Shown piece after piece: positions 1 through 64,000 of a stretch of DNA of 64,000 nucleotides. The stretch lies in sequence record PV611058.1; one strand, 5' to 3'. A program made the position numbers and the translations under genes. The notes below the pieces were generated by a model. The model saw only the letters and a list, made by a program, of their open reading frames with translations. It made no database searches and was not told where the DNA came from. The stretch's first letter is position 1. The number at the start of each line of letters is the position of its first letter.

Positions 1-31
1 GCCCCAAATGAGGCATCAAATGAAATTCAAA

Positions 32-727
32 TTAGACCCACTCTTCCACGCCACCGCGACGTTTGACGAGATACTTACCTTCTTCGTTGCGTGGACCAAG
101 GATGATACCATCAATGAAACCATGTTCACCGTATTCGAGTGCTTCTTCAGCGTTCAACCACAGGTCACGATCCGCATCTTTCAGTAGTTGTTCGTGTGAT
201 ACACCAACTGCTTCAGCGATTTCTTTAGTCAGTAGTGTGTTCAATGCATCAGAGTGTTTCAAGGAAATCTTCTGATCAGTAATCAGACCCTGAGTACCGG
301 AACTTACTTGGTGACACATGAAGTAAGAACGCTTCCCGCCTAGACGGAAACCTTTAGTACCAACTACTGATTGTGTATAGCAACCCATTGATGCTGCATA
401 ACCCATTACTACTGTACGGATAGGAGATACACAAGACTTAGCAATGTCAGCGATACCCAAACCTGCGTGTACTGAACCACCAGGAGAACTAATGTAGAAG
501 GTAATTGGTTCAGAACCCTGAGAATCCAACCACACCAATTGTTGCTTGATGATATGTGCCATTTGGTCATTGAAGTCAGTATCAAGGAAAATGATACGGT
601 CTTGCATCATACGAGATGCTAGATCATAAGTACGTTCTGCACCATTAACTTTTTCAACTACATAAGGAATAGAAATGTTGCGAACTTCACCACCAGCATA
701 ACCACCAAAATTGAATTGTTCAACCAT
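32..727 (-). CDS. clpP: ClpP-family serine protease subunit
   Basis: RIIFL, ISSPGGSV, AASMG (catalytic Ser), MCHQ (His), DRDLWL (Asp). Confidence 0.95.
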   Translation of the reverse strand: MVEQFNFGGYAGGEVRNISIPYVVEKVNGAERTYDLASRMMQDRIIFLDTDFNDQMAHIIKQQLVWLDSQGSEPITFYISSPGGSVHAGLGIADIAKSCVSPIRTVVMGYAASMGCYTQSVVGTKGFRLGGKRSYFMCHQVSSGTQGLITDQKISLKHSDALNTLLTKEIAEAVGVSHEQLLKDADRDLWLNAEEALEYGEHGFIDGIILGPRNEEGKYLVKRRGGVEEWV

Positions 728-761
728 TGTTATTTTCCTCTATTGTTTCATTGATGTGAGT

Positions 762-789
762 ATTATATCACAGTGTTCGTATTTGTCTA
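762..789 (-). promoter_or_regulatory. sigma70-like promoter upstream of clpP
   Basis: TAGACA-16nt-TATAAT with TGn extended -10. Confidence 0.7.
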
Positions 790-1170
790 CAAGTTTCTTA
801 AAAAATCTAGTAAACCGCAAATTGTATGTTTATTAAACATATCGTGGTCAATCTTTAACAACTTAACCATAGCATTATCATACACCGTAGAGTCGGTAAT
901 GTCAAACAAAGAATTTGTGTAATAACGTTCATTTTCTACATAAATGTATAATTCATTTGATTTGTCAAGATCTTCATAGAAGTTAGCATCAAAGTACTCT
1001 GCATTTCCATCAATCCAAACCTCAACTGAATCATCATCTAAGCAGTAGTTTCTTGCTTCTTTTGAATATATTTCCAGCTTTCTGGCTGCACTGGAGTAAT
1101 GTTTATAACCATTAATTACGTACTTTATTTCATCATTGTACTCAATTACATACACAACGATATTTTCCAT
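787..1170 (-). CDS. hypothetical protein
   Basis: 127 aa, abuts upstream gene. Confidence 0.75.
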   Translation of the reverse strand: MENIVVYVIEYNDEIKYVINGYKHYSSAARKLEIYSKEARNYCLDDDSVEVWIDGNAEYFDANFYEDLDKSNELYIYVENERYYTNSLFDITDSTVYDNAMVKLLKIDHDMFNKHTICGLLDFLRNL

Positions 1171-1565
1171 CAGTACTCCCTAATTGATACCAGTGCGTTA
1201 AGAAATTCTAAACGAATTCCACATGGGATGGTATCAAAATCAACCTCAATCATTCTGAATGAATCAGGGAGTTCATTTATAACGAACATATTACATGCAA
1301 ATGTACTGAAAGGTAACACATCACCGTTACTATCATCACAAACAACAACCCACACTTTACCACTAAAAGAATCCAAATCATCTGCTCTCTGGACCTCGGG
1401 ACCATAGTGATACCTATCTTTCAGTACTACATTGGTTCCTTTCTTATCACCATAGAATTGAACTTTATCACAATATGGCACTAGACTCATACCATATCGT
1501 TGGAACACACGAGAACTTCCATTGATTACAATCATTTTGTCTTTTATATGCAATGTATATATCAT
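1170..1565 (-). CDS. hypothetical protein
   Basis: 131 aa, in operon. Confidence 0.75.
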   Translation of the reverse strand: MIYTLHIKDKMIVINGSSRVFQRYGMSLVPYCDKVQFYGDKKGTNVVLKDRYHYGPEVQRADDLDSFSGKVWVVVCDDSNGDVLPFSTFACNMFVINELPDSFRMIEVDFDTIPCGIRLEFLNALVSIREY

Positions 1566-1574
1566 AGTAATTCC

Positions 1575-2366
1575 TTAGATTTCAAATACAAATTTAGGAT
1601 CGTAATCGAAGTTCTCACATGCACCACTGTAAGATTCATAACCTCTTGGATTACAAATGATACGAGTTTTCCCAATGTTGTAGTCAAAGCTACTATGAAC
1701 GTGACCATGAATCCAAACATCAGCACCCAAATCTTCGATGTACTGGTCCATATCAGAACAATAACATCCATTCAGTGAGTCATTCTTGTATCTCGGAGAT
1801 ACACTCTGATAACTTGGTGCATGATGTGTTACCACCACAACCTTGAAATCATTATCATTCATTAGACGAACTGTGTTAACTGAATTTTTGATAAATTGTT
1901 TATCCTGATGATGCATGAACTCAACATCATCAGGTTTGAGCTTACGTTTCCACGGTTCTGATGTTGTTCCATGACGAATGTGTTTATAATCATTCATCTT
2001 TTGTTGAGCATCAAACTTAACCAGTGCGTTGCCTTTATCAAAGTCAGTCCACAGTGTACTACCAACCAGCAGTACACCATCCAGCCATACAAATTTGTTT
2101 TGCAAAAAGATGAAATTTGGAATCTCATCTTGCATATCGGACAGTACTTTATTAGTCTTGTGAATGTTTGAACCGTAGTACTCATGATTACCAGGAACCA
2201 GTACTACATTCTTGAACTGCTTGCACAGGGATTCGATACCAGTACGATAACGACTGCGTTTAGCTTCATCAAAGTCCCCTGCAATAATCAGTACTGTATC
2301 ACTGTAATCACCACTATGGAGGTAATCAGTGCCACCGTGTACGTCTGACGTTACAACAAATTTCAT
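1575..2366 (-). CDS. calcineurin-like metallophosphoesterase
   Basis: SDVH, AGD, GNHE, THH, HGHVH motifs. Confidence 0.9.
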   Translation of the reverse strand: MKFVVTSDVHGGTDYLHSGDYSDTVLIIAGDFDEAKRSRYRTGIESLCKQFKNVVLVPGNHEYYGSNIHKTNKVLSDMQDEIPNFIFLQNKFVWLDGVLLVGSTLWTDFDKGNALVKFDAQQKMNDYKHIRHGTTSEPWKRKLKPDDVEFMHHQDKQFIKNSVNTVRLMNDNDFKVVVVTHHAPSYQSVSPRYKNDSLNGCYCSDMDQYIEDLGADVWIHGHVHSSFDYNIGKTRIICNPRGYESYSGACENFDYDPKFVFEI

Positions 2367-2385
2367 AATTACCTCCTATAAATGA

Positions 2386-3804
2386 TTAACCTAGTGATTC
2401 AAGAATACTATTAGAGAACACCTCAACAGCACTATCACGAATTTCTAAGATACGAGTATAGTCGTCACAGGTGTTTTTGTCAAATCTAAATTCAATAAAC
2501 ACTGGTAAAAATAGTGATGGCTCGCCAGTTCGCTTATCGAACACAATATCATTGCACTCTACTGTCACTACTTGACCAATGAGTTCTTGCATTCTTTCCC
2601 AAATGGTTTTAAACGTCCATTCTGCGTCTTTCTCTTTAATTCCAGTACCTACATTAACTTTCAATGTACCACAAGCACTTTCCAGTTGTAAAGAACCAAG
2701 GCTACCTTTACGCTTACCTTCACCTTCATTGAAACCAACAATACGCAAGTCCAATTGCATTTTAAGTTTCATTTTCAACTGCTTAGGAGAAGTGTGAGAT
2801 TTCCAGATACCATCTTCACATTTCAGTACTGAACCCTCTTCACCTTCGTTCATTAGTTCACTATTGTACTCAAATGCTTCTTTGATGTTTAGAACTTTAC
2901 GGAATCCAACCATACGAACAAAATCACTACCGAGTTCGTTAATTGCATCTACTAAGATCTCACGGCGTTCTTTACGTTTTACATCCCATACACCTTCACA
3001 AAATGCATCATATGGAACAACATCCCATAGAACGAATACAGTACGCATTGCTTCATTCTGACTGATGCTATCTTTACCAGCTTTCTGGATAATACCGTTA
3101 CCAGTAGTGCGTGGGAGAATGGTTTCTCCATCATTGTCCAGTACTACACCTTCACCCATAAAGACTACACCACTACTAAAACGTTCATCTTTACTTTGGA
3201 TAATGTGAGCAAGACCTGCCATCTCACCATCACGACAACCTAGGAAGTCGTATAGTTTACCATTACGGGATGTAGAAGTTAATGAACCATTAATGACAAC
3301 GTGGTTCAAGTACTGACCATCCATTTTAACTTCTGATATAGCATAACCATAATCTTTGAAGTTAATGTTCTTTGCAGTCTTTTTGTCAATCAAAGAACAA
3401 CGCATGTATGGTTCGTCTTTGATGAAACCTTTCCCGAACACATCATTACAGTTCTTTTCTTGGATACCACAATCAAGGTTCTTCGTGAGCATTTTACGAA
3501 GAACTTCCTGGTCATCTTCTGATACAGAACCCAGTACTGAAGAAATGAAGTCACGCCCAGCATTTCCGGTCACACCACGTTTGTAAATGCATTCTAGCTT
3601 ATCAATTGCTTCGTCTAATGTCATATGTTGGTATACATCATCAGCTTGTGGTAGCTTTTTATACCCACTTACAATTGAAGGGTCTAGTGTATATTTCAGT
3701 ACTTTTTGTAATGTTTGGTTATCTTTGTTTTGTTCAAGGATAGCTTTTTTACCCAGAGTACTGCTAGTATTTTTAATGCTTTCAAGAATTGCTAAAATGC
3801 TCAT
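2386..3804 (-). CDS. lig: ATP-dependent DNA ligase (T4 gp30-like)
   Basis: EVKMDG (KxDG), EGSVLK, KLK, OB-fold C-terminus LFLPVF. Confidence 0.95.
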   Translation of the reverse strand: MSILAILESIKNTSSTLGKKAILEQNKDNQTLQKVLKYTLDPSIVSGYKKLPQADDVYQHMTLDEAIDKLECIYKRGVTGNAGRDFISSVLGSVSEDDQEVLRKMLTKNLDCGIQEKNCNDVFGKGFIKDEPYMRCSLIDKKTAKNINFKDYGYAISEVKMDGQYLNHVVINGSLTSTSRNGKLYDFLGCRDGEMAGLAHIIQSKDERFSSGVVFMGEGVVLDNDGETILPRTTGNGIIQKAGKDSISQNEAMRTVFVLWDVVPYDAFCEGVWDVKRKERREILVDAINELGSDFVRMVGFRKVLNIKEAFEYNSELMNEGEEGSVLKCEDGIWKSHTSPKQLKMKLKMQLDLRIVGFNEGEGKRKGSLGSLQLESACGTLKVNVGTGIKEKDAEWTFKTIWERMQELIGQVVTVECNDIVFDKRTGEPSLFLPVFIEFRFDKNTCDDYTRILEIRDSAVEVFSNSILESLG

Positions 3805-3815
3805 TGTATATTCCC

Positions 3816-5018
3816 TTATAGATAATACTTTCCAATGTAAAGTTTATTACTTAGTGATAGCTGGACGTGACAAGGTTTTTCTTGGTAGTAACGAGTTGAT
3901 GATGTTTTATTTTCTGTTGGTGGGAAGAAAGGAGAACGGTATCCATTCCATGTACCAAATGATACATGTTCGTTTAAATCCACATCCATTGTCATAATAC
4001 CATTAGCATCAATTTCAACTGGATACGCACTGTATCGTTCAAATACATCAGTGTATTGAAGAATATAATCACCATTGCGACCATAATAACTTCTGGTTGT
4101 ATTGTTCTTTACACCAAAGAAAACACGATATGCCTGTTCATCAACTTTACACATGAACGGTACGTTCTCATTGAATCGTCCATTACTCATTATATCATCA
4201 GGATTGATTTCTTCGTACTTTACTTTCAAATCTTGTGCTTTAAACGACTTATCACTTATCAGTACTGGAATATTGCTTTCACATAATGGGTTACTTCGAT
4301 TTCGTTGGATATTTTGCCAAAATGCATTAGCTTTAACAATTTCATCTTGAACTGTAGTTTTTACATTCAGTGCAGCACTTGGTTCTAATGCATAAGTTTC
4401 AAGACGAGCATTAAGAGCATATGTCCCACGAGTAGTATTATATACTAAGTGATACTTGGAACTCTTATCAGAAAATGAAAACTCTTTAGTTTTCTTGATA
4501 CAAATAGCATTTACTTTACCACAATAATAGTAATCTTCCTTATTGTGTCTAAAACCATCACCCACTTTCAATTTAGAAACAACTTCTTTTTGATGTTCTT
4601 TCTTATTCTCCTTCTCAACCAATTTAGCAAAGGTTTTAGTTTTACCGTTAATTAGTTCTAAACTATTATTAAAGAACATAGGTTCAACAAATACACCCTT
4701 AACAATATCATTATTGATGATAAGGTCGTTCATGTTTTTAGCACTCACCAAGAACTCGAAACCTTCAGGGTGACGTATGGTGAAGTATGTTTCACGAGCA
4801 TGAACAGTGAGCTTATGTACCACAGAAAACCCAATTGTAGGCACATTATCAATCCATAGTGAAGGTAGATTGTTTTTCTTAGCCCAGTACTCGGCCTTTT
4901 CTTTTTTAGTCTCAAACGCTTTTGTGTGTGATTTTGTGGCATCTATAATGTAACCAGTAACTTGGTTATGATTTACATATGAACGAGCCACAAATAACTT
5001 CTCTGGAAAATCCATCAA
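3816..5018 (-). CDS. hypothetical protein, 400 aa
   Basis: long ORF in operon; RHPEGFEFLVS resembles the DPRGF-type motif of phage hypotheticals. Confidence 0.8.
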   Translation of the reverse strand: MMDFPEKLFVARSYVNHNQVTGYIIDATKSHTKAFETKKEKAEYWAKKNNLPSLWIDNVPTIGFSVVHKLTVHARETYFTIRHPEGFEFLVSAKNMNDLIINNDIVKGVFVEPMFFNNSLELINGKTKTFAKLVEKENKKEHQKEVVSKLKVGDGFRHNKEDYYYCGKVNAICIKKTKEFSFSDKSSKYHLVYNTTRGTYALNARLETYALEPSAALNVKTTVQDEIVKANAFWQNIQRNRSNPLCESNIPVLISDKSFKAQDLKVKYEEINPDDIMSNGRFNENVPFMCKVDEQAYRVFFGVKNNTTRSYYGRNGDYILQYTDVFERYSAYPVEIDANGIMTMDVDLNEHVSFGTWNGYRSPFFPPTENKTSSTRYYQEKPCHVQLSLSNKLYIGKYYL

Positions 5019-5434
5019 ACAGTCCTCATTGTGCTAATTGCTTTTAATGTGTTAAACAATGCACCATATTTTACTTGCATTAGTTGATCCCCAGCAGGAA
5101 GATTCATACGCATAACAGACATGTCTTCAACCATTTCAGATGTACATAGTACTGCTACACATGTAGTTGCATCATTTAATCCGGCTTCATTGAATTTAGC
5201 GAATGGCACTTTTCCCTGCTTACAAAGGTCATCATAATAAGAATTTAACTTATCATGTCCACCAGCATTTAGTACTACAATAGTTTCGTGGTCATAATAC
5301 CATTCATCAATAATAGTACTGAAAGCAGTACCTTCATATTCTTTAATTAGTTTTATGCCAGCATGAAATGCTTGAATTCCAGCTTGTACACCTTGGCAGT
5401 ACATGTTTGTTAAGCAATATAATTTCATTTCCAT
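5015..5434 (-). CDS. peptidyl-tRNA hydrolase type 2 (PTH2)-like protein
   Basis: GIQAFHA, W...TIVVL, F.E.GL..ATTCV pattern. Confidence 0.6.
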   Translation of the reverse strand: MEMKLYCLTNMYCQGVQAGIQAFHAGIKLIKEYEGTAFSTIIDEWYYDHETIVVLNAGGHDKLNSYYDDLCKQGKVPFAKFNEAGLNDATTCVAVLCTSEMVEDMSVMRMNLPAGDQLMQVKYGALFNTLKAISTMRTV

Positions 5435-5652
5435 ACCTCTTGTTTTTCCACAAACCCACGTCCATCACAACGTGGACATGCATAATAACTGCGATAGTCT
5501 TCAGATGGTACTTGTTGTGTTCCATTACATGTAGGGCATACTTTACGTGCACCAGAAATAATACGTTCATGATGTTCAGCTTGTTTAGCTGAATCAAAAA
5601 TACGACCATCTTCAGTTTGGTATTTTTCTACCATAACTTGAATTACTTTCAT
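5425..5652 (-). CDS. small DnaJ-type Zn-finger protein
   Basis: CPTCNGT and CPRCDGRG (CxxCxGxG) repeats. Confidence 0.75.
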   Translation of the reverse strand: MKVIQVMVEKYQTEDGRIFDSAKQAEHHERIISGARKVCPTCNGTQQVPSEDYRSYYACPRCDGRGFVEKQEVWK

Positions 5653-5662
5653 TTCTATTTCC

Positions 5663-5932
5663 TTATAAAAATGTTAAATCTTCAGTACTTAATTGTAATA
5701 ATTTACCATCATATTCAATTTCAACATATACATTTTGGTCATAAACAGCAACTACACGACTAATAACTCCACTCTTCACCACATTCTTTTTGTAGTTGAA
5801 TTCAACTGAGCAACCAATAAGTTTCTTTGATAGAATCTCACGTATTTGATTAGCATGGTCTTTTAGGATAGAATTAATAGATTTTTTCACAACATATCTA
5901 TCATTTAAGTATTTTTTAACTACATCATGCAT
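5663..5932 (-). CDS. family D small protein
   Basis: KKLIGCSVEF; internal ATG at 5932 chosen to avoid overlap. Confidence 0.7.
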   Translation of the reverse strand: MHDVVKKYLNDRYVVKKSINSILKDHANQIREILSKKLIGCSVEFNYKKNVVKSGVISRVVAVYDQNVYVEIEYDGKLLQLSTEDLTFL

Positions 5933-5936
5933 ATTA

Positions 5937-6695
5937 TTACCTTTTGAAGCGGTTAAATGAGTACTCATCTTTTTCTTTACGTAAGTATCTCATCCCACCA
6001 CTTTGGGGAGTTGCAAGAGTCAAATCGCCAGTTAAAAACTGACTATCAATCCAGATACGATTACCGTAGATGAGTGGGTCGGATACTGCGGTATGACCAC
6101 TAAAGACGCAATGGATACCATCAAGTCTATGGACGTAATATGTGTTATTTTTCTTGCAGTAGTCGAATGTATCACGTTCCCACAAGCACTTCTCAATTAT
6201 ATCAGCACTAAGTGATTTTGTCCCACTAACGAAACGTTCCCATGTTGTATATTCCAATGGAACACCAGCATGAACTAGTCCAATCTTCAATCCTCGGTGA
6301 TTGATTTGGATAATCATAGGGAGATCCTTTAAGTACTGACGGAAGAACTGTATACCTGTCTCACCAACTTCATCAAGAAATTTATCACCACCATTACTTT
6401 GCCAGCAATGATACCAATCCCTCATTGTTTCGGAGTCCACACACATCATCTCGTGGTTCCCAGCAATCATAAAACGGTTTTCACCGAAAAGGAATTCAAA
6501 CAGTAGTTTGGAATTCTGGTCACCACGGTCAATAACATCACCTACACAAAAAACATAGTCATTATTGGTGATACCAAATTCTTTCTTGGTAGCATCCCAC
6601 AGTTTTCCGTTGCCGTGTAAATCACCAACGATATATAAATCTTTATCATCCGGTACTGTAACTTCCAAAAAATGTTTCATTATTGTTCCAACCAT
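5937..6695 (-). CDS. NinI-like Ser/Thr protein phosphatase (PPP family)
   Basis: GDLHG, GDVIDRG, GNHE, VHAG, GHT. Confidence 0.92.
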   Translation of the reverse strand: MVGTIMKHFLEVTVPDDKDLYIVGDLHGNGKLWDATKKEFGITNNDYVFCVGDVIDRGDQNSKLLFEFLFGENRFMIAGNHEMMCVDSETMRDWYHCWQSNGGDKFLDEVGETGIQFFRQYLKDLPMIIQINHRGLKIGLVHAGVPLEYTTWERFVSGTKSLSADIIEKCLWERDTFDYCKKNNTYYVHRLDGIHCVFSGHTAVSDPLIYGNRIWIDSQFLTGDLTLATPQSGGMRYLRKEKDEYSFNRFKR

Positions 6696-7009
6696 ATAAT
6701 GTTAGTGTGTTTTGTAACTTGTGTTCCTGCAAAAGAACCATCTTTAAGATACGTATTAACTTTGAAACGCCATTCACCACCGCTAATATACATATCAGCG
6801 ATAATGTACTTCCCATAACCCCTTGAGTTTATCAAACGTACTTCTTGTCCAATATACTTCGGCTTCAAATCATTAATAAAATCATCAGCCAAAGACATAA
6901 GATATCGCAAATGTGAATAGTCGGTGTTGAACATTATTTCTTTCTCTTGAAGTGGGATATAATATCTTTTGTTATTGAGATAAAAAGATACACCATAGTT
7001 ACAGGCCAA
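6680..7009 (-). CDS. family D small protein
   Basis: PKYIGQEVRL; true start may be internal. Confidence 0.7.
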   Translation of the reverse strand: MACNYGVSFYLNNKRYYIPLQEKEIMFNTDYSHLRYLMSLADDFINDLKPKYIGQEVRLINSRGYGKYIIADMYISGGEWRFKVNTYLKDGSFAGTQVTKHTNIIWLEQ

Positions 7010-7149
7010 ATTATAGCCATTAGTGCTGCTGATTGTAGACTCATTGCAGTTATGATTTCATCTTTGAAACATTTCCAATTCAGTACTAGAAAGTTACATA
7101 TAAATGAGCAAAACGCAACAAATCCATATATTGCAAAAAATGTAGTCAT
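6934..7149 (-). CDS. small membrane protein
   Basis: two hydrophobic segments, basic C-terminus. Confidence 0.7.
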   Translation of the reverse strand: MTTFFAIYGFVAFCSFICNFLVLNWKCFKDEIITAMSLQSAALMAIIWPVTMVYLFISITKDIISHFKRKK

Positions 7150-7484
7150 TATTCTTCCTCATCAACAAGAATAAGATATTCTAAACTTATTTCATCCCCG
7201 AAAGCTGCGGCATCAATTGCATCGTAATTGATGTATTCCACCTGTGCAACTAAACGTATACCGAATTTGAGAATTTCAATAATTCTCATTCTTGTATTGG
7301 GATTTATGCACTGGTAGTATGATTCATAATCTGGATCATCATCCAGTTCCGCATATCGGTTGATGTGCTCGTCGGTATATTTTACTATCTTACCGACGAG
7401 TTCTTTTTCTGCACTTTTATAGAAATCATCTTTCATTTGATGCAACGCGATCAAGTACTGATTATATTGTGCAAGATGTTTCAT
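7149..7484 (-). CDS. family D small protein
   Basis: KELVGKIVKY. Confidence 0.75.
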   Translation of the reverse strand: MKHLAQYNQYLIALHQMKDDFYKSAEKELVGKIVKYTDEHINRYAELDDDPDYESYYQCINPNTRMRIIEILKFGIRLVAQVEYINYDAIDAAAFGDEISLEYLILVDEEE

Positions 7485-7486
7485 TG

Positions 7487-8083
7487 TTAATCACAGCTAC
7501 CTGAACTAGAACTTGAGCTTGAATCACAGCTAGAGCTATCATATGAACCAGTATCAGCAGAAGAGATATATGGTGTTACGAATGCTGCTGCGGTGGCTGC
7601 TGTAATAATATGGGAAGTATGGTCGTGTGTACCTTGTTGTGGTTCATCTTGGACTTTGTTTTTATTCTTCCCTTTAGTATAGCGAGCTTTCTTTGTAGTT
7701 TTGGTGTTCTTTGGTGCTTTAGTACTTTTCGGTGCTGCTTTAGGCTTTACTTCATTGACGACAGGAACAACAGTAACATTAACTTTTGGATCAGTTTCAT
7801 CAAGTGCATTGTGAACATTCACTTGCATTTGAACTTCAACTTTAAGTTCTTCTTGTTCTTCAGGAATAACTTTTTCAGGTTCTGGTGTAACCTGATCACG
7901 TTTATCATTAATCATGAAGTTGATATTACGTTCACCTAGCACTAATAAAGTAACGATGGTGAGTACTGGGGTTAGTACTAGACTAAGTAGTACATAGCCG
8001 ATAACACTACGATTGTAATTGTATGCAAGCATACCTGCAATAACTACACCAAGTACACTAATAACTGCTGCGATTGTTAACAT
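7487..8083 (-). CDS. membrane-anchored low-complexity protein
   Basis: two N-terminal TM helices, K/P/T-rich linker, C-terminal SSCDSSSSSSSGSCD. Confidence 0.8.
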   Translation of the reverse strand: MLTIAAVISVLGVVIAGMLAYNYNRSVIGYVLLSLVLTPVLTIVTLLVLGERNINFMINDKRDQVTPEPEKVIPEEQEELKVEVQMQVNVHNALDETDPKVNVTVVPVVNEVKPKAAPKSTKAPKNTKTTKKARYTKGKNKNKVQDEPQQGTHDHTSHIITAATAAAFVTPYISSADTGSYDSSSCDSSSSSSSGSCD

Positions 8084-8387
8084 ATTCTACTCCTTTGTAT
8101 ATAAATTTACCAATATCTTCGATGTATAAACAGATTCCACCTCGATCATTTAACACAAGCCAATCACCAAAACCACAACTGATGTTGCATATATTAAATT
8201 CTTCAATACCATCCGGTGAATACGCAATGAATGGACATATTTCATCTGATATACCATTTACATAGTTATTACATATTAAATCAAATGTATGTGAACTATA
8301 AGAATTATCAGTACTGAAAATGTGCATTAATGAACTAGATAGAATTACTATTGTTTTTTCCCACATTTTTAAAAAATCGTTATTCAC
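8058..8387 (-). CDS. hypothetical protein
   Basis: 109 aa ORF in operon. Confidence 0.6.
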   Translation of the reverse strand: MNNDFLKMWEKTIVILSSSLMHIFSTDNSYSSHTFDLICNNYVNGISDEICPFIAYSPDGIEEFNICNISCGFGDWLVLNDRGGICLYIEDIGKFIYKGVEYVNNRSSY

Positions 8388-8444
8388 AACAACTACTCCA
8401 TGTCAGTGTTGTAATGAAATTATATCACCGAATCAAGATATGTC

Positions 8445-8750
8445 TCATGAGATTCGCATTTCATCCAGATATAAACTACATGCTTCGAAATTGTTGTCAG
8501 CACTTAAACCTAAATCAACCATCAGACCACAATGCGTTCCACAGAATTTCTTTATGTATAGTTTCTTATTGTTTGTACCTAAGTCGTATACATATTCATT
8601 TTCGAAAATAGTTTTTAAATCATTACAAATACTTTTTACTATCTTCATTACATCATTATGATACTCATATGGTATTCCATCTAGTTCATCAATGATAATA
8701 GCAAAACCATTGTCATAGTACTTTAGTTTATTGAATGTTTGTATATCCAT
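8445..8750 (-). CDS. hypothetical protein
   Basis: 101 aa, abuts upstream gene. Confidence 0.7.
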   Translation of the reverse strand: MDIQTFNKLKYYDNGFAIIIDELDGIPYEYHNDVMKIVKSICNDLKTIFENEYVYDLGTNNKKLYIKKFCGTHCGLMVDLGLSADNNFEACSLYLDEMRIS

Positions 8751-9047
8751 TTAATATATAATCTCACTTACTTCTATGGTGTAGACACCATCATCAGTCA
8801 TTAATCTAACTGCAACTTTAATATTACTAGACATTCGTGTAACTATCAATCCAATAATTATACCATTCTTTAAAGTACCATTATGGTATCTAACTTTTAC
8901 TTCAGTTTTATTATCAATTAAGTATCTTCTAATTATGTGTATTTCCGTTCTAAACAGTTCTAAATAAACTTCACTATACTCCTTATCAGAACCATCAGCA
9001 CAGCTATACAATAAATGTACCTGTTCTAACAAAAGTTTTAAATTCAT
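8751..9047 (-). CDS. hypothetical protein (family D-like)
   Basis: helix followed by KVRY...GIIIG beta-rich C-terminus. Confidence 0.7.
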   Translation of the reverse strand: MNLKLLLEQVHLLYSCADGSDKEYSEVYLELFRTEIHIIRRYLIDNKTEVKVRYHNGTLKNGIIIGLIVTRMSSNIKVAVRLMTDDGVYTIEVSEIIY

Positions 9048-9403
9048 AAGAACCTCACAGATTTAATATTACTTGTTACATGTTTAAACACAGTGTTATC
9101 GAACTTGTAAACAATTGTATTAAGTGATTTATGAAAATTAACCTCGCACACTAATGCCTTGGAACCATTGATTGTACAGACCGTGGATGGTAAGTTGTTT
9201 GCTAATATCTCTTTTTCATCTAAACATAGTGAACTAATACAATCATAATAGAGAGGTTCAAGAACTTTTTCAGTACTAAGAAAATCGAAAGCAAGATCAT
9301 CTATTTGTTTTATGTAATTGAATAAATTTTGATAGTACTCATTCATGGTCGATCCTCTTGAATTTAGCATTATTCGAATAAGTATATGAATGTCCAAAAT
9401 CAT
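9044..9403 (-). CDS. hypothetical protein
   Basis: true start probably MNEYYQ. Confidence 0.7.
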   Translation of the reverse strand: MILDIHILIRIMLNSRGSTMNEYYQNLFNYIKQIDDLAFDFLSTEKVLEPLYYDCISSLCLDEKEILANNLPSTVCTINGSKALVCEVNFHKSLNTIVYKFDNTVFKHVTSNIKSVRFL

Positions 9404-9593
9404 TTACACCATGCACATTCAATACACCGTCGATGAAATAGATTCGGTCGATTGTTAGTTCACGTTTATAATCCGAATCATCATACCAGCACAGAACACG
9501 AATACCTTTATACTTTGTAGTTAGCTCTTTTTCTAATGTAACTAAGTACTCGATATAACTTTTGAATAGCTCTAAGTCCTGCTCAAACATCAT
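9339..9593 (-). CDS. family D small protein
   Basis: TKYKGIRVLCW. Confidence 0.7.
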   Translation of the reverse strand: MMFEQDLELFKSYIEYLVTLEKELTTKYKGIRVLCWYDDSDYKRELTIDRIYFIDGVLNVHGVNDFGHSYTYSNNAKFKRIDHE

Positions 9594-9850
9594 TGTTCCT
9601 CGTATAATTCTATGTCATCAACTCCAACTTGGCGAATTGCAGTACTTCTTTTAAATGTACCTTTTTCATATAAACATACAGTTAAACGTATTTCACACTT
9701 TAATGCACTGTAATAAATCATATCAATAACACCATATGTTTCATACATTTCTAAGTATACATTTCGTCCTAAGTACTTTTCTTCTAAATCAGTAATTAGA
9801 CTATTGATAAGATTACCTATCTGTGATATATCTGTGTGAAATTTATCCAT
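9590..9850 (-). CDS. family D small protein
   Basis: EKYLGRNVYL...GVIDMI. Confidence 0.75.
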   Translation of the reverse strand: MDKFHTDISQIGNLINSLITDLEEKYLGRNVYLEMYETYGVIDMIYYSALKCEIRLTVCLYEKGTFKRSTAIRQVGVDDIELYEEQ

Positions 9851-10095
9851 TACAATAATCCTCTCACATAAAACATTGATGAAAATAGATAATCTTCAGT
9901 ACTAGAATTTAGTAGTTTATCAAAACTATATTTTTTATGCTTATTTTTATACAAAGACATTCTATAGAATCTTTCTATATTTTCTAAGTATTCATTTCGT
10001 AATAACATCTGTGTTGTTACATTCACTATAATGTACCTTAAAAGAAAAAGGGACCAATATATGATCCCTTTTGTATTAGAAATTACCTTCAGCAA
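9850..10095 (-). CDS. hypothetical protein
   Basis: 81 aa, fills operon gap. Confidence 0.6.
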   Translation of the reverse strand: MLKVISNTKGIIYWSLFLLRYIIVNVTTQMLLRNEYLENIERFYRMSLYKNKHKKYSFDKLLNSSTEDYLFSSMFYVRGLL

Positions 10096-11008
10096 CTTGC
10101 ATTACTTTCAATCCAAGTAGTTTACGCCACATGAATACTACTTGTGCTCTGTCATCATATACCTTTTTAACATCGTAATGATCAACCACATTTTTCATGT
10201 ACAGGTCGAATTTTACAACATCATCAGGACGTTTGTCATCGATTCCTCGCATAAACAACGCATCGTAAGGAACACCCCAATTCTTAAGCCACTGTTCGGT
10301 ATCAGCACGACACCCTTCAGTGCGACCACTCATGATAATTACCTTGCGTTTATGAAAAACTGCTTCAGCGATAACAGATAAAATAACTTCTTCATCTGGT
10401 GTATCCTGGAGTACAGTACTTTCATCGAACGGGTTACGGCCCCATTTATGAGCAAGAGTACCGTCGATATCAACGATAATAGCAGCTTCTCGTGAATTAC
10501 CATAGTAACCAATGTGCAATGCTTTACTATAATAGTACGTATCTGCCATAGTGTCAATGATATTATCTTGTACTGAACGCTCACGCTGGAGGTTATATTT
10601 CTTACAAAGTTTTACGAACTCTTTAATCTTAAAGAATTCATGAACATCTGCACCACGGTCTTCATTAGGTACAAAATCATCATAGAAGTTCTTTTCTTTG
10701 TAATCATAACCATTATCTATAGCCCATACTTTCCATAGATTACGTAAATGTTGTTTAAGGTTCGTATCGGATATGATGATGTTCCAACCATTCTCTGCTG
10801 CTGAATTTGCTGCACTGAACTGTAAATTAGTTACGTACTGCTCATTAGCATCGTTGAATTTGTAAGCATCATGTGACCCAGCCATAGATTCACGAATATC
10901 ATCACGGTTGATGTTGATAGTCTTGGATTTGGCTTTTTTAATCTCTTGCACTGCCCATGTAGTTTTACCACACCCAGGCAATCCAACTGTTAGTGTGATA
11001 GTTGGCAT
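10076..11008 (-). CDS. pseT: polynucleotide 5'-kinase/3'-phosphatase (PseT-like)
   Basis: P-loop GLPGCGKTT, RDDIR, HAD DIDGT, SGR, DDR. Confidence 0.95.
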   Translation of the reverse strand: MPTITLTVGLPGCGKTTWAVQEIKKAKSKTININRDDIRESMAGSHDAYKFNDANEQYVTNLQFSAANSAAENGWNIIISDTNLKQHLRNLWKVWAIDNGYDYKEKNFYDDFVPNEDRGADVHEFFKIKEFVKLCKKYNLQRERSVQDNIIDTMADTYYYSKALHIGYYGNSREAAIIVDIDGTLAHKWGRNPFDESTVLQDTPDEEVILSVIAEAVFHKRKVIIMSGRTEGCRADTEQWLKNWGVPYDALFMRGIDDKRPDDVVKFDLYMKNVVDHYDVKKVYDDRAQVVFMWRKLLGLKVMQVAEGNF

Positions 11009-11011
11009 CCT

Positions 11012-11341
11012 TTAATCCTCTAAAAATTTAACATGCTCTATATTATGATATGTGAGCCATTCCTGTGGTGTTCCCTTGCGTATTAAAACACCAATATACG
11101 CAATACCATTAATTAGACCATTACTATCAGTATTCACATCAACTTTCACAATCTCGGAATCGTACCAGTGTTTGAATGTGTAATCCCAACATCTGACTTT
11201 CTTTCCAATAAGATTGCTCTTGTATTTGTCAATCATTTCATCGACGATAGTTTGTACTGAATTTTTAATTTCAGCTTCTACTGACTTTATATGTAGTAAA
11301 TTACTTTGTGCATTGTTTATCATTGTATTTCCCAATCCCAA
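11012..11341 (-). CDS. family D small protein
   Basis: SNLIGKKVRCW. Confidence 0.75.
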   Translation of the reverse strand: MGLGNTMINNAQSNLLHIKSVEAEIKNSVQTIVDEMIDKYKSNLIGKKVRCWDYTFKHWYDSEIVKVDVNTDSNGLINGIAYIGVLIRKGTPQEWLTYHNIEHVKFLED

Positions 11342-11537
11342 ATCGCTTGGAGATTTTCACAAGTACAGATTCATCACAACGAATACTAGCAGTATCATTG
11401 GATGAACTGTACTTTAATGGGGTCCACTGTAATTGAGATTCTTCTAGGAACTTGATACATCTGAAATAATCTTTCAAGGAAAGAAATTTAACTACTGACA
11501 TATCCTGAACAATACTATGCTGAACTTCAACTTTCAT
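11301..11537 (-). CDS. hypothetical protein
   Basis: 78 aa with SD. Confidence 0.65.
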   Translation of the reverse strand: MKVEVQHSIVQDMSVVKFLSLKDYFRCIKFLEESQLQWTPLKYSSSNDTASIRCDESVLVKISKRFGIGKYNDKQCTK

Positions 11538-11546
11538 ATGAACTCC

Positions 11547-11804
11547 TTATAGTGGGTCGAATTTATTTTCACGTTTCGATGTATAGCGAGTTACATCATG
11601 TATTCTCGGCTTAACACCTTTTGGTTTCCTTTTCTTCTTGTATTCAGTACTACTACACCCGAAAGTATTCTCGATTCGTTTCTTACTAATCTTCACACCT
11701 TTCTTAGAGCGTTTGTGCTGTAATTCATCGATTTCTTCTTGTATTTTCCTGAATTCTGTCGGAGAAAGGGAACCGTCATTTTTATACTTAGGTTTAGCCA
11801 TCAC
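11547..11804 (-). CDS. small highly basic protein
   Basis: K/R-rich (KRSKKGVKISKKR, KKKRKPKGVKPR), SD GGAG. Confidence 0.75.
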   Translation of the reverse strand: MMAKPKYKNDGSLSPTEFRKIQEEIDELQHKRSKKGVKISKKRIENTFGCSSTEYKKKRKPKGVKPRIHDVTRYTSKRENKFDPL

Positions 11805-11830
11805 TTCTCCTTGTGCTAGGCTAGATAGTA

Positions 11831-12973
11831 CTAAAAATCCTTTAGTACAATTTTCATGTACTTAATAAGAGTCTCTTTGTAATCGACTTTCTTATTGTTG
11901 TACATTGCAAAGGCCAAGCCCTGACGATTCAGTTCATTAGTTAAACACTCCTGAACCTTCTTAGCGAATTCCTTTCGCTCCAAGTGCTTGTGTTCCTTGA
12001 CGAAGCTTTCAACTTCATCTTGTAAAGCATTATAGCACGAAAAGACTAGTTGTTCCATTCTTAATATCTTTTGGGTAGCATATTCGTCAGTACTGAACAA
12101 CTGTTTTAAATCATCACTCGAACCATTTAATACAGCTTCATATAAATGGGAATCGATTATAATACTGTCTTTCGTTAAATGCAAAGAACAATACCAGTCG
12201 GTTTTGATTTTGCACATTGTACCATTATTTAGGATGCACACAAAACCTTCAATGTCAAGCATTTTCTTAACTTCTTCAACACTTTCTTTGAATGTAGCAC
12301 GAACAGGGAAAGTGTAATGAATATCTTTACCTGTCATGTTAGTACTGTACTGTGCAAGGCATGGAAACTTGTTACGTAATGCAGAACCACATAATAGTTC
12401 ACCACTCTTGCGATGGCGAACGTTTAGTACAAATATTTGTTCAACCTGGTATGGTAATACAATACGGTACTCTGGACTTGTATACTCCAGATTAACAGTA
12501 TAGCCCAAACGGTCTGCTTCGTCAATGTATTGATACAAATTTTGGTTCTCATTGAGAAGACGAGTACTGTTAATCGCATGGTCTGAATACAATGCAGTAT
12601 GTGATTTACAACGAATTACACCATCATTATCACGGTAAGTACTGATTACTGAACCATCCAACTTAGGCATCACTACTGCAATGTCATCAAATGTGGTATC
12701 AGCAGGGAACATTGTAGCAGGATTTTCGTAAGCATTGAAGAACTTTTTCATAGTACGAGCAGCACAACGAATCATATCACCATCTTCATCAATTTCCCAC
12801 ATAGAGCCACGGGTTTCTAATGCATTGGGTTGCATGAAATCGGTATATGATGCTAGACGATAACTGAATACACGATATGTTCCACCAGCAGGACTTTTAT
12901 GATCCACATAAAAGAAAGCCTCACGAGTATTACATAAGTGCATTAAATCTTCATATATTTGTAAAAGGGTCAT
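11831..12973 (-). CDS. rnlA: RNA ligase 1 (T4 Rnl1/RnlA-like)
   Basis: KFFN, KLDGS, EYTSP.YRIV, EGFV, KIKT.WY...H. Confidence 0.93.
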   Translation of the reverse strand: MTLLQIYEDLMHLCNTREAFFYVDHKSPAGGTYRVFSYRLASYTDFMQPNALETRGSMWEIDEDGDMIRCAARTMKKFFNAYENPATMFPADTTFDDIAVVMPKLDGSVISTYRDNDGVIRCKSHTALYSDHAINSTRLLNENQNLYQYIDEADRLGYTVNLEYTSPEYRIVLPYQVEQIFVLNVRHRKSGELLCGSALRNKFPCLAQYSTNMTGKDIHYTFPVRATFKESVEEVKKMLDIEGFVCILNNGTMCKIKTDWYCSLHLTKDSIIIDSHLYEAVLNGSSDDLKQLFSTDEYATQKILRMEQLVFSCYNALQDEVESFVKEHKHLERKEFAKKVQECLTNELNRQGLAFAMYNNKKVDYKETLIKYMKIVLKDF

Positions 12974-13278
12974 TTTATTACCTCTATATCTACATCTGTA
13001 CCATAGTAGGAAACGTAACCATTATCTGAATTACATTGAATTGATAACTCTGATTCATAGTATGTTACTTTGATCACTGTTAGAACTTTTTCATCAATTT
13101 TTCCCGTTAAATAATCCATTTCACGAACACGAACTTTGGTTCCTTTTGGGAGTTCTTGTGCAATTTTATTAACAAGTTCAAAAGCAGCTTCTTCAAGTGT
13201 GTGCAACAATTGCAATCTATCTTGGATATTCATATTATTTCCACCAAGTTGTATCACGACCACCAGACAAAGATTCAT
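12970..13278 (-). CDS. family D small protein
   Basis: ELPKGTKVRV; true start probably MNIQDRL. Confidence 0.7.
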   Translation of the reverse strand: MNLCLVVVIQLGGNNMNIQDRLQLLHTLEEAAFELVNKIAQELPKGTKVRVREMDYLTGKIDEKVLTVIKVTYYESELSIQCNSDNGYVSYYGTDVDIEVIK

Positions 13279-13924
13279 TGTACTGATGCCTGAAATTAGT
13301 ATTTGGATTATTTGTCATTGTACTAATAAAATCAAATTTAACATTCTCTTGAATGTAATTAATAACATTATCTTTAAATTTAATAGTACTGAAATCTAAA
13401 TCCAAATGTTCATACAATACAGGATGGCAAAACTCATGTGTACGCAATGATGGCATGGTATCCTTAATGTATTGCACCGTGTTAATCATTGCATTGTACT
13501 CAGGCATAGCACGCATCATCATTAGCTGAAAGTGTTCTTCCTCTGACATTGACTCATCCAAATCAATAACGACTTCATCATTTTTAGAGTCATATACTTT
13601 AATGGAACTCTTTGTTGGATCAAGCATAGCCCACTCTGGATACAGGCATGTTTTCCAAAAAGGATTATTGCACTGAAACATACTAATGAGATTTTGATTT
13701 TTATCAAAAATAGCAAATCCAAGATCCGAACTTGGCTGTACTTCACATACACAAATATCATAAGGCGAGTCTTCAGTACTGAATGAACCAACCACATTTG
13801 ATATATGTGAATATGGAGTTTCTCTTGATTTTAATTCAAAGGCTCTCTCCATACGATTAACCTGTGGTTGTAATGTAATTACACCCCTCAGTACATATAA
13901 AATTCTATCTAAATCTTTAATCAA
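13235..13924 (-). CDS. family A outlier
   Basis: SMSEEEHFQLMMM. Confidence 0.8.
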   Translation of the reverse strand: MIKDLDRILYVLRGVITLQPQVNRMERAFELKSRETPYSHISNVVGSFSTEDSPYDICVCEVQPSSDLGFAIFDKNQNLISMFQCNNPFWKTCLYPEWAMLDPTKSSIKVYDSKNDEVVIDLDESMSEEEHFQLMMMRAMPEYNAMINTVQYIKDTMPSLRTHEFCHPVLYEHLDLDFSTIKFKDNVINYIQENVKFDFISTMTNNPNTNFRHQYNESLSGGRDTTWWK

Positions 13925-13928
13925 AATT

Positions 13929-14228
13929 CTATCCTCTTAGTTTAATAGTACTGGCTGGATAATCTACCATAGTACTATCTGGTAATCCTATACAGTAATA
14001 AGGAAAATATCCCATCATATTAATACCAATTAACATTCCTGTTTTATATGAAGTATTAATTTCATAGTGGTCGTCTATATCAACCGCCAGTCCATATAAG
14101 GATATGTTACAATCCTTGATGTATCGTTCAAAGATTTTATACATTGATGGGTATACAGTTCCATTGGATTCTCTCACTACATCAGCCAACAACTTTATAG
14201 TACTGTTAATTAAATCTATACTAATCAT
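13929..14228 (-). CDS. hypothetical protein (family D-like)
   Basis: 99 aa, helix then beta-rich half. Confidence 0.7.
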   Translation of the reverse strand: MISIDLINSTIKLLADVVRESNGTVYPSMYKIFERYIKDCNISLYGLAVDIDDHYEINTSYKTGMLIGINMMGYFPYYCIGLPDSTMVDYPASTIKLRG

Positions 14229-14241
14229 CTTTGTACCTGCG

Positions 14242-14266
14242 AAAAAAGACCAGCAAACGCTGGCCT
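14242..14266 (-). terminator. intrinsic terminator
   Basis: AGGCCAGC-GTTT-GCTGGTCT followed by T-run. Confidence 0.8.
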
Positions 14267-14272
14267 AAAAAT

Positions 14273-14554
14273 TTAAATTATTTCATATAGACAATATACA
14301 CCATCAACGCCATCACAAGGAAAATCAACATAGAAATTCACACTAACAGTATCATAATCAATCTCAGTGATGCGTCCGGTTTTACCTACACTCTTCACGA
14401 ATAGGTCAGAGCCAAGATATACAAACTCAAACTCATCTGCATACTCTTTTATAATATCAGCAAAATCACAACCATATCTGGGATCAGTATTAATAATCTC
14501 AAGATATAATGTAATGTATTGTTCGTATGACCATGTGTGTAGGTAAAAATCCAT
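14273..14554 (-). CDS. hypothetical protein (family D-like)
   Basis: VYLGSDLFV...GRITEI. Confidence 0.7.
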   Translation of the reverse strand: MDFYLHTWSYEQYITLYLEIINTDPRYGCDFADIIKEYADEFEFVYLGSDLFVKSVGKTGRITEIDYDTVSVNFYVDFPCDGVDGVYCLYEII

Positions 14555-14563
14555 AACAGTTCC

Positions 14564-15301
14564 TTAGAAATATACCATACCCATCAATTCTGAATCTTCA
14601 GGGCGAGTATAGCCTTGTTTCTTAACTTTAAAGTAGAAGGATTCATTGTCTTCTAAATTATAACGTTTCTTCAAGCAACGGGTATATGTCTGGCAATTAG
14701 GATGAACCCATTCATATATATGAACACCATCTTCATTATAACCATTTATACTACAACGGTTGCCTTCATGTTTCTTGTAGTTCTTGCTTTTCTCGGTAAA
14801 TTCTTTTACAGCAGTAGTACTTGGTGATTTATATTCAAAAGGAACTTCAGTCATACGGAAATAATAATATTGATCGTCTTCATCATATCCCAAGAGCACT
14901 GTGTTAGTTTCACGTACATTGTAATGATTCTTACTTTTCAATTCATTTTCATATATATCTTGAAGTACTTCTGCAAATACTGTAGTACTGTCAGCATTTG
15001 GGTTGGATACACCTGATACTCTTCGTTCAATAATAAAATCAGTATATTTGCGGTCTTCTGCAATGTCTTCATTCATATAAAGACTAACGAACTTATCCTT
15101 GTACGTCTTTACACTGTATTGTTTACTTTGAACTTCGCTATATACATCTGCTAACATATTCTCCTGACCGCACTGCACACCACTTACAGAATAAGCACAT
15201 GCATGTTCAGCCATCACTGATGTTAACATTTGAAAATTTGCCATGTTTAATTCATTCGCCATCTCTGTAGCGAAACGGATACGGTCAAGCACTTTACACA
15301 C
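14564..15301 (-). CDS. hypothetical protein, 245 aa
   Basis: long ORF with SD AAGGAG. Confidence 0.8.
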   Translation of the reverse strand: MCKVLDRIRFATEMANELNMANFQMLTSVMAEHACAYSVSGVQCGQENMLADVYSEVQSKQYSVKTYKDKFVSLYMNEDIAEDRKYTDFIIERRVSGVSNPNADSTTVFAEVLQDIYENELKSKNHYNVRETNTVLLGYDEDDQYYYFRMTEVPFEYKSPSTTAVKEFTEKSKNYKKHEGNRCSINGYNEDGVHIYEWVHPNCQTYTRCLKKRYNLEDNESFYFKVKKQGYTRPEDSELMGMVYF

Positions 15302-15350
15302 TCCTTGTGTTAGTTATTGTTCCTCATCCAATATTATATCACTACTTGAG

Positions 15351-15635
15351 CTATTGTCCCGCTTTGTAACAATAAAGATTCTCAAATTTAAAGTTCTCTA
15401 TATCACATTCCTCACGAACTCGGTTCTTGTTCCAGAACAGAATACGAATCCTTTCATAATCACGATAAACACTAATAATACTTTTGTGTTTAGATTTGTA
15501 GTACTGCTGTATAACCTGAAGAGTTATATCCCTCAACTTGGACTTAATTGGGTAAGACATATCATTACTAGTTGTTATGGTATAAACCATCTTCATCGTT
15601 TCAGCAACAAGTACTTCATTCGATTTATTTGCCAT
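15351..15635 (-). CDS. hypothetical protein
   Basis: start MANKS at 15635 overlaps upstream stop. Confidence 0.65.
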   Translation of the reverse strand: MANKSNEVLVAETMKMVYTITTSNDMSYPIKSKLRDITLQVIQQYYKSKHKSIISVYRDYERIRILFWNKNRVREECDIENFKFENLYCYKAGQ

Positions 15636-15798
15636 TAAAATCCTTACAAACACTATGTAAAGTAAATCCTAAACCTACACCTACGAATGGGAATAGTAAA
15701 TTAATGTACCAGACATTCATTGTCGAAAGGAAACAAATCCCACTTACTGTCAGTACTGCTAGTGAGAAAAGACTCCAGATAAAAAATAATGCTCTCAT
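15625..15798 (-). CDS. 57 aa two-TM membrane protein (not in ORF track)
   Basis: manual translation MRALFFIWSLFSLAVLTVSGICFLSTMNVWYINLLFPFVGVGLGFTLHSVCKDFNGK; fills operon gap with overlapping start and stop. Confidence 0.7.
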   Translation of the reverse strand: MRALFFIWSLFSLAVLTVSGICFLSTMNVWYINLLFPFVGVGLGFTLHSVCKDFNGK

Positions 15799-16085
15799 AA
15801 AAATGTTACCTCGTTAGATGGGTAGTTACGATATATTTGTGAATTATGTTCCACACCATGAATTGTTATATGCCCGTTGTAGAAAAAAGTAATATCTACA
15901 ACTTTGAGTTCTTTACGTTTTTTAGTACTGAAATATCTACCCACTAACGCAGCATATATATAATCCCTGTACTCTTGAGTAATGAATTTATACATATTAT
16001 GATTTGCACTACACTTTTCATCATAAGTATTAGTATATTCTTTCATCAGTATAGCATATGTTTTTTGTATCAATATAATATTCAT
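15795..16085 (-). CDS. family C/D small protein
   Basis: IQKTYAIL; ALVGRYF. Confidence 0.7.
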   Translation of the reverse strand: MNIILIQKTYAILMKEYTNTYDEKCSANHNMYKFITQEYRDYIYAALVGRYFSTKKRKELKVVDITFFYNGHITIHGVEHNSQIYRNYPSNEVTFL

Positions 16086-16345
16086 CTATAGTTTAATATT
16101 GAAATGGGTAGACTATATATATGTACGTAAAGTTTATCAACTCTTTCCATATTCACTTTTAAAGTACTTCCAAGACGACTGATGCTATCTATGCGATAAA
16201 GCACGTCATTCAGCATCATTACGGTATCGGTGTAATCTTCACTAAGAGATTCAATGTAGATATCTTCAAGTTTCACATCCGTGCGTGGGATATCTAAATC
16301 CCTCAATAAACGCAGTGTTTGCACGATCAGTTCAGCTTTAGTCAT
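16082..16345 (-). CDS. hypothetical protein
   Basis: start MTKAEL at 16345 coupled to upstream stop. Confidence 0.65.
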   Translation of the reverse strand: MTKAELIVQTLRLLRDLDIPRTDVKLEDIYIESLSEDYTDTVMMLNDVLYRIDSISRLGSTLKVNMERVDKLYVHIYSLPISILNYR

Positions 16346-16538
16346 GGATACGCTCACAATTAAGGCAATAAATGCACTCAATGTCAGGTCGCCATGATTT
16401 ATCAAAATCTTTGTGCTGTTCTTCAGTGTATTCCGAATCATCATTGATGGGAAAGAAATCACCAGCACCAGTGGCCCAGTCTGAATCTAAACGGAAACGA
16501 GCTAATTGAGTACTGTTGCAATATGGACATTTATTCAA
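16338..16538 (-). CDS. small Zn-ribbon protein
   Basis: CPYC ... CLNC. Confidence 0.7.
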   Translation of the reverse strand: MNKCPYCNSTQLARFRLDSDWATGAGDFFPINDDSEYTEEQHKDFDKSWRPDIECIYCLNCERIHD

Positions 16539-16815
16539 AATTTATTCCTTCTAACTGATATACGTTTAATGAAAATGACCCACTATTATTATCGCATCTG
16601 AAACACAGTGTTAAAGAACCATTAAAACTAACAACATCAGTACATATACATTTTTCACCATTGGATATGATAGATTTTCCTATATATAAATCTCTTACTA
16701 TAGTACGGTAATGTTGCCATAAAAAATAATACACACTTTCATAGTACTCATCTTTTACATATGACAAGTATAAGAATTTATAAAATACTTGTATTTCCTT
16801 TAAGTTGTTTTTCAT
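16531..16815 (-). CDS. family C paralog
   Basis: LKEIQVFYKFLY; LYIGKSI. Confidence 0.75.
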   Translation of the reverse strand: MKNNLKEIQVFYKFLYLSYVKDEYYESVYYFLWQHYRTIVRDLYIGKSIISNGEKCICTDVVSFNGSLTLCFRCDNNSGSFSLNVYQLEGINFE

Positions 16816-17089
16816 TCTCCAACTCCAGTAAATTTACACCAATCCAATCAACATCACTATCAGTACTTAATTCCAATCGTAGCTTACCGCTATGACTAAC
16901 AATATCGCGGAATTTGTATATTTTATTATCACGAACTATACACAAATCATGGTAATATTCATGTAATTCATCCAAAAACTTTATCCATACCGAACGATAG
17001 ATTTCACCGTAGAGATATTCTCCAGCATCAACCGTAGCGTATTGGATATACAAAAATTTGTATGTGAATTGTATATCATTAAGATTCAT
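16778..17089 (-). CDS. family C paralog
   Basis: MNLNDIQFTYKFLY. Confidence 0.8.
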   Translation of the reverse strand: MNLNDIQFTYKFLYIQYATVDAGEYLYGEIYRSVWIKFLDELHEYYHDLCIVRDNKIYKFRDIVSHSGKLRLELSTDSDVDWIGVNLLELENEKQLKGNTSIL

Positions 17090-17099
17090 ATGTCAATCC

Positions 17100-17411
17100 T
17101 TATAGGTCCGTTAACTTCAAAACTTTGATCTCCATAAATTCCCTATCAGTTTTTTCAAGAAATTCTACATGGATAATACCTTGATAAGATTTGACACCTG
17201 AATATTCGAATATATCATCTCCATCAGTGTAAGTACTGTAATTCTTTTTTATATATTCAGCAATAGAATCTAAGTAATCATAGTAATTATGAATAAATGG
17301 TGATTCTTTTGATTCTACATGTTCACCAATCTTCCCACTAAAAAGATACATGTCATACAAACCGTATATATTTTTATATGTGAATTGAACATCATTCAAA
17401 TTTAATTTCAA
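17100..17411 (-). CDS. family C paralog
   Basis: LNLNDVQFTYKNIY. Confidence 0.8.
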   Translation of the reverse strand: MKLNLNDVQFTYKNIYGLYDMYLFSGKIGEHVESKESPFIHNYYDYLDSIAEYIKKNYSTYTDGDDIFEYSGVKSYQGIIHVEFLEKTDREFMEIKVLKLTDL

Positions 17412-17668
17412 GGGAATATCTCCAGAGGAACACTCGTAAATCCAAAATCTGTGAAGAACTGTACCTCAACTTTACCATCGAGCTTAATGATTATATCTGA
17501 AAATTCTGCATGATCGTTATTAATAATTACAGTACTGAATTTTTCTTTAATCCTCTCACGCACAGTATTAATCATTTCATTACATGTATCTTCTAAAAAT
17601 ATACTATTATTTTTATTTGCTAGGTCACGAATGCACTTGAATGTTAATTGGAAATCTTTATAATTCAT
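17408..17668 (-). CDS. family C paralog
   Basis: MNYKDFQLTFK. Confidence 0.8.
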   Translation of the reverse strand: MNYKDFQLTFKCIRDLANKNNSIFLEDTCNEMINTVRERIKEKFSTVIINNDHAEFSDIIIKLDGKVEVQFFTDFGFTSVPLEIFP

Positions 17669-17934
17669 ATATTCACCAAATCCACAGAGAATAGGTCGTT
17701 ATCAAATTTATATGAAAGTACTAATCTACCACCGAAACTATCTACTCTAAGTATCTTTCGTTTTTTTCCATTAATGACAATTTCAGTATTAACAAAATAC
17801 TCACGTAATTCTTCTAGATAATTTGACCATATTTTATGGGTAAACGCATTTTTATTAATTGTGTTAGTACTTCGGTGATTGTGGTGTAATTTAAATAATT
17901 CCATATAAGTGAATTGTATATGTTTGTAATTCAT
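17665..17934 (-). CDS. family C paralog
   Basis: MNYKHIQFTYMELF. Confidence 0.8.
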   Translation of the reverse strand: MNYKHIQFTYMELFKLHHNHRSTNTINKNAFTHKIWSNYLEELREYFVNTEIVINGKKRKILRVDSFGGRLVLSYKFDNDLFSVDLVNI

Positions 17935-17946
17935 ATTTCCCCTTAC

Positions 17947-17975
17947 AAAAATAGCCCGAACTTATGTCGGGCTAT
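17947..17975 (-). terminator. intrinsic terminator
   Basis: ATAGCCCGA-7nt-TCGGGCTAT followed by TTTT. Confidence 0.8.
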
Positions 17976-17980
17976 ATGTA

Positions 17981-18640
17981 TTATTCATCGTCATCATCGT
18001 CGTCGAGATCTAGGTAAATGTCACTATCACCATCATCGAAGTACTCAACCACTACACCAGGAATGTTCAGTGCTGTGAACATCGCATCATATTTTTCATC
18101 AGATGGGATAAGAACAAACTCATCAATGCTTTGAATTTCAGGCATACGATCTTCAGGAATACCCATTTGCAATAAGGATTGGATGATTTTTTCTTTGTAT
18201 TCTTGGAACTTCTCTTCTGATTCAAAATCCATAATAAGTTGTGCTACATAACCATCTTCGTTACCAAATGCGATTGACATTTGTGCATCAGTACCGACAT
18301 ATGACCATGTACGCTTGCCAGTATTTTTCTCAATGAAGTTCTGAATTTCAAGAACGATTTCATGACGAGAACTATTGGCAATGTTGTTAAGGTTAGCAAC
18401 ACCAGCAATAATTTCTGAACTGTCATTGGATTCTTCGAATGTGCCATAGTCACCTAATACATATTGAACACCATCACAATGTAATGCATATGCATAATCC
18501 AAATCAGCAAGTGAATCACACTTACCACGGATTGGGCGTAGGGAAAGCCCTAGGCGAAGATAACGAAAATATGTATTAGTATTTGTATTTGTCAACGTAA
18601 TGCTCCTTAACAATATAAAAGTAGTTGCTGTTGTTGTCAA
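17981..18640 (-). CDS. acidic-tailed hypothetical protein
   Basis: ends LDDDDDDE; start is TTG overlapping upstream gene, uncertain. Confidence 0.75.
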   Translation of the reverse strand: MTTTATTFILLRSITLTNTNTNTYFRYLRLGLSLRPIRGKCDSLADLDYAYALHCDGVQYVLGDYGTFEESNDSSEIIAGVANLNNIANSSRHEIVLEIQNFIEKNTGKRTWSYVGTDAQMSIAFGNEDGYVAQLIMDFESEEKFQEYKEKIIQSLLQMGIPEDRMPEIQSIDEFVLIPSDEKYDAMFTALNIPGVVVEYFDDGDSDIYLDLDDDDDDE

Positions 18641-18884
18641 AAAAGATGACTAATCCTTTGTAGACATTTACACCAATCTTGATTTGGCATATTTTATTCG
18701 ATTTACAAGCCTCAGTCAATAACATTTTGTGCTCTTTACTGAAAGTGTGGAAGAGTGGTTTTACATGCCACATCTCCACACCATCTAGTACTGGAAAATG
18801 TTCACTGAATTTGATCATTGATTCTTGCAAAAAATAACCTGTTAGATTTGAATCATCAGACATGTAAGTTCGCCAGGAAGTCAA
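18576..18884 (-). CDS. hypothetical protein
   Basis: true start probably MSDDS. Confidence 0.7.
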   Translation of the reverse strand: MTSWRTYMSDDSNLTGYFLQESMIKFSEHFPVLDGVEMWHVKPLFHTFSKEHKMLLTEACKSNKICQIKIGVNVYKGLVIFFDNNSNYFYIVKEHYVDKYKY

Positions 18885-19149
18885 TTACTTCGTCATGTGT
18901 TAACTTATCACTACGCTCTAGAACATTGATGATGAATGGTGTTTGACTATATAATTCAGCCAGAAACGCAACTTCATCAGATGTATAAGAATATCCCATA
19001 GGAACAACTTGTGCAGTCCAGTTTCCTAAAGTTTTGTTTGCAATGATTGCAACCACCGTATTACCTTTGAATTCAACATGGATTGAACGGAAACCCGAAT
19101 CCTCATTCTGATCCCAAAGTACTGGGTTAGTTTTAAACAGTACTGACAT
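18856..19149 (-). CDS. hypothetical protein
   Basis: 97 aa in operon. Confidence 0.75.
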   Translation of the reverse strand: MSVLFKTNPVLWDQNEDSGFRSIHVEFKGNTVVAIIANKTLGNWTAQVVPMGYSYTSDEVAFLAELYSQTPFIINVLERSDKLTHDEVIDFLANLHV

Positions 19150-19151
19150 AG

Positions 19152-19685
19152 TTATTTCCTCATGTATTTTATTACATCTTCAAATAGTTTAGTTTTCAGT
19201 GCATCATCATTACCAGGTAGAAAAGTACTGAAGCTATTAAAATCTTCATTCTTGGCAAACTCACGCATCTGTGTGGAACTGTAGCGACTTATATTTCGGT
19301 CAATTCCAGCTTGAACTGCCTTGATTGAACAAAAATTATATAACTTCCCATTGTACGTGTCAAGTGTTTTTTGGAATGGTTCAAGTCTATCTGAACCACA
19401 TATGAAAAGAACATCTAAGTACTTTCCATCCAGTTCTCTCATTATATCAAACAGATTATCTTCTGTATAGATATTTTCTTGTACAGATGGGTAAAATCCT
19501 TCTGTATAGTACATTTTCAGTTCAGGAGGTAATGGGTTTTTGATGGCATCAGTACTGGTACTAAGGAATATTTTCAAATCAGCATTGTACTGTTCTTGTA
19601 GTGCTTGAGCTTTTTCAAACACTAAACCATGACCTCGATGTACAGGGTTAATTCTTCCGAATGTCACTACGCATGTTTCTTTCAT
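19152..19685 (-). CDS. HxGH nucleotidyltransferase (cytidylyl-/NMN-adenylyltransferase-like)
   Basis: TFGRINPVHRGH, KNPL, GSDR, SSTQMRE. Confidence 0.85.
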   Translation of the reverse strand: MKETCVVTFGRINPVHRGHGLVFEKAQALQEQYNADLKIFLSTSTDAIKNPLPPELKMYYTEGFYPSVQENIYTEDNLFDIMRELDGKYLDVLFICGSDRLEPFQKTLDTYNGKLYNFCSIKAVQAGIDRNISRYSSTQMREFAKNEDFNSFSTFLPGNDDALKTKLFEDVIKYMRK

Positions 19686-20206
19686 ATGTTCTTCATCACC
19701 TGACCAATAGATTTAAGATGGTTGATTTTAGCTGGAGTCAAATACTTATCCAGTACTATTAAACAACTAGGGAATGGAGCACTGTCAGTCTTTTTATCTG
19801 GTTCTTCAGGGATACCGAACTTTAAGCGACCTTTTATAAAACAAATACAATCACAAACTTTCGCAGCATAATCCTGAAAGGCTATAGTATCAGTTCTTGA
19901 TGGTACGAGAATCAGTACTGTAGCACCTTTGTTATATGCATCAACTGCCTTAGATAACCACGTTTTCAAATCACTGTACGGTGGGTTGAGCCACACGATA
20001 TTGTTTCCCCAGTCCTGTTCAAGTGAATTGTCTTCTGGTGTAAAGAAATTATCACACAATGCTGTTTCTTTAACACATGCTGCATCTAGTGTAAATCCCC
20101 AGAGTTCATCCAAATCTTCAAAGAAATCCTTTGGAGTAGTCCAGTTATCTTTCCCAGTACTGAAATGTACTGATTGTTTTTTCTTCGAAGCATCCTTCTT
20201 CGACAT
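19682..20206 (-). CDS. phage-type DNA N6-adenine methyltransferase
   Basis: WTTP, FTLDAAC, WLNPPYS, LVPSRTDT, FIKGRLKF. Confidence 0.9.
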   Translation of the reverse strand: MSKKDASKKKQSVHFSTGKDNWTTPKDFFEDLDELWGFTLDAACVKETALCDNFFTPEDNSLEQDWGNNIVWLNPPYSDLKTWLSKAVDAYNKGATVLILVPSRTDTIAFQDYAAKVCDCICFIKGRLKFGIPEEPDKKTDSAPFPSCLIVLDKYLTPAKINHLKSIGQVMKNI

Positions 20207-20222
20207 ACATAATTTCCTTTGA

Positions 20223-20819
20223 TTATAGACAGTTAAGTACTATGTCATCAAAAGTACTACTGTCAATGTTGTATTCATATAAAAATTTAAAATGTGATCC
20301 ATAACGCATCATCAGATTAAACTCTTCTTCAGTATTAAATTTGTAATCATGAAGAGTTTCAAGGGTACATGTTAAACCTAAAAACTCAATAATTTCTGAT
20401 GTTACATCATTTCCTGAATTGAAGTATTTAACCCAAACACATTTTCCTTGTGGGTTGAATTTTCTATATTCTCCTTCTAGTTCTCCATTGACGATATGTG
20501 CTTTCGCACTGATTAGATTATTACTATAACGCTCTTCGTAGTAGTTCCCATAACGAGCTTTAAGAATTGTAGGCTTCTTGGTTGGGAATAACTTAATGGA
20601 AGTTAATTCAAAACCGCACTGCAACTCTTTGATGTACGAAATACATCCCTTTTCTTTAATCACAACAAAACCAGTAAAATTCTCTTGGTCTTGGTTCTGA
20701 TTGTCTGAATCAACAAATTCTAGTGTTTTATAAGTGACGCTTTTAGATTTTTTAATAAATGACATCATTATTCCTATGGAAACATCAATGACTGTACATG
20801 GCGTTGACTTCATCAACAC
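20223..20819 (-). CDS. hypothetical protein with MORN-like repeat and degenerate family A motif
   Basis: GELEGEYRKFNPQGK; FNTEEEFNLMM. Confidence 0.75.
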   Translation of the reverse strand: MLMKSTPCTVIDVSIGIMMSFIKKSKSVTYKTLEFVDSDNQNQDQENFTGFVVIKEKGCISYIKELQCGFELTSIKLFPTKKPTILKARYGNYYEERYSNNLISAKAHIVNGELEGEYRKFNPQGKCVWVKYFNSGNDVTSEIIEFLGLTCTLETLHDYKFNTEEEFNLMMRYGSHFKFLYEYNIDSSTFDDIVLNCL

Positions 20820-20821
20820 CA

Positions 20822-20856
20822 GTCGAATTATACACGCTTCGCATGTCTAATTCGAC
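20822..20856. repeat. long inverted repeat/hairpin with GCGAAGC core (minus strand)
   Basis: GTCGAATTA-G-ACATGC-GAA-GCGTGT-A-TAATTCGAC. Confidence 0.85.
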
Positions 20857-20879
20857 GAAAGTACTATGATTTGTTTTAA

Positions 20880-21385
20880 TTAATATTGACGGGGTTTGCT
20901 TGAGCATATTTCATCCCCCCGCAGGGGAAAGAACAAAAAAGTTTGACGCTGGTGGCCTTCACATAGTTCATATCACGAATTCTCTTCCGAGGCGAAAGCG
21001 GGTTGCTCTGTTTCTCTCTATCGCGGTTCTTGTAGCAACGGTCGTCGGTCTTAAACATCCCGACACATAATACAAATACCATATGACCAGTACTTGTATT
21101 TGATTTCACGAATTTTGGACGCAACTATTTTGTATAAATTACGACCGCAAATTTCTCATGAAATCTCCCTTAGATAATTGGTAAGGTGCGATCCTTATAT
21201 GTCTATCGAGGAACTCTCTTTATCCTATTGGAGTTCTTTATACAGCCGCATTGCCGTGAGTGGTTCAAACTATGCCATCATCTAACGGGTTTCATTTGCT
21301 GTTCGTACTGAAAGGACTACTCATCTACCCTCTACTTTTCGAGTGGATTAGGCTTTAATCATTTCCATATGGAACCTTTCAGGAT
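20880..21385 (-). ncRNA. candidate structured non-coding RNA
   Basis: largest gene-free stretch in an otherwise packed genome, raised GC, several hairpins; not matched to a known family; strand inferred from the upstream promoter. Confidence 0.4.
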
Positions 21386-21386
21386 T

Positions 21387-21418
21387 AAAAAAAGGCGACA
21401 ACATATTCTGCTGTCACC
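21387..21418 (-). terminator. intrinsic terminator/attenuator
   Basis: GGTGACAGCA-GAATA-TGTTGTCGCC followed by T-run. Confidence 0.8.
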
Positions 21419-21422
21419 TTAC

Positions 21423-21450
21423 ATTATATCATAAACTTATGGTATGTCTC
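21423..21450 (-). promoter_or_regulatory. sigma70-like promoter
   Basis: GAGACA-16nt-TATAAT(GT) with TGn. Confidence 0.55.
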
Positions 21451-22297
21451 GGTTGTATTCTGTTTTTTCAGTGAAATTAGTTAAGATATCTGCACTTAAG
21501 CTTCTCATAACCTCAATCTTACTTGGCATGAACCTGTGCTTGTTTTTTACATACAACTCATCATCTTCAATGAAAGATGTGAACATGAATACCATATCTT
21601 CACGTGGGATTGAGAGAATATTACAGTTTTCATTTTCAGCAACAGGGGAATCATTGTAGTACTTAGAGAATGCAGTACTTTGACGACCGATTATGATAGA
21701 ATTTCGGATTAGAAAATTACTACAGTACTGAAAATCTTTGTAGTACTTGTCAAGGATATATGGCATTATCGCTTCTTTCACTTCTTCATATCCATTGGTA
21801 CTATCAATTTCAGTACAATAATCTTCTCGGTCTTTTTTCCCTCGATGATTATCAAACTCGTACTCAAAGAATAAATTTTCATTTAATGAATTATTTGAAC
21901 CAACTGATCCACTATAGTATGATTTTCTATCATTCATTCGATCATCCGGGCATGATGCATACATAGAAATGTCATGTGTTGACGTACCGATATAAATTTT
22001 CTTAGTAATGTGATTGTACGCGATGTAATCATAATCTTGTACTCCAGTTAGCATTAACTGGAACATCAATTCATCAGGAACATCAATTAACGGGTACTCA
22101 AACTTCGAATATCTACTACGACAGAAATTCTTTTCAAATGCTCGATATGCGATGAAATCTTTTAGGTTTGTAATAGATTCATGCTCATGTGTACTACTGG
22201 TGCGTACATTGACATTAGTAGACGAGCAATACCCTTCAGATTCTTCTGCGTAGTCATAATAACCCTTACTGTAGTCAACGATTAGATAAAGTTTCAT
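21437..22297 (-). CDS. family A outlier, 286 aa
   Basis: VPDELMFQLML. Confidence 0.8.
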   Translation of the reverse strand: MKLYLIVDYSKGYYDYAEESEGYCSSTNVNVRTSSTHEHESITNLKDFIAYRAFEKNFCRSRYSKFEYPLIDVPDELMFQLMLTGVQDYDYIAYNHITKKIYIGTSTHDISMYASCPDDRMNDRKSYYSGSVGSNNSLNENLFFEYEFDNHRGKKDREDYCTEIDSTNGYEEVKEAIMPYILDKYYKDFQYCSNFLIRNSIIIGRQSTAFSKYYNDSPVAENENCNILSIPREDMVFMFTSFIEDDELYVKNKHRFMPSKIEVMRSLSADILTNFTEKTEYNRDIP

Positions 22298-22309
22298 ATA
22301 TCTCCAGAC

Positions 22310-22338
22310 AAAAAAAAGACGAGATATTATATCCCGTC
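22310..22338 (-). terminator. intrinsic terminator
   Basis: GACGGGAT-ATAAT-ATCTCGTC followed by T-run. Confidence 0.8.
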
Positions 22339-22348
22339 CTTTGGTTTA

Positions 22349-22654
22349 TTAGTGGCTTGCCCAGCAGTAAACAGGACGTAGATTTTCCATTGGGTTTACT
22401 TCAGGCTTCAGTACTGTAACACGAACTTCATACGGAGTACCATCTGCATGATGGAACGTTTCGTAATGAATACTCTCAATGAAGGTTTCATATTCTTCTT
22501 GAGAACGTGAACGAACTGATGGGGAATATTTCTTTTTGGTATCTGATTTTAGTGTAACACTTACTAGTTCTGATTCTTCACCATTTTCAAGTTTATTGAA
22601 ATCGAACTCTGGTACACCTTCAAACATATCAAATTTCATTCCGTTGTCTTCCAT
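22349..22654 (-). CDS. hypothetical protein
   Basis: 101 aa, SD AAGGA. Confidence 0.8.
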   Translation of the reverse strand: MEDNGMKFDMFEGVPEFDFNKLENGEESELVSVTLKSDTKKKYSPSVRSRSQEEYETFIESIHYETFHHADGTPYEVRVTVLKPEVNPMENLRPVYCWASH

Positions 22655-22705
22655 TTTAAATTCCTTTTTATATAATGTTAGTTAGATAGTTTTTAATAAA
22701 TCAGA

Positions 22706-23092
22706 TTAGATTACGTCATACGGTAGAGTACCGTGACGGAATTTATCAAGTTGTGCAAGAACTTCTTTACGTTCGACAATCTCTGGCACATCTTCTTGCA
22801 GTTGGTCACATACTTCAACGATGAAATCCCAATCGCTCTCACAACTCACACGTACTGCTTCAATTGTTTTCCAATCAGCACTAATTTCACCTTCAGGATT
22901 TACATACGAAGGCCATACCTTTCCATAGTCTTGTACTGATTTGTCGTTAAGAACACGAATAGCATTGAAAATCTGTCCAGTACTGAAGTGTTTAGTATTC
23001 TTCATGTCTTCTAAGCAACATAGCTTAGGTTCACCCTGGACTTCAATCAGAAGTACACCACCAATAGCTTTTAGAACAGAACTTGTATTCAT
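22706..23092 (-). CDS. hypothetical protein
   Basis: 128 aa, SD GGAG. Confidence 0.8.
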   Translation of the reverse strand: MNTSSVLKAIGGVLLIEVQGEPKLCCLEDMKNTKHFSTGQIFNAIRVLNDKSVQDYGKVWPSYVNPEGEISADWKTIEAVRVSCESDWDFIVEVCDQLQEDVPEIVERKEVLAQLDKFRHGTLPYDVI

Positions 23093-23125
23093 CTATATCT
23101 CCATTTATCAAAAAAAGATGTGAAC

Positions 23126-23153
23126 ATTATATCACAAGGAATTGTCATGTCCA
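23126..23153 (-). promoter_or_regulatory. sigma70-like promoter
   Basis: TGGACA-16nt-TATAAT(GT) with TGn. Confidence 0.7.
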
Positions 23154-23163
23154 CAATATTTTA

Positions 23164-23457
23164 TCAAATAGTCAAACTTTCGTGCCAGTTATTGAAATCG
23201 TTAATAGCCAGCATAAACATATTCTCATCATTAAATTCTAGAATATGTTCATTGTATAAGTAGCTAATGTACTTATTACTACAGTGTTTGCTATTCATAA
23301 TTAGCATTTCAACTGCACGTTCATACGAACATGGGCTGAGATACAATTTTGTTCCATCAGGATGCTCAATCTCCACTGCACCAGGTGGAATAAAACGTTC
23401 ACCAGTATAAGGGATATACGGCTCTGTTTTGAAAATAAGTTTGAATTTAGTATCCAT
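23164..23457 (-). CDS. hypothetical protein
   Basis: 97 aa; FNDENMFML weakly family A-like. Confidence 0.75.
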   Translation of the reverse strand: MDTKFKLIFKTEPYIPYTGERFIPPGAVEIEHPDGTKLYLSPCSYERAVEMLIMNSKHCSNKYISYLYNEHILEFNDENMFMLAINDFNNWHESLTI

Positions 23458-23473
23458 ACCAAATCCTCCATAA

Positions 23474-24322
23474 TTACATTGTTTCTTTTATGTTGCGTAA
23501 CATAGTATTAACTATGTTCATCTTCCCGCCTAACTTGAAGTAATATTCCAATTTATTAATAATATTACTTTTTAATATCTCAAATATTTGATATTCATTT
23601 GTTTCGAAACCAAGTTCGAATTGGAAAGTATATAAATTGTTGAATAGATGTACCAACGATGCATCAGGTGATTCCATTGTAAATGTGTAGTTGGTACGAT
23701 AACCAGTACTAATCACTACTTCCGATGATTCACCTTTCATGGATATGTCAATATTATACATCATTGGGCGACCAGTTGCAATATCTTTCATTCGGAAGAA
23801 TGCAGTACTACGATACACAACACCATCTTCGGTAACCTTTTCTTGTATAGTGATATTTGAAACTTCACTCTCTTTGAATTTGGATTCGAATGAATGAATA
23901 CGATTTGATTTTTCATCATCCGTATACATAGTGCATGTATATTTTCCAAAATCATCTCTAGATGTATATGATTTATCACTGCTAGTTTTATAAAACGAAA
24001 CCCCATTGATGTGTTCTTCTTTGTACATCATTGTGTCATTGGATTTGTAGTATGAACAATTAGGTGTTGAAAGAGATTCAAAATTGTTCACATCATGACA
24101 GTAAGAAATAGAAGAATCGCTATACAGTACTACATCACGAATTGCAACTTCTTTTGAAGTACCTTTTTTGACAGAAATTTGAAAGTCATTACATGGGAAA
24201 ATTCTATATCCATCGTATGAATCTGATGTACTGATGCCAAATGGTGTAGTAGAATTTAGAAATTCGTTGATATGTTCAAGTACTGAATACTTTTTGAAAT
24301 TACGAAAATCTGTTGTATCCAT
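23474..24322 (-). CDS. hypothetical protein, 282 aa
   Basis: long ORF with SD. Confidence 0.8.
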   Translation of the reverse strand: MDTTDFRNFKKYSVLEHINEFLNSTTPFGISTSDSYDGYRIFPCNDFQISVKKGTSKEVAIRDVVLYSDSSISYCHDVNNFESLSTPNCSYYKSNDTMMYKEEHINGVSFYKTSSDKSYTSRDDFGKYTCTMYTDDEKSNRIHSFESKFKESEVSNITIQEKVTEDGVVYRSTAFFRMKDIATGRPMMYNIDISMKGESSEVVISTGYRTNYTFTMESPDASLVHLFNNLYTFQFELGFETNEYQIFEILKSNIINKLEYYFKLGGKMNIVNTMLRNIKETM

Positions 24323-24349
24323 AGTAATACAATCTCCTAAATTTCGGAC

Positions 24350-24378
24350 AAAAAATTAGTCGAGAATAAATCTCGACT
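24350..24378 (-). terminator. intrinsic terminator overlapping end of small ORF
   Basis: AGTCGAGA-TTTAT-TCTCGACT then AATTTTT. Confidence 0.7.
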
Positions 24379-24487
24379 TGTGTTTTACTTTACCATTCTT
24401 CATTGCTTTTTTACGGTCCACATGTGTTTGAGGTTTATTAAACTCATTCATATGCTTTTGTACAAAGTTGTTTACATTTTTAGCCAT
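24356..24487 (-). CDS. 43 aa basic protein (not in ORF track)
   Basis: manual translation MAKNVNNFVQKHMNEFNKPQTHVDRKKAMKNGKVKHKSRFILD. Confidence 0.8.
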   Translation of the reverse strand: MAKNVNNFVQKHMNEFNKPQTHVDRKKAMKNGKVKHKSRFILD

Positions 24488-24489
24488 AC

Positions 24490-24963
24490 TTACTCCAAAT
24501 CGGGATCTTTAACTGTTAGGCTTTCAATATCACTTGCGTAAAGAACTACATTAGTTTGTGTCTCTGATACTTTAAAATCATGATAACTATCTTTCACTTT
24601 AAAATTATCCAAAATAAACCCTTTACTACAACACATCATGATTTTATCATCTTTGATAGTGTATGTATTCTTTTTCTTACGTACTTCAGATTGTGGGGTA
24701 ATATTATCATTGTTACGAATAACACAATCAATGTACTCGTCATTTGTACTCATAGGCATACCCATGATAAACGAATTACTAGTACTGATTGTTAGTATGA
24801 AAACATTAGTATTTGGATTGTGAAAGAAGTCGTGCATAGTTTTACTGCATAAAAACAAGCACTGAATTATGTCCTTTACATTGAACATTATATCATGAAC
24901 TTTGAATGCGTCCAACTCTAAAATGTCATCTATCTTTCCATTCTCAACAGTTTTAATCTCCAT
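24490..24963 (-). CDS. hypothetical protein
   Basis: 157 aa with SD. Confidence 0.75.
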   Translation of the reverse strand: MEIKTVENGKIDDILELDAFKVHDIMFNVKDIIQCLFLCSKTMHDFFHNPNTNVFILTISTSNSFIMGMPMSTNDEYIDCVIRNNDNITPQSEVRKKKNTYTIKDDKIMMCCSKGFILDNFKVKDSYHDFKVSETQTNVVLYASDIESLTVKDPDLE

Positions 24964-25005
24964 GATCTATCCTTGATCTTCAAAGGCACTCCATGTGCAC
25001 ATATA

Positions 25006-25506
25006 TTAGGTCACAGCTTTGTATTTCTCCATTGCTTCGGTGATATTCAATACTGCTTGCGGTACGTCACTTTTGTTGTATGCAATGGTTAGTTTTTCCA
25101 TGTTATTGAGAAGACTTAGAAACAATGGAAGTACTTCTGCATTGTCACTGAAGTTACAATCATTGACAGTACTCAATTGAAATAACTCACCAGCATCAAC
25201 ATTGAGTGTGTTGTATTCTTTAACAATGTTTTCTTCAGTATTGAAGATGTAGAATACAGTCCCCATGTGGTGTAAGTATACACCAGTATCATTCTGAATA
25301 TGACATGGGGTGATTACAATTGCTGTGTTATCAATATTATTTACTATTGTCAAACGCAGACTATGTAACCCAAAGATTACAGTACAATCCTTTGTACTGT
25401 GTTGGATCTGGTCACTAGTAAAGGAAGACCCACTATGATTTTTAGATCCATTTAGTATTTCTTTGATAATTTTAAATGAATACTTCATCGAATTAGTTAA
25501 AAGCAT
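25006..25506 (-). CDS. family A paralog
   Basis: DAGELFQLSTV. Confidence 0.8.
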   Translation of the reverse strand: MLLTNSMKYSFKIIKEILNGSKNHSGSSFTSDQIQHSTKDCTVIFGLHSLRLTIVNNIDNTAIVITPCHIQNDTGVYLHHMGTVFYIFNTEENIVKEYNTLNVDAGELFQLSTVNDCNFSDNAEVLPLFLSLLNNMEKLTIAYNKSDVPQAVLNITEAMEKYKAVT

Positions 25507-25906
25507 GAACTTTACCTTTAAGTAAATTAATTAATGATCGCATAGATTCAGTACTGACAGTACCAAAATCAACACCTAAGCACTCGTATTGAAAGAACTC
25601 AATAGAATCAATTGAGTCCAAAGGAATCTCAACAACCTGATTCCCTATACCAGACATAGTAACATTGCTTTTATTAATCGTCAAGAAGTTTTTTGAATAA
25701 GTATTAAATTTTAGTGAAATCGCATCGGGGTGCTTTGTAACAATGCAGTACTGGGAGCCATACACATATAGTACTTTACTTTCACTAAGATCCGTTTTAA
25801 AAAAATGAATCCCATTGAAGTATTTCTCATTGGCTTCCATCGCCGCGATTAGTTCATCTGTTGTTGTTAACCTTGTTTCGTTCTTCGTTAAACTGTTGAA
25901 AAGCAT
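25493..25906 (-). CDS. family A paralog
   Basis: DSIEFFQYECL. Confidence 0.75.
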   Translation of the reverse strand: MLFNSLTKNETRLTTTDELIAAMEANEKYFNGIHFFKTDLSESKVLYVYGSQYCIVTKHPDAISLKFNTYSKNFLTINKSNVTMSGIGNQVVEIPLDSIDSIEFFQYECLGVDFGTVSTESMRSLINLLKGKVHAFN

Positions 25907-26327
25907 AGAATACTACCTTAACCATTTGTAGTGTTTCAGACATTACTTCTGATGAAAATTCAACATCATTGAATTTCAGCATAGTGTTCTGTGTAAAGAA
26001 AGTTGCTTCTAAGTCTTCCAGATTGAAGGGTTCATCAAACAAATTAGTACTGAACATGTCAGTCTTCTTCTTGTATGTGAACAAGAATTTGGAATTATAA
26101 CGAAGAACTATTTCATCTTTATTAACCAAAATACGTGCAATGTTCTGACGTGTCAATGTGGTAATGTTTAAATTGAACACGTTCTTGCGTGTTTCAGTGA
26201 TATCAACAAAATACCCATCTCCCTGATGGATATTACATCGTACATCCAACCCTTTCTGTACTGTATTGAACAGTGCATCTTGAATAAAATAATTTGCTGT
26301 ATCGATGTTTCCTAAAATGTCTAACAT
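25854..26327 (-). CDS. family A paralog (degenerate)
   Basis: DLEATFFTQNTM. Confidence 0.75.
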   Translation of the reverse strand: MLDILGNIDTANYFIQDALFNTVQKGLDVRCNIHQGDGYFVDITETRKNVFNLNITTLTRQNIARILVNKDEIVLRYNSKFLFTYKKKTDMFSTNLFDEPFNLEDLEATFFTQNTMLKFNDVEFSSEVMSETLQMVKVVFYAFQQFNEERNKVNNNR

Positions 26328-26839
26328 AACTTCTCCTTGATTGCTGTCATATTTAGAAGAAATTCTTCAAGCAATTCCTCTGTAACATACTCAACATACC
26401 AGAATATCACAATATCTTTTGAAAGTCGAGTATTCTTAAAAATATCTACTAACTCTTTGTAGTACTCAAGATCATATACATCTTTTATAATTAGTGAGTA
26501 CTGAAATAGTGATTCTTCAGTTAACTTAAATTCTGGATATAGTAAGTCATTAAATTCTAATGATTCTGATTGTACTTTTATTTTAGTGAAGTCATTTGTT
26601 AATCCACCATTACATCCATATAATGCAGCGTAATTCACGAACTTGGCTTTTGGATTAAAATCAAGAACAGTTTCACCATTATATGACAATCGGTGGAACG
26701 CCGTGAACTTTGTAATTTGCCACGGTTGCTTAATATCTAAGTCATTTATGTCTTTATTATTGTACATAAGAACAGTGAATATTTCAGCAATCTTCAATAA
26801 TAATTTAGTACGTGCTAGTACTGTCATAGGTTCAATCAT
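26321..26839 (-). CDS. family A paralog
   Basis: LTEESLFQYSLI. Confidence 0.8.
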   Translation of the reverse strand: MIEPMTVLARTKLLLKIAEIFTVLMYNNKDINDLDIKQPWQITKFTAFHRLSYNGETVLDFNPKAKFVNYAALYGCNGGLTNDFTKIKVQSESLEFNDLLYPEFKLTEESLFQYSLIIKDVYDLEYYKELVDIFKNTRLSKDIVIFWYVEYVTEELLEEFLLNMTAIKEKLC

Positions 26840-27252
26840 TATACACCTTCATATTCATCAAGGAAATCTTCGATGATCATTTCTGCGTCATCCATGTGCA
26901 TAGCATCAACTTCAACAATGCGAACCTTAGACGTATCCCAAATCATATAGCTAGGAACTGTATCTGGTTCGTAATCGTTTTTGTACTGAACTGCATCATA
27001 GCCGTTAATTTCGCAGTACTCAATCACTCCACGCCATTCGTCGTCACTGCCCATATCCGTCCACAGAAGCACGTTATCAACATCAACTTCTAAGGTATGT
27101 AAGTATACTGTATCAGCGTCAACAACGTTCAGTGGGCTTCTCAACTTGCGTAATGCAGCTTCTAAAGCACTGTGTTTACCTCCCATATGAAGGCCACCAT
27201 ACGGGATATAAAAGTTATCAATTTTTACAGTACTCGCATGATACAGTTTCAT
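26839..27252 (-). CDS. putative ADP-ribosyltransferase-fold protein
   Basis: KLYHAS, GLHMG, GYDAVQY.N, SY.IWD resemble small ART-like domains. Confidence 0.45.
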   Translation of the reverse strand: MKLYHASTVKIDNFYIPYGGLHMGGKHSALEAALRKLRSPLNVVDADTVYLHTLEVDVDNVLLWTDMGSDDEWRGVIEYCEINGYDAVQYKNDYEPDTVPSYMIWDTSKVRIVEVDAMHMDDAEMIIEDFLDEYEGV

Positions 27253-27261
27253 TATTCATTC

Positions 27262-27846
27262 CTATTTCAGTACTTTGACAAGGGCTTTAACCGCTGTTTC
27301 AAGTTGTGCAAAGTCGTTGATTGTAAGATAATGAATACCCAATGTACTCATTTCTGAATCTATTTTACTATACAAATCGAACATGTCAAGTAGATATTGA
27401 TATGTATATGACTCCGATGACACACATGATTCTTGAAATAGACGTTCTTCCATATCATTTACTACTTCATCATTTGCGTCTCGAATCACACCATCTTTGT
27501 ATGTGTAGTAAATCTCATCCCATTCATCTGATAAGCGGAATAGTAAAGGTTTACCATTAAACATCTCAAGGTCATATGCATTGACTTCACTCAATAACAT
27601 ATCATCAGGATCAGGTGTGAAATCGAATTGAGCGAGTGAAGAACCATCATAATCCTTAAGGAATACACCAATAGCATTCAATTTAACTTCGCCATAATTG
27701 CCATTCTTGAACTTTACACGAATATTAATATCAATGTTTTGAACAGTATCATCATCTTGGAATTGATAATCAATTTTATACTTTTCCCAAAGTTTTTTAA
27801 TATCTTTAAAGTACTTAATTTTACTTTCTATTTCTTTAAAGTTCAT
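27262..27846 (-). CDS. family A paralog
   Basis: MEERLFQESCV. Confidence 0.8.
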   Translation of the reverse strand: MNFKEIESKIKYFKDIKKLWEKYKIDYQFQDDDTVQNIDINIRVKFKNGNYGEVKLNAIGVFLKDYDGSSLAQFDFTPDPDDMLLSEVNAYDLEMFNGKPLLFRLSDEWDEIYYTYKDGVIRDANDEVVNDMEERLFQESCVSSESYTYQYLLDMFDLYSKIDSEMSTLGIHYLTINDFAQLETAVKALVKVLK

Positions 27847-28474
27847 CTGGAACCGCCATCTCTTGTATGTTCTTGCATTTTATCATTGCACAATTAGTAT
27901 GTAAAATGATAGCGTACTTGTGTAATGATTTAATTTTATAACACTCATTAAGTACTGAAATGATGCCCCATAACTCTTCTACATCAATAGTGATAGGTTC
28001 ACTAGTACTAAGTTGCATTAGTGCTGCTTCCACATCATCTTTGTTATTGATTTTGAACTGCATACCACGTTTCAGTATTTTGGTTTTTGGATTATACTCT
28101 GCCATTACATCACCTTCAGGGTAACCCTCGTGTAATAATAATGTAGTCTCATAACCTCCACAATTGAAATTAATTTCATCATAGTCAGGAACACAAATCA
28201 TTCCTTCACCATATTGATTATCTACTGATTCGATTGTTAAAATACGCTGATGTTCATTACTCAGGATAATAGAATCATGCCAGTACTGCGTAGTGAATTT
28301 ACTACGTTTCTTTTGACAGCACATACTTGACATGGGACCATACTTTTTATATAGGGACTTCTTGAATGCTATCGCATCAGGAGCCACCTTAATAACTTCT
28401 CGAATTAGGTCAATAGCTTCTTGATAACTTTTTCTCATTTGTCGTACCCATATAAAATATGATCTAAAGTGCAT
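27836..28474 (-). CDS. family A paralog (degenerate)
   Basis: VEAALMQLSTS. Confidence 0.75.
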   Translation of the reverse strand: MHFRSYFIWVRQMRKSYQEAIDLIREVIKVAPDAIAFKKSLYKKYGPMSSMCCQKKRSKFTTQYWHDSIILSNEHQRILTIESVDNQYGEGMICVPDYDEINFNCGGYETTLLLHEGYPEGDVMAEYNPKTKILKRGMQFKINNKDDVEAALMQLSTSEPITIDVEELWGIISVLNECYKIKSLHKYAIILHTNCAMIKCKNIQEMAVPDEL

Positions 28475-28986
28475 TGAACTTCTTCATGGAAGAACAGTGG
28501 GTAAATTTGTATCAATTTTTCTTTAAGTTCAAGTGAATGGCATAATTCTAATGCTTTGATACAATCTTCATATTGAACTAAGCTATGTATTGTACTTAAC
28601 TGGAAATGTTGTTCTTCAGAGTAAGCTAAATCATATACCAAATTATCATCTAAAAGGTTTGATTTCTTTGAAGGATCAAGTACTGTGTTGCTATGACCTA
28701 CCCAGAAAAAAGCATTGGTGTTCATATTATTACAACCCCAACCTGCCCCCATTTTCTGGTGAATAGCAAAGACACAACTATCATAGAGATTAATACCAAG
28801 ACGTTCTTCGTTGACATAAATCGTAACACCATCGATTGTCATGGTTATTTGGAAACGCATTGAACCTTCACTTCGTGAACGTGCACAGAAGCCAAGATAA
28901 CGGTTAATAATTGTATTGATTTTATCTGCCCATCCTTCCACATCTTTGGATGCACATAATTTAAAAAGATCATGACTTTGATTCAT
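28435..28986 (-). CDS. family A paralog
   Basis: SEEQHFQLSTIH. Confidence 0.8.
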   Translation of the reverse strand: MNQSHDLFKLCASKDVEGWADKINTIINRYLGFCARSRSEGSMRFQITMTIDGVTIYVNEERLGINLYDSCVFAIHQKMGAGWGCNNMNTNAFFWVGHSNTVLDPSKKSNLLDDNLVYDLAYSEEQHFQLSTIHSLVQYEDCIKALELCHSLELKEKLIQIYPLFFHEEVQCTLDHILYGYDK

Positions 28987-28997
28987 GTAGTTCTCCG

Positions 28998-29579
28998 TTA
29001 ATCAAGCATAAGTGGCATCATCGCCCATATCTTTTTCATAATCATATCTTCAGTAAAAACAAACGTTTTAGGTGCAGTATATGATATTGACAACCCAAAT
29101 GGAAGTACGATTGCATCATCAATTATATTATGAATATCAAACCATGTTTTTACACAATCATATGGTGGAAGTTCATGTATTGTACTTAACTGAAAGTATT
29201 GTTCTTCACCAAATGTACTGCAATCAATATCACAAATTTTAGTGAATTGATGATTCCATTTAGATATAATACTGTTTTTATTATTGAACATATTAGTTCT
29301 ATGCATGAAACCATTTCTGCTAATATGATTTGATATTGCGTTTTCTTCAATATCATTGCTTATTTTAAAATTCATGTCAAAGTTGTAGTGCGAACTCGAC
29401 GATTCTTTGAATTTTAAATGAAAATAACGATTGTTATTAATTTCCATTTCAATACAAAACACATCTGAATCAAAACGATTAAACTTGTAATCGTTGTCTT
29501 CAGGTAGAGTCTGTAATTTTTTCATAACACCAAGCATAGGGTGCACTAAGCTTCTAATAAAATCATTAGTTATTTTCAT
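28998..29579 (-). CDS. family A paralog
   Basis: GEEQYFQLSTIH. Confidence 0.8.
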   Translation of the reverse strand: MKITNDFIRSLVHPMLGVMKKLQTLPEDNDYKFNRFDSDVFCIEMEINNNRYFHLKFKESSSSHYNFDMNFKISNDIEENAISNHISRNGFMHRTNMFNNKNSIISKWNHQFTKICDIDCSTFGEEQYFQLSTIHELPPYDCVKTWFDIHNIIDDAIVLPFGLSISYTAPKTFVFTEDMIMKKIWAMMPLMLD

Positions 29580-30072
29580 AGTATTCCTTTAGAACTTTAA
29601 ATGATTCAACAATACTATCTTGTGTGTAATTAGAACTATATACAATTGCATTTGATTTGATTGACCACAGATATGACATAAAGGTTATAACACTACTACA
29701 TGAACTTAATGTATTGTTTTGGAATTCATTTTCTTCAATGTTATCAGTACTGGTATTGATGAATTGGATAGTATCTTGTTTCTGATTAGACATTGAAACT
29801 AAAGTACAATCAGTATAAGGAGTGTACAAAAACGTCTCATTACTAATTGAACTATCATTAGTATATGATGGTTTGGTAATATAAATCAAACGCATGATAT
29901 CACGCTCAATACCCGATTTACGACTTTCCACTAAAGAAATCATATCTATATTTTTCATATGATCAACATTGACATGGAACTTTTTGTTTAGAATTACATC
30001 TTTTGGGGAATTTTTATATGAAGATAAGATCTCATACATCTCAACTAATTCTCGTGCATTTAATAAACTCAT
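29566..30072 (-). CDS. family A paralog
   Basis: IEENEFQNNTL. Confidence 0.75.
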   Translation of the reverse strand: MSLLNARELVEMYEILSSYKNSPKDVILNKKFHVNVDHMKNIDMISLVESRKSGIERDIMRLIYITKPSYTNDSSISNETFLYTPYTDCTLVSMSNQKQDTIQFINTSTDNIEENEFQNNTLSSCSSVITFMSYLWSIKSNAIVYSSNYTQDSIVESFKVLKEYYENN

Positions 30073-30497
30073 GTTTTGTCTCTTAATGAAAGAATATCCT
30101 TAGTATAAACTGATACAGAAATGTGATTGTATTTCATCATTAATTTATACACATAAGAAGCTAGTACTAAATCGTAAATTAATTTAGTATCATACAGTAC
30201 TCCGTATTGTAAAGCAAGTGAATCAATATCATCTTTACTTTCAATATCCAGAAATGTGCCGAAATATGTAGTACCGTGGAGATGAAAATTGGAATTAATG
30301 CAATCAATGCATTCATTGTCCAACAGAGTAGATGATGATGCCCTCGGTGAATCCCAAATAGTCACTGCGTGTATGCCCTCAACGAACAAATCTATCCATA
30401 TTTTGTGTCGTTGTCTTTTTTTTGTTTTATAATTTTCTGGATTTGAAAGTGTAGTTTCAATTATATCCCATATGTATAAGCATTCATCTCTTGTCAT
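30069..30497 (-). CDS. hypothetical protein (possible degenerate family A)
   Basis: DIDSLALQYGVLYD. Confidence 0.7.
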   Translation of the reverse strand: MTRDECLYIWDIIETTLSNPENYKTKKRQRHKIWIDLFVEGIHAVTIWDSPRASSSTLLDNECIDCINSNFHLHGTTYFGTFLDIESKDDIDSLALQYGVLYDTKLIYDLVLASYVYKLMMKYNHISVSVYTKDILSLRDKT

Positions 30498-31075
30498 TAT
30501 AGCACCTTGTCCATTGCTGCATTTAATGCTTTTAAACGATCAACATTCAAAGTATTGAAGATGTACGTTCCTAAAATGTGGAAATCGAACTGGTTCTTTT
30601 TGTATGTGTGATAAATTAAACTACAAAAAACAACAGTACTAAGAACCTCTTCCGGTATAACGGTGCTCATCTGAAACAGTTCTTCATCAACTGTACTTGA
30701 TTCTGGATTGATAGCTTTTAACTCATACTCTTTATCACCGAATAGTACTTTAATATTATATAAAACACCAACAGTACTAATATGAAATGGATGGTGTGAA
30801 AAACTTCCATCATCATTAATTTGGATATCGGATCTAATCTCGCACTCTTCATTACTTTTACTATTATTTTTTACAATACAAATATTCCTGGCACCAGAAA
30901 TAGTAAGAATACCGTGATCGTAATATTCTTTGGACATACATTTAGATGAAAATGACACATCACGAATGAGGTAATGTTTGTTAATTTCTTTGGTACTACC
31001 AACAATGGATAACATTTTTGTACTGATATCATATAGCTGTTGGTGTCGGGCTGTCATATAACTATAAGCGTTCAT
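30497..31075 (-). CDS. family A paralog
   Basis: VDEELFQMSTVI. Confidence 0.8.
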   Translation of the reverse strand: MNAYSYMTARHQQLYDISTKMLSIVGSTKEINKHYLIRDVSFSSKCMSKEYYDHGILTISGARNICIVKNNSKSNEECEIRSDIQINDDGSFSHHPFHISTVGVLYNIKVLFGDKEYELKAINPESSTVDEELFQMSTVIPEEVLSTVVFCSLIYHTYKKNQFDFHILGTYIFNTLNVDRLKALNAAMDKVL

Positions 31076-31646
31076 ATGTATCCTTGATGTTTTTGATTGC
31101 CGTGTGTAGCTCTTTTAATGTATCGGATTCACAGTTAATGAACTTACTATACATTACCAATTCACCAGTGTCAATAGCTTTTGCAGTTTCATAGCAAAGC
31201 ATCATGTACTCAAACTCCTTGAAGTTGTCAAGTACTGATCTCTGGAAAATGTATGCTTCACGAATGTCTTCACTTTGATCTAGTTCTGGTGGAATTTCCA
31301 AATATGTATCATTCTCTACGTCATCAAAATTAGATTCAACAATTCGATTAATATCTTCGTGTAAAGCATTGACAAATATCATGTTTGGAGTAATGGAACC
31401 AATTCGCTCACTATGCCTTGATGTACGGATATACATTGCCATAGTATCCCATGAACCTTTTTTTGTCGTTCCATAATCGTAAACTTTATAAGACTCCAGT
31501 ACTACTGAACCAAAACGATATGGTGATTTGCATTCAACTTTAAGACGATAATTTCCAATAGGCTCATGTTCAGTAATGTTGTGCTTTTCAGATAGTTCTG
31601 CAATGTCATGCATCAATTTCATAATTTGAATGTGTTCAGCTTGCAT
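31062..31646 (-). CDS. family A paralog
   Basis: IREAYIFQRSVL. Confidence 0.8.
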   Translation of the reverse strand: MQAEHIQIMKLMHDIAELSEKHNITEHEPIGNYRLKVECKSPYRFGSVVLESYKVYDYGTTKKGSWDTMAMYIRTSRHSERIGSITPNMIFVNALHEDINRIVESNFDDVENDTYLEIPPELDQSEDIREAYIFQRSVLDNFKEFEYMMLCYETAKAIDTGELVMYSKFINCESDTLKELHTAIKNIKDTYERL

Positions 31647-32209
31647 TATAAGTCCTCTAATTTAACAGGTACATGTTCATTGATGAACGTCTTAAGAGCC
31701 AGTACTAGATCTTCTAATTCTTCTGTACTGAATTTTAATATAGTTTTAAAGATTATCAATTCATTTCTTTCTATAATCTTTGGAATTTCATATGCTAACA
31801 TAAGATTGCGAACAGTACCAGCGTTGTGTATGAGGTTCGCATTGAATAAAAGTACATCGTACTCGTCTTTTTTAATTTTATAATTGTACTCTTCAATTAC
31901 TTCATGTGTGTATGTATTCTTATAAGCAATTTTATTTTTATGAAATTTATAACCAACAGTAACACTATCATCATAAAATGTAGAACGATAATCTTGTTTT
32001 CTATCGCCGGACGAAATGATGTGTAATGCGGTGTATTTGTCCTCAACATCTAACTCAATGTTTGCATAACTGTTAACGGTTTCATTCTTTAGGACGTTAA
32101 TGTTATATTTCTCATTAACTTTAATGTACTGGCGTGAACCATTATCATCAATGAACTTAAAACAATGCTTTACCAACAATGTGATTTCTTTAATTAATTC
32201 AGTACTCAT
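31646..32209 (-). CDS. hypothetical protein (possible degenerate family A)
   Basis: EYDVLLFNANLIH. Confidence 0.75.
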   Translation of the reverse strand: MSTELIKEITLLVKHCFKFIDDNGSRQYIKVNEKYNINVLKNETVNSYANIELDVEDKYTALHIISSGDRKQDYRSTFYDDSVTVGYKFHKNKIAYKNTYTHEVIEEYNYKIKKDEYDVLLFNANLIHNAGTVRNLMLAYEIPKIIERNELIIFKTILKFSTEELEDLVLALKTFINEHVPVKLEDL

Positions 32210-32236
32210 ATCTTCTCCTGTACTCTGTTAAAAGCG

Positions 32237-32265
32237 ATTATAACACACCTGAATGCTCATGTAAA
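32237..32265 (-). promoter_or_regulatory. sigma70-like promoter
   Basis: TTTACA-17nt-TATAAT with TGn. Confidence 0.75.
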
Positions 32266-32274
32266 GCACTAAAC

Positions 32275-32298
32275 AAAAAAAGACCCATAAGGGTCTTT
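32275..32298 (-). terminator. intrinsic terminator
   Basis: AAAGACCC-TTAT-GGGTCTTT followed by T-run. Confidence 0.8.
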
Positions 32299-32881
32299 AT
32301 TTTGGTAAAACGCTGTCAATGTACGCTAGAGCCTCATCTCGGAGGTACGTTCCATCTATTGTTATGTAATAGTTCTTAGGGATATCACTACCAATCTTCT
32401 CGTAAATTTTCATACATGATATCACATCTTCATCACAAATGGTACTCAATTGAAACTGTACTTCATCAGTTAAAGGTACGATATCATGTTTAGATGGGGG
32501 GTTGGTATTTTCATTCAAAACAATATCAAACAAATTAGGAGTATTCTTTGACGAAATGTAACGATGTTTACTACGAATTACCATTCTCGACAGAGAAATA
32601 CTGGAACTCCATCTTGGGTCCACATCTTCGTATGTTAACGCAATTAACATTTCATAATAATCTTGGAATTTCATTGATGCATAATATGTTTTGTCCTCAC
32701 CGTACATTCCAAATGATTTGAATTCAATGTCACCTACATTGTGTGTATCGCTATCACTATTCACGAATTTTAACAGACTGTTGATTAGTCTGATTAGAAT
32801 ATCATCTTTATTCATTATCAGATAACTCCCTGTGCATGTTGTATAAATCTCTAAAGTCCTGATAGAAATCTTTTTCTTCAA
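32297..32881 (-). CDS. family A paralog
   Basis: LTDEVQFQLSTI; true start probably MNKDD. Confidence 0.8.
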   Translation of the reverse strand: MKKKISIRTLEIYTTCTGSYLIMNKDDILIRLINSLLKFVNSDSDTHNVGDIEFKSFGMYGEDKTYYASMKFQDYYEMLIALTYEDVDPRWSSSISLSRMVIRSKHRYISSKNTPNLFDIVLNENTNPPSKHDIVPLTDEVQFQLSTICDEDVISCMKIYEKIGSDIPKNYYITIDGTYLRDEALAYIDSVLPK

Positions 32882-33365
32882 GAATATCTTTTAAACTAGG
32901 AATCTCATCCATAATCTCATCGATATCAGTTTCAATAGTAAAACCTGATTTATAATTTTGTAAGAGATAACTAAAAGCAACAAGATAAAGAATTTCATTT
33001 GGTTTATGAATTAACATGTGTTGGAACATAACTGATTCTAAATCAGATTCAGTACTAAGGTCAGCATAACATGTATCGTTGGTGTCAATTCGTACTTTAC
33101 TTGAATTTGGATTCCATGTAAAGCAATGTGTTCCAACTGTTCCCAAACATCCTACTCTTGTACTATCATTTGTTCCCAAAAAGATATCAAAATACGTTTC
33201 ATCTGTATAATCGTATTTTTGTACTTTACCTTTTTTAAGGCATAAATCATTATCCTTTCGAAAAGTTTTAGATGATAGTGTATCAATGATGCACATTAAT
33301 GTTTTTGCAAATGCAATACAATGACGTAATTCAAGTCTATGTAAATTATAATTAGTAAAATTCAT
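32808..33365 (-). CDS. family A paralog
   Basis: LESVMFQHMLIH. Confidence 0.8.
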   Translation of the reverse strand: MNFTNYNLHRLELRHCIAFAKTLMCIIDTLSSKTFRKDNDLCLKKGKVQKYDYTDETYFDIFLGTNDSTRVGCLGTVGTHCFTWNPNSSKVRIDTNDTCYADLSTESDLESVMFQHMLIHKPNEILYLVAFSYLLQNYKSGFTIETDIDEIMDEIPSLKDILEEKDFYQDFRDLYNMHRELSDNE

Positions 33366-33904
33366 AATTGTACCTTCAATATTTTATCAGCAATTGATAT
33401 AACCTTCTCATTGAATACATTACCAATCTCAATTCTTATATACATCGCAGGTGGAATCTTTCCCTGAAGTGCATAATATGTTTGTATACCTAAGTACTCA
33501 TTATTTGATAATGAAAATTTGATTCTCTCCATATCTATGTCTGATGTTGGTAAATCTAGTAGTTCATGGTTGTAGTCAACATTTTCAGTGTATATCTGTT
33601 CGACGTAATTTGAATGATCACTACTAATGTAGATACTATCATCACGAATAATTACTTTATAATCAGAAGGTTCAAACTTATCTTTAGGAGAAAAGAAGAC
33701 ATCATCTATCTTCTCTTCTCGTATACCGAATAACAATTTACCATCGTACTTTACATCAAGCATATTACCTAGAATAGTAATTACACAATGTTCATCAATG
33801 TCATGACGTAATGAACGAGTCTTGTATTTTGGGTTAATGAAAATTTTCATTAATTTTATACAAATGTCGGCAATGCATTTTACATTATCATTTTCTATGT
33901 ACAT
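33362..33904 (-). CDS. hypothetical protein (possible degenerate family A)
   Basis: 180 aa within array; DMERIKFSL. Confidence 0.75.
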   Translation of the reverse strand: MYIENDNVKCIADICIKLMKIFINPKYKTRSLRHDIDEHCVITILGNMLDVKYDGKLLFGIREEKIDDVFFSPKDKFEPSDYKVIIRDDSIYISSDHSNYVEQIYTENVDYNHELLDLPTSDIDMERIKFSLSNNEYLGIQTYYALQGKIPPAMYIRIEIGNVFNEKVISIADKILKVQL

Positions 33905-34382
33905 CGTAAATCCTCTTTAATTCTTTTACATTTTTAATGAATACTTTCATTGCAGAAATCTCAAAAGCTAATGATTTAAATTTGCAGTACTTTTTAAAGT
34001 ACGACATAATGAATAGCATTTTGAGTTCTTTTTCTGTGTAAATTAAACTATTTTGAAAGTAACTTTCTTCTGATAAATCATCAAGAAAAGGATATACAAC
34101 TCCATTTGGAGTCAAGAACATGACACGTTCACTCCAAGATCTAAATGAAATGTAATCAGTCTTACCACATTCATATAATGAGTTTATCATGCCATCAATC
34201 ATTAAGGAGAACTCAATACTGTATCCTAATCGTTGACACTTGTATCTCTTATCTTCTTTCTTTGTAATTACGAAGTGACGACCCAATGCGTCTTTGTTAT
34301 CGAAAATGAAATTAACTGTCTCTAAACACTCCTTAGCGAACTTTATAGTTTCTCTGTACTTTCGGTTCATTAGTCTCTCCAA
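33888..34382 (-). CDS. family A paralog
   Basis: LSEESYFQNSLIY. Confidence 0.8.
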   Translation of the reverse strand: MERLMNRKYRETIKFAKECLETVNFIFDNKDALGRHFVITKKEDKRYKCQRLGYSIEFSLMIDGMINSLYECGKTDYISFRSWSERVMFLTPNGVVYPFLDDLSEESYFQNSLIYTEKELKMLFIMSYFKKYCKFKSLAFEISAMKVFIKNVKELKRIYDVHRK

Positions 34383-34783
34383 ACTTTACCAGGGAAGTGT
34401 TTCTCGTAGAACTCATCATCACTTAACATATAATCAGGTGTTTCTACTTCTATGGGTTTGTAGAATGTTTCTGGAATGTGTGTAATTTTATTGGGTAGTA
34501 CTTTATGTTCGCGTAAAACCTTCTGTATAGCTCCTAGACGTTGTAAATCAATACAACCCGGCAGAACTAAGCTGTACTGAAATAGCTCATCAGGGGTCAT
34601 TATAGATACATCCTTGGCTTGTTTGATTTTATTGTTGGCATTAATGAATATATCAAAACCAAGTACTGCATTATAGCTTACATATGTTGTTTTGTTTTTG
34701 TCAATAGCTGCACTTAAACTATATCCATATATTCCATGTTGGTCAACAATGCATCGTTGCATAATTTTAATCATTTCGAACAT
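34370..34783 (-). CDS. family A paralog
   Basis: MTPDELFQYSLV. Confidence 0.8.
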   Translation of the reverse strand: MFEMIKIMQRCIVDQHGIYGYSLSAAIDKNKTTYVSYNAVLGFDIFINANNKIKQAKDVSIMTPDELFQYSLVLPGCIDLQRLGAIQKVLREHKVLPNKITHIPETFYKPIEVETPDYMLSDDEFYEKHFPGKVWRD

Positions 34784-35129
34784 AATTTACCTCGTATGTG
34801 TTATAATTCCACGTTTTAACACTATCCATTTGTATATCCTGAACTTCATGGAAATATTTAAGTACCTTCTGGTATTCCATTAGTTCGTACACATCTTCAG
34901 TATTGACAGTGCTCTCCTGAAACAATTCCTCTTCTGATAAAGTACTATAATCAGGGATTTTTATTTCAGAATATATCTCATTCATATATGAATCATTTTG
35001 GTAAATCTGTAGATAAAACTGATTATATTCAGGGATATAGGTTACGAAATGGTTCTTGATGAATTCATATCTTGAAGCAAAGCAATCATTGCCATCCGTC
35101 ATGTACTGAATTGTTGTTGTATTATGCAT
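34767..35129 (-). CDS. family A paralog
   Basis: LSEEELFQESTV. Confidence 0.8.
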   Translation of the reverse strand: MHNTTTIQYMTDGNDCFASRYEFIKNHFVTYIPEYNQFYLQIYQNDSYMNEIYSEIKIPDYSTLSEEELFQESTVNTEDVYELMEYQKVLKYFHEVQDIQMDSVKTWNYNTYEVNYVRND

Positions 35130-35604
35130 TCAAATAATCCACGCATTTATGGTATACATCTAAATCTAAAAAGAATCGTTGTTTGTATTTGTAATGATGA
35201 AGTAGTGCACCATAAAGTAATATAGCATTAAGTACTTTTGCATCATGAATACAAGACCCTTGGAAGTACATTTCTTCTGTCATGAAAACTAACTCATTGT
35301 ACGGGATAAGCACTGAATCTCTAAATGTATCAATGTTAATCTTCAAATCGGACCCTTGGCAATATGAAATATATTCACCTCGGTAATGAAAGTCATTATC
35401 GTCAAAGTACTCAGCATATACTTGATTGTTCCTATTATTTTTAAAGGCAAGTCTTCCTTTGGTTGAACTGAATTGGTCATATTGGAACATTCCACCAAAA
35501 GGCATTCCACCGAAAGGTTGGGGACTTCTGAACTCCTTTGCAATGCGATGAATGTTAGATGCAAATTCTAAAACACCATCGTAATCATATTCTGTTGTAA
35601 TCAT
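35122..35604 (-). CDS. family A paralog
   Basis: MTEEMYFQGSCIH. Confidence 0.8.
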   Translation of the reverse strand: MITTEYDYDGVLEFASNIHRIAKEFRSPQPFGGMPFGGMFQYDQFSSTKGRLAFKNNRNNQVYAEYFDDNDFHYRGEYISYCQGSDLKINIDTFRDSVLIPYNELVFMTEEMYFQGSCIHDAKVLNAILLYGALLHHYKYKQRFFLDLDVYHKCVDYLNA

Positions 35605-36080
35605 AGACCATTTTTCTCCATGTACTCAATGATTTCATCTACGAAGTTTAAATCCATATAGAATCTATCATCTGCGTCATTGAGTTCATCTTTAAGTACT
35701 GTAAAAATTGTAGAACTAAACACGATTCTCTCATTGTACAAAGTACTGTACTGGAAGAATTCTTCTTCTGATCTAACATTAAATGTGTCATATTCATCAT
35801 CATCATTAGATCTAGGATGATAGTACTTAAAACTATCAGATGTATGGAAACAATATGAGATAAAATCCCCTGATGGTGCATCGTCAAGTACACGAATACC
35901 ACAGAAATTCTCATCTGTAGTATGCAACAAATTGCTATTCATTGACAAATAATTTTTGTACGCATAAAGTGTGCATCGTGGGAGAATTATATTCTCTTTA
36001 ACTGTTACAAAGAACTTATGAAGTTTAATGATATTTTGTGCGATTTTTTGTGCATTGCTAAATGATAGGTCTTTGGACAT
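35601..36080 (-). CDS. family A paralog
   Basis: RSEEEFFQYSTLY. Confidence 0.8.
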   Translation of the reverse strand: MSKDLSFSNAQKIAQNIIKLHKFFVTVKENIILPRCTLYAYKNYLSMNSNLLHTTDENFCGIRVLDDAPSGDFISYCFHTSDSFKYYHPRSNDDDEYDTFNVRSEEEFFQYSTLYNERIVFSSTIFTVLKDELNDADDRFYMDLNFVDEIIEYMEKNGL

Positions 36081-36113
36081 AGTGATATAACCCTTTACAA
36101 TTAATATAAAGAG

Positions 36114-36143
36114 ATTATATCACAAAGATTTGGAGGGTGTCAA
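36114..36143 (-). promoter_or_regulatory. sigma70-like promoter
   Basis: TTGACA-18nt-TATAAT with TGn. Confidence 0.75.
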
Positions 36144-36730
36144 GAGTTCTCACGAAGTTCTACCATTTCTTTCCATACTAAATGGTAATCTTCTAAGTCC
36201 AGATAGAAGTCTTCATTTAAGTGCTCATATAAGTACTTGTACATGAATAGTACACCTAAATTGTATTCAGTATTAAGCAATGATTGTTGGAAGTAGTTTT
36301 CTTCATTTAGTTCTATATCCATGAACTCAAATCTACCTAGACCTTTTAATGTACGTATCTCAACATGTGAAGTATCTGTTTTACTGAAGCACATGAATCC
36401 ACCTCTAAATTCGGGATCATATTCACATTCATACTGTCCACTGTTATTATAGAAATCTCTATTACCATCCTTATCTTTTGGCTTAACAACTGATACGTGA
36501 AGGTCGTCATCTTTGTACATTGTACGTTCTGGCGTTTTCACACATTTTAACTTATTTTCTTTAATGTACTTGATAATATCAATTATATCTTGTGCAGTAC
36601 TGATTGCTGCCTCGAACGTATCCAACTTAAGATGATTGTATAGAGTTCCCTCGTTCTTTATTTTATCTAACATACTAACCTCATAGTTCATACATCTTTG
36701 ATTTGAATTGCATTGGTCCACCAACTTCAC
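36140..36730 (-). CDS. family A paralog
   Basis: LNEENYFQQSLL; true start probably MLDKIK. Confidence 0.8.
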   Translation of the reverse strand: MKLVDQCNSNQRCMNYEVSMLDKIKNEGTLYNHLKLDTFEAAISTAQDIIDIIKYIKENKLKCVKTPERTMYKDDDLHVSVVKPKDKDGNRDFYNNSGQYECEYDPEFRGGFMCFSKTDTSHVEIRTLKGLGRFEFMDIELNEENYFQQSLLNTEYNLGVLFMYKYLYEHLNEDFYLDLEDYHLVWKEMVELRENS

Positions 36731-37019
36731 ATGGATAATTTTCCATAATACGATTCAAAAGTATCTGGTACTGTTGTAGTACTTCAATTTCCAAATGTAT
36801 ACTACTATCCAGTACTAATGACTCCTGGAACAATTCACCTGTATCTAAACATGAAAAATCATTTATAGTTAGCATTGGCTTATCATTGGTACGCAATGTA
36901 AATGATTCCTCATTTCGGATTAATGTACAGAATTCATTATGTTTTCTGTTATAATTCATTTTAACCAATAATAACTTAGTGTGAGTTGCGTACATTATTT
37001 TTACTAATTCAGTCTTCAT
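36681..37019 (-). CDS. family A paralog
   Basis: DTGELFQESLV. Confidence 0.8.
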   Translation of the reverse strand: MKTELVKIMYATHTKLLLVKMNYNRKHNEFCTLIRNEESFTLRTNDKPMLTINDFSCLDTGELFQESLVLDSSIHLEIEVLQQYQILLNRIMENYPCEVGGPMQFKSKMYEL

Positions 37020-37368
37020 AACGGAATAAAATTCTCCTGTACTGCTCCGGCTTAGTACTCAATCTCTTCACCGGATAATTGTCGAAGATCCTTTTCATTT
37101 CTTTCTGGATTAAACAAAGAAAATCAAAATCACAATAGTATTTTTTATCCCATACTAAACTTTCTTGAAATAACTCATCTTCTTGCATTAGCGTAGTATC
37201 AATTGTATCTTCACGTGTATTTGAGTACGCTTCATGACATTGAAAACCATCTTCTGATAATTCTAATGTATATGCCGCCATTTCAAACATATCATCATTT
37301 GTCTTTAACGAAAGTAAACAACAAACGTATTTTTTCGTTGTGTAGTACGTAATACTAATGGTATTCAT
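37009..37368 (-). CDS. family A paralog
   Basis: QEDELFQESLVWD. Confidence 0.8.
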   Translation of the reverse strand: MNTISITYYTTKKYVCCLLSLKTNDDMFEMAAYTLELSEDGFQCHEAYSNTREDTIDTTLMQEDELFQESLVWDKKYYCDFDFLCLIQKEMKRIFDNYPVKRLSTKPEQYRRILFRYED

Positions 37369-37373
37369 GGCAT

Positions 37374-37976
37374 TTAAACCTCAGTATAAAGCTTACAATA
37401 GCTTTCATCGAAATCAAAAATACTTCTCAAGAACTGACAAAGGTCAGTAAAAATATTTACATTTGCTATATACACATTATCAAATTCTGTTCTTTCGAAG
37501 AATGTATGCATAGAATTTGTAATATATCTCATTGCAGATTCACGCTGCATTGTTATATCATTTGTGAACATCGCATCTTCATCAGTACTGACTAATTCAA
37601 TATCAAATGATTGCATATATGGGATACTCTTTCCTAGTGCAAAGCTATCACCGTATGATGCTTCAACTGCACCTTTAGAATACACCAATTGATATAAGTC
37701 CGAAATAGGGTTATAAAAAGTACGACATATTGATGAACATAATTTATTATCTATCCAAAAGAAAACCCTATTTGTATTACCGTCAAATGCTATACGCAAT
37801 CCATCACCATCTAACGATATATCACCATCGAGATTAAAAGAGAACTGAACTAATGCTTTTTCTAAGTCCATTCTTTTGTGATAAATGATTTCTTGCATAT
37901 AGATAATATCATTTACTAATTTCTTAAAATACAAATGAACCTCAATACTACAACATTTATTTGCATTTAATAACAT
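37374..37976 (-). CDS. hypothetical protein (possible degenerate family A)
   Basis: TDEDAMFTNDI. Confidence 0.75.
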   Translation of the reverse strand: MLLNANKCCSIEVHLYFKKLVNDIIYMQEIIYHKRMDLEKALVQFSFNLDGDISLDGDGLRIAFDGNTNRVFFWIDNKLCSSICRTFYNPISDLYQLVYSKGAVEASYGDSFALGKSIPYMQSFDIELVSTDEDAMFTNDITMQRESAMRYITNSMHTFFERTEFDNVYIANVNIFTDLCQFLRSIFDFDESYCKLYTEV

Positions 37977-38563
37977 AGTAGATCCTTATACATTGCATGT
38001 ATTCTTACAATGTCTCTGTAAGAACTCATATCTTCACGATTATCATTAAAAACAGTAACACTGAATACAGCAGTACTAATTGAACTATCAACAATGTACT
38101 CTTTTAATTTATTATAAAGATATATGCACTTAGTAGATGTATCATCCCACATAAGACTATTTTGAAAGATGTTTTCTTCTGTGTTAGGATATAAGTACTG
38201 CTCAATCTTGTACTCCAATGAACTATCACAGTTTTTATATACAGAAATAGATGGGACATTCATATTGCACATAATACTAATAACATTATCATTGTATGTA
38301 GAAATTAAACTGGTACTGGATGCTACACTTTCATCATAATTCAGTACTGAAATTCTTGCATTATCTGTGCAGTACAGATGTTTCATTCCACCTCTCATAG
38401 CCATAGTAAGAAATTTATCAGTGAACCATATTCCTTTTGTTTTCAGTATAGTTTCATGCATAATATAAGTTTCAATGAAGATTTTTACACGCTCAAATGC
38501 CAAGTCAAGTTCATTGTACATAACGGATATCCTTCTGTAAAGAATCAATATATTCTTTAACAA
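37967..38563 (-). CDS. family A paralog
   Basis: NTEENIFQNSLMWD; true start probably MYNELD. Confidence 0.8.
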   Translation of the reverse strand: MLKNILILYRRISVMYNELDLAFERVKIFIETYIMHETILKTKGIWFTDKFLTMAMRGGMKHLYCTDNARISVLNYDESVASSTSLISTYNDNVISIMCNMNVPSISVYKNCDSSLEYKIEQYLYPNTEENIFQNSLMWDDTSTKCIYLYNKLKEYIVDSSISTAVFSVTVFNDNREDMSSYRDIVRIHAMYKDLLCY

Positions 38564-38702
38564 CTTGTTCCTGATACTGTGTACCCAAATACATCAGTAC
38601 TTTTAATTCTTTGAATTCAGTACTATATGAGTCGGTTTGCATCATTTTAGAAGAATATATATTGAATAGTTTAGCAATATCATCTTGGTCTATTATTTTC
38701 AT
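38511..38702 (-). CDS. family B outlier
   Basis: YLGTQYQEQVV. Confidence 0.8.
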   Translation of the reverse strand: MKIIDQDDIAKLFNIYSSKMMQTDSYSTEFKELKVLMYLGTQYQEQVVKEYIDSLQKDIRYVQ

Positions 38703-38907
38703 ATATTCTCTTCTGGATTAGTTCCTGTAAGTGCTGAATATAACCCTTCATTGCAACATCCTGTTTGTTAGAGCCAACGAAGAACAATAGCTTAAAGTCA
38801 TGGTAATCCATTTTTGGTTTAGTAGTGAACCATATGTCCCACACTGCACTCACAGTTCTCATGTATTCAATTCGATTAAATGTTTTTGAATACTTCATCG
38901 AAATCAA
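38680..38907 (-). CDS. family B outlier
   Basis: FVGSNKQDVAM. Confidence 0.75.
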   Translation of the reverse strand: MISMKYSKTFNRIEYMRTVSAVWDIWFTTKPKMDYHDFKLLFFVGSNKQDVAMKGYIQHLQELIQKRIYENNRPR

Positions 38908-39409
38908 CCTTTAATAAATTGATATTTAAATTACTGTTAAATGCCATCTGCAATTCCATATAGAACTGAATAATAGCATAGTCAGGATCAGTACAAGATA
39001 GTTGAAAGCACTGTTCTTCAAATGAATTGTAATTGTACTTAGGAATATTAATAGTACGATATAACTCTGGATAACCCCATATCATAGTGTACACGTCAAT
39101 TTCAGTACACTTTTTCTTAAAAGTCATCTGTCGAATAGTTTCAGATCTGGATTCAAGGTATACAACATTCTTATGAACGGCTGAACCAATTGAAAGCAAT
39201 GATGTATCAATGACGTGTTTCTCACGTATCTCACACTTCTGGAATGCACCATTCCCTTGTAGAAGTTTATGGAAATCGTACTTCTCACTAATAACTGTAC
39301 TAGGATCAATTAATCCAGTACTGCATTTTTTCAGTACTGGTACGATAGTGCGAATCTTTTTTGATAAATCTTGTAATGCATCATAATCATTAATGTTAAT
39401 TTTTCTCAA
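38876..39409 (-). CDS. family A paralog
   Basis: SFEEQCFQLSC. Confidence 0.8.
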   Translation of the reverse strand: MRKININDYDALQDLSKKIRTIVPVLKKCSTGLIDPSTVISEKYDFHKLLQGNGAFQKCEIREKHVIDTSLLSIGSAVHKNVVYLESRSETIRQMTFKKKCTEIDVYTMIWGYPELYRTINIPKYNYNSFEEQCFQLSCTDPDYAIIQFYMELQMAFNSNLNINLLKVDFDEVFKNI

Positions 39410-39852
39410 ACGGATGCCTCTTCTATAGTAACGAAATCAACTAACCTATCAAGTTTTTCAGTGTCTAGATAAAATATATCCAGTACTGACTTCTGATATA
39501 GTACACTAAATGTACATAGATTGTCAAGTGTTCCTTCATTATAAACAGTACTTCCCTGGAAGTACCCTTCTTCTGTACTCAGAGATAAAATATCAGAAAT
39601 TTTAAAAGATTCTTCATTCTCATGACGCTCTATCGTAACTTCATCATATTTTCTGTTCAATGAAATATAATCGTATGCTAATTCAATAGTACTACAGTTG
39701 TTGTTGCTAGTGTCAAATAAAGAATCAATTGTAATCTTCGTGCCATTAGAAACTTCTCTTCGTTCATCATCTACGTATTCAGGATTTTCTTTGAAGAACT
39801 TAACAACTTTTAGAATATCATTTGCTTTCTTGATTGCACTTTCGTAACTCAT
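39406..39852 (-). CDS. family A paralog
   Basis: STEEGYFQGSTVY. Confidence 0.8.
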   Translation of the reverse strand: MSYESAIKKANDILKVVKFFKENPEYVDDERREVSNGTKITIDSLFDTSNNNCSTIELAYDYISLNRKYDEVTIERHENEESFKISDILSLSTEEGYFQGSTVYNEGTLDNLCTFSVLYQKSVLDIFYLDTEKLDRLVDFVTIEEASV

Positions 39853-40292
39853 TTTTTTCTGGACTCCATATATATCACCTGATTTAGTTCATATACATAA
39901 TCTAAATCAATGAATATAGAATTATTAAAGTTCTCTTTCAGGAATGCATTAAAAACTACTAAAGCTCTTAACGCCCCATTTGGGTATATAGTACTGTACT
40001 GGAAGTAAGCATCTTCTGAATTTAAAAATAGTACTTCTTCTTCTGTGAATTCAAAATATTTTCCACCTTCCTCTATATAATAGAAAGTTCCAGAATCCCA
40101 TACGAAGTACTTGAATTCCAAATCATAATCATGGGACTCGTACTTATATTCATTACCTAATCCTAGAATATCTGTACCAACACTTATAGTACTAATATAT
40201 GCCCCTTTATAGTCTAAGTACTTTACATTATTTTGAAAGAACTTTACTATATTAACTAATTCTTCAGCGTGCTTAAGAACACTTTCGTACAT
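39849..40292 (-). CDS. family A paralog
   Basis: NSEDAYFQYSTIY. Confidence 0.8.
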   Translation of the reverse strand: MYESVLKHAEELVNIVKFFQNNVKYLDYKGAYISTISVGTDILGLGNEYKYESHDYDLEFKYFVWDSGTFYYIEEGGKYFEFTEEEVLFLNSEDAYFQYSTIYPNGALRALVVFNAFLKENFNNSIFIDLDYVYELNQVIYMESRKK

Positions 40293-40606
40293 TATATTTC
40301 AATCTCTATATATTTTTGGGTAATTAAGTAATCCCAGTAGTACTTCACTTGTTTTTGTATCTCAAGTAAAGCATAAAAATTAATTCTCTTATCCCATACA
40401 AGTGATTCCTGAAAAATAAATGATTCATGATCATCTCTGTAATCGCATTCAAGGAAGTCAGGAATATAATCACAATCGTGAAGATATTCAATCATTAAAG
40501 ATTCATTACATCTTCTAATGGCAAGGAGCTGGAAATTATCATGATCGAAGAAATACATTAAACTAATTGTACCAGGAATGTACTGAATACTGTATAAGAA
40601 TTTCAT
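40292..40606 (-). CDS. family A paralog
   Basis: HESFIFQESLVWDK. Confidence 0.8.
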   Translation of the reverse strand: MKFLYSIQYIPGTISLMYFFDHDNFQLLAIRRCNESLMIEYLHDCDYIPDFLECDYRDDHESFIFQESLVWDKRINFYALLEIQKQVKYYWDYLITQKYIEIEI

Positions 40607-41046
40607 CGTTTGCCCTTATATGCTTCACGTACATATTCATAATCCAAATAAAATCTTGTACTATCAATACTTTTAAAGTACCACATAATAACTAAAGTAT
40701 CTAGTACTTCATCATCATACAAAGTACTATTCTGAAAGTAATACTCTTCACTATCCCACGGACCTTTCAGTACTTCAAAGTTCAATTTTAAAGGTCTGCT
40801 GCGATTATAAAAACGGATTTCACCACCATAAGCATAACTGATAAATTCTGCATCTGGATTGTATTGTGAAAAATCTGCGGGACTTTTGGAATTCAGCCCA
40901 AGAATAACTGTAGTTGTGGTAAAATCACTATCCTTGTAGTAGTTACCATTCTCGGCTTTGTATACTTCTTCGAACTTCCCAGCCTTGATATCTTCAATAT
41001 ATACCTGTAGTTCTTTTGCTTTATCCAGAGCACTTTGTAATGACAT
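40603..41046 (-). CDS. family A paralog (GPW subfamily)
   Basis: GPWDSEEYYFQNSTLY. Confidence 0.85.
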   Translation of the reverse strand: MSLQSALDKAKELQVYIEDIKAGKFEEVYKAENGNYYKDSDFTTTTVILGLNSKSPADFSQYNPDAEFISYAYGGEIRFYNRSRPLKLNFEVLKGPWDSEEYYFQNSTLYDDEVLDTLVIMWYFKSIDSTRFYLDYEYVREAYKGKR

Positions 41047-41512
41047 TATCTTCCCCTACAGTATTCTCTACGTATTCATAATCGAAATAGAAACTATCAG
41101 AACCAATACTTTTAAAGTACCACATAATTACAATAACATCTAATTCTTCTTCATTGTACACAGTACTGTTCTGGAAGTAATATTCTTCACTATCCCACGG
41201 ACCTTCCAGTACTGAATACGGAATGATTGTGTCATAATCATCGTAATCAGGACTGTAAATTATAATATCTTCATCTCTACAATAACTAATGTACTGATTG
41301 TACATATGATATTCACAGTCATCAGTATCACCCGTATCAGTGTGTAGTACTAACGTTTCTGCACATATCTCTGACTCATCATAATCGTCGCGGTCTTTTA
41401 CAAAAAATTCAGTATCAGATGTTTTATACACACCAGGCACTGAACCTTCTTGTACCATAATCATGTACTCATGAATCTTCTTTGCTTCTTTCAATGCACT
41501 TTCTAATGACAT
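41021..41512 (-). CDS. family A paralog (GPW subfamily)
   Basis: GPWDSEEYYFQNSTVY. Confidence 0.85.
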   Translation of the reverse strand: MSLESALKEAKKIHEYMIMVQEGSVPGVYKTSDTEFFVKDRDDYDESEICAETLVLHTDTGDTDDCEYHMYNQYISYCRDEDIIIYSPDYDDYDTIIPYSVLEGPWDSEEYYFQNSTVYNEEELDVIVIMWYFKSIGSDSFYFDYEYVENTVGEDNVITKCSG

Positions 41513-41514
41513 TA

Positions 41515-41955
41515 CTAATCCCCTGTACTTAAATATTCACATGCTCCCCAGTCAAGGAAGAAGGGTTCAAAATTCAATTCCTTAAAGTACCACAAAACAA
41601 CCAAGGAATCAAGCATTTCTTGGTTAAAAATAAGACTCTGTTGGAAGTAATACTCTTCAGTACCCCACGGCCCATCAAGTACCCCGAAGTCAACAGGTGT
41701 ATTTGATGTGTCAAAAGTAATCTTAGTACCTGGAATATATACAAAGAAACTAGTATATTGACTACATGAAGAGTACTGTATAGTATTGTCTTTATCATGG
41801 CCCATAAGTAAAATATCATCAGAGTATGTCTTTATACCTGATAGATAATACTCATTACCAAATGCACTTACTTTATCACCATAGAAACCACTTTTTATGT
41901 TATCGTGGAAGTGATGTATTTTGTGTGCCAGTTTAAGTGCACTTGCTAAACTCAT
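41515..41955 (-). CDS. family A paralog (GPW subfamily)
   Basis: GPWGTEEYYFQQSLIF. Confidence 0.85.
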   Translation of the reverse strand: MSLASALKLAHKIHHFHDNIKSGFYGDKVSAFGNEYYLSGIKTYSDDILLMGHDKDNTIQYSSCSQYTSFFVYIPGTKITFDTSNTPVDFGVLDGPWGTEEYYFQQSLIFNQEMLDSLVVLWYFKELNFEPFFLDWGACEYLSTGD

Positions 41956-42422
41956 ATATCCTCTTTAATAACTCGTAGTAGATCCAAGTCCAGATAGAAG
42001 CTAGGACAATCGGTATTATTAAAGTACCACAGAATGACAAGCTTGTCAAGCACATATTCCTCGTAGATAGTATTCTGCTGGAAGTAGAACTCTTCACTTC
42101 CCCAGTCATTATCCAGTACTGAATATGGAAGATGTTTCTCTGCTGCACCAGTTATAATGTCAGTATATTGTATTAAAATATCAGCATCACGACAGAAGTA
42201 CATGTAATTATCTTCCAGATTAACATCACACCCAGTGAGTGTTGTTTCAGAAGAATCTAAGTTTTCTTCGTACATGTGAATGTACTCACTACTGTCATCG
42301 TATATCATTCGACAATAAGCTTTACCTTCCTTGAATAGATACCCATTGAGTCGATTGAGTACTATTTCCTTTTTACATAAATCAATTAACTTAGCAATTT
42401 CTAATGCTCTTGCAAAACTCAT
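41952..42422 (-). CDS. family A paralog (GPW subfamily)
   Basis: DWGSEEFYFQQNTIY. Confidence 0.85.
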   Translation of the reverse strand: MSFARALEIAKLIDLCKKEIVLNRLNGYLFKEGKAYCRMIYDDSSEYIHMYEENLDSSETTLTGCDVNLEDNYMYFCRDADILIQYTDIITGAAEKHLPYSVLDNDWGSEEFYFQQNTIYEEYVLDKLVILWYFNNTDCPSFYLDLDLLRVIKEDI

Positions 42423-42423
42423 A

Positions 42424-42609
42424 TCAACTCCTGTGTTGTGTCTTGATATAATCTCGGTAAACCATGTGAATATTAGCTATATACAATTCACTAATATCAT
42501 ATGTACCGAAGTACATGTCATTCCTAATGCTGTTGTTATGTCTAATATCAATTACGAATCGTCGAAGTATTGTATTCATGAATGATTCCATTTGTTCTTT
42601 TTTATTCAT
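42424..42609 (-). CDS. hypothetical protein
   Basis: 61 aa filling operon gap. Confidence 0.6.
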   Translation of the reverse strand: MNKKEQMESFMNTILRRFVIDIRHNNSIRNDMYFGTYDISELYIANIHMVYRDYIKTQHRS

Positions 42610-43022
42610 AGCTTAAAACGATACCTATCTTTGGAATCAGTCTCTATACAGATTCTTCTATATTCTTTCATCTTCTGTTGGAGTTCAATAACTTCCTCTA
42701 GTGTACACAAGTACTTCTTGTCAAATATTAATGACTCTTGAAATATTTCAGCCTCACCCTGTACAGTTGTATAGTCTTTCATATTTTCTACAACTGTTCC
42801 TTTGGCCTGATAATCAATGAAGCTAAAGTAAGAACCATTAAATTTAATGTACTGATCCATTTTGTGTTCATAATCACCTTTGTTAAGATTGCAATACACT
42901 TCCAGTGAAGTACTAATCTTAGGTATAAACATAGAAAAATCATATTCCATATTACTCACCTGTATTGAAATAATAATTACTTGTTGTTGGTGTAGATGTA
43001 TCAAAGGTGTTTTCTTTAACAT
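42606..43022 (-). CDS. family A paralog (CNL.KGD subfamily)
   Basis: EAEIFQESLIFDKKY; true start probably MEYDF. Confidence 0.8.
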   Translation of the reverse strand: MLKKTPLIHLHQQQVIIISIQVSNMEYDFSMFIPKISTSLEVYCNLNKGDYEHKMDQYIKFNGSYFSFIDYQAKGTVVENMKDYTTVQGEAEIFQESLIFDKKYLCTLEEVIELQQKMKEYRRICIETDSKDRYRFKL

Positions 43023-43317
43023 ATCTCTTCATTTCATTTTGTATAAAAATCATATCTTCTATTGTACATGAGTACTTATTCTTGTCAAACACCAAAGAAG
43101 CTTGAAATAGTTCAACATCATCCAGTACTGTATAATCTGTAATACTTTCAGAGTTATAGTCGAAGTCATCATGCAATACATCAATGAAATTAAAACACAA
43201 ATCCGAGTACTGAATATATAAACTCAACTCATGTTCCGAATCACCCTTGACAAGATTACAGCACAAATCCCACCCCGTTCTGGACTTACAAACGTACATT
43301 GAATAATCATATGTCAT
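42952..43317 (-). CDS. family A paralog (CNL.KGD subfamily)
   Basis: DDVELFQASLVFDK. Confidence 0.8.
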   Translation of the reverse strand: MTYDYSMYVCKSRTGWDLCCNLVKGDSEHELSLYIQYSDLCFNFIDVLHDDFDYNSESITDYTVLDDVELFQASLVFDKNKYSCTIEDMIFIQNEMKRYVKENTFDTSTPTTSNYYFNTGE

Positions 43318-43673
43318 TCTGGTATTCCTATATTGAATTTGTATTCTTGATTAATACTGACATTGCCTTTATTCAAAGAGTCATACTCTTTCATTTCATT
43401 TTGTATTGCAATAACTTCTTCAAATGTACACAAGTACTTCTTATCAAATACTAATGACTCCTGAAATAGTTCAGCGGCATCCATTACTGTATAATCCGGC
43501 ATATCCTGATGTGGATACTGTAATGAATTGTAATCAATGAATGTAAATTTACCCTGAGTGAAATGAATATACTCATTTGCACTGTGCATCAAATCACCTT
43601 TGTTTAAATTACAAAAGTACTGATAACTGTGCTTGAAAGTATGTACTGATATTAAAAAATCAAATTCCATCAC
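43314..43673 (-). CDS. family A paralog (CNL.KGD subfamily)
   Basis: DAAELFQESLVFDKKY. Confidence 0.8.
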   Translation of the reverse strand: MMEFDFLISVHTFKHSYQYFCNLNKGDLMHSANEYIHFTQGKFTFIDYNSLQYPHQDMPDYTVMDAAELFQESLVFDKKYLCTFEEVIAIQNEMKEYDSLNKGNVSINQEYKFNIGIPE

Positions 43674-44095
43674 TCTTCTCCTAGATTAAAAAATTTCCAG
43701 AAATCAACTTCACCAGTACTGCACCAGATATCTATACATTCCTTGTGAATACATTTAATTCTATGCTGGATTTCAACCATCTCTTCTAATGTACAGATGT
43801 ACTTCTTATCAAATACTAATGCCTCCTGAAACAGTGCAGCATCATCAAGTACTGTATAGTCCTGCATCTCGATAGATATCCCATGAAACCCAGTACTAAA
43901 ATCCATCAAATAAAAGTCAGCATTCCAGTACTTTAAAATCTTGTCCCTGGCGTAGTTTAAATCACCCTTGTATAAGTTACAATGCGTAACTAACTCACCA
44001 GTGTACATGAATGTCCTTGCACAAAATTCATTATATTTTATTTGCATCTTCATTTCAATCGTAATCTCTACTATAATTAATAAGGTAAACGCCAA
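43670..44095 (-). CDS. family A paralog (CNL.KGD subfamily)
   Basis: DDAALFQEALVFDKKY; true start probably internal (MKMQIK). Confidence 0.8.
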   Translation of the reverse strand: MAFTLLIIVEITIEMKMQIKYNEFCARTFMYTGELVTHCNLYKGDLNYARDKILKYWNADFYLMDFSTGFHGISIEMQDYTVLDDAALFQEALVFDKKYICTLEEMVEIQHRIKCIHKECIDIWCSTGEVDFWKFFNLGEE

Positions 44096-44144
44096 TATAA
44101 GGAGAACGTTTGCGGCGGGGTATTTTTTGTTTCAGGAAACATGA

Positions 44145-44221
44145 NNNNNNNNNNNNNNNNNNNNNNNNNNNNNNNNNNNNNNNNNNNNNNNNNNNNNNNN
44201 NNNNNNNNNNNNNNNNNNNNN
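44145..44221. other. assembly gap (77 N)
   Basis: run of N flanked by GC-rich GCGGCGGGG and C9 tracts. Confidence 0.99.
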
Positions 44222-44257
44222 ACCCCCCCCCCAGCGGCCTGTAAAAATGAAACGTCT

Positions 44258-44482
44258 CTATTTATTCAGCCTAGAAAGCTTGATTTCTTCAATCCTTTTC
44301 ATCGCACAAAGCCTTCGACTCGTCTTCTCGTATATATTCAATACTCGTTGTACTGCATTATCTGCATCATCTGCAACTGCAATCTGAACCAAATATGTAT
44401 CCTTCAAAATCGAATCCATCATGTATTCAAAACCTTTCACACTAAAGCAATATACCACTTCCGGCTCTTCAAACGTAATCAT
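44258..44482 (-). CDS. hypothetical protein
   Basis: 74 aa. Confidence 0.7.
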   Translation of the reverse strand: MITFEEPEVVYCFSVKGFEYMMDSILKDTYLVQIAVADDADNAVQRVLNIYEKTSRRLCAMKRIEEIKLSRLNK

Positions 44483-44672
44483 AATTCCAATCCCCTATCC
44501 CATCTAACCTTCTAAGATATCTTGCGTAAATTATTTCGAAATATCTGTGCAACGAAATTACGGATTGCTCATAATCATCATTCCTGTACATTGTGCATGT
44601 AAGAAAATCATTTAAACCGTAATCTAAACTGCACTTGAACTTCTCCTTTGCAACATCTCTAAAATTATCCAT
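44469..44672 (-). CDS. hypothetical protein
   Basis: 67 aa. Confidence 0.65.
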   Translation of the reverse strand: MDNFRDVAKEKFKCSLDYGLNDFLTCTMYRNDDYEQSVISLHRYFEIIYARYLRRLDGIGDWNYDYV

Positions 44673-44826
44673 AATATGTCCTCTGCACAGCGTAGGTGTA
44701 CTGTGAACTCAGCACCGTTAATAGGTAATCTATGTTGTAAGCACGATTTCCTCGTTGACTAGCATGACTAGAATAAAGAATATTATCCACATATGTATCG
44801 AACTGTTCTTCAAATAACTCTTTCAT
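44665..44826 (-). CDS. 53 aa hypothetical protein (not in ORF track)
   Basis: manual translation MKELFEEQFDTYVDNILYSSHASQRGNRAYNIDYLLTVLSSQYTYAVQRTYYG; fills operon gap. Confidence 0.6.
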   Translation of the reverse strand: MKELFEEQFDTYVDNILYSSHASQRGNRAYNIDYLLTVLSSQYTYAVQRTYYG

Positions 44827-44835
44827 CAGCACCCT

Positions 44836-45462
44836 TTAGCACCCTTTAACAACTTTTGAAATGTAATCTTCTAATGCACCAATGTTCTTTGTATTCGTTC
44901 GAACTAAAAGATAACTTAAATTCTCGAACTCCTGAACATAATGCTTAACAGCGTACATGCATCGTAATTCAAAATCTGTATGAACCGTTTTGTACTGAAA
45001 TAACATCTCTTCTGAAGCATCTAAAAGCTCTGTAGCTTGTTCTGTACTGAACTTAAAGGGATTCTGTACTCCTGAACTAAAACACTTTTGTTCGTTCGTC
45101 TGGACACCCTGTGATAGATATAATCCTGTGCTACCATCTTGTGTTGATATCGAATTGAAACCATTACTTGCAACCATTAAATCTGAACTCAATACAAATA
45201 ATAATTTATCTTCCTTATGAATTAATAAATCTGACTTCAGGGATTTTATTCCTGTACTGGTTATATCACCTATACTAAGATTGTCACTGAACTTCTCAGC
45301 GTTGTTCGCAATGCTCTGGACAAGATTTTTTAATCTCTTAATGGCACTTCTGTCTTTTTCTAATGTATCTAATAAACTCATTGAACTCATTGTACTTTCC
45401 TTACATATTTGTACCGAACAAAACGGAACTTTGAATGCCATTAATCGACACTTCATGTACAT
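44836..45462 (-). CDS. family A paralog
   Basis: ASEEMLFQYKTVH; true start probably MSSMSL. Confidence 0.8.
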   Translation of the reverse strand: MYMKCRLMAFKVPFCSVQICKESTMSSMSLLDTLEKDRSAIKRLKNLVQSIANNAEKFSDNLSIGDITSTGIKSLKSDLLIHKEDKLLFVLSSDLMVASNGFNSISTQDGSTGLYLSQGVQTNEQKCFSSGVQNPFKFSTEQATELLDASEEMLFQYKTVHTDFELRCMYAVKHYVQEFENLSYLLVRTNTKNIGALEDYISKVVKGC

Positions 45463-45745
45463 ATATATTTTGTCTGAATACCTGAAGCAATTGAACTAAA
45501 CTCTGTTGCATAATAATATGCATCGCTAAATTATCAAAGGCCGTTTCGTGTTGGAATCGTGCAGCTTCATCTTCTATGAAATTCGGAACTTGGACTGGAT
45601 TCTCAAAATTTGTCCTTGTACTGAACTGTACATCATTGTCCTGTACCTTAATACCATATGAATTATCATTGTTATCAACTACATCAAATTCAATTAAACT
45701 ACCATCTTTACTGACGTTTACTATATAAACTGAAAATCTACTCAT
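45401..45745 (-). CDS. family A paralog
   Basis: EDEAARFQHETAFD. Confidence 0.8.
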   Translation of the reverse strand: MSRFSVYIVNVSKDGSLIEFDVVDNNDNSYGIKVQDNDVQFSTRTNFENPVQVPNFIEDEAARFQHETAFDNLAMHIIMQQSLVQLLQVFRQNIYVHEVSINGIQSSVLFGTNM

Positions 45746-46260
45746 AATCCTATTTCCTTTAAATCTTCCAAAAATGTTTCATAATCACTTAAGGAAAAAA
45801 AGATATCCGTATCGATGTTCGCATCTAATACATTATACAAATTCTGCATCTGTAACACATCAGGAGCATCAATCAATGATTGCTGAAAATAGGCAGCTTC
45901 ATCTTCTAAAATATCCCTGAATGATCTCTCTCGTACTCTGTGGTGTACTGAATTGAATATTGTTTTCTCATCCTTAAGCATTGGTAGGTATCGAATGTAC
46001 ATGTGTTCTCTTAGATCAGGACTGATGGAACCCCTGAACTGTAACACGTATTCGAAGCACATAGCAACATCCTGAAGGTAATTGGCACTGTAATTATTGC
46101 TGTAAACAATCTTATGACTTCTGAACTCATCATCATTTCTGAACCAATTGTCACCTACTCTGGTGTACTTATGACTAAGCAATCCACCCTCTAACGCTTT
46201 GATGATCTTCAAAATGTTGTGTGCAAATGCATATGATGTATTGTACTTGGCCTGATACAT
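45742..46260 (-). CDS. family A paralog
   Basis: EDEAAYFQQSLID; start MYQAKY after SD GAGG and promoter. Confidence 0.8.
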   Translation of the reverse strand: MYQAKYNTSYAFAHNILKIIKALEGGLLSHKYTRVGDNWFRNDDEFRSHKIVYSNNYSANYLQDVAMCFEYVLQFRGSISPDLREHMYIRYLPMLKDEKTIFNSVHHRVRERSFRDILEDEAAYFQQSLIDAPDVLQMQNLYNVLDANIDTDIFFSLSDYETFLEDLKEIGL

Positions 46261-46273
46261 GTGTGCCTCAACC

Positions 46274-46468
46274 TTATCTTGTGTTAAAATATTCACTGAA
46301 ATGATTATAACACAAAAGCACCACGATGTTAAGCACTCTGTTGTCAAAATCATCTTGTGATGTAGGATGCAAGGACGCATTGATGTTAAAATTCACTATA
46401 TCATTGTGGAATTGGTATGTGAACAAATCAAACTTCGTATGCCTTTGTTTGATATCATAGGCGGTCAT
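46274..46468 (-). CDS. hypothetical protein
   Basis: 64 aa starting right after upstream stop. Confidence 0.5.
   Translation of the reverse strand: MTAYDIKQRHTKFDLFTYQFHNDIVNFNINASLHPTSQDDFDNRVLNIVVLLCYNHFSEYFNTR
46304..46332 (-). promoter_or_regulatory. sigma70-like promoter
   Basis: TTAACA-17nt-TATAAT with TGn. Confidence 0.7.
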
Positions 46469-46469
46469 A

Positions 46470-47078
46470 TTATATATTCAACCCTTTAACAATGGAAATA
46501 AATTCTTTGTAAACATTTTCAGGTAAAGCTCTACTACCATAAAGAACACTAAATTCAGGTAACATATCCGAAATCTCTTTCGCTAAATTTATTTCATCCC
46601 TGAACATTTGCACAGGCATGATATCCTGTACCAATGATAACTGAAAGAAAAATGATTCAATATCTTCATGAACCTCTGAATTTAAATAAATCTCTTCTGG
46701 AAACTGGGCTGTACTGTAATAATAAAATACATCAATTCTTTTTTCATTATTTTGTACAAGAGGTAAATTTCTTTCGTCTCTCTTATTAATATTTGTTTTC
46801 CATGACTCAATGTTATTCGGAACCCAAAACTCATAAGGTGTCTTCTCTCCTGAAATATTATCCAGCTTCAATCCATAATATTCACTTTCGCCGTACTTTT
46901 GCTTCAAAACAATACCTGTACTACTGATGTTTACAATGTACGTATCAACAATCCCTTCTGTGGTAAAAGGAATATTTAACTCTGAACCTTCAGGGTACTT
47001 AGCATTGAATGAATCTAATGCTTTACTTAGCACTGGGATTGCACTTGTACTGTACTTCATTAATTGATCTATGTTCAT
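46470..47078 (-). CDS. family A paralog
   Basis: IESFFFQLSLVQD. Confidence 0.8.
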   Translation of the reverse strand: MNIDQLMKYSTSAIPVLSKALDSFNAKYPEGSELNIPFTTEGIVDTYIVNISSTGIVLKQKYGESEYYGLKLDNISGEKTPYEFWVPNNIESWKTNINKRDERNLPLVQNNEKRIDVFYYYSTAQFPEEIYLNSEVHEDIESFFFQLSLVQDIMPVQMFRDEINLAKEISDMLPEFSVLYGSRALPENVYKEFISIVKGLNI

Positions 47079-47650
47079 TTTAATTCCCCTGTAATCACTG
47101 CATTTACTGCACTTGATGCAAATAAACTGATATTTGAACGATACATATCGTACACTGTACTTTCTTTCTTGTGCACAATGAAATCATAAAGATCGACGAA
47201 TGCAGGAATAATAATCTTGAATGATTTATTTGGGTACGTCCCAAAATCAACTGTACTCAATTTTGCAACGAGCATAACAACAAAGATTTCTTCTGGACTA
47301 TGCAATGTACTGTACTGAAAATATTCCTCAGCACTCATGGCACTTATTGCATTTATATCTTGTGTTTGTAATGTAATATTAAGATATTCAAAAATAGAAT
47401 AAAACTCTGATTTTGTTTGTATTTTGTATTTGTCAATTGGGGTATCTCTCATGAACCATAAACGATCTTGTCCATAAAAAGGAATGATTGAATTTGGGGA
47501 AGCCAGAAATACTTCTTCTCTATCAATATCCTTTAACTCAATTTGCATACCGGATGAATTGGCAATAATTAATTCATGAAAAATATAATGAACCTTGTGT
47601 ACCATCTCTTGTACTGAATTGAAATCATCTGGTATTTTAAAATTTTCCAT
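47075..47650 (-). CDS. family A paralog
   Basis: SAEEYFQYSTLH. Confidence 0.8.
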   Translation of the reverse strand: MENFKIPDDFNSVQEMVHKVHYIFHELIIANSSGMQIELKDIDREEVFLASPNSIIPFYGQDRLWFMRDTPIDKYKIQTKSEFYSIFEYLNITLQTQDINAISAMSAEEYFQYSTLHSPEEIFVVMLVAKLSTVDFGTYPNKSFKIIIPAFVDLYDFIVHKKESTVYDMYRSNISLFASSAVNAVITGELK

Positions 47651-47677
47651 AGGTATCTCCTTAAAAAATGATTACAC

Positions 47678-47706
47678 ATTGTACCATGCATTTGTACTTG
47701 TGTCAA
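47678..47706 (-). promoter_or_regulatory. sigma70-like promoter
   Basis: TTGACA-17nt-TACAAT with TGn. Confidence 0.75.
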
Positions 47707-47708
47707 AC

Positions 47709-47739
47709 AAAAAAAGCCCATATCTTACGATACAGGCAT
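47709..47739 (-). terminator. intrinsic terminator
   Basis: GCCTGTATC-GTAA-GATATGGGC followed by T-run. Confidence 0.8.
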
Positions 47740-48222
47740 GTTTATTTGAATTTCATTGTACAAATCATCAATATATAGACATGAAAACGATAAACTTTCT
47801 TTAACTATATTGTTGTGATAAAGCATTTTAAATGCAATATAGAAAAATAAATCAATATCATCATGTACTAAATTCTGCTGGAACCACCACTCTTCTGTTA
47901 AATCTTGTGCATTAAAATCATCAGGAACTACAATTGACGACATATCAGCATCTTCTTTGTACTCAAACCACATGTCGTCATTTGGATAACGTTCATGCTT
48001 CTCTGGGTAACAATTGCTGGGATTAAATGCTAAAATATAAAATGCCGTCGCAGAATGTTCTTTATTATAAAATGAATTATTCCACACCTGATACCTTTCA
48101 CCAACATCAAACTCTTTTGATACTGATGTTATTGCACATAATGTACGATATATTGTTTCTATTTTGTGAACAAATTTAAAGGCTGCATCTAAACTGAACT
48201 CTAAATCAGACATGCGGTGCAT
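47725..48222 (-). CDS. family A paralog
   Basis: LTEEWWFQQNLVHD. Confidence 0.8.
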   Translation of the reverse strand: MHRMSDLEFSLDAAFKFVHKIETIYRTLCAITSVSKEFDVGERYQVWNNSFYNKEHSATAFYILAFNPSNCYPEKHERYPNDDMWFEYKEDADMSSIVVPDDFNAQDLTEEWWFQQNLVHDDIDLFFYIAFKMLYHNNIVKESLSFSCLYIDDLYNEIQINMPVS

Positions 48223-48542
48223 AAAATTACCTCAACTAAAATAAGAACGGTATTGAATTCGATGCAACCTTTGATACCTTGATTGTACATGTACTTTGCT
48301 ACTACATATTTCTGTACTAAATTATAATTATTAAATTCCTCAAAATTGTAATTTAGAATGAAATTTGTACTCAAAAATAACTTATGCATCTCTAATGCAC
48401 TCTGATAATATTTGTACAACTCACTGATATCAATACTTTGTAAATCACTTTGTTCATATGTATGATAAGGAATGGCGTCAATTTCAATATTATTAAACCA
48501 TTCTCTTAACTTCTTAATATCAAATGTATTATTCAGCTTCAT
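48201..48542 (-). CDS. hypothetical protein
   Basis: 113 aa in operon. Confidence 0.65.
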   Translation of the reverse strand: MKLNNTFDIKKLREWFNNIEIDAIPYHTYEQSDLQSIDISELYKYYQSALEMHKLFLSTNFILNYNFEEFNNYNLVQKYVVAKYMYNQGIKGCIEFNTVLILVEVILCTACLI

Positions 48543-49122
48543 AACTCAATACCTCCATTAAGCACTCATAAACACCATCAATCGCATAAGCACAAAAATT
48601 GAAATTAATTTTGTGATTCTTGTGTAATGGACTATTGTGTACTGTACTCATTATGACATTATAAAACAACAAACGCACTGGTACAAGCATTGAACCTTGG
48701 AAAAATTCTTCCTCTGATTTATATGTATTGTACTCTATTGCTTTGTTCGTTTCTGTATCATATGTTACCATTACTAATGGGGAATTTTTATTATACCATG
48801 CGTATTCTAAATCATTCTTTCCAATAACAGCACCTGGGGCGAAATCCAAAAGACCAATAACACTACGGGAATTTGGGGTATCAGGTGTATTGAATCGTTT
48901 ATCAAAATGACTCGTGCACGCAATATGTGAATTATAATCAGATGGTTTAAACCCCATGAATGCGTTAATGATTCTTGTATATGGTTTTTTATTATGTGCT
49001 GCTTTCTGTGCATTATATAAGGCTGCAACAATACAAGCTAACTTTTGTCCCATAAGGATTGCATTAGCGTAGGTGTACTGAATTTCATTGTACTCATTGC
49101 TTTCATTGTACTTCGAGATCAT
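48529..49122 (-). CDS. family A paralog
   Basis: KSEEEFFQGSML. Confidence 0.8.
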   Translation of the reverse strand: MISKYNESNEYNEIQYTYANAILMGQKLACIVAALYNAQKAAHNKKPYTRIINAFMGFKPSDYNSHIACTSHFDKRFNTPDTPNSRSVIGLLDFAPGAVIGKNDLEYAWYNKNSPLVMVTYDTETNKAIEYNTYKSEEEFFQGSMLVPVRLLFYNVIMSTVHNSPLHKNHKINFNFCAYAIDGVYECLMEVLSYEAE

Positions 49123-49444
49123 GGAACAGCCTCACTTTACCTAACTTGTCATTGGATATTAATTCGTTAACAGCTTTCTGTATATTCCTTAATAATAGCA
49201 CATCAAATCCTTTTGTGTCAAGCACACATTGCATTTGGAAGAATTCTTCTTCTGATAATGTATTAAAATCCACAAAATTGTCTAATATTACGTCATTATC
49301 CAAATGTGCCATGTGCCATGTATTTCTTTCGGAGCGTTTAATAAAATTCCATCCATCTGGATAATCGGGTTCTAATTCTACATATATCCCCGATACTGTA
49401 TAAAGCATTTTATATATCATAACTATTGTACTCATTGCTTTCAC
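49103..49444 (-). CDS. family A paralog
   Basis: LSEEEFFQMQCVLD; close paralog of 49441-49752. Confidence 0.85.
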   Translation of the reverse strand: MKAMSTIVMIYKMLYTVSGIYVELEPDYPDGWNFIKRSERNTWHMAHLDNDVILDNFVDFNTLSEEEFFQMQCVLDTKGFDVLLLRNIQKAVNELISNDKLGKVRLFHDLEVQ

Positions 49445-49752
49445 TGTACGTCGATGTCATAATACGCTCCTACCTCATAATCTTTCTTGCTTTGGAATTC
49501 ATTAACGACTTTCTGTATATTTCTTAATGTTACCATGTCATGTCCGTACATGTCAACCACCAATTGCATTTGGAAAAATTCTTCTTCAGATAATGTATTA
49601 AAATCTATAAAATAATCCGTAACAACATGTTCGTCTAAATTTGCCATGTACCATTGATTGGTATCGACCTCTTTAACCAAATTCCATGCATCTGAATCGG
49701 ATTCTAATTCTACATATATTAATGTTAATGTATAAAGAATTTTATACTTCAT
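49441..49752 (-). CDS. family A paralog
   Basis: LSEEEFFQMQLVVD. Confidence 0.85.
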   Translation of the reverse strand: MKYKILYTLTLIYVELESDSDAWNLVKEVDTNQWYMANLDEHVVTDYFIDFNTLSEEEFFQMQLVVDMYGHDMVTLRNIQKVVNEFQSKKDYEVGAYYDIDVQ

Positions 49753-50248
49753 AACTATATCCTTGCATTAATAAATCATAAACGTTTGAAAGGTGCGGAA
49801 TTTTGATATAAAATTTAAAACCCTTAATTAAAGGATTCGCGTACAATGAACTGAATAACTTTAGATAATGTATTTGACGAGGACTGTATAATAACGATTT
49901 CTGAAATAATTCAGCACTACAATCTGAACTAATATCAATTAAATCAATTCGTGCTTCTACTTCATCATCTTGTTTCAAAACATAAAAGAAATAATCGTTT
50001 GTGTTGACCCACAAATACCCTTCACTATTTTCGTATATAACAGGAGATGCTTGTTCTGGATTGCCTTGGGCAAATGCTGCAAAACAAACTTTTGCATTAC
50101 TTTCATCTTTAAACATAAACGATAATTTATCATATCTATCTTCTATGCGTAAATCACCTATAAAAATGTACTTATGCATAGAATGATTATTCTTGAGCAT
50201 AAGCATTACTGTACTAATCTTGTGTGCTAATAATTCTATCTCATTCAT
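49742..50248 (-). CDS. family A paralog
   Basis: CSAELFQKSLLY; ends DLLMQGYSYEV. Confidence 0.85.
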   Translation of the reverse strand: MNEIELLAHKISTVMLMLKNNHSMHKYIFIGDLRIEDRYDKLSFMFKDESNAKVCFAAFAQGNPEQASPVIYENSEGYLWVNTNDYFFYVLKQDDEVEARIDLIDISSDCSAELFQKSLLYSPRQIHYLKLFSSLYANPLIKGFKFYIKIPHLSNVYDLLMQGYSYEV

Positions 50249-50254
50249 ATATTA

Positions 50255-50335
50255 TTACCTATTGATGGATACATCGTCATTGTCTTCTAATTCAACATAA
50301 ATCATATCTTTTGTATAAAGCATTTTATACTTCAT
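50255..50335 (-). pseudogene. 26 aa truncated remnant of the 49441-49752 paralog
   Basis: MKYKMLYTKDMIYVELEDNDDVSINR* versus MKYKILYTLTLIYVELESDSD. Confidence 0.7.
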
Positions 50336-50885
50336 AACTATATCCTTGCATTAAAAGATCATAAGCAATATCAACTAATTCTAAACGAATGAAAAATTTT
50401 AAATTATCTTTCAATGGATTCAAATGCATTGTACTAAACAACATAAGATACTTCATTTGATTTGTATTGTATATTAGGGATGTCTGAAATACTTCTGCTT
50501 CATTGTAAGGATCAATGAATTTTATACCTTCTTCACTATAATCCGTTTTGGAATTCTGATATATAAAATAATCATCACCATAATTGTACCACAAATAACC
50601 TTCAAAACTGGAATCAAATTCTGAATTTTCATTTCGCATTAAAGGTGATACTGAAATTGGATTTGAACCAACTGTTGCACAAACCTCAATGAAAGCATCT
50701 TCATTTCCCTTAACTTCTTCTTTGATTTTATCATTGTACTGTCCTGCAAAACCAGCTTTTACTTCCAAATATAAACTACTCCCAACTTTATTAATTCTTA
50801 AAAGGGAACTCTGTACTGTATTCGCATTGTTCAGCACTAACGATATTGTGCAAATCTTATGTACCAATAACTCAATATCATTCAT
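50325..50885 (-). CDS. family A paralog
   Basis: NEAEVFQTSLIY; ends DLLMQGYSYEV. Confidence 0.85.
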   Translation of the reverse strand: MNDIELLVHKICTISLVLNNANTVQSSLLRINKVGSSLYLEVKAGFAGQYNDKIKEEVKGNEDAFIEVCATVGSNPISVSPLMRNENSEFDSSFEGYLWYNYGDDYFIYQNSKTDYSEEGIKFIDPYNEAEVFQTSLIYNTNQMKYLMLFSTMHLNPLKDNLKFFIRLELVDIAYDLLMQGYSYEV

Positions 50886-50896
50886 ATTGGTATTCC

Positions 50897-51079
50897 TTAA
50901 TTTGGTGGATTTGGATGTAATAACTGATCTATATAATTTAAATGTTCTATTGTAACTAATGAAAGATAATAATTGTAATTATCTATACCACCCTTTAAAT
51001 GTATATTGTAATACATCTTGATACTTACTAATAAAGAATCATTTAAATCATTTATTGCTTTTGTATTAACGGTTTTCAT
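50897..51079 (-). CDS. hypothetical protein
   Basis: 60 aa. Confidence 0.55.
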   Translation of the reverse strand: MKTVNTKAINDLNDSLLVSIKMYYNIHLKGGIDNYNYYLSLVTIEHLNYIDQLLHPNPPN

Positions 51080-51276
51080 TAATGTTCTTCTCTTAAAAAA
51101 CGCTTAATGGCACAATCTAAATAAAAATCATAATACATCATATCTCTATTCTTAACCCATACACAATAATCTGCATTAATATTTCTTAATAATATATTCA
51201 TATTATAATCTTCACACCCTAATCGTGCCATTTGATAGGATACTCCGTTCCATTTATTGTATAAGATATAATCCAT
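51079..51276 (-). CDS. hypothetical protein
   Basis: 65 aa. Confidence 0.55.
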   Translation of the reverse strand: MDYILYNKWNGVSYQMARLGCEDYNMNILLRNINADYCVWVKNRDMMYYDFYLDCAIKRFLREEH

Positions 51277-51629
51277 CCGTAATGAATAGGATGATTTTTG
51301 TCTGAAACAGGAATAAAATATAAAGATGTACTGGGGTTATAACTGAATAAATCGTTGTTACCAATTGTAAAATGTGATAACTCAATCTTCCTTGTACCTG
51401 TACTTGGACGAAGAACATTCTTAACACCGAAGACTGTACCTTGATATTTCTCGGAAAATTCAAACAATGCATCTGCAATTAAATCACGAAACTCCGCATG
51501 TATGGTTTCAAAAAAATCTATATTACACGATGTTTTAATATCCTTGAACTCCTTATATAAAGAGCTTCTTGTATTCAAAAGAAATATTACTTTTTTAAGA
51601 TCCTGAACTATTTCTGGATTCATATTCAT
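51219..51629 (-). CDS. hypothetical protein
   Basis: 136 aa; EKYQGTVF is family D-like. Confidence 0.7.
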   Translation of the reverse strand: MNMNPEIVQDLKKVIFLLNTRSSLYKEFKDIKTSCNIDFFETIHAEFRDLIADALFEFSEKYQGTVFGVKNVLRPSTGTRKIELSHFTIGNNDLFSYNPSTSLYFIPVSDKNHPIHYGWIISYTINGTEYPIKWHD

Positions 51630-51846
51630 TTATCTCATTCTGTAACTTAAGCATCAAAATTTGCATATTAATTTTTTGTACAAGATGATTGAGAAATTTC
51701 TGTACTGTATCTTCTTGTTCTTTTGTACCAAGATAAAATAACATATTAAATTCAGATAATCTCAGAGCGAAATCTTCCTCTCCACCTTGTAAACAAAAAT
51801 CCCTGTACTTTGATGCATACAAATAACGGTTTATTTTTTTGTACAT
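51595..51846 (-). CDS. family B outlier
   Basis: YLGTKEQEDTV. Confidence 0.8.
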   Translation of the reverse strand: MYKKINRYLYASKYRDFCLQGGEEDFALRLSEFNMLFYLGTKEQEDTVQKFLNHLVQKINMQILMLKLQNEINEYESRNSSGS

Positions 51847-51874
51847 TTATATTGCATCTCCTTTAGGTATATTC

Positions 51875-52186
51875 TTATATGTCAATTTCAATGATCCTCC
51901 CTGACATACCTTGTATTAGCTTATCATACATATCGAGCATCACTTTTTGTATATTAATTAATACTGGCATCGTGCAAATATCAATGTCGTATATTAAGCT
52001 GTACTGGAATAATTCCTCTTCCTGCATGTGTACTAAATTAGGTAAAAGATAATTGTCTGCCTCTTCATCCTGGTACTTGAAATGCATAACACCATCCTTT
52101 TTGTACAAAAGAATGTCAATATCACCTAACTCTTCTGCATAACCAAAAATACATATACTCGATGTTTTTGCTATATTAAATTTCAT
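51875..52186 (-). CDS. family A paralog
   Basis: MQEEELFQYSLIYD. Confidence 0.85.
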   Translation of the reverse strand: MKFNIAKTSSICIFGYAEELGDIDILLYKKDGVMHFKYQDEEADNYLLPNLVHMQEEELFQYSLIYDIDICTMPVLINIQKVMLDMYDKLIQGMSGRIIEIDI

Positions 52187-52195
52187 ATTCTTCTC

Positions 52196-52546
52196 TTATA
52201 TGTAGAATTCACATACGCGTTGAACAAAATTCTTTGGAAGATGACAATGTGCAATCATCTGCTTTTGTACTTCCTTCATGTCTTCGAATGTAAATCCTAA
52301 AGAATCATCATGTACTAACAAGTACTGAAACTCTTCTTCTTCAGAGATAGAACATAAATTCGGTACTGAAATTGTTTTTGCTTTTCTTGCACCCAATTTC
52401 CAATGAAAAGAATTATTGCATTTTCTGTACTCAAATATCTTCAACCCAGAACCTGTATTAAAATCAGCTACTACAATGTAACATGAATTCTTACGTACAA
52501 TACAATTGAACTTACGCATTATCTCCACCTCTCTCCGTCTGTACAA
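52196..52546 (-). CDS. family A paralog
   Basis: ISEEEEFQYLLVHD. Confidence 0.8.
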   Translation of the reverse strand: MYRRREVEIMRKFNCIVRKNSCYIVVADFNTGSGLKIFEYRKCNNSFHWKLGARKAKTISVPNLCSISEEEEFQYLLVHDDSLGFTFEDMKEVQKQMIAHCHLPKNFVQRVCEFYI

Positions 52547-52764
52547 GAGTACTGGTACGTTGTCGTTAGGGTAGGGACCATGTTTGTAATGGGCATATTA
52601 TTAACAATAACGGTAACAGGCATAAGAATCGTCTCTACTCTACTCTGTCCTGTCCTTGTACAATTCATCTTCTGCATTTCATCTGAATCCATGAAATACA
52701 ATACAAATGGTGCAATCCCAAGAACAATACACAAGACGATAAGGAAATTTAAAAAATTTAACAT
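52519..52764 (-). CDS. small membrane-anchored protein
   Basis: N-terminal TM helix, CTRTG...YQYSC Cys pair. Confidence 0.75.
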   Translation of the reverse strand: MLNFLNFLIVLCIVLGIAPFVLYFMDSDEMQKMNCTRTGQSRVETILMPVTVIVNNMPITNMVPTLTTTYQYSCTDGERWR

Positions 52765-52793
52765 AATTTTTACCCCATGATTAACGTACAGGT

Positions 52794-52822
52794 ACTATAT
52801 CAGTAATGAAAAGTACTGTCAA
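52794..52822 (-). promoter_or_regulatory. sigma70-like promoter
   Basis: TTGACA-17nt-TATAGT with TGn; AGTACT overlaps the -35. Confidence 0.75.
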
Positions 52823-52823
52823 G

Positions 52824-53198
52824 CTAGTATTGCACTGTTCTAATGAAAGTACCTTTACTCATGGATTTAAGCTTATGAACCTCTTCCTGTATACCCTTGA
52901 TTAACCCTAAAGGTATAGGTAAATCATGTACTAAGCTGTACTGAAAGTATTCTTCTTCAGATAAAGTACTAACATCTGGAATGCCAATTTTAGTTAGATA
53001 ATCTTGATGTGTTGACCAATAAATTATATCTTCAGTACTATTGTACTCCCCATATACTGAACAATATTGATGAATATCTTTCCTGTACCCTTGAGCAATA
53101 AAGAACTTATCTACTGCATTACCAGCATTAATAGAATTCACTTCGATTGTCACAGTACTTGAGCTTGTTTTTCCTTTACTATGCATATTAATCCCCAA
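52824..53198 (-). CDS. family A paralog
   Basis: LSEEEYFQYSLVHD. Confidence 0.85.
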   Translation of the reverse strand: MGINMHSKGKTSSSTVTIEVNSINAGNAVDKFFIAQGYRKDIHQYCSVYGEYNSTEDIIYWSTHQDYLTKIGIPDVSTLSEEEYFQYSLVHDLPIPLGLIKGIQEEVHKLKSMSKGTFIRTVQY

Positions 53199-53374
53199 AT
53201 TAGATATCGAACACTATCAGCTTGATAGTTAGTTCCTACTGTGTGTTTTAATATTAACTCATCTTTCAGTACTGAACATTCTGCATTAGATATAGGAAGA
53301 GAATTAATTCTTTGAATTTCTGGTCGCAAAATACCGCGAAGCTTGCGGTAATCTTCGTATGATAATATTTTCAT
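53150..53374 (-). CDS. family B outlier
   Basis: MKILSYEDY...VGTNYQA. Confidence 0.8.
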   Translation of the reverse strand: MKILSYEDYRKLRGILRPEIQRINSLPISNAECSVLKDELILKHTVGTNYQADSVRYLIWGLICIVKEKQAQVL

Positions 53375-53377
53375 TGT

Positions 53378-53719
53378 TCAGTACTCAACGATGTGTTCTT
53401 CATAACCATTAAACTCCGGTTTAGTTTCTTTCATTAGGACTACCATTTTATGTACTAATGGCATAGGAAATTCTAAATCCCATACTAATGATTCTTGAAA
53501 GTATTCTTCTTCAGATAAAGTACTTAAATCTTTAATATCAACGTGCTTGTATATTTTCTTTTCGTAATTAAGAAATGATATATATAAATCATTAACATAA
53601 GAATCATAAGTAATTGTGAATGGCTTACCCTTGTAGTCCATTACATCTTTACATAGACTGCATTTGATATATGTATGTTCTTCTGAACTGTATACATTGA
53701 GTTGTATATTAGTTTTCAT
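53378..53719 (-). CDS. family A paralog (recent duplicate)
   Basis: LSEEEYFQESLVWD; C-half nearly identical to 53734-54072. Confidence 0.9.
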   Translation of the reverse strand: MKTNIQLNVYSSEEHTYIKCSLCKDVMDYKGKPFTITYDSYVNDLYISFLNYEKKIYKHVDIKDLSTLSEEEYFQESLVWDLEFPMPLVHKMVVLMKETKPEFNGYEEHIVEY

Positions 53720-53733
53720 AGTTACCTTATATA

Positions 53734-54072
53734 TTAATACTCAACGATGTGTTCTTCATAACCATTAAACTCCGGTTTAGTTTCTTTCATTAGTACTATC
53801 ATCTTATGTACTAATGGCATAGGAAACTCCAAATCCCATACTAATGATTCTTGAAAGTATTCCTCTTCAGATAAAGTACTTAAATCTTCAATGTCAATGT
53901 GTTCGTATATGTTATATTTGTAATCAGCAAAAGATATATAAAAACCTCTTGTATTATCATAAGTAAGTGCAAATGGCTTACCTTTGTAGTCCATTACAGA
54001 GTTACATGTATGGCATTTGATGTATGTACTTGCAAATGATTTATATACCTTGAGTTTTATATTAGTTTTCAT
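53734..54072 (-). CDS. family A paralog (recent duplicate)
   Basis: LSEEEYFQESLVWD. Confidence 0.9.
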   Translation of the reverse strand: MKTNIKLKVYKSFASTYIKCHTCNSVMDYKGKPFALTYDNTRGFYISFADYKYNIYEHIDIEDLSTLSEEEYFQESLVWDLEFPMPLVHKMIVLMKETKPEFNGYEEHIVEY

Positions 54073-54346
54073 ATTTCTCTTTATTAGCTTGTTTAGATTG
54101 TGTGGTTTTATAGTGAATGAAATCTATTAATGTAATCAAGTACAACGTCAAATAGTACTCTTGTTGATCTGTACCTAATGATACAAAGAACTTGTGCTCA
54201 TAGATTAAAACCTGTTTCTCTTCAAATGGACATTTAATCCTCTGTATAGGCTTAAGTAAATGATAGTACTTATTAAATCTATGATACATTTCTAGTTCTG
54301 TCAGTACTTTCATATTAAACACGTACTCCATTAGCAGTAGCATCAC
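54062..54346 (-). CDS. family B paralog
   Basis: LGTDQQEYYL; true start probably MKVLT. Confidence 0.8.
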   Translation of the reverse strand: MMLLLMEYVFNMKVLTELEMYHRFNKYYHLLKPIQRIKCPFEEKQVLIYEHKFFVSLGTDQQEYYLTLYLITLIDFIHYKTTQSKQANKEKYEN

Positions 54347-54536
54347 GTAAAGCTAACAAATACTTCTGTACTGCTTGCTCTTGATGATCTGTACCTAAAA
54401 GTATATACATCCATAATTCACTGTAATGTACATCTTGTGTATAAGGGTTGTTGTAACTTTTTGATAATATAGCATCAAATTCAGATGCATGAACCCTTGC
54501 GAACTTAAGCATATCTTGTTGTGTTATGATTCTCAT
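54315..54536 (-). CDS. family B paralog
   Basis: LGTDHQEQAV. Confidence 0.85.
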   Translation of the reverse strand: MRIITQQDMLKFARVHASEFDAILSKSYNNPYTQDVHYSELWMYILLGTDHQEQAVQKYLLALRDATANGVRV

Positions 54537-54748
54537 ATCTTTTCCTGTACTATCTGTATAAGAATACCTATGTGTGAATTAACAGTTCTCTCTTGATGCT
54601 GTGTTCCTAAGAGTGTCAGTACTATCATATCTGAACGCAAAAGATTTTTCTGAAGTTCACTTATATCAGTTCTTGAATCAAGTGCCATATATTTGTGATT
54701 ATTCTTCCTGAATAGTGCCAAGTACTCTTGATTTGATATTTCCTTCAT
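54533..54748 (-). CDS. family B paralog
   Basis: LGTQHQERTV. Confidence 0.85.
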   Translation of the reverse strand: MKEISNQEYLALFRKNNHKYMALDSRTDISELQKNLLRSDMIVLTLLGTQHQERTVNSHIGILIQIVQEKI

Positions 54749-54984
54749 AGTTTATCCCTGATGCCATTTAAAAGTGCTCTAATATGCTCCTGTACGAATT
54801 TGTACTGACTGTCTGTTCCTAGAGTGAGTAGTAATCTTAAATCTGAACTTTTGATATGATATTCTAAATCATTATTTGATTCTTGCATCAGTTTCTTAAA
54901 GGATGAGAAGTTTGCAGCCATTAGTTCAATGTATTCTGCTGTTCCTAGGGGTTTGTGTATTGGCTGTTTGTGCTGTCTGTGCAT
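54745..54984 (-). CDS. family B paralog
   Basis: LGTDSQYKFV. Confidence 0.8.
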   Translation of the reverse strand: MHRQHKQPIHKPLGTAEYIELMAANFSSFKKLMQESNNDLEYHIKSSDLRLLLTLGTDSQYKFVQEHIRALLNGIRDKL

Positions 54985-55196
54985 TTTAATTTTATTACCC
55001 TTTTGAGTGTATTAATGTAATTATACACATTGGCTTCTTGATAGTTTGTTCCTAGAGTAGCTTGAACGTAGATTTCATTTAACTTAATAATTTTATCAGT
55101 ATCTGGAAGTTTTGATGTGTTAATGGCAAATAACTTCGAAAACAGTCCATTTATGATTGTTAGGTATTCTACTTCGGTAATGATTCGCATTTGCAT
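54945..55196 (-). CDS. family B paralog
   Basis: LGTNYQEANV. Confidence 0.85.
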   Translation of the reverse strand: MQMRIITEVEYLTIINGLFSKLFAINTSKLPDTDKIIKLNEIYVQATLGTNYQEANVYNYINTLKRVIKLKCTDSTNSQYTNP

Positions 55197-55402
55197 TGGA
55201 TAAACCTTTTTAGTTCTTTGATGTAATCATTAATATTACATTCTTGATAGTTAGTCCCTAGGGTAGAATTAACATAGATTTCACTCATTAGAATATTTTT
55301 TTCTTCATCAGGTAAATCTGTGGTCTTTGCTATATACAATTTTAGAATTAAACTACTTAATAGTTCGTGGTATTCACTTGGTGAAAGGATTTTCATTTGC
55401 AT
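55169..55402 (-). CDS. family B paralog
   Basis: LGTNYQECNI. Confidence 0.85.
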   Translation of the reverse strand: MQMKILSPSEYHELLSSLILKLYIAKTTDLPDEEKNILMSEIYVNSTLGTNYQECNINDYIKELKRFIQCKCESLPK

Positions 55403-55608
55403 GTTCTCAGTACAGATTCTTTAAGTTCATCGATGTAGTCCTCAACGAATTGCTCTTGGAAGTTAGTTCCAATATATAAAAGAACTCTTAAATCTGCTCT
55501 AAGTAACTCTTTTTCATCATCATCTATATCAGACAATGTTATGTTTAAGAATTTACTTGTATTAAAGATTAACAATTCTGTTTGTTCACTGTGGCTTAAA
55601 ATTTTCAT
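55393..55608 (-). CDS. family B paralog
   Basis: IGTNFQEQFV. Confidence 0.85.
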   Translation of the reverse strand: MKILSHSEQTELLIFNTSKFLNITLSDIDDDEKELLRADLRVLLYIGTNFQEQFVEDYIDELKESVLRTCK

Positions 55609-55816
55609 AATCTCTTTTTGCTTTCCTCGACAGTAGGTACAAATACGATTCTTCGTATTGTGCTTGGAAGTTTGTGTTTAAGAGTCGAAACAACTTCTGT
55701 TCTTCTAGAACGAGTTGCTTATCTTCATAACAACGGTAGCGTATCAACTTTTTGTATTCGATGTTGATTACATCCATTACTATAAGCCCATGTTCATCAT
55801 CTGTCAAGTGCTTCAT
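55586..55816 (-). CDS. family B paralog
   Basis: LNTNFQAQYE. Confidence 0.85.
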   Translation of the reverse strand: MKHLTDDEHGLIVMDVINIEYKKLIRYRCYEDKQLVLEEQKLFRLLNTNFQAQYEESYLYLLSRKAKRDYENFKPQ

Positions 55817-56055
55817 GCTTTTTTTCTTTTCCTGATGTGTTTAGTTAAAAGGTATATTAGTTTTCTGATGTATTCTTCCTGATAGTTTGTTCCTAGGAGT
55901 GCAAGAAGTTTTGCTTCAACTAAAGCTAATTGACGTTCTTCAAATGTGTGTTCCAGTATGTACTTTGGGTTTGATTTTTTAGAAATTGCACTATTAGTTT
56001 TCATTACAATCTTATGATATTCATTAACTGTTAGGATTTTTAAATTCTTGAGCAT
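55813..56055 (-). CDS. family B paralog
   Basis: LGTNYQEEYI. Confidence 0.85.
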   Translation of the reverse strand: MLKNLKILTVNEYHKIVMKTNSAISKKSNPKYILEHTFEERQLALVEAKLLALLGTNYQEEYIRKLIYLLTKHIRKRKKA

Positions 56056-56281
56056 GTATCTTTTCCTTTATAGAGAATTTAAGATATCGAAGCATACTTT
56101 CAATGTAATACTCTTGTCTGTCAGTTCCAAGAAAGTACAGGAGTTGAATGTATAAAACTTCTGCACTCCTTTCGGCATGTGACTTGTTTGTGTCGTTTGG
56201 AAGTTGATTTGTAAGTTTTCTGGATTTAATTAATCGTTCTTTTAACTCATCGTCTGTTAAGTATTTCATTTCATTTTGCAT
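56024..56281 (-). CDS. family B paralog
   Basis: LGTDRQEYYI. Confidence 0.85.
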   Translation of the reverse strand: MQNEMKYLTDDELKERLIKSRKLTNQLPNDTNKSHAERSAEVLYIQLLYFLGTDRQEYYIESMLRYLKFSIKEKIHAQEFKNPNS

Positions 56282-56501
56282 TTACTTTTTCCTTAATACT
56301 CATTACAAGATGTTCAATCATATTTTGAACCATAAATTCTTGTTTATCAGTTCCAAGAACGTATGGTAGCTTCTGAAACAATACATTCGCAGACATTTCA
56401 TATATTGATTGATTTGGAACGAACTTAAGAGTAATGTTATTGGCTTTTAACATCTTCTCTTGAAATTCTTCATTCGTTAAGTATATCATTTCACTTTGCA
56501 T
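56271..56501 (-). CDS. family B paralog
   Basis: LGTDKQEFMV. Confidence 0.85.
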   Translation of the reverse strand: MQSEMIYLTNEEFQEKMLKANNITLKFVPNQSIYEMSANVLFQKLPYVLGTDKQEFMVQNMIEHLVMSIKEKVNAK

Positions 56502-56727
56502 TTACTTTTTCCATAATAGTAATTTTGAGATATTTAATTATACGTTCAATGTGATACTCTTGCCTATCAGTTCCAAGAATGTATGGTAATCTTTGGAATA
56601 AAACTTCTGCACTCCTTTCCGCTGGGGTTTGGTTTGGGTTGTGTGGAAGATATTTTGTAAGTTTTTTGGATTTATCTAGTCTTTCTGTTAACTCATCATG
56701 TGTTAAGTATATCATTTCATTTTGCAT
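56491..56727 (-). CDS. family B paralog
   Basis: LGTDRQEYHI. Confidence 0.85.
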   Translation of the reverse strand: MQNEMIYLTHDELTERLDKSKKLTKYLPHNPNQTPAERSAEVLFQRLPYILGTDRQEYHIERIIKYLKITIMEKVNAK

Positions 56728-56963
56728 TTAATGTTCCTTACGTAAATTGTCTGGATTAAACAATCAATCCAAGTTTGAATATATTGGTTTTGATACTGTG
56801 TGCCTAAGAGACTCTGCATTTTAAACTCTGCTTCAAGTTCATATCTCTTTTCTATAGAAAAGCTCAAATGACCATATTCTTTATCGTATCTTCTCAGTGC
56901 TTCCCCAATTCTATCAAATCTTTCTGCTAATCTGATGTTATTCACAATATTCATCGCATTCAT
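56712..56963 (-). CDS. family B paralog
   Basis: LGTQYQNQYI. Confidence 0.85.
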   Translation of the reverse strand: MNAMNIVNNIRLAERFDRIGEALRRYDKEYGHLSFSIEKRYELEAEFKMQSLLGTQYQNQYIQTWIDCLIQTIYVRNIKCKMK

Positions 56964-57238
56964 CGATCAGTACACCTCAGTGGTTGGGTCATTTGATAAA
57001 AGTACAGCTTACCTTTGATTTCCAATAGTAACTCCGCGATTAAGCGATTTACTTCTGGCTCTTGATAGTTTGTTCCCAAGAATACACCCATCTTTAACTC
57101 ACGCATCATAATCATTTTCTTACTGTGTTGAATTTTTTGGTTGTGATAGATTGTATTACGTTTGTGTGTAATTTTTGTCATACGCTCGGTATATTCATCT
57201 TTACTTAAATTGATCATTTGCATGTTCATCAACCTCAC
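56960..57238 (-). CDS. family B paralog
   Basis: LGTNYQEPEV. Confidence 0.85.
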   Translation of the reverse strand: MRLMNMQMINLSKDEYTERMTKITHKRNTIYHNQKIQHSKKMIMMRELKMGVFLGTNYQEPEVNRLIAELLLEIKGKLYFYQMTQPLRCTDR

Positions 57239-57449
57239 ATTTATTTTCGATACAAATCATGAGTTCTCTAAGATAGTTTTTTATCTTACCTTCCTGATGG
57301 TTCGTCCCCAGGAAGTTGCATAACTCTGCTTCTATTATTTTGATTCTTCTGGTGTCAGGTTTCAATCTTTTGTTATTGAAGATTTGAATCCTTATATCCC
57401 TTGATGCATTTAAACGTTTTTGATATTCATGGAAAGATAAATTAATCAT
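57201..57449 (-). CDS. family B paralog
   Basis: LGTNHQEGKI. Confidence 0.85.
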   Translation of the reverse strand: MINLSFHEYQKRLNASRDIRIQIFNNKRLKPDTRRIKIIEAELCNFLGTNHQEGKIKNYLRELMICIENKCEVDEHANDQFK

Positions 57450-57673
57450 TTACTTTGTATCTCTCTCTTGAGGGCATCAATTAACAACAGTACAGCATTC
57501 TCTTGATAGTTTGTTCCTAAGACTGAAAGCATCTTAATCTCATTTACTACAATCAACTTCTTTGAGCGTTCAATAATGTTACTATTATAAACGGCGTTAC
57601 GTGCTGGATAAGTTTTTGCAAGACGTTCATAATATTCATCTTTACTTAAATTAATCATTTGCATTTCTCGCAC
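57446..57673 (-). CDS. family B paralog
   Basis: LGTNYQENAV. Confidence 0.85.
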   Translation of the reverse strand: MREMQMINLSKDEYYERLAKTYPARNAVYNSNIIERSKKLIVVNEIKMLSVLGTNYQENAVLLLIDALKREIQSK

Positions 57674-57899
57674 GTTTACTTAGTTTACTTCCAATGTATT
57701 TCTTAAGTGTAATTATATATTCCTCTACATAATACTCCTGATAGTTAGTTCCTAAGAATGCACATAGCTTTGTCTCACGCTTCATAATCATCTTATTTTC
57801 GTGTTTGTTTACTTCACCGAAATGGATTTCATTAAGTTTAGGTAAGATTTTTGCTTGGCGTTCTTTATATTCAGATTTACTTAAATTAATCATTTGCAT
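57651..57899 (-). CDS. family B paralog
   Basis: LGTNYQEYYV. Confidence 0.85.
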   Translation of the reverse strand: MQMINLSKSEYKERQAKILPKLNEIHFGEVNKHENKMIMKRETKLCAFLGTNYQEYYVEEYIITLKKYIGSKLSKRARNAND

Positions 57900-58108
57900 T
57901 TACTTTTGACCTCCTTGACTAATGCATCAACCCACATGTCTATATACATTTGTTGATAGTTTGTCCCTATGAGTGCCCCTGCATAGAGTTCAGCTATCAA
58001 TGTATGTTTTAGGTTGGCAGGGATGCTCTTATCAGATTGAATCTTTACTCTTCTGTTGGCACATGTTTTCAGGAGTCTGATGTATTCAAAGCCTTGTAAT
58101 TTTCTCAT
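57890..58108 (-). CDS. family B paralog
   Basis: IGTNYQQMYI. Confidence 0.85.
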   Translation of the reverse strand: MRKLQGFEYIRLLKTCANRRVKIQSDKSIPANLKHTLIAELYAGALIGTNYQQMYIDMWVDALVKEVKSKCK

Positions 58109-58320
58109 TCTTTTGATATCACCTTGTTACGTAAGGCACTTAACAATACGTCAGTGTAGATGTTTTGATAGTTTGTTCCTACGAATGCACCCAACTTCAT
58201 TTCAGCTATTATAACACATTTATCCTCTTGTGCAATAGACTTGTCTAAAGAAATACTAACAACTTTCCTTCTTATAGCTTGTAACCTCCAATGATACTGA
58301 TACTCATTTAGTGTTATCAT
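58105..58320 (-). CDS. family B paralog
   Basis: VGTNYQNIYT. Confidence 0.85.
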   Translation of the reverse strand: MITLNEYQYHWRLQAIRRKVVSISLDKSIAQEDKCVIIAEMKLGAFVGTNYQNIYTDVLLSALRNKVISKE

Positions 58321-58555
58321 TCTCTCGCCTCCATATCTCGGTTCTAATGTGTTGACATTGTGCTTCGATGAACATATCTATTGATTTGGCAATTGCGTTT
58401 TTATCTGTGCCTGTCATCAGTACAAGCATCTCGGCCTCACAGTGAAGTAAACGCATGATATCATAGGGTAATATTCCAGATACCGTGTCATAGTGTTTCT
58501 GTGCCAGTGTCTGCAATAGTTTACAATACATTTTGTGATTTAGTCTGTGTCGCAT
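58304..58555 (-). CDS. family B paralog (divergent)
   Basis: MTGTDKNAIA. Confidence 0.75.
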   Translation of the reverse strand: MRHRLNHKMYCKLLQTLAQKHYDTVSGILPYDIMRLLHCEAEMLVLMTGTDKNAIAKSIDMFIEAQCQHIRTEIWRRENDNTK

Positions 58556-58812
58556 TGTTTATTCCATTCTTTTTTGGCCTTGATGGTTTTATATTGGATT
58601 TGGTTTCTTAATGCTGATAAGTATCGTTGAATGAACAGATCTTGATAGTTTGTTCCAATGAATTTCATAAGATAAAGTTCACCGTTGATAACATCCACTT
58701 CAGGTGCACCATATAAGGCATTGTTTTTTCTAAGGGCATGGATTAAAGAGAATAGGGCAGTTTGATACTCAACTCCTGATAAAGTCTTCATGTTTTGTGA
58801 GCCAATAATCAT
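58540..58812 (-). CDS. family B paralog
   Basis: IGTNYQDLFI. Confidence 0.85.
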   Translation of the reverse strand: MIIGSQNMKTLSGVEYQTALFSLIHALRKNNALYGAPEVDVINGELYLMKFIGTNYQDLFIQRYLSALRNQIQYKTIKAKKEWNKQCDTD

Positions 58813-59050
58813 CTAGTTTATCCTGTATAACATTCATTAATTGTTCGACATATTCTGTGCAAAACTTATCTTGATATTGAGTCCCCATAAAGTACAGCAA
58901 CCATAGCTCATTAACTTTAGCTCGCATTTGGTTCCATGTAAGGCTGGGGTCATCGTAGACTATCCTTGCTATAGGGGTTAGTTTACGGACTATAGTTTCA
59001 TATTCATCTAGTGTTAAGTGTTTCATTTGCCTAAATCCCTGACATGACAT
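58769..59050 (-). CDS. family B paralog
   Basis: MGTQYQDKFC. Confidence 0.85.
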   Translation of the reverse strand: MSCQGFRQMKHLTLDEYETIVRKLTPIARIVYDDPSLTWNQMRAKVNELWLLYFMGTQYQDKFCTEYVEQLMNVIQDKLDDYWLTKHEDFIRS

Positions 59051-59247
59051 TTTAAGGCCGTGATGTGGTTGTCTACCATAACCTCCTGATAGTTTGTTCC
59101 TACAAATGGTATTAATGTTGAGTCTGTTAGTATAACATACTTTTCATTGGATGTTAGTGATTCATCATCGTAAACTTGAAGTCTAAAGTTCTTCCCTTGT
59201 TCTAATCGTTTAAGATATTCTTGAGTGTTTATGTCTTTCATTTGCAT
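59023..59247 (-). CDS. family B paralog
   Basis: VGTNYQEVMV. Confidence 0.85.
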   Translation of the reverse strand: MQMKDINTQEYLKRLEQGKNFRLQVYDDESLTSNEKYVILTDSTLIPFVGTNYQEVMVDNHITALKCHVRDLGK

Positions 59248-59456
59248 TTGTCCCTTATTAAATCAGTGAGGGCAACTATGTGTGCAACAACATACTCTTC
59301 CTGAAAGTTCGTCCCCAGTACAGCCATCATGCGTATATCGGTGGTGTTTATCCTGTGTTCCCTTACACATAAACCTTCTGTGTGAGGAAGTGTAAAATAT
59401 TTGTTTATTGCAGCAACGATAATTTTATTCTTCTCGGAATTACTTAAATGTTTCAT
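59238..59456 (-). CDS. family B paralog
   Basis: LGTNFQEEYV. Confidence 0.85.
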   Translation of the reverse strand: MKHLSNSEKNKIIVAAINKYFTLPHTEGLCVREHRINTTDIRMMAVLGTNFQEEYVVAHIVALTDLIRDKCK

Positions 59457-59665
59457 AGTTTACTCTTAATGTATTTCTGGAGTGCAATTATATACTCATT
59501 CAAGAAATGCTCCTGATAGTCTGTGCCGAGGAATGCACCCAATAGTATATCATTTTCCAATACTAATGCTAAGTTCAAATCATCAGTCTCTTCATATACT
59601 ATGAGAATTTCAAGTTGTCTTGCAGCGACGCGTTCGGTATATAGATTTGAGTTAATGCTATTCAT
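59453..59665 (-). CDS. family B paralog
   Basis: LGTDYQEHFL. Confidence 0.85.
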   Translation of the reverse strand: MNSINSNLYTERVAARQLEILIVYEETDDLNLALVLENDILLGAFLGTDYQEHFLNEYIIALQKYIKSKL

Positions 59666-59874
59666 AGTTTACTCTTAATGTAATTCTGGAGTGCAATTAA
59701 GTATTCCCCTACATAATACACCTGAAAGTCTGTATCCAAAAATGCACCCATAAGTAAATCTTTTTCTAATACCCTTGATAAGTTAAGGTCTGCATTTGAA
59801 TTGTATATAATTAAGATTTTATTCTGGACAGAAACAAAACGTATCTTATATTCTTCTGGTGTTAAAAAAATCAT
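59662..59874 (-). CDS. family B paralog
   Basis: LDTDFQVYYV. Confidence 0.85.
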   Translation of the reverse strand: MIFLTPEEYKIRFVSVQNKILIIYNSNADLNLSRVLEKDLLMGAFLDTDFQVYYVGEYLIALQNYIKSKL

Positions 59875-60080
59875 AGTTTACTCTTAATATCTTCTATTAA
59901 AAAATGAATCCAATCGTCAACATACTCTTCCTGATGGTTTGTGTTCAGTACAGCCAACATGCGGATCTCTGCTCTTGCAACTTGGATTTCAGTTTTAGAA
60001 AGGTCTTTGCTGATATCAAACATTAAGTCCATGTATTTCAAGATAAGACCGAATGATTGGGTTCGTGTTATAGTTTTCAT
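59871..60080 (-). CDS. family B paralog
   Basis: LNTNHQEEYV. Confidence 0.85.
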   Translation of the reverse strand: MKTITRTQSFGLILKYMDLMFDISKDLSKTEIQVARAEIRMLAVLNTNHQEEYVDDWIHFLIEDIKSKL

Positions 60081-60277
60081 TGTTTCCTCGTGGACAATAT
60101 TTTATTTTTCAATGTATCCATATATTGAATCACCCATCTTTCCTGATAGTTAGTTCCCAAAGTAATCAAAAGGTATAACTCCATTCGTTCTACGTGTGTG
60201 TCTGTATTATAAATCTTTGTGAAGTTTTTACGTAACAGTTCTTGATAATCTTCTTTATTTAAAATACGCATTTTCAT
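60077..60277 (-). CDS. family B paralog
   Basis: LGTNYQERWV. Confidence 0.85.
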   Translation of the reverse strand: MKMRILNKEDYQELLRKNFTKIYNTDTHVERMELYLLITLGTNYQERWVIQYMDTLKNKILSTRKQ

Positions 60278-60471
60278 AGTCTACCTTTTATGTCCCTTCG
60301 TAATTCTTGTAAGTATAGTTCGATATACTTTTCTTGATAGTTAGTTCCTATGAAAAGTTTCATAACCAATTCACGCTTATATGCAATACCACGGATATGT
60401 GACATATGTAAGATATATGCCATGTTGGATATGAGTGTGTGGTTGTGCTCTTCTTGAGTTAAAATACGCAT
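60274..60471 (-). CDS. family B paralog (first gene of array)
   Basis: IGTNYQEKYI. Confidence 0.85.
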   Translation of the reverse strand: MRILTQEEHNHTLISNMAYILHMSHIRGIAYKRELVMKLFIGTNYQEKYIELYLQELRRDIKGRL

Positions 60472-60501
60472 AGGGACTCCATTAAAAATAATATCAATCC
60501 A

Positions 60502-60529
60502 ATAATATACGATTCATATAAAAAGTCAA
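60502..60529 (-). promoter_or_regulatory. sigma70-like promoter driving family B array
   Basis: TTGACT-16nt-TATTAT, SD GGAG before first ATG. Confidence 0.65.
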
Positions 60530-60622
60530 TAACATTTTATTAGTAATACCCCTTTATCGAAGTCGCTAAGGTTACCCGCCCTTTAGCCCCCTACGCATTT
60601 TGCCATAGTCCAATCCCTTTTT

Positions 60623-60698
60623 ATTCATAAAAGTCAAGGGATTACCTATGCATTTTTTTAACGCTGAAGTTTAAAAATGTCTTGACTTTTTTATGATT
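60623..60698. repeat. imperfect inverted repeat
   Basis: ATTCATAAAAGTCAAG ... CTTGACTTTTTTATGATT. Confidence 0.6.
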
Positions 60699-60720
60699 CA
60701 GTACTAAATCCTTTTACGCA

Positions 60721-60930
60721 TTAATCCTTCGTTACGCTTACGATTATCTGTGTATCCCCATAGTCCTGCCATACTTCCACGCCAGCCGTCGCCCTGGTTA
60801 GTCGTGCTGTCATCTGCTTAATGGTCTTAGGCTTTAGTGGAACCTGTTGCAGTACTGTACGCATAGCACCATCGACGTTATCATGTACGCCTGCAATAGT
60901 GCCTAGAACGTTGTATACTGTATAGATCAT
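60721..60930 (-). CDS. early-region hypothetical protein
   Basis: 69 aa with SD GGAG. Confidence 0.75.
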   Translation of the reverse strand: MIYTVYNVLGTIAGVHDNVDGAMRTVLQQVPLKPKTIKQMTARLTRATAGVEVWQDYGDTQIIVSVTKD

Positions 60931-60954
60931 GTGTATGTACTCCTGATATAGTTA

Positions 60955-60974
60955 AGGCCGCTAGAGAGCGGCCT
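60955..60974. repeat. intergenic GC-rich hairpin
   Basis: AGGCCGCT-AGAG-AGCGGCCT, no T-tract. Confidence 0.75.
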
Positions 60975-60998
60975 ATGATGTTTGATGATGTGTAACGC

Positions 60999-61400
60999 TT
61001 ACAACCCTAAGATAGTGCGTGCTTCGTTACGTTCCGTACACAGCTGCATGATGTGAGCAAGTAAGTCCTTGCTAATGTATCCGGTGTTCATAGCTTCACG
61101 AATAGATACATCATAAGCACCGAACCCAGTGCGAACGATACGCACATCATTCAGGTTAGTATTATAGATACCGCCGAGATCAACGGCTTCGAATACTACA
61201 TCAACAGAATATTCATTGTTGCCATCGTGGAAGTTTTCCAGTGCAATAGTATTGGAAACCGCCCAACGTTTGCAGTTTCCAATGATGCGGCACTGTTCCG
61301 GTTGGATAGTGCCATTACTTACAGCGTACTCCAGTGCATCTTTACCAAAAGTCCGAGCCAGTACTAAAACGTCAGCGAAGGAAGTGATTGAGAAGGTCAT
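60999..61400 (-). CDS. early-region hypothetical protein
   Basis: start MTFSITS after SD AAGGAG. Confidence 0.8.
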   Translation of the reverse strand: MTFSITSFADVLVLARTFGKDALEYAVSNGTIQPEQCRIIGNCKRWAVSNTIALENFHDGNNEYSVDVVFEAVDLGGIYNTNLNDVRIVRTGFGAYDVSIREAMNTGYISKDLLAHIMQLCTERNEARTILGL

Positions 61401-61420
61401 GATAAAACTCCTTAATTTAG

Positions 61421-61487
61421 GAGGGAGAACCATTTCCCCCTCTCTATGTAAAACATTATACATGAATCTAAGTACTATGCAAGTACT
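61421..61487 (-). promoter_or_regulatory. early promoter plus leader stem-loop cassette
   Basis: TTGCAT-16-TATAAT; GAGGGGGAA-ATGG-TTCTCCCTC; two AGTACT. Confidence 0.85.
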
Positions 61488-61489
61488 TT

Positions 61490-61822
61490 TTACATTTTAA
61501 TACCTGGATTCAGGTAGCGGTGAGATCCATATTCTGGATCGGTTTCGGTCCAGTACTGTAAATCTATAGTACCTTTAGCGTTAATCTTATCTACCAGCTT
61601 ATTCATCTTAGCGTATACTACATCAGCATCGATGCGTTTAAAGCCAGTGGCTTTAGTGAAGTAGTAGTGATTTGCTTCACTATCATTCAGGATGTACCGA
61701 GAACCGTTTGCCGTTTGTGCGATAATGATTGAGTATTCTACGTTACGGTCGAGGCCGTCGATGAATACAGAGGAAACATTAGTACGGATGAAAGCTTTAA
61801 CGATAGCGATTGAAGTAGTCAT
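61490..61822 (-). CDS. early-region hypothetical protein
   Basis: 110 aa with SD AGGAG. Confidence 0.8.
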   Translation of the reverse strand: MTTSIAIVKAFIRTNVSSVFIDGLDRNVEYSIIIAQTANGSRYILNDSEANHYYFTKATGFKRIDADVVYAKMNKLVDKINAKGTIDLQYWTETDPEYGSHRYLNPGIKM

Positions 61823-61842
61823 TTTGAATCTCCTAACTTTGT

Positions 61843-61904
61843 GGGCCGTCGCACCATTGCCGCCCTACGAGATACATTATCGCAGTACTGATATACTTTG
61901 TCAA
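61843..61904 (-). promoter_or_regulatory. early promoter plus leader stem-loop cassette
   Basis: TTGACA-17-GATAAT; GGGC.GCA-ATGG-TGC...GCCC; AGTACT in spacer. Confidence 0.8.
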
Positions 61905-62017
61905 TACTTTTTTTATTAATAGTTTTAGTTCCACCAGCAGATAGTTACTCACCGTTATTAACTATATATTTTGGATACACCTATGCACCCTGTGGGCTAG
62001 TTTTTGTCTATGCGTAT

Positions 62018-62057
62018 ATAATAGCAAAGGGACTGACCGGAGTCAATCCCTTTTTTT
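62018..62057. promoter_or_regulatory. hairpin/terminator overlapping minus-strand promoter
   Basis: AAAGGGACTGAC-CGGA-GTCAATCCCTTT with T-run on +; TTGACT-17-TATTAT on -. Confidence 0.65.
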
Positions 62058-62068
62058 ATTCTTTTTTG

Positions 62069-62269
62069 TTAGATGATTCTCCAATCATCAACGATCATGG
62101 TAAGATACCGAACCAGTGATTCGAGTGATTCGTGTTCTCGATAGTCTGCCGCTCCACCAGCGGTACAAGTACAGCCGATTAAGCCGTTTTGTAGTTCCTG
62201 GATCTTTACGTCGATCTGGTTGGCTTTAGCTTCTTTCAGTACTTCAACCAGGGCGATAGCGATAGACAT
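62069..62269 (-). CDS. early-region hypothetical protein
   Basis: 66 aa with SD GGAG. Confidence 0.75.
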   Translation of the reverse strand: MSIAIALVEVLKEAKANQIDVKIQELQNGLIGCTCTAGGAADYREHESLESLVRYLTMIVDDWRII

Positions 62270-62291
62270 AATGTTTTACTCCAAACTATTG

Positions 62292-62352
62292 GCGGGAGAA
62301 CTATTCCCCCGCTCTATGTAAAACATTATACATTACTGGTTAGTACTGTCAA
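62292..62352 (-). promoter_or_regulatory. early promoter plus leader stem-loop cassette
   Basis: TTGACA-16-TATAAT; GCGGGGGAA-TAG-TTCTCCCGC; AGTACT overlaps -35. Confidence 0.9.
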
Positions 62353-62359
62353 ATAGTTT

Positions 62360-62617
62360 TTATGAAATATCTTCGATGTAGTCGGCCCATTTCATTTTTT
62401 CAGTACTGTCAATGGCTACCGGATTATTTGGATCAAACCATTCACCATCACCGCAATACATACCCACGGCTACGGTTTTATAGCCATCCTGGGCCGTACA
62501 CCACGACATTGCACGATAGATATGGCCTTTAACTGGTTGCAGTACTGGTAACGTTTTATGGTCTTCTACGTAGGCCATAGCTTGAGGATTTACCCGATAT
62601 TGTGTGAACTGATCCAT
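62360..62617 (-). CDS. early-region hypothetical protein
   Basis: 85 aa. Confidence 0.8.
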   Translation of the reverse strand: MDQFTQYRVNPQAMAYVEDHKTLPVLQPVKGHIYRAMSWCTAQDGYKTVAVGMYCGDGEWFDPNNPVAIDSTEKMKWADYIEDIS

Positions 62618-62645
62618 TATGTTTCCCCTTGTAGTTAGTAAAGTT

Positions 62646-62681
62646 ATTACATCAGTACTATCAAGCTATGTCAATAGTACT
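62646..62681 (-). promoter_or_regulatory. early promoter
   Basis: TTGACA-17-TGTAAT; AGTACT in spacer and upstream of -35. Confidence 0.75.
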
Positions 62682-62693
62682 GAAATAAAACTT

Positions 62694-62918
62694 TTAGATT
62701 AGATTATTGAGGCCGTCAATGGTAGACTCACTTTCTTCTTTCTCCCATTGTCGGTAGTACTTCCATGCTTCATGATAGGTGGCGATTAGTTCATCTTTTT
62801 GATCCTGGTTACATGCCAGTACTGAATCACGGTGAGCGGTGTTATAGATAGAATCGAATGATTTCTTCTCTTCTGCCAGGTTAGCTACTTCCCGCATCAG
62901 TTCATCAAAGTTAGCCAT
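62694..62918 (-). CDS. early-region hypothetical (coiled-coil) protein
   Basis: 74 aa with SD AAGGAG. Confidence 0.8.
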   Translation of the reverse strand: MANFDELMREVANLAEEKKSFDSIYNTAHRDSVLACNQDQKDELIATYHEAWKYYRQWEKEESESTIDGLNNLI

Positions 62919-62936
62919 TTTATTACTCCTTTTAGT

Positions 62937-62998
62937 GGGGGAGGATATCTCCCCCTATGCAAAACATTATACTTTGTTTTAGTTATTATGCAAGTACT
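62937..62998 (-). promoter_or_regulatory. early promoter plus leader stem-loop cassette
   Basis: TTGCAT-16-TATAAT; GGGGGAG...CTCCCCC; AGTACT abuts -35. Confidence 0.85.
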
Positions 62999-63249
62999 TT
63001 TTTCATATAAACATTAAATTCTACACCGCCGTAACCTTCCACGATGATATGTTTTGCGTTATCACGTTTGCACATAGTGAAACCATCGTTTACGTGTTTT
63101 GCATTTTCCAGGGCGACATCACCGATAGCGGCACATACGGCACTAATAACAGTATTCCGCAAAGTACTGGTATCATTGGCGGTCATAGTAGTTTGCAGTA
63201 CTACGTTGTCGTATACGTGTGCATTGATAGTGATTTCGATAGTGTTCAT
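62986..63249 (-). CDS. early-region hypothetical protein
   Basis: start MNTIEIT after SD AGGAG. Confidence 0.8.
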   Translation of the reverse strand: MNTIEITINAHVYDNVVLQTTMTANDTSTLRNTVISAVCAAIGDVALENAKHVNDGFTMCKRDNAKHIIVEGYGGVEFNVYMKKVLA

Positions 63250-63267
63250 GGTGTATCTCCTGGACTT

Positions 63268-63334
63268 GAGGGGAAACCATTTCCCCCTCTCGATATAAAA
63301 CATTATACGTTAATCTAACTACAATGCAAGTACT
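63268..63334 (-). promoter_or_regulatory. early promoter plus leader stem-loop cassette
   Basis: TTGCAT-16-TATAAT; GAGGGGGAA-ATGG-TTTCCCCTC; AGTACT abuts -35. Confidence 0.85.
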
Positions 63335-63336
63335 TT

Positions 63337-63528
63337 TTAAATTTTATTTCCGATATAGTCCGGCATGTTCTTTTCAGTCATACGCTTTGCTAATGTCTGC
63401 ATATGGCTTATAGCGTTCAAGGTGTCTTCCTCCAGGGATGAATCAAGATAATCAGGATCATTCTTCACCTTGCAATGATTATGATATCGTAGTACTGCCA
63501 GTACTTTTTTAACTTCTTCAACTGTCAT
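63337..63528 (-). CDS. early-region hypothetical protein
   Basis: 63 aa. Confidence 0.7.
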   Translation of the reverse strand: MTVEEVKKVLAVLRYHNHCKVKNDPDYLDSSLEEDTLNAISHMQTLAKRMTEKNMPDYIGNKI

Positions 63529-63797
63529 AATAAGTACCCCACTTCGTTAGCTTTCAGGTTAGTATCAATCATCAGTGGATTTTTGTAGTTCACAAAACGA
63601 GTAGTTTTCTCGATAGCGAAACCCATATAATCCAGCTTACTAACAGTACATTCATTCTTAAAAACTTCTTTCGCTGCATCGATGGCTGATTGCATGGATA
63701 ACCGCCCATCTAAGTTAATATTTCCAAATGATCCACCAGCAGAAGTAGGATTACCGTTCATATCTTTAATGATCATAGTAGCGGAGTAGCTGGACAT
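63525..63797 (-). CDS. early-region hypothetical protein
   Basis: 90 aa with SD AAGGA. Confidence 0.8.
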   Translation of the reverse strand: MSSYSATMIIKDMNGNPTSAGGSFGNINLDGRLSMQSAIDAAKEVFKNECTVSKLDYMGFAIEKTTRFVNYKNPLMIDTNLKANEVGYLL

Positions 63798-63821
63798 AAT
63801 TTTGTTTCCTTTTATTGGTGT

Positions 63822-63880
63822 GGGGAGAACTATTCTCCCCTTGATGTAAACTATTATACAGTACTGATATACTTTGTCAA
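63822..63880 (-). promoter_or_regulatory. early promoter plus leader stem-loop cassette
   Basis: TTGACA-16-TATAAT; GGGGAGAA-TAG-TTCTCCCC; AGTACT in spacer. Confidence 0.9.
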
Positions 63881-63886
63881 ATACTT

Positions 63887-64000
63887 TTATTCGCCCATAT
63901 AGATTAGATTATCATCGCCTACATAGGGATCGCAAACGTTGATTTCTTCGCAGTACTTCGTGAATACATCGCCATAGTGACCTAAACCACGATCCCAAAA
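63887..64000 (-). CDS. 3' end of a hypothetical protein (partial)
   Basis: manual translation ...FWDRGLGHYGDVFTKYCEEINVCDPYVGDDNLIYMGE*. Confidence 0.65.
   Translation of the reverse strand, partial: FWDRGLGHYGDVFTKYCEEINVCDPYVGDDNLIYMGE

What the first reader, a model, noticed from the sequence alone, without database searches (positions are those of the whole stretch)
54062..60471. Uninterrupted tandem array of 29 small LGT(N/D)xQE helical proteins (family B)
Seen: 29 consecutive ORFs of ~65-95 aa share the layout M(K/R)-x-L-(S/T)-x-x-EY, variable helix, E/D-x-x-hydrophobic, (L/I/V)GT(N/D/Q)(Y/H/F/R)Q(E/D), then an amphipathic helix (Y/I..L...I..K). One sigma70-like promoter sits at 60502-60529, and I saw no internal terminator. 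Codons of the core vary synonymously (GGA/GGG/GGC, ACA/ACT/ACG, CAA/CAG), so conservation is at protein level. Inference: a hyper-expanded family of small helical binders with a constant core and variable surfaces, the size typical of phage anti-defence or decoy proteins. Many diversified copies suggest an arms race against a polymorphic host target.
Basis: partly seen in the sequence, partly recalled or inferred. Interest (0 to 1): 0.88.

Follow-up and report, generated by a model that had tools for sequence, protein, structure and literature searches.

The report
Thirty-gene orphan small-protein array, jumbo phage
A jumbo E. coli phage carries about 30 back-to-back diverged copies of one small three-helix protein gene of unknown fold and function, forming the first operon next to its terminal repeat; the array is real, ancient and under purifying selection, but an ongoing arms race is not supported.

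Summary
Window 54062-60471 holds 29 contiguous minus-strand genes of one family. A 30th lies at 53150-53374, and three weak relatives lie further off. The window is Escherichia phage WPEC3, an Asteriusvirus of the PBECO4/121Q type. The family is phrog_4148 (function unknown) and has no Pfam, NCBIfam, PADLOC or PDB match. AlphaFold gives a very confident three-helix domain (pLDDT 97) with no fold relative outside the family. Only 79 sequence clusters exist among 1.84 billion proteins, all traced ones from RaK2-like jumbo phages: 27-33 copies per Asteriusvirus, 12 in RaK2, and arrays on uncultured contigs. Paralogues are old (mean 25% identity) and pair one-to-one between WPEC3 and 121Q. dN/dS is 0.33-0.46, against 0.21 for neighbouring genes, and no site exceeds 1. 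Genes are translationally coupled behind one sigma70-like promoter, 40 nt inside the unique genome at the boundary of the ~21 kb direct terminal repeat. Members are absent from the phAPEC6 virion proteome. Best reading: an early, non-structural panel of stable, target-specific small binders for host takeover or counter-defence. Function is untested and expression is unproven. Hua et al. 2017 noted such an array in 121Q in one sentence.

The parts
60569..64000 (.). Inner part of the long direct terminal repeat (DTR); its boundary is at 60569
   Evidence: [quoted passage not shown] Window 60600-63600 occurs twice at 100% in the WPEC3 record, and record base 1 equals window 60569.
60502..60529 (-). 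Sigma70-like promoter (TTGACT, 16 nt, TATTAT), 40 nt inside the unique region and 30 nt upstream of the first ATG
   Evidence: Conserved in EC.P1, WPEC5, ph0011, phAPEC6 and 121Q. Promoter-like sites are enriched in gaps of this block, 2.6 against 0.93 per kb, p = 0.006. Function not shown.
60274..60471 (-). Family member 1 (65 aa), GGAG ribosome-binding site
   Evidence: folded, pLDDT 97.3
60077..60277 (-). Member 2 (likely start 60271)
59871..60080 (-). Member 3
59662..59874 (-). Member 4
59453..59665 (-). Member 5
59238..59456 (-). Member 6
59023..59247 (-). Member 7 (likely start 59241); missing as a unit in some natural variants
   Evidence: joint 59008>59229 in runs X1 and X2
58769..59050 (-). 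Member 8 (likely start 59026)
58540..58812 (-). Member 9 (likely start 58791)
58304..58555 (-). Member 10, the outlier (TGTDKNAIAKS in place of GTNYQE)
58105..58320 (-). Member 11
57890..58108 (-). Member 12
57651..57899 (-). Member 13 (likely start 57893), best profile score; present, diverged or absent among close relatives
57446..57673 (-). Member 14 (likely start 57658)
57201..57449 (-). Member 15
56960..57238 (-). Member 16 (likely start 57217)
56712..56963 (-). Member 17 (likely start 56954); missing as a unit in a natural variant
   Evidence: joint 56730>56969 in run X1
56491..56727 (-). Member 18 (likely start 56715)
56271..56501 (-). Member 19 (likely start 56489)
56024..56281 (-). 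Member 20 (likely start 56269); members 18-20 form a young local sub-cluster
55813..56055 (-). Member 21
55586..55816 (-). Member 22 (NT in place of GT)
55393..55608 (-). Member 23
55169..55402 (-). Member 24 (likely start 55396)
54945..55196 (-). Member 25 (likely start 55190)
54745..54984 (-). Member 26
54533..54748 (-). Member 27
54315..54536 (-). Member 28
54062..54346 (-). Member 29 (likely start ATG 54313 with GGAG, not the GTG at 54346)
53378..54072 (-). Two genes of an unrelated 17-member family (LSEEExFQxSLV motif) in the same gap-free unit
   Evidence: unrelated to family B by hhalign, probability 0.3%
53150..53374 (-). Member 30, detached from the main run
   Evidence: E 1.5e-19
52824..53198 (-). 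Last gene of the gap-free unit (the third member of the 17-member family in this unit); the next promoter-like site (TTGACA-17-TATAGT, 52822-52794) follows
38511..38907 (-). Two distant family relatives (63 and 75 aa)
   Evidence: E 1.1e-11 and 4e-4
51595..51846 (-). Weak partial relative (profile positions 34-67)
   Evidence: E 6.9e-6

Best explanation
This is an ancient multigene family of an orphan ~65-85-residue three-helix domain. About 30 diverged paralogues sit in one translationally coupled operon, the first transcription unit of the unique genome, starting 98 nt inside the boundary of the ~21 kb direct terminal repeat of an Asteriusvirus jumbo phage. Shown: the family, its fold model, its narrow distribution, one-to-one orthology across the genus, purifying selection on every segment, gene packing, its position relative to the repeat, and its absence from a relative's virion proteome. 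Inferred: host sigma70 RNA polymerase transcribes the unit early from the promoter at 60529-60502. The products are soluble cytoplasmic proteins built on a constant scaffold: a hydrophobic core, a likely helix N-cap motif (LS/TxxEY) and the GT(N/D)xQE turn, with the N-terminal strand paired to the GT residues. Their exposed faces differ between paralogues but are conserved within each orthologue lineage. Each paralogue would therefore bind its own, fairly stable partner. The array would act as a fixed panel of small binders or inhibitors that take over or disarm host functions, with counter-defence as one option, and not as a fast-diversifying decoy set.
For: Family and packing. Fold: pLDDT 97.3, helices 6-27, 29-39 and 46-64, with residue 2 bridged to T43; BFVD models of other members superpose at TM 0.73-0.98 despite 23-58% identity. 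Orphan status. Distribution: 79 clusters in 1.84 billion proteins; 27-33 copies in Asteriusviruses and 12 in RaK2; arrays on uncultured contigs. Age and orthology: mean paralogue identity 25%, with more than 20 strongly supported WPEC3-121Q pairs. Selection: dN/dS 0.33-0.46; 0.37 against 0.21 for 110 other genes, p = 0.0007; motif 0.18 and other segments 0.33-0.42. Soluble: maximum hydropathy 1.38. Not in virions: phAPEC6 Table 1 lists no gp46x-48x. Early-region context: promoter in the gap and gap enrichment; repeat boundary; CBB paper placing RpoD-type promoters in a block of short genes suspected to be early (PMC5259590); a T4-like 'spackle' annotation in the adjacent repeat.
Against: There is no direct evidence of transcription or translation. 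The raw RNA-seq run laid no reads, and metatranscriptome contigs cannot exclude DNA carry-over. No partner is known. The promoter is a 10/12 consensus match only. The direction of DNA entry is unknown, so 'first to enter' is not established. The self-association test gave no verdict. dN/dS is higher than for neighbouring genes, so part of the family may be only weakly constrained. Small proteins are easily missed by virion mass spectrometry.
Confidence: 0.45

Rival explanations
1. One reading: a rapidly diversifying set of anti-defence or decoy proteins in an ongoing arms race with a polymorphic host target.
For: Small size, likely early position, many diversified copies. dN/dS is higher than for neighbours. 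Copy number and content vary: 25-31 in the main array, unit-length deletions in natural variants, and member 13 is present, diverged or absent among close relatives.
Against: No position or segment reaches omega of 1. Paralogues are old and kept one-to-one between WPEC3 and 121Q. There is no recent burst of near-identical copies; maximum paralogue identity is 62%. Charge is heterogeneous, so no common mimicry. No link to any known defence or anti-defence family was found.
Confidence: 0.2
2. A panel for competition between phages (superinfection exclusion, or inhibitors of rival phages' proteins) and not directed at the host.
For: It sits beside a terminal repeat that a relative's annotation says carries a T4-like 'spackle' superinfection-immunity gene. 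Stable, distinct specificities would suit a set of conserved rival targets.
Against: No homology to known exclusion proteins. All members are predicted soluble and cytoplasmic, whereas many known exclusion proteins are membrane-bound or periplasmic (the comparison is from my own knowledge).
Confidence: 0.1
3. Phage-directed regulators or nucleic-acid-binding proteins (as Iyer et al. proposed for the ~35-copy zinc-ribbon expansion of phage G) that tune the phage's own transcription or DNA organisation.
For: 21 of 30 members are basic with pI above 8. There is a precedent in phage G (PMC7824862).
Against: Nine members are acidic or neutral, with pI from 4.4 to 6.7. No helix-turn-helix or other DNA-binding fold match was found. 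There is no conserved basic patch in the profile; the conserved residues are hydrophobic core and helix caps.
Confidence: 0.1
4. Largely dispensable duplicated DNA that inflated the genome once the capsid had enlarged (the ratchet idea of Hua et al. 2017), with little specific function per copy.
For: Hua et al. cite such arrays as evidence of genome growth by tandem duplication (PMC5646251). Constraint is weaker than for neighbours. Single units are lost in nature.
Against: Every segment has omega well below 1. All 30 frames are intact. 23-30 orthologues were found in six of the seven compared phages and 16 in 121Q at the 60% identity threshold, where the tree pairs more than 20. Arrays persist in RaK2 and in uncultured relatives.
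Confidence: 0.1
5. Subunits of a non-virion hetero-oligomeric assembly, since translationally coupled neighbours often interact.
For: Tight coupling and a shared conserved scaffold.
Against: The monomer model is self-contained, with pTM 0.80. The self-association job gave no verdict and counts neither way. Copy content varies between strains, which is awkward for an obligate assembly.
Confidence: 0.05

Closest known systems
phrog_4148 (PHROGs v4, function unknown), the hypothetical proteins 121Q gp319-341 and phAPEC6 gp467c-489c
   Same: It is the same family: 29 of 30 members match, best E 3.6e-25. The arrays are syntenic in 36 phage records.
   Different: Nothing differs. This is simply the uncharacterised database entry for these genes, with no function, structure or description attached.
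[quoted passage not shown] 2017, PMC5646251; Iyer et al. 2021, PMC7824862)
   Same: A very large tandem expansion of one small protein in a jumbo phage. The 121Q remark most likely refers to this family, which has 27 profile matches in 121Q.
   Different: The papers give one sentence each. The phage G proteins are zinc ribbons, whereas this family has no conserved cysteines (0-3 per member) and an all-helical fold. I could not confirm that Hua et al. meant this exact array.
Multigene families next to the genome termini of large eukaryotic DNA viruses (e.g. the MGF families of African swine fever virus, poxvirus terminal host-range families); from my own knowledge
   Same: Tandem paralogue arrays placed beside terminal repeats, copy content varying between isolates, non-structural, thought to act on the host.
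   Different: No sequence or fold relationship, and different hosts and biology. This is an analogy of genome architecture only.
Tandem arrays of small helical immunity proteins in bacterial polymorphic-toxin loci (Zhang, Aravind and colleagues 2012; from my own knowledge)
   Same: Rows of small, mostly helical, diversified inhibitor genes, each specific for one target variant.
   Different: No Pfam immunity family match, no fold match to colicin-type immunity proteins, and no toxin gene nearby.
Early host-takeover gene blocks driven by host-type promoters (T4 early regions, T5 pre-early genes in the terminal repeat, SPO1 host-takeover module, the suspected early block CBB_390-546)
   Same: A long run of short genes behind sigma70-type promoters at or next to a long terminal repeat.
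   Different: Those blocks are mixtures of unrelated genes, while here 30 are paralogues. Unlike the T5 pre-early genes, the array lies just outside the repeat. Early timing has not been measured for any Asteriusvirus.

Membership tests
phrog_4148 | Significant match to the family HMM over most of its length | tested here: met
   29 of 30 members match, best E 3.6e-25; member 1 covers profile positions 1-69 of 74
Any Pfam, NCBIfam or PADLOC family | Score above the curated cut-off | tested here: not met
   Pfam best E 0.017, scattered single hits below cut-off. NCBIfam none. PADLOC one stray hit at E 0.0016 in 1 of 30 members.
Virion or structural proteins | Detected in purified particles | tested here: not met
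   phAPEC6 Table 1 (62 virion proteins) holds no gp46x, gp47x or gp48x, while the array is gp467c-gp489c. Caveat: small proteins are easily missed.
Known solved folds (helix-turn-helix regulators, colicin-type immunity proteins, anti-sigma AsiA-like and others) | Structural similarity clearly above background | tested here: not met
   Foldseek against PDB: best E 2.7. VIA-align: best Z 5.5, below the tool's stated noise level for helical models. Atlas TM at most 0.59, generic. PDB sequence profile: best E 1.1.
Anti-CRISPR or other anti-defence loci | Demonstrated inhibition of a defence system | not testable with these tools
   Needs plating assays against defence libraries
Anti-CRISPR or other anti-defence loci | Association with an Aca-type helix-turn-helix regulator gene | tested here: not met
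   Flanking genes 60721-60930, 60999-61463, 61490-61822 and 52824-53198 have no helix-turn-helix Pfam match. Only the nearest neighbours were tested.
Zinc-ribbon expansion of phage G | Conserved Cys/His zinc-binding motif | tested here: not met
   0-3 cysteines per member, none conserved
T5-type pre-early genes | Located inside the direct terminal repeat | tested here: not met
   The repeat ends at window 60569 and the first ATG is at 60471, so the array lies 98 nt outside it
Genes under diversifying (arms-race) selection | dN/dS above 1 gene-wide or at a class of sites | tested here: not met
   Pooled 0.33-0.46. Per-position maximum 0.83. Segments 0.18-0.42. Two single genes give about 1.1-1.45, but from fewer than 6 synonymous changes. 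Formal site models were not run.

The most novel reading that the evidence does not exclude
The array encodes a new protein fold used as a modular recognition scaffold. It would be a phage-encoded repertoire of about 30 fixed-specificity binders, delivered as the first operon after genome entry, each neutralising a different host factor. Host range of these broad-spectrum jumbo phages would then be set in part by which members are present.
Probability: 0.2. Interest if true: 0.85.

Novelty: new variant of a known kind. Interest (0 to 1): 0.6.

Why it matters
About 1.7% of a 384 kb genome is spent on 30 copies of one tiny domain, and selection has kept each copy distinct across a whole genus and beyond. 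That makes it a clean, tractable case of a viral multigene family in a bacterial system. If the members bind different host or defence proteins, the family would be a ready-made set of natural small inhibitors and a new compact scaffold. It would also help explain what the many unknown genes of jumbo phages do. The finding further qualifies the idea that such arrays are mere filler from genome expansion.

Tried and rejected
1. Self-association of member 1 (complex prediction, two copies): scores 0.75, 0.12 and 0.13, no verdict. It is evidence neither for nor against.
2. Expression from public reads: raw RNA-seq run X23 laid 0 reads, so it is no test. X1 is probably DNA. Wastewater metatranscriptome contigs (X2, X6) cover parts of the array but cannot exclude DNA.
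3. ESM Atlas feature search: no usable hit.
4. Remote homology between family B and the neighbouring 17-member family: rejected, hhalign probability 0.3%.
5. Whole-genome search under 'own': no genome is held for this window. I used the phage record via a handle instead.
6. Literature: four full-text searches and searches inside seven papers found no functional or transcriptomic study of this family or of any Asteriusvirus.
7. Considered and rejected: silent recombination cassettes (all copies have their own start, ribosome-binding site and intact frame, and are under purifying selection); membrane or secreted proteins (no hydrophobic segment); a recent 'accordion' amplification (maximum paralogue identity 62%, one-to-one orthologues).

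Full report
IDENTITY OF THE WINDOW. The stretch 54062-60471 is 100% identical to Escherichia phage WPEC3 (PV611058.1, 384,131 bp). It is 81-99% identical over 41-100% of its length to the 30 listed of the 36 matching jumbo phages of E. coli and Salmonella, among them PBECO4, 121Q, phAPEC6 and fEgEco12, genus Asteriusvirus. Every gene under the match is annotated 'hypothetical protein'. Window position equals record position minus 301,060.

THE OBSERVATION. They align as one family with the layout M-x-x-L-(S/T)-x-x-E-Y, a variable helix, (L/I/V)-G-T-(N/D)-x-Q-E, then an amphipathic helix. T48 is invariant, and M1, G47, Q51 and L62 are at least 90% conserved. A profile of the family finds 33 places in the whole 384 kb record, all inside this window. 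These are the 29, a detached 30th member at 53150-53374 (E 1.5e-19), and three weak relatives in the ORFs 38511-38702, 38680-38907 and 51595-51846.

The conserved residues use different synonymous codons in different copies: Gly GGA 17, GGG 5, GGC 3, GGT 2; Thr ACA 18, ACT 10, ACG 2; Gln CAA 19, CAG 10. Mean pairwise identity among the 29 is 25% (range 12-62%). Neighbours are slightly more alike, 31% at distance 1 against 24% at distance 4 or more, which is the signature of old local duplications.

GENE PACKING AND SIGNALS. Taking the ATG nearest the profile start, 14 of 28 junctions are 4-bp ATGA overlaps. The others overlap by 8-40 nt or leave 1-5 nt. Most starts are preceded by a GGAG, AGGA or GAG motif. 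Junction sequences recur (for example attaagagtaaactATG three times), giving homology for unit-length unequal crossover.

No gap longer than 45 nt exists between 60471 and 52824. The gap-free unit therefore holds 33 genes: 29 family members, two genes of an unrelated family, member 30, and one more gene of that unrelated family. The 249-nt gap upstream carries TTGACT-16-TATTAT at 60529-60502, followed by GGAG and the first ATG. This site is conserved in EC.P1, WPEC5, ph0011, phAPEC6 and 121Q.

Across 52.5-62.5 kb the simple promoter scan finds no more sites than shuffles do: 43 against 47.6. Across the whole window, however, minus-strand sites with at least 10 of 12 matches are 2.8-fold denser in intergenic gaps than in coding sequence (p = 0.006). 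Two gaps hold perfect 12/12 promoters. No convincing internal terminator is present. Promoter function is inferred, not shown.

POSITION IN THE GENOME. fEgEco12 is 98.6% identical to the window over the array. [quoted passage not shown] Its first array gene, g057, starts at 21,091. The last base of its right-hand repeat aligns to window 60569. In WPEC3 itself, window 60600-63600 occurs twice at 100% identity, and record base 1 corresponds to window 60569.

So window 60569-64000 is terminal repeat. The promoter lies 40 nt and the first ATG 98 nt inside the unique region, and transcription runs away from the repeat. The array is the first transcription unit of the unique genome. For the related phage CBB, the authors place RpoD-type promoters in a block of short hypothetical genes adjoining the terminal repeat and suspect that these are early host-takeover genes (PMC5259590). 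fEgEco12's repeat carries a gene annotated 'protein spackle'. These points make early expression plausible, but it has not been measured.

WHAT THE PROTEIN IS. Pfam, NCBIfam and PADLOC give nothing. PHROGs holds the family as phrog_4148, function unknown. AlphaFold2 on the 30-paralogue alignment gives a very confident model: pLDDT 97.3, pTM 0.80, helices 6-27, 29-39 and 46-64, and a one-residue bridge between residue 2 and T43 of the GT motif.

The two conserved motifs sit at helix starts. (S/T)-x-x-E before helix 1 fits the classical capping box. The G-T-(N/D)-x-Q turn precedes helix 3, where a capping role is looser: the box position holds Q, and the model pairs T43 with residue 2 in a bridge. 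Capping is my reading of the model plus general knowledge of capping boxes. The other conserved positions are hydrophobic with helical spacing. The constant part is therefore mostly the scaffold.

No solved structure resembles it above background. Foldseek's best E is 2.7. VIA-align's best Z is 5.5, under the tool's stated noise level for helical models. The PDB sequence profile's best E is 1.1. The ESM Atlas gives only generic helical overlaps. The viral structure library returns only the family's own members, at TM 0.73-0.98 with 23-58% identity, which shows the fold is shared across paralogues.

All members are soluble by hydropathy: the maximum 19-residue Kyte-Doolittle value is 1.38. pI runs from 4.4 to 10.0 and net charge from -7 to +10. 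None of phAPEC6's array genes (gp467c-gp489c) appears among its 62 virion proteins.

DISTRIBUTION AND HISTORY. An exhaustive profile search of 1.84 billion representatives finds only 79 clusters at E up to 0.001. Of the ten most distant clusters I looked up, the three that carry names are from Asteriusvirus or Klebsiella RaK2-type phages, and the rest come from metagenomes. Whole-record searches give 27 matches in 121Q, 32 in phAPEC6, 30 in Salmonella phage SD-15_S21, 33 in PBECO4, and 12 weaker, more scattered ones in RaK2. Two metagenomic contigs also carry tandem runs of 12-16 and 7-9 copies; L006, the only one compared, shares just 1-2% of its length with any sequenced phage.

In a maximum-likelihood tree, WPEC3 and 121Q members form more than 20 strongly supported one-to-one pairs. 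A few Asteriusvirus pairs have a sister in the uncultured contigs. Small lineage-specific clusters exist in RaK2, in contig L006 and among members 18-20 (short alignment, deep nodes unresolved). The expansion therefore predates the genus, and most copies have been kept as separate lineages.

Turnover does occur at the level of whole units. Reciprocal-best orthologues at 60% identity or more number 30, 29, 26, 26, 25, 23 and 16 of 30 in EC.P1, WPEC5, ph0011, phAPEC6, PBECO4, SD-15_S21 and 121Q. Member 13 is identical in three other phages, about 71% identical in 20 records, and about 50-60% identical in 10. Contigs of public runs skip 220, 238 and 427 nt, that is, one or two genes.

SELECTION. 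Pooled Nei-Gojobori dN/dS for orthologue pairs is 0.33-0.46 in seven genome comparisons. Against ph0011 the family gives 0.37 (28 genes), compared with 0.21 for 110 other orthologue pairs of the same window. Medians are 0.31 and 0.21, Mann-Whitney p = 0.0007. The paralogue-rich 38-53 kb block is similar, at 0.34.

Pooling 65 orthologue pairs by profile position, no position exceeds the synonymous rate; the maximum pN/pS is 0.83. The faster positions (6, 7, 10, 11, 17, 18, 21, 22 and 53, 56, 57, 60, 63, 65, 67) follow helical spacing, as exposed faces would. By segment, omega is 0.18 (95% bootstrap interval 0.12-0.25) for the turn/motif and 0.33-0.42 for the N-terminus, helix 1, the loop, helix 2 and helix 3. 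These segments differ strongly between paralogues, at 2.6-3.2 bits of entropy for the helices and the loop.

The genes are therefore real and constrained. Each paralogue's particular surface is conserved in its own lineage. There is no sign of pervasive diversifying selection, although formal site models were not run.

EXPRESSION. One raw RNA-seq run from a sample that holds the phage laid no reads on the array, so it is not a test. The best holder is probably DNA. Two metatranscriptomes hold fragments that could be DNA. Expression therefore remains unproven.

INTERPRETATION. The data fit an early, non-structural panel of small cytoplasmic proteins built on one scaffold, each with its own conserved face, hence each probably with its own partner. 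Host takeover or counter-defence is the most natural role, given the position behind a host-type promoter at the repeat boundary and the small size. This is inference, and I put it at about 0.45.

Rivals that remain possible are inter-phage competition, phage-directed regulation, weakly selected duplicated DNA, and a hetero-oligomeric assembly. The self-association test gave no verdict.

WHAT IS KNOWN. Hua et al. [quoted passage not shown] The phAPEC6 paper repeats this. With 27 matches in 121Q this is most likely the same array, though the paper does not say which genes.

No paper I could find describes the family's fold, its selection, its position at the repeat boundary or its function. The existence of the array is therefore not new. 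Its characterisation here is new: orphan fold, ancient one-to-one orthology, purifying selection on paralogue-specific faces, and its place as the first operon beside the terminal repeat. It is a bacterial-virus variant of the terminal multigene families known from large eukaryotic DNA viruses.

Noticed in passing
window 60569-64000: This part of the window is the inner end of the ~21-22 kb direct terminal repeat. It is nearly identical between WPEC3 and ph0011 (dS 0.003 over 6 genes), while the adjacent array has dS 0.26, so there is a sharp mosaic or recombination boundary at or near the repeat junction.
   Followed up: partly
window 61396-61492, 61965-62067, 62630-62697, 63269-63350: Short 60-110-bp intergenic elements are repeated many times, at 73-91% identity, throughout both copies of the terminal repeat. 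At least one (62053-62026) is a hairpin that contains a TTGACT -35 box and is followed by TATTAT. These may be repeated promoter or terminator cassettes of the early region.
   Followed up: no
window 13235-54072: A second paralogue family of 17 members (103-205 aa) has an invariant FQ within an LSEEExFQxSLV motif. It is scattered in small clusters, and three members sit in the same gap-free unit as the array (53378-53719, 53734-54072 and 52824-53198). It has no Pfam match and is unrelated to family B by profile comparison.
   Followed up: partly
window 33888-42422, 35601-50885 and 16531-17934: There are three further paralogue families, of 6, 6 and 3 members. Much of the window from 25 to 60 kb is built from multigene families of unknown function.
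   Followed up: no
window 59008-59229, 56730-56969, 57253-57681: Contigs of public runs join across these intervals, skipping 220, 238 and 427 nt. Natural variants therefore lack exactly one or two array genes, which is consistent with unequal crossover between the repeated gene junctions.
   Followed up: partly
L006 7448-16122 (ENA ERZ14189038 NODE_1, 101 kb) and L008 428-2894: Uncultured phage contigs carry their own arrays of the family; L006, the only one compared, shares just 1-2% of its length with any sequenced phage. One L006 neighbour gene has a ParE-like Pfam hit.
   Followed up: partly
L014 6001-6366 (RaK2 ORF362) and L015: In Klebsiella phage RaK2 the best family match is a 121-aa protein with about 50 extra C-terminal residues. 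It is conserved at 78-100% in 9 Klebsiella phage records. The other 11 RaK2 matches are scattered in small groups over about 18 kb and do not form one array.
   Followed up: partly
window 36081-36139 and 62270-62359: Perfect 12/12 sigma70 consensus promoters (TTGACA, 16-18 nt, TATAAT) sit in intergenic gaps of the leftward gene block. Eleven further gaps hold 10-11/12 matches.
   Followed up: no
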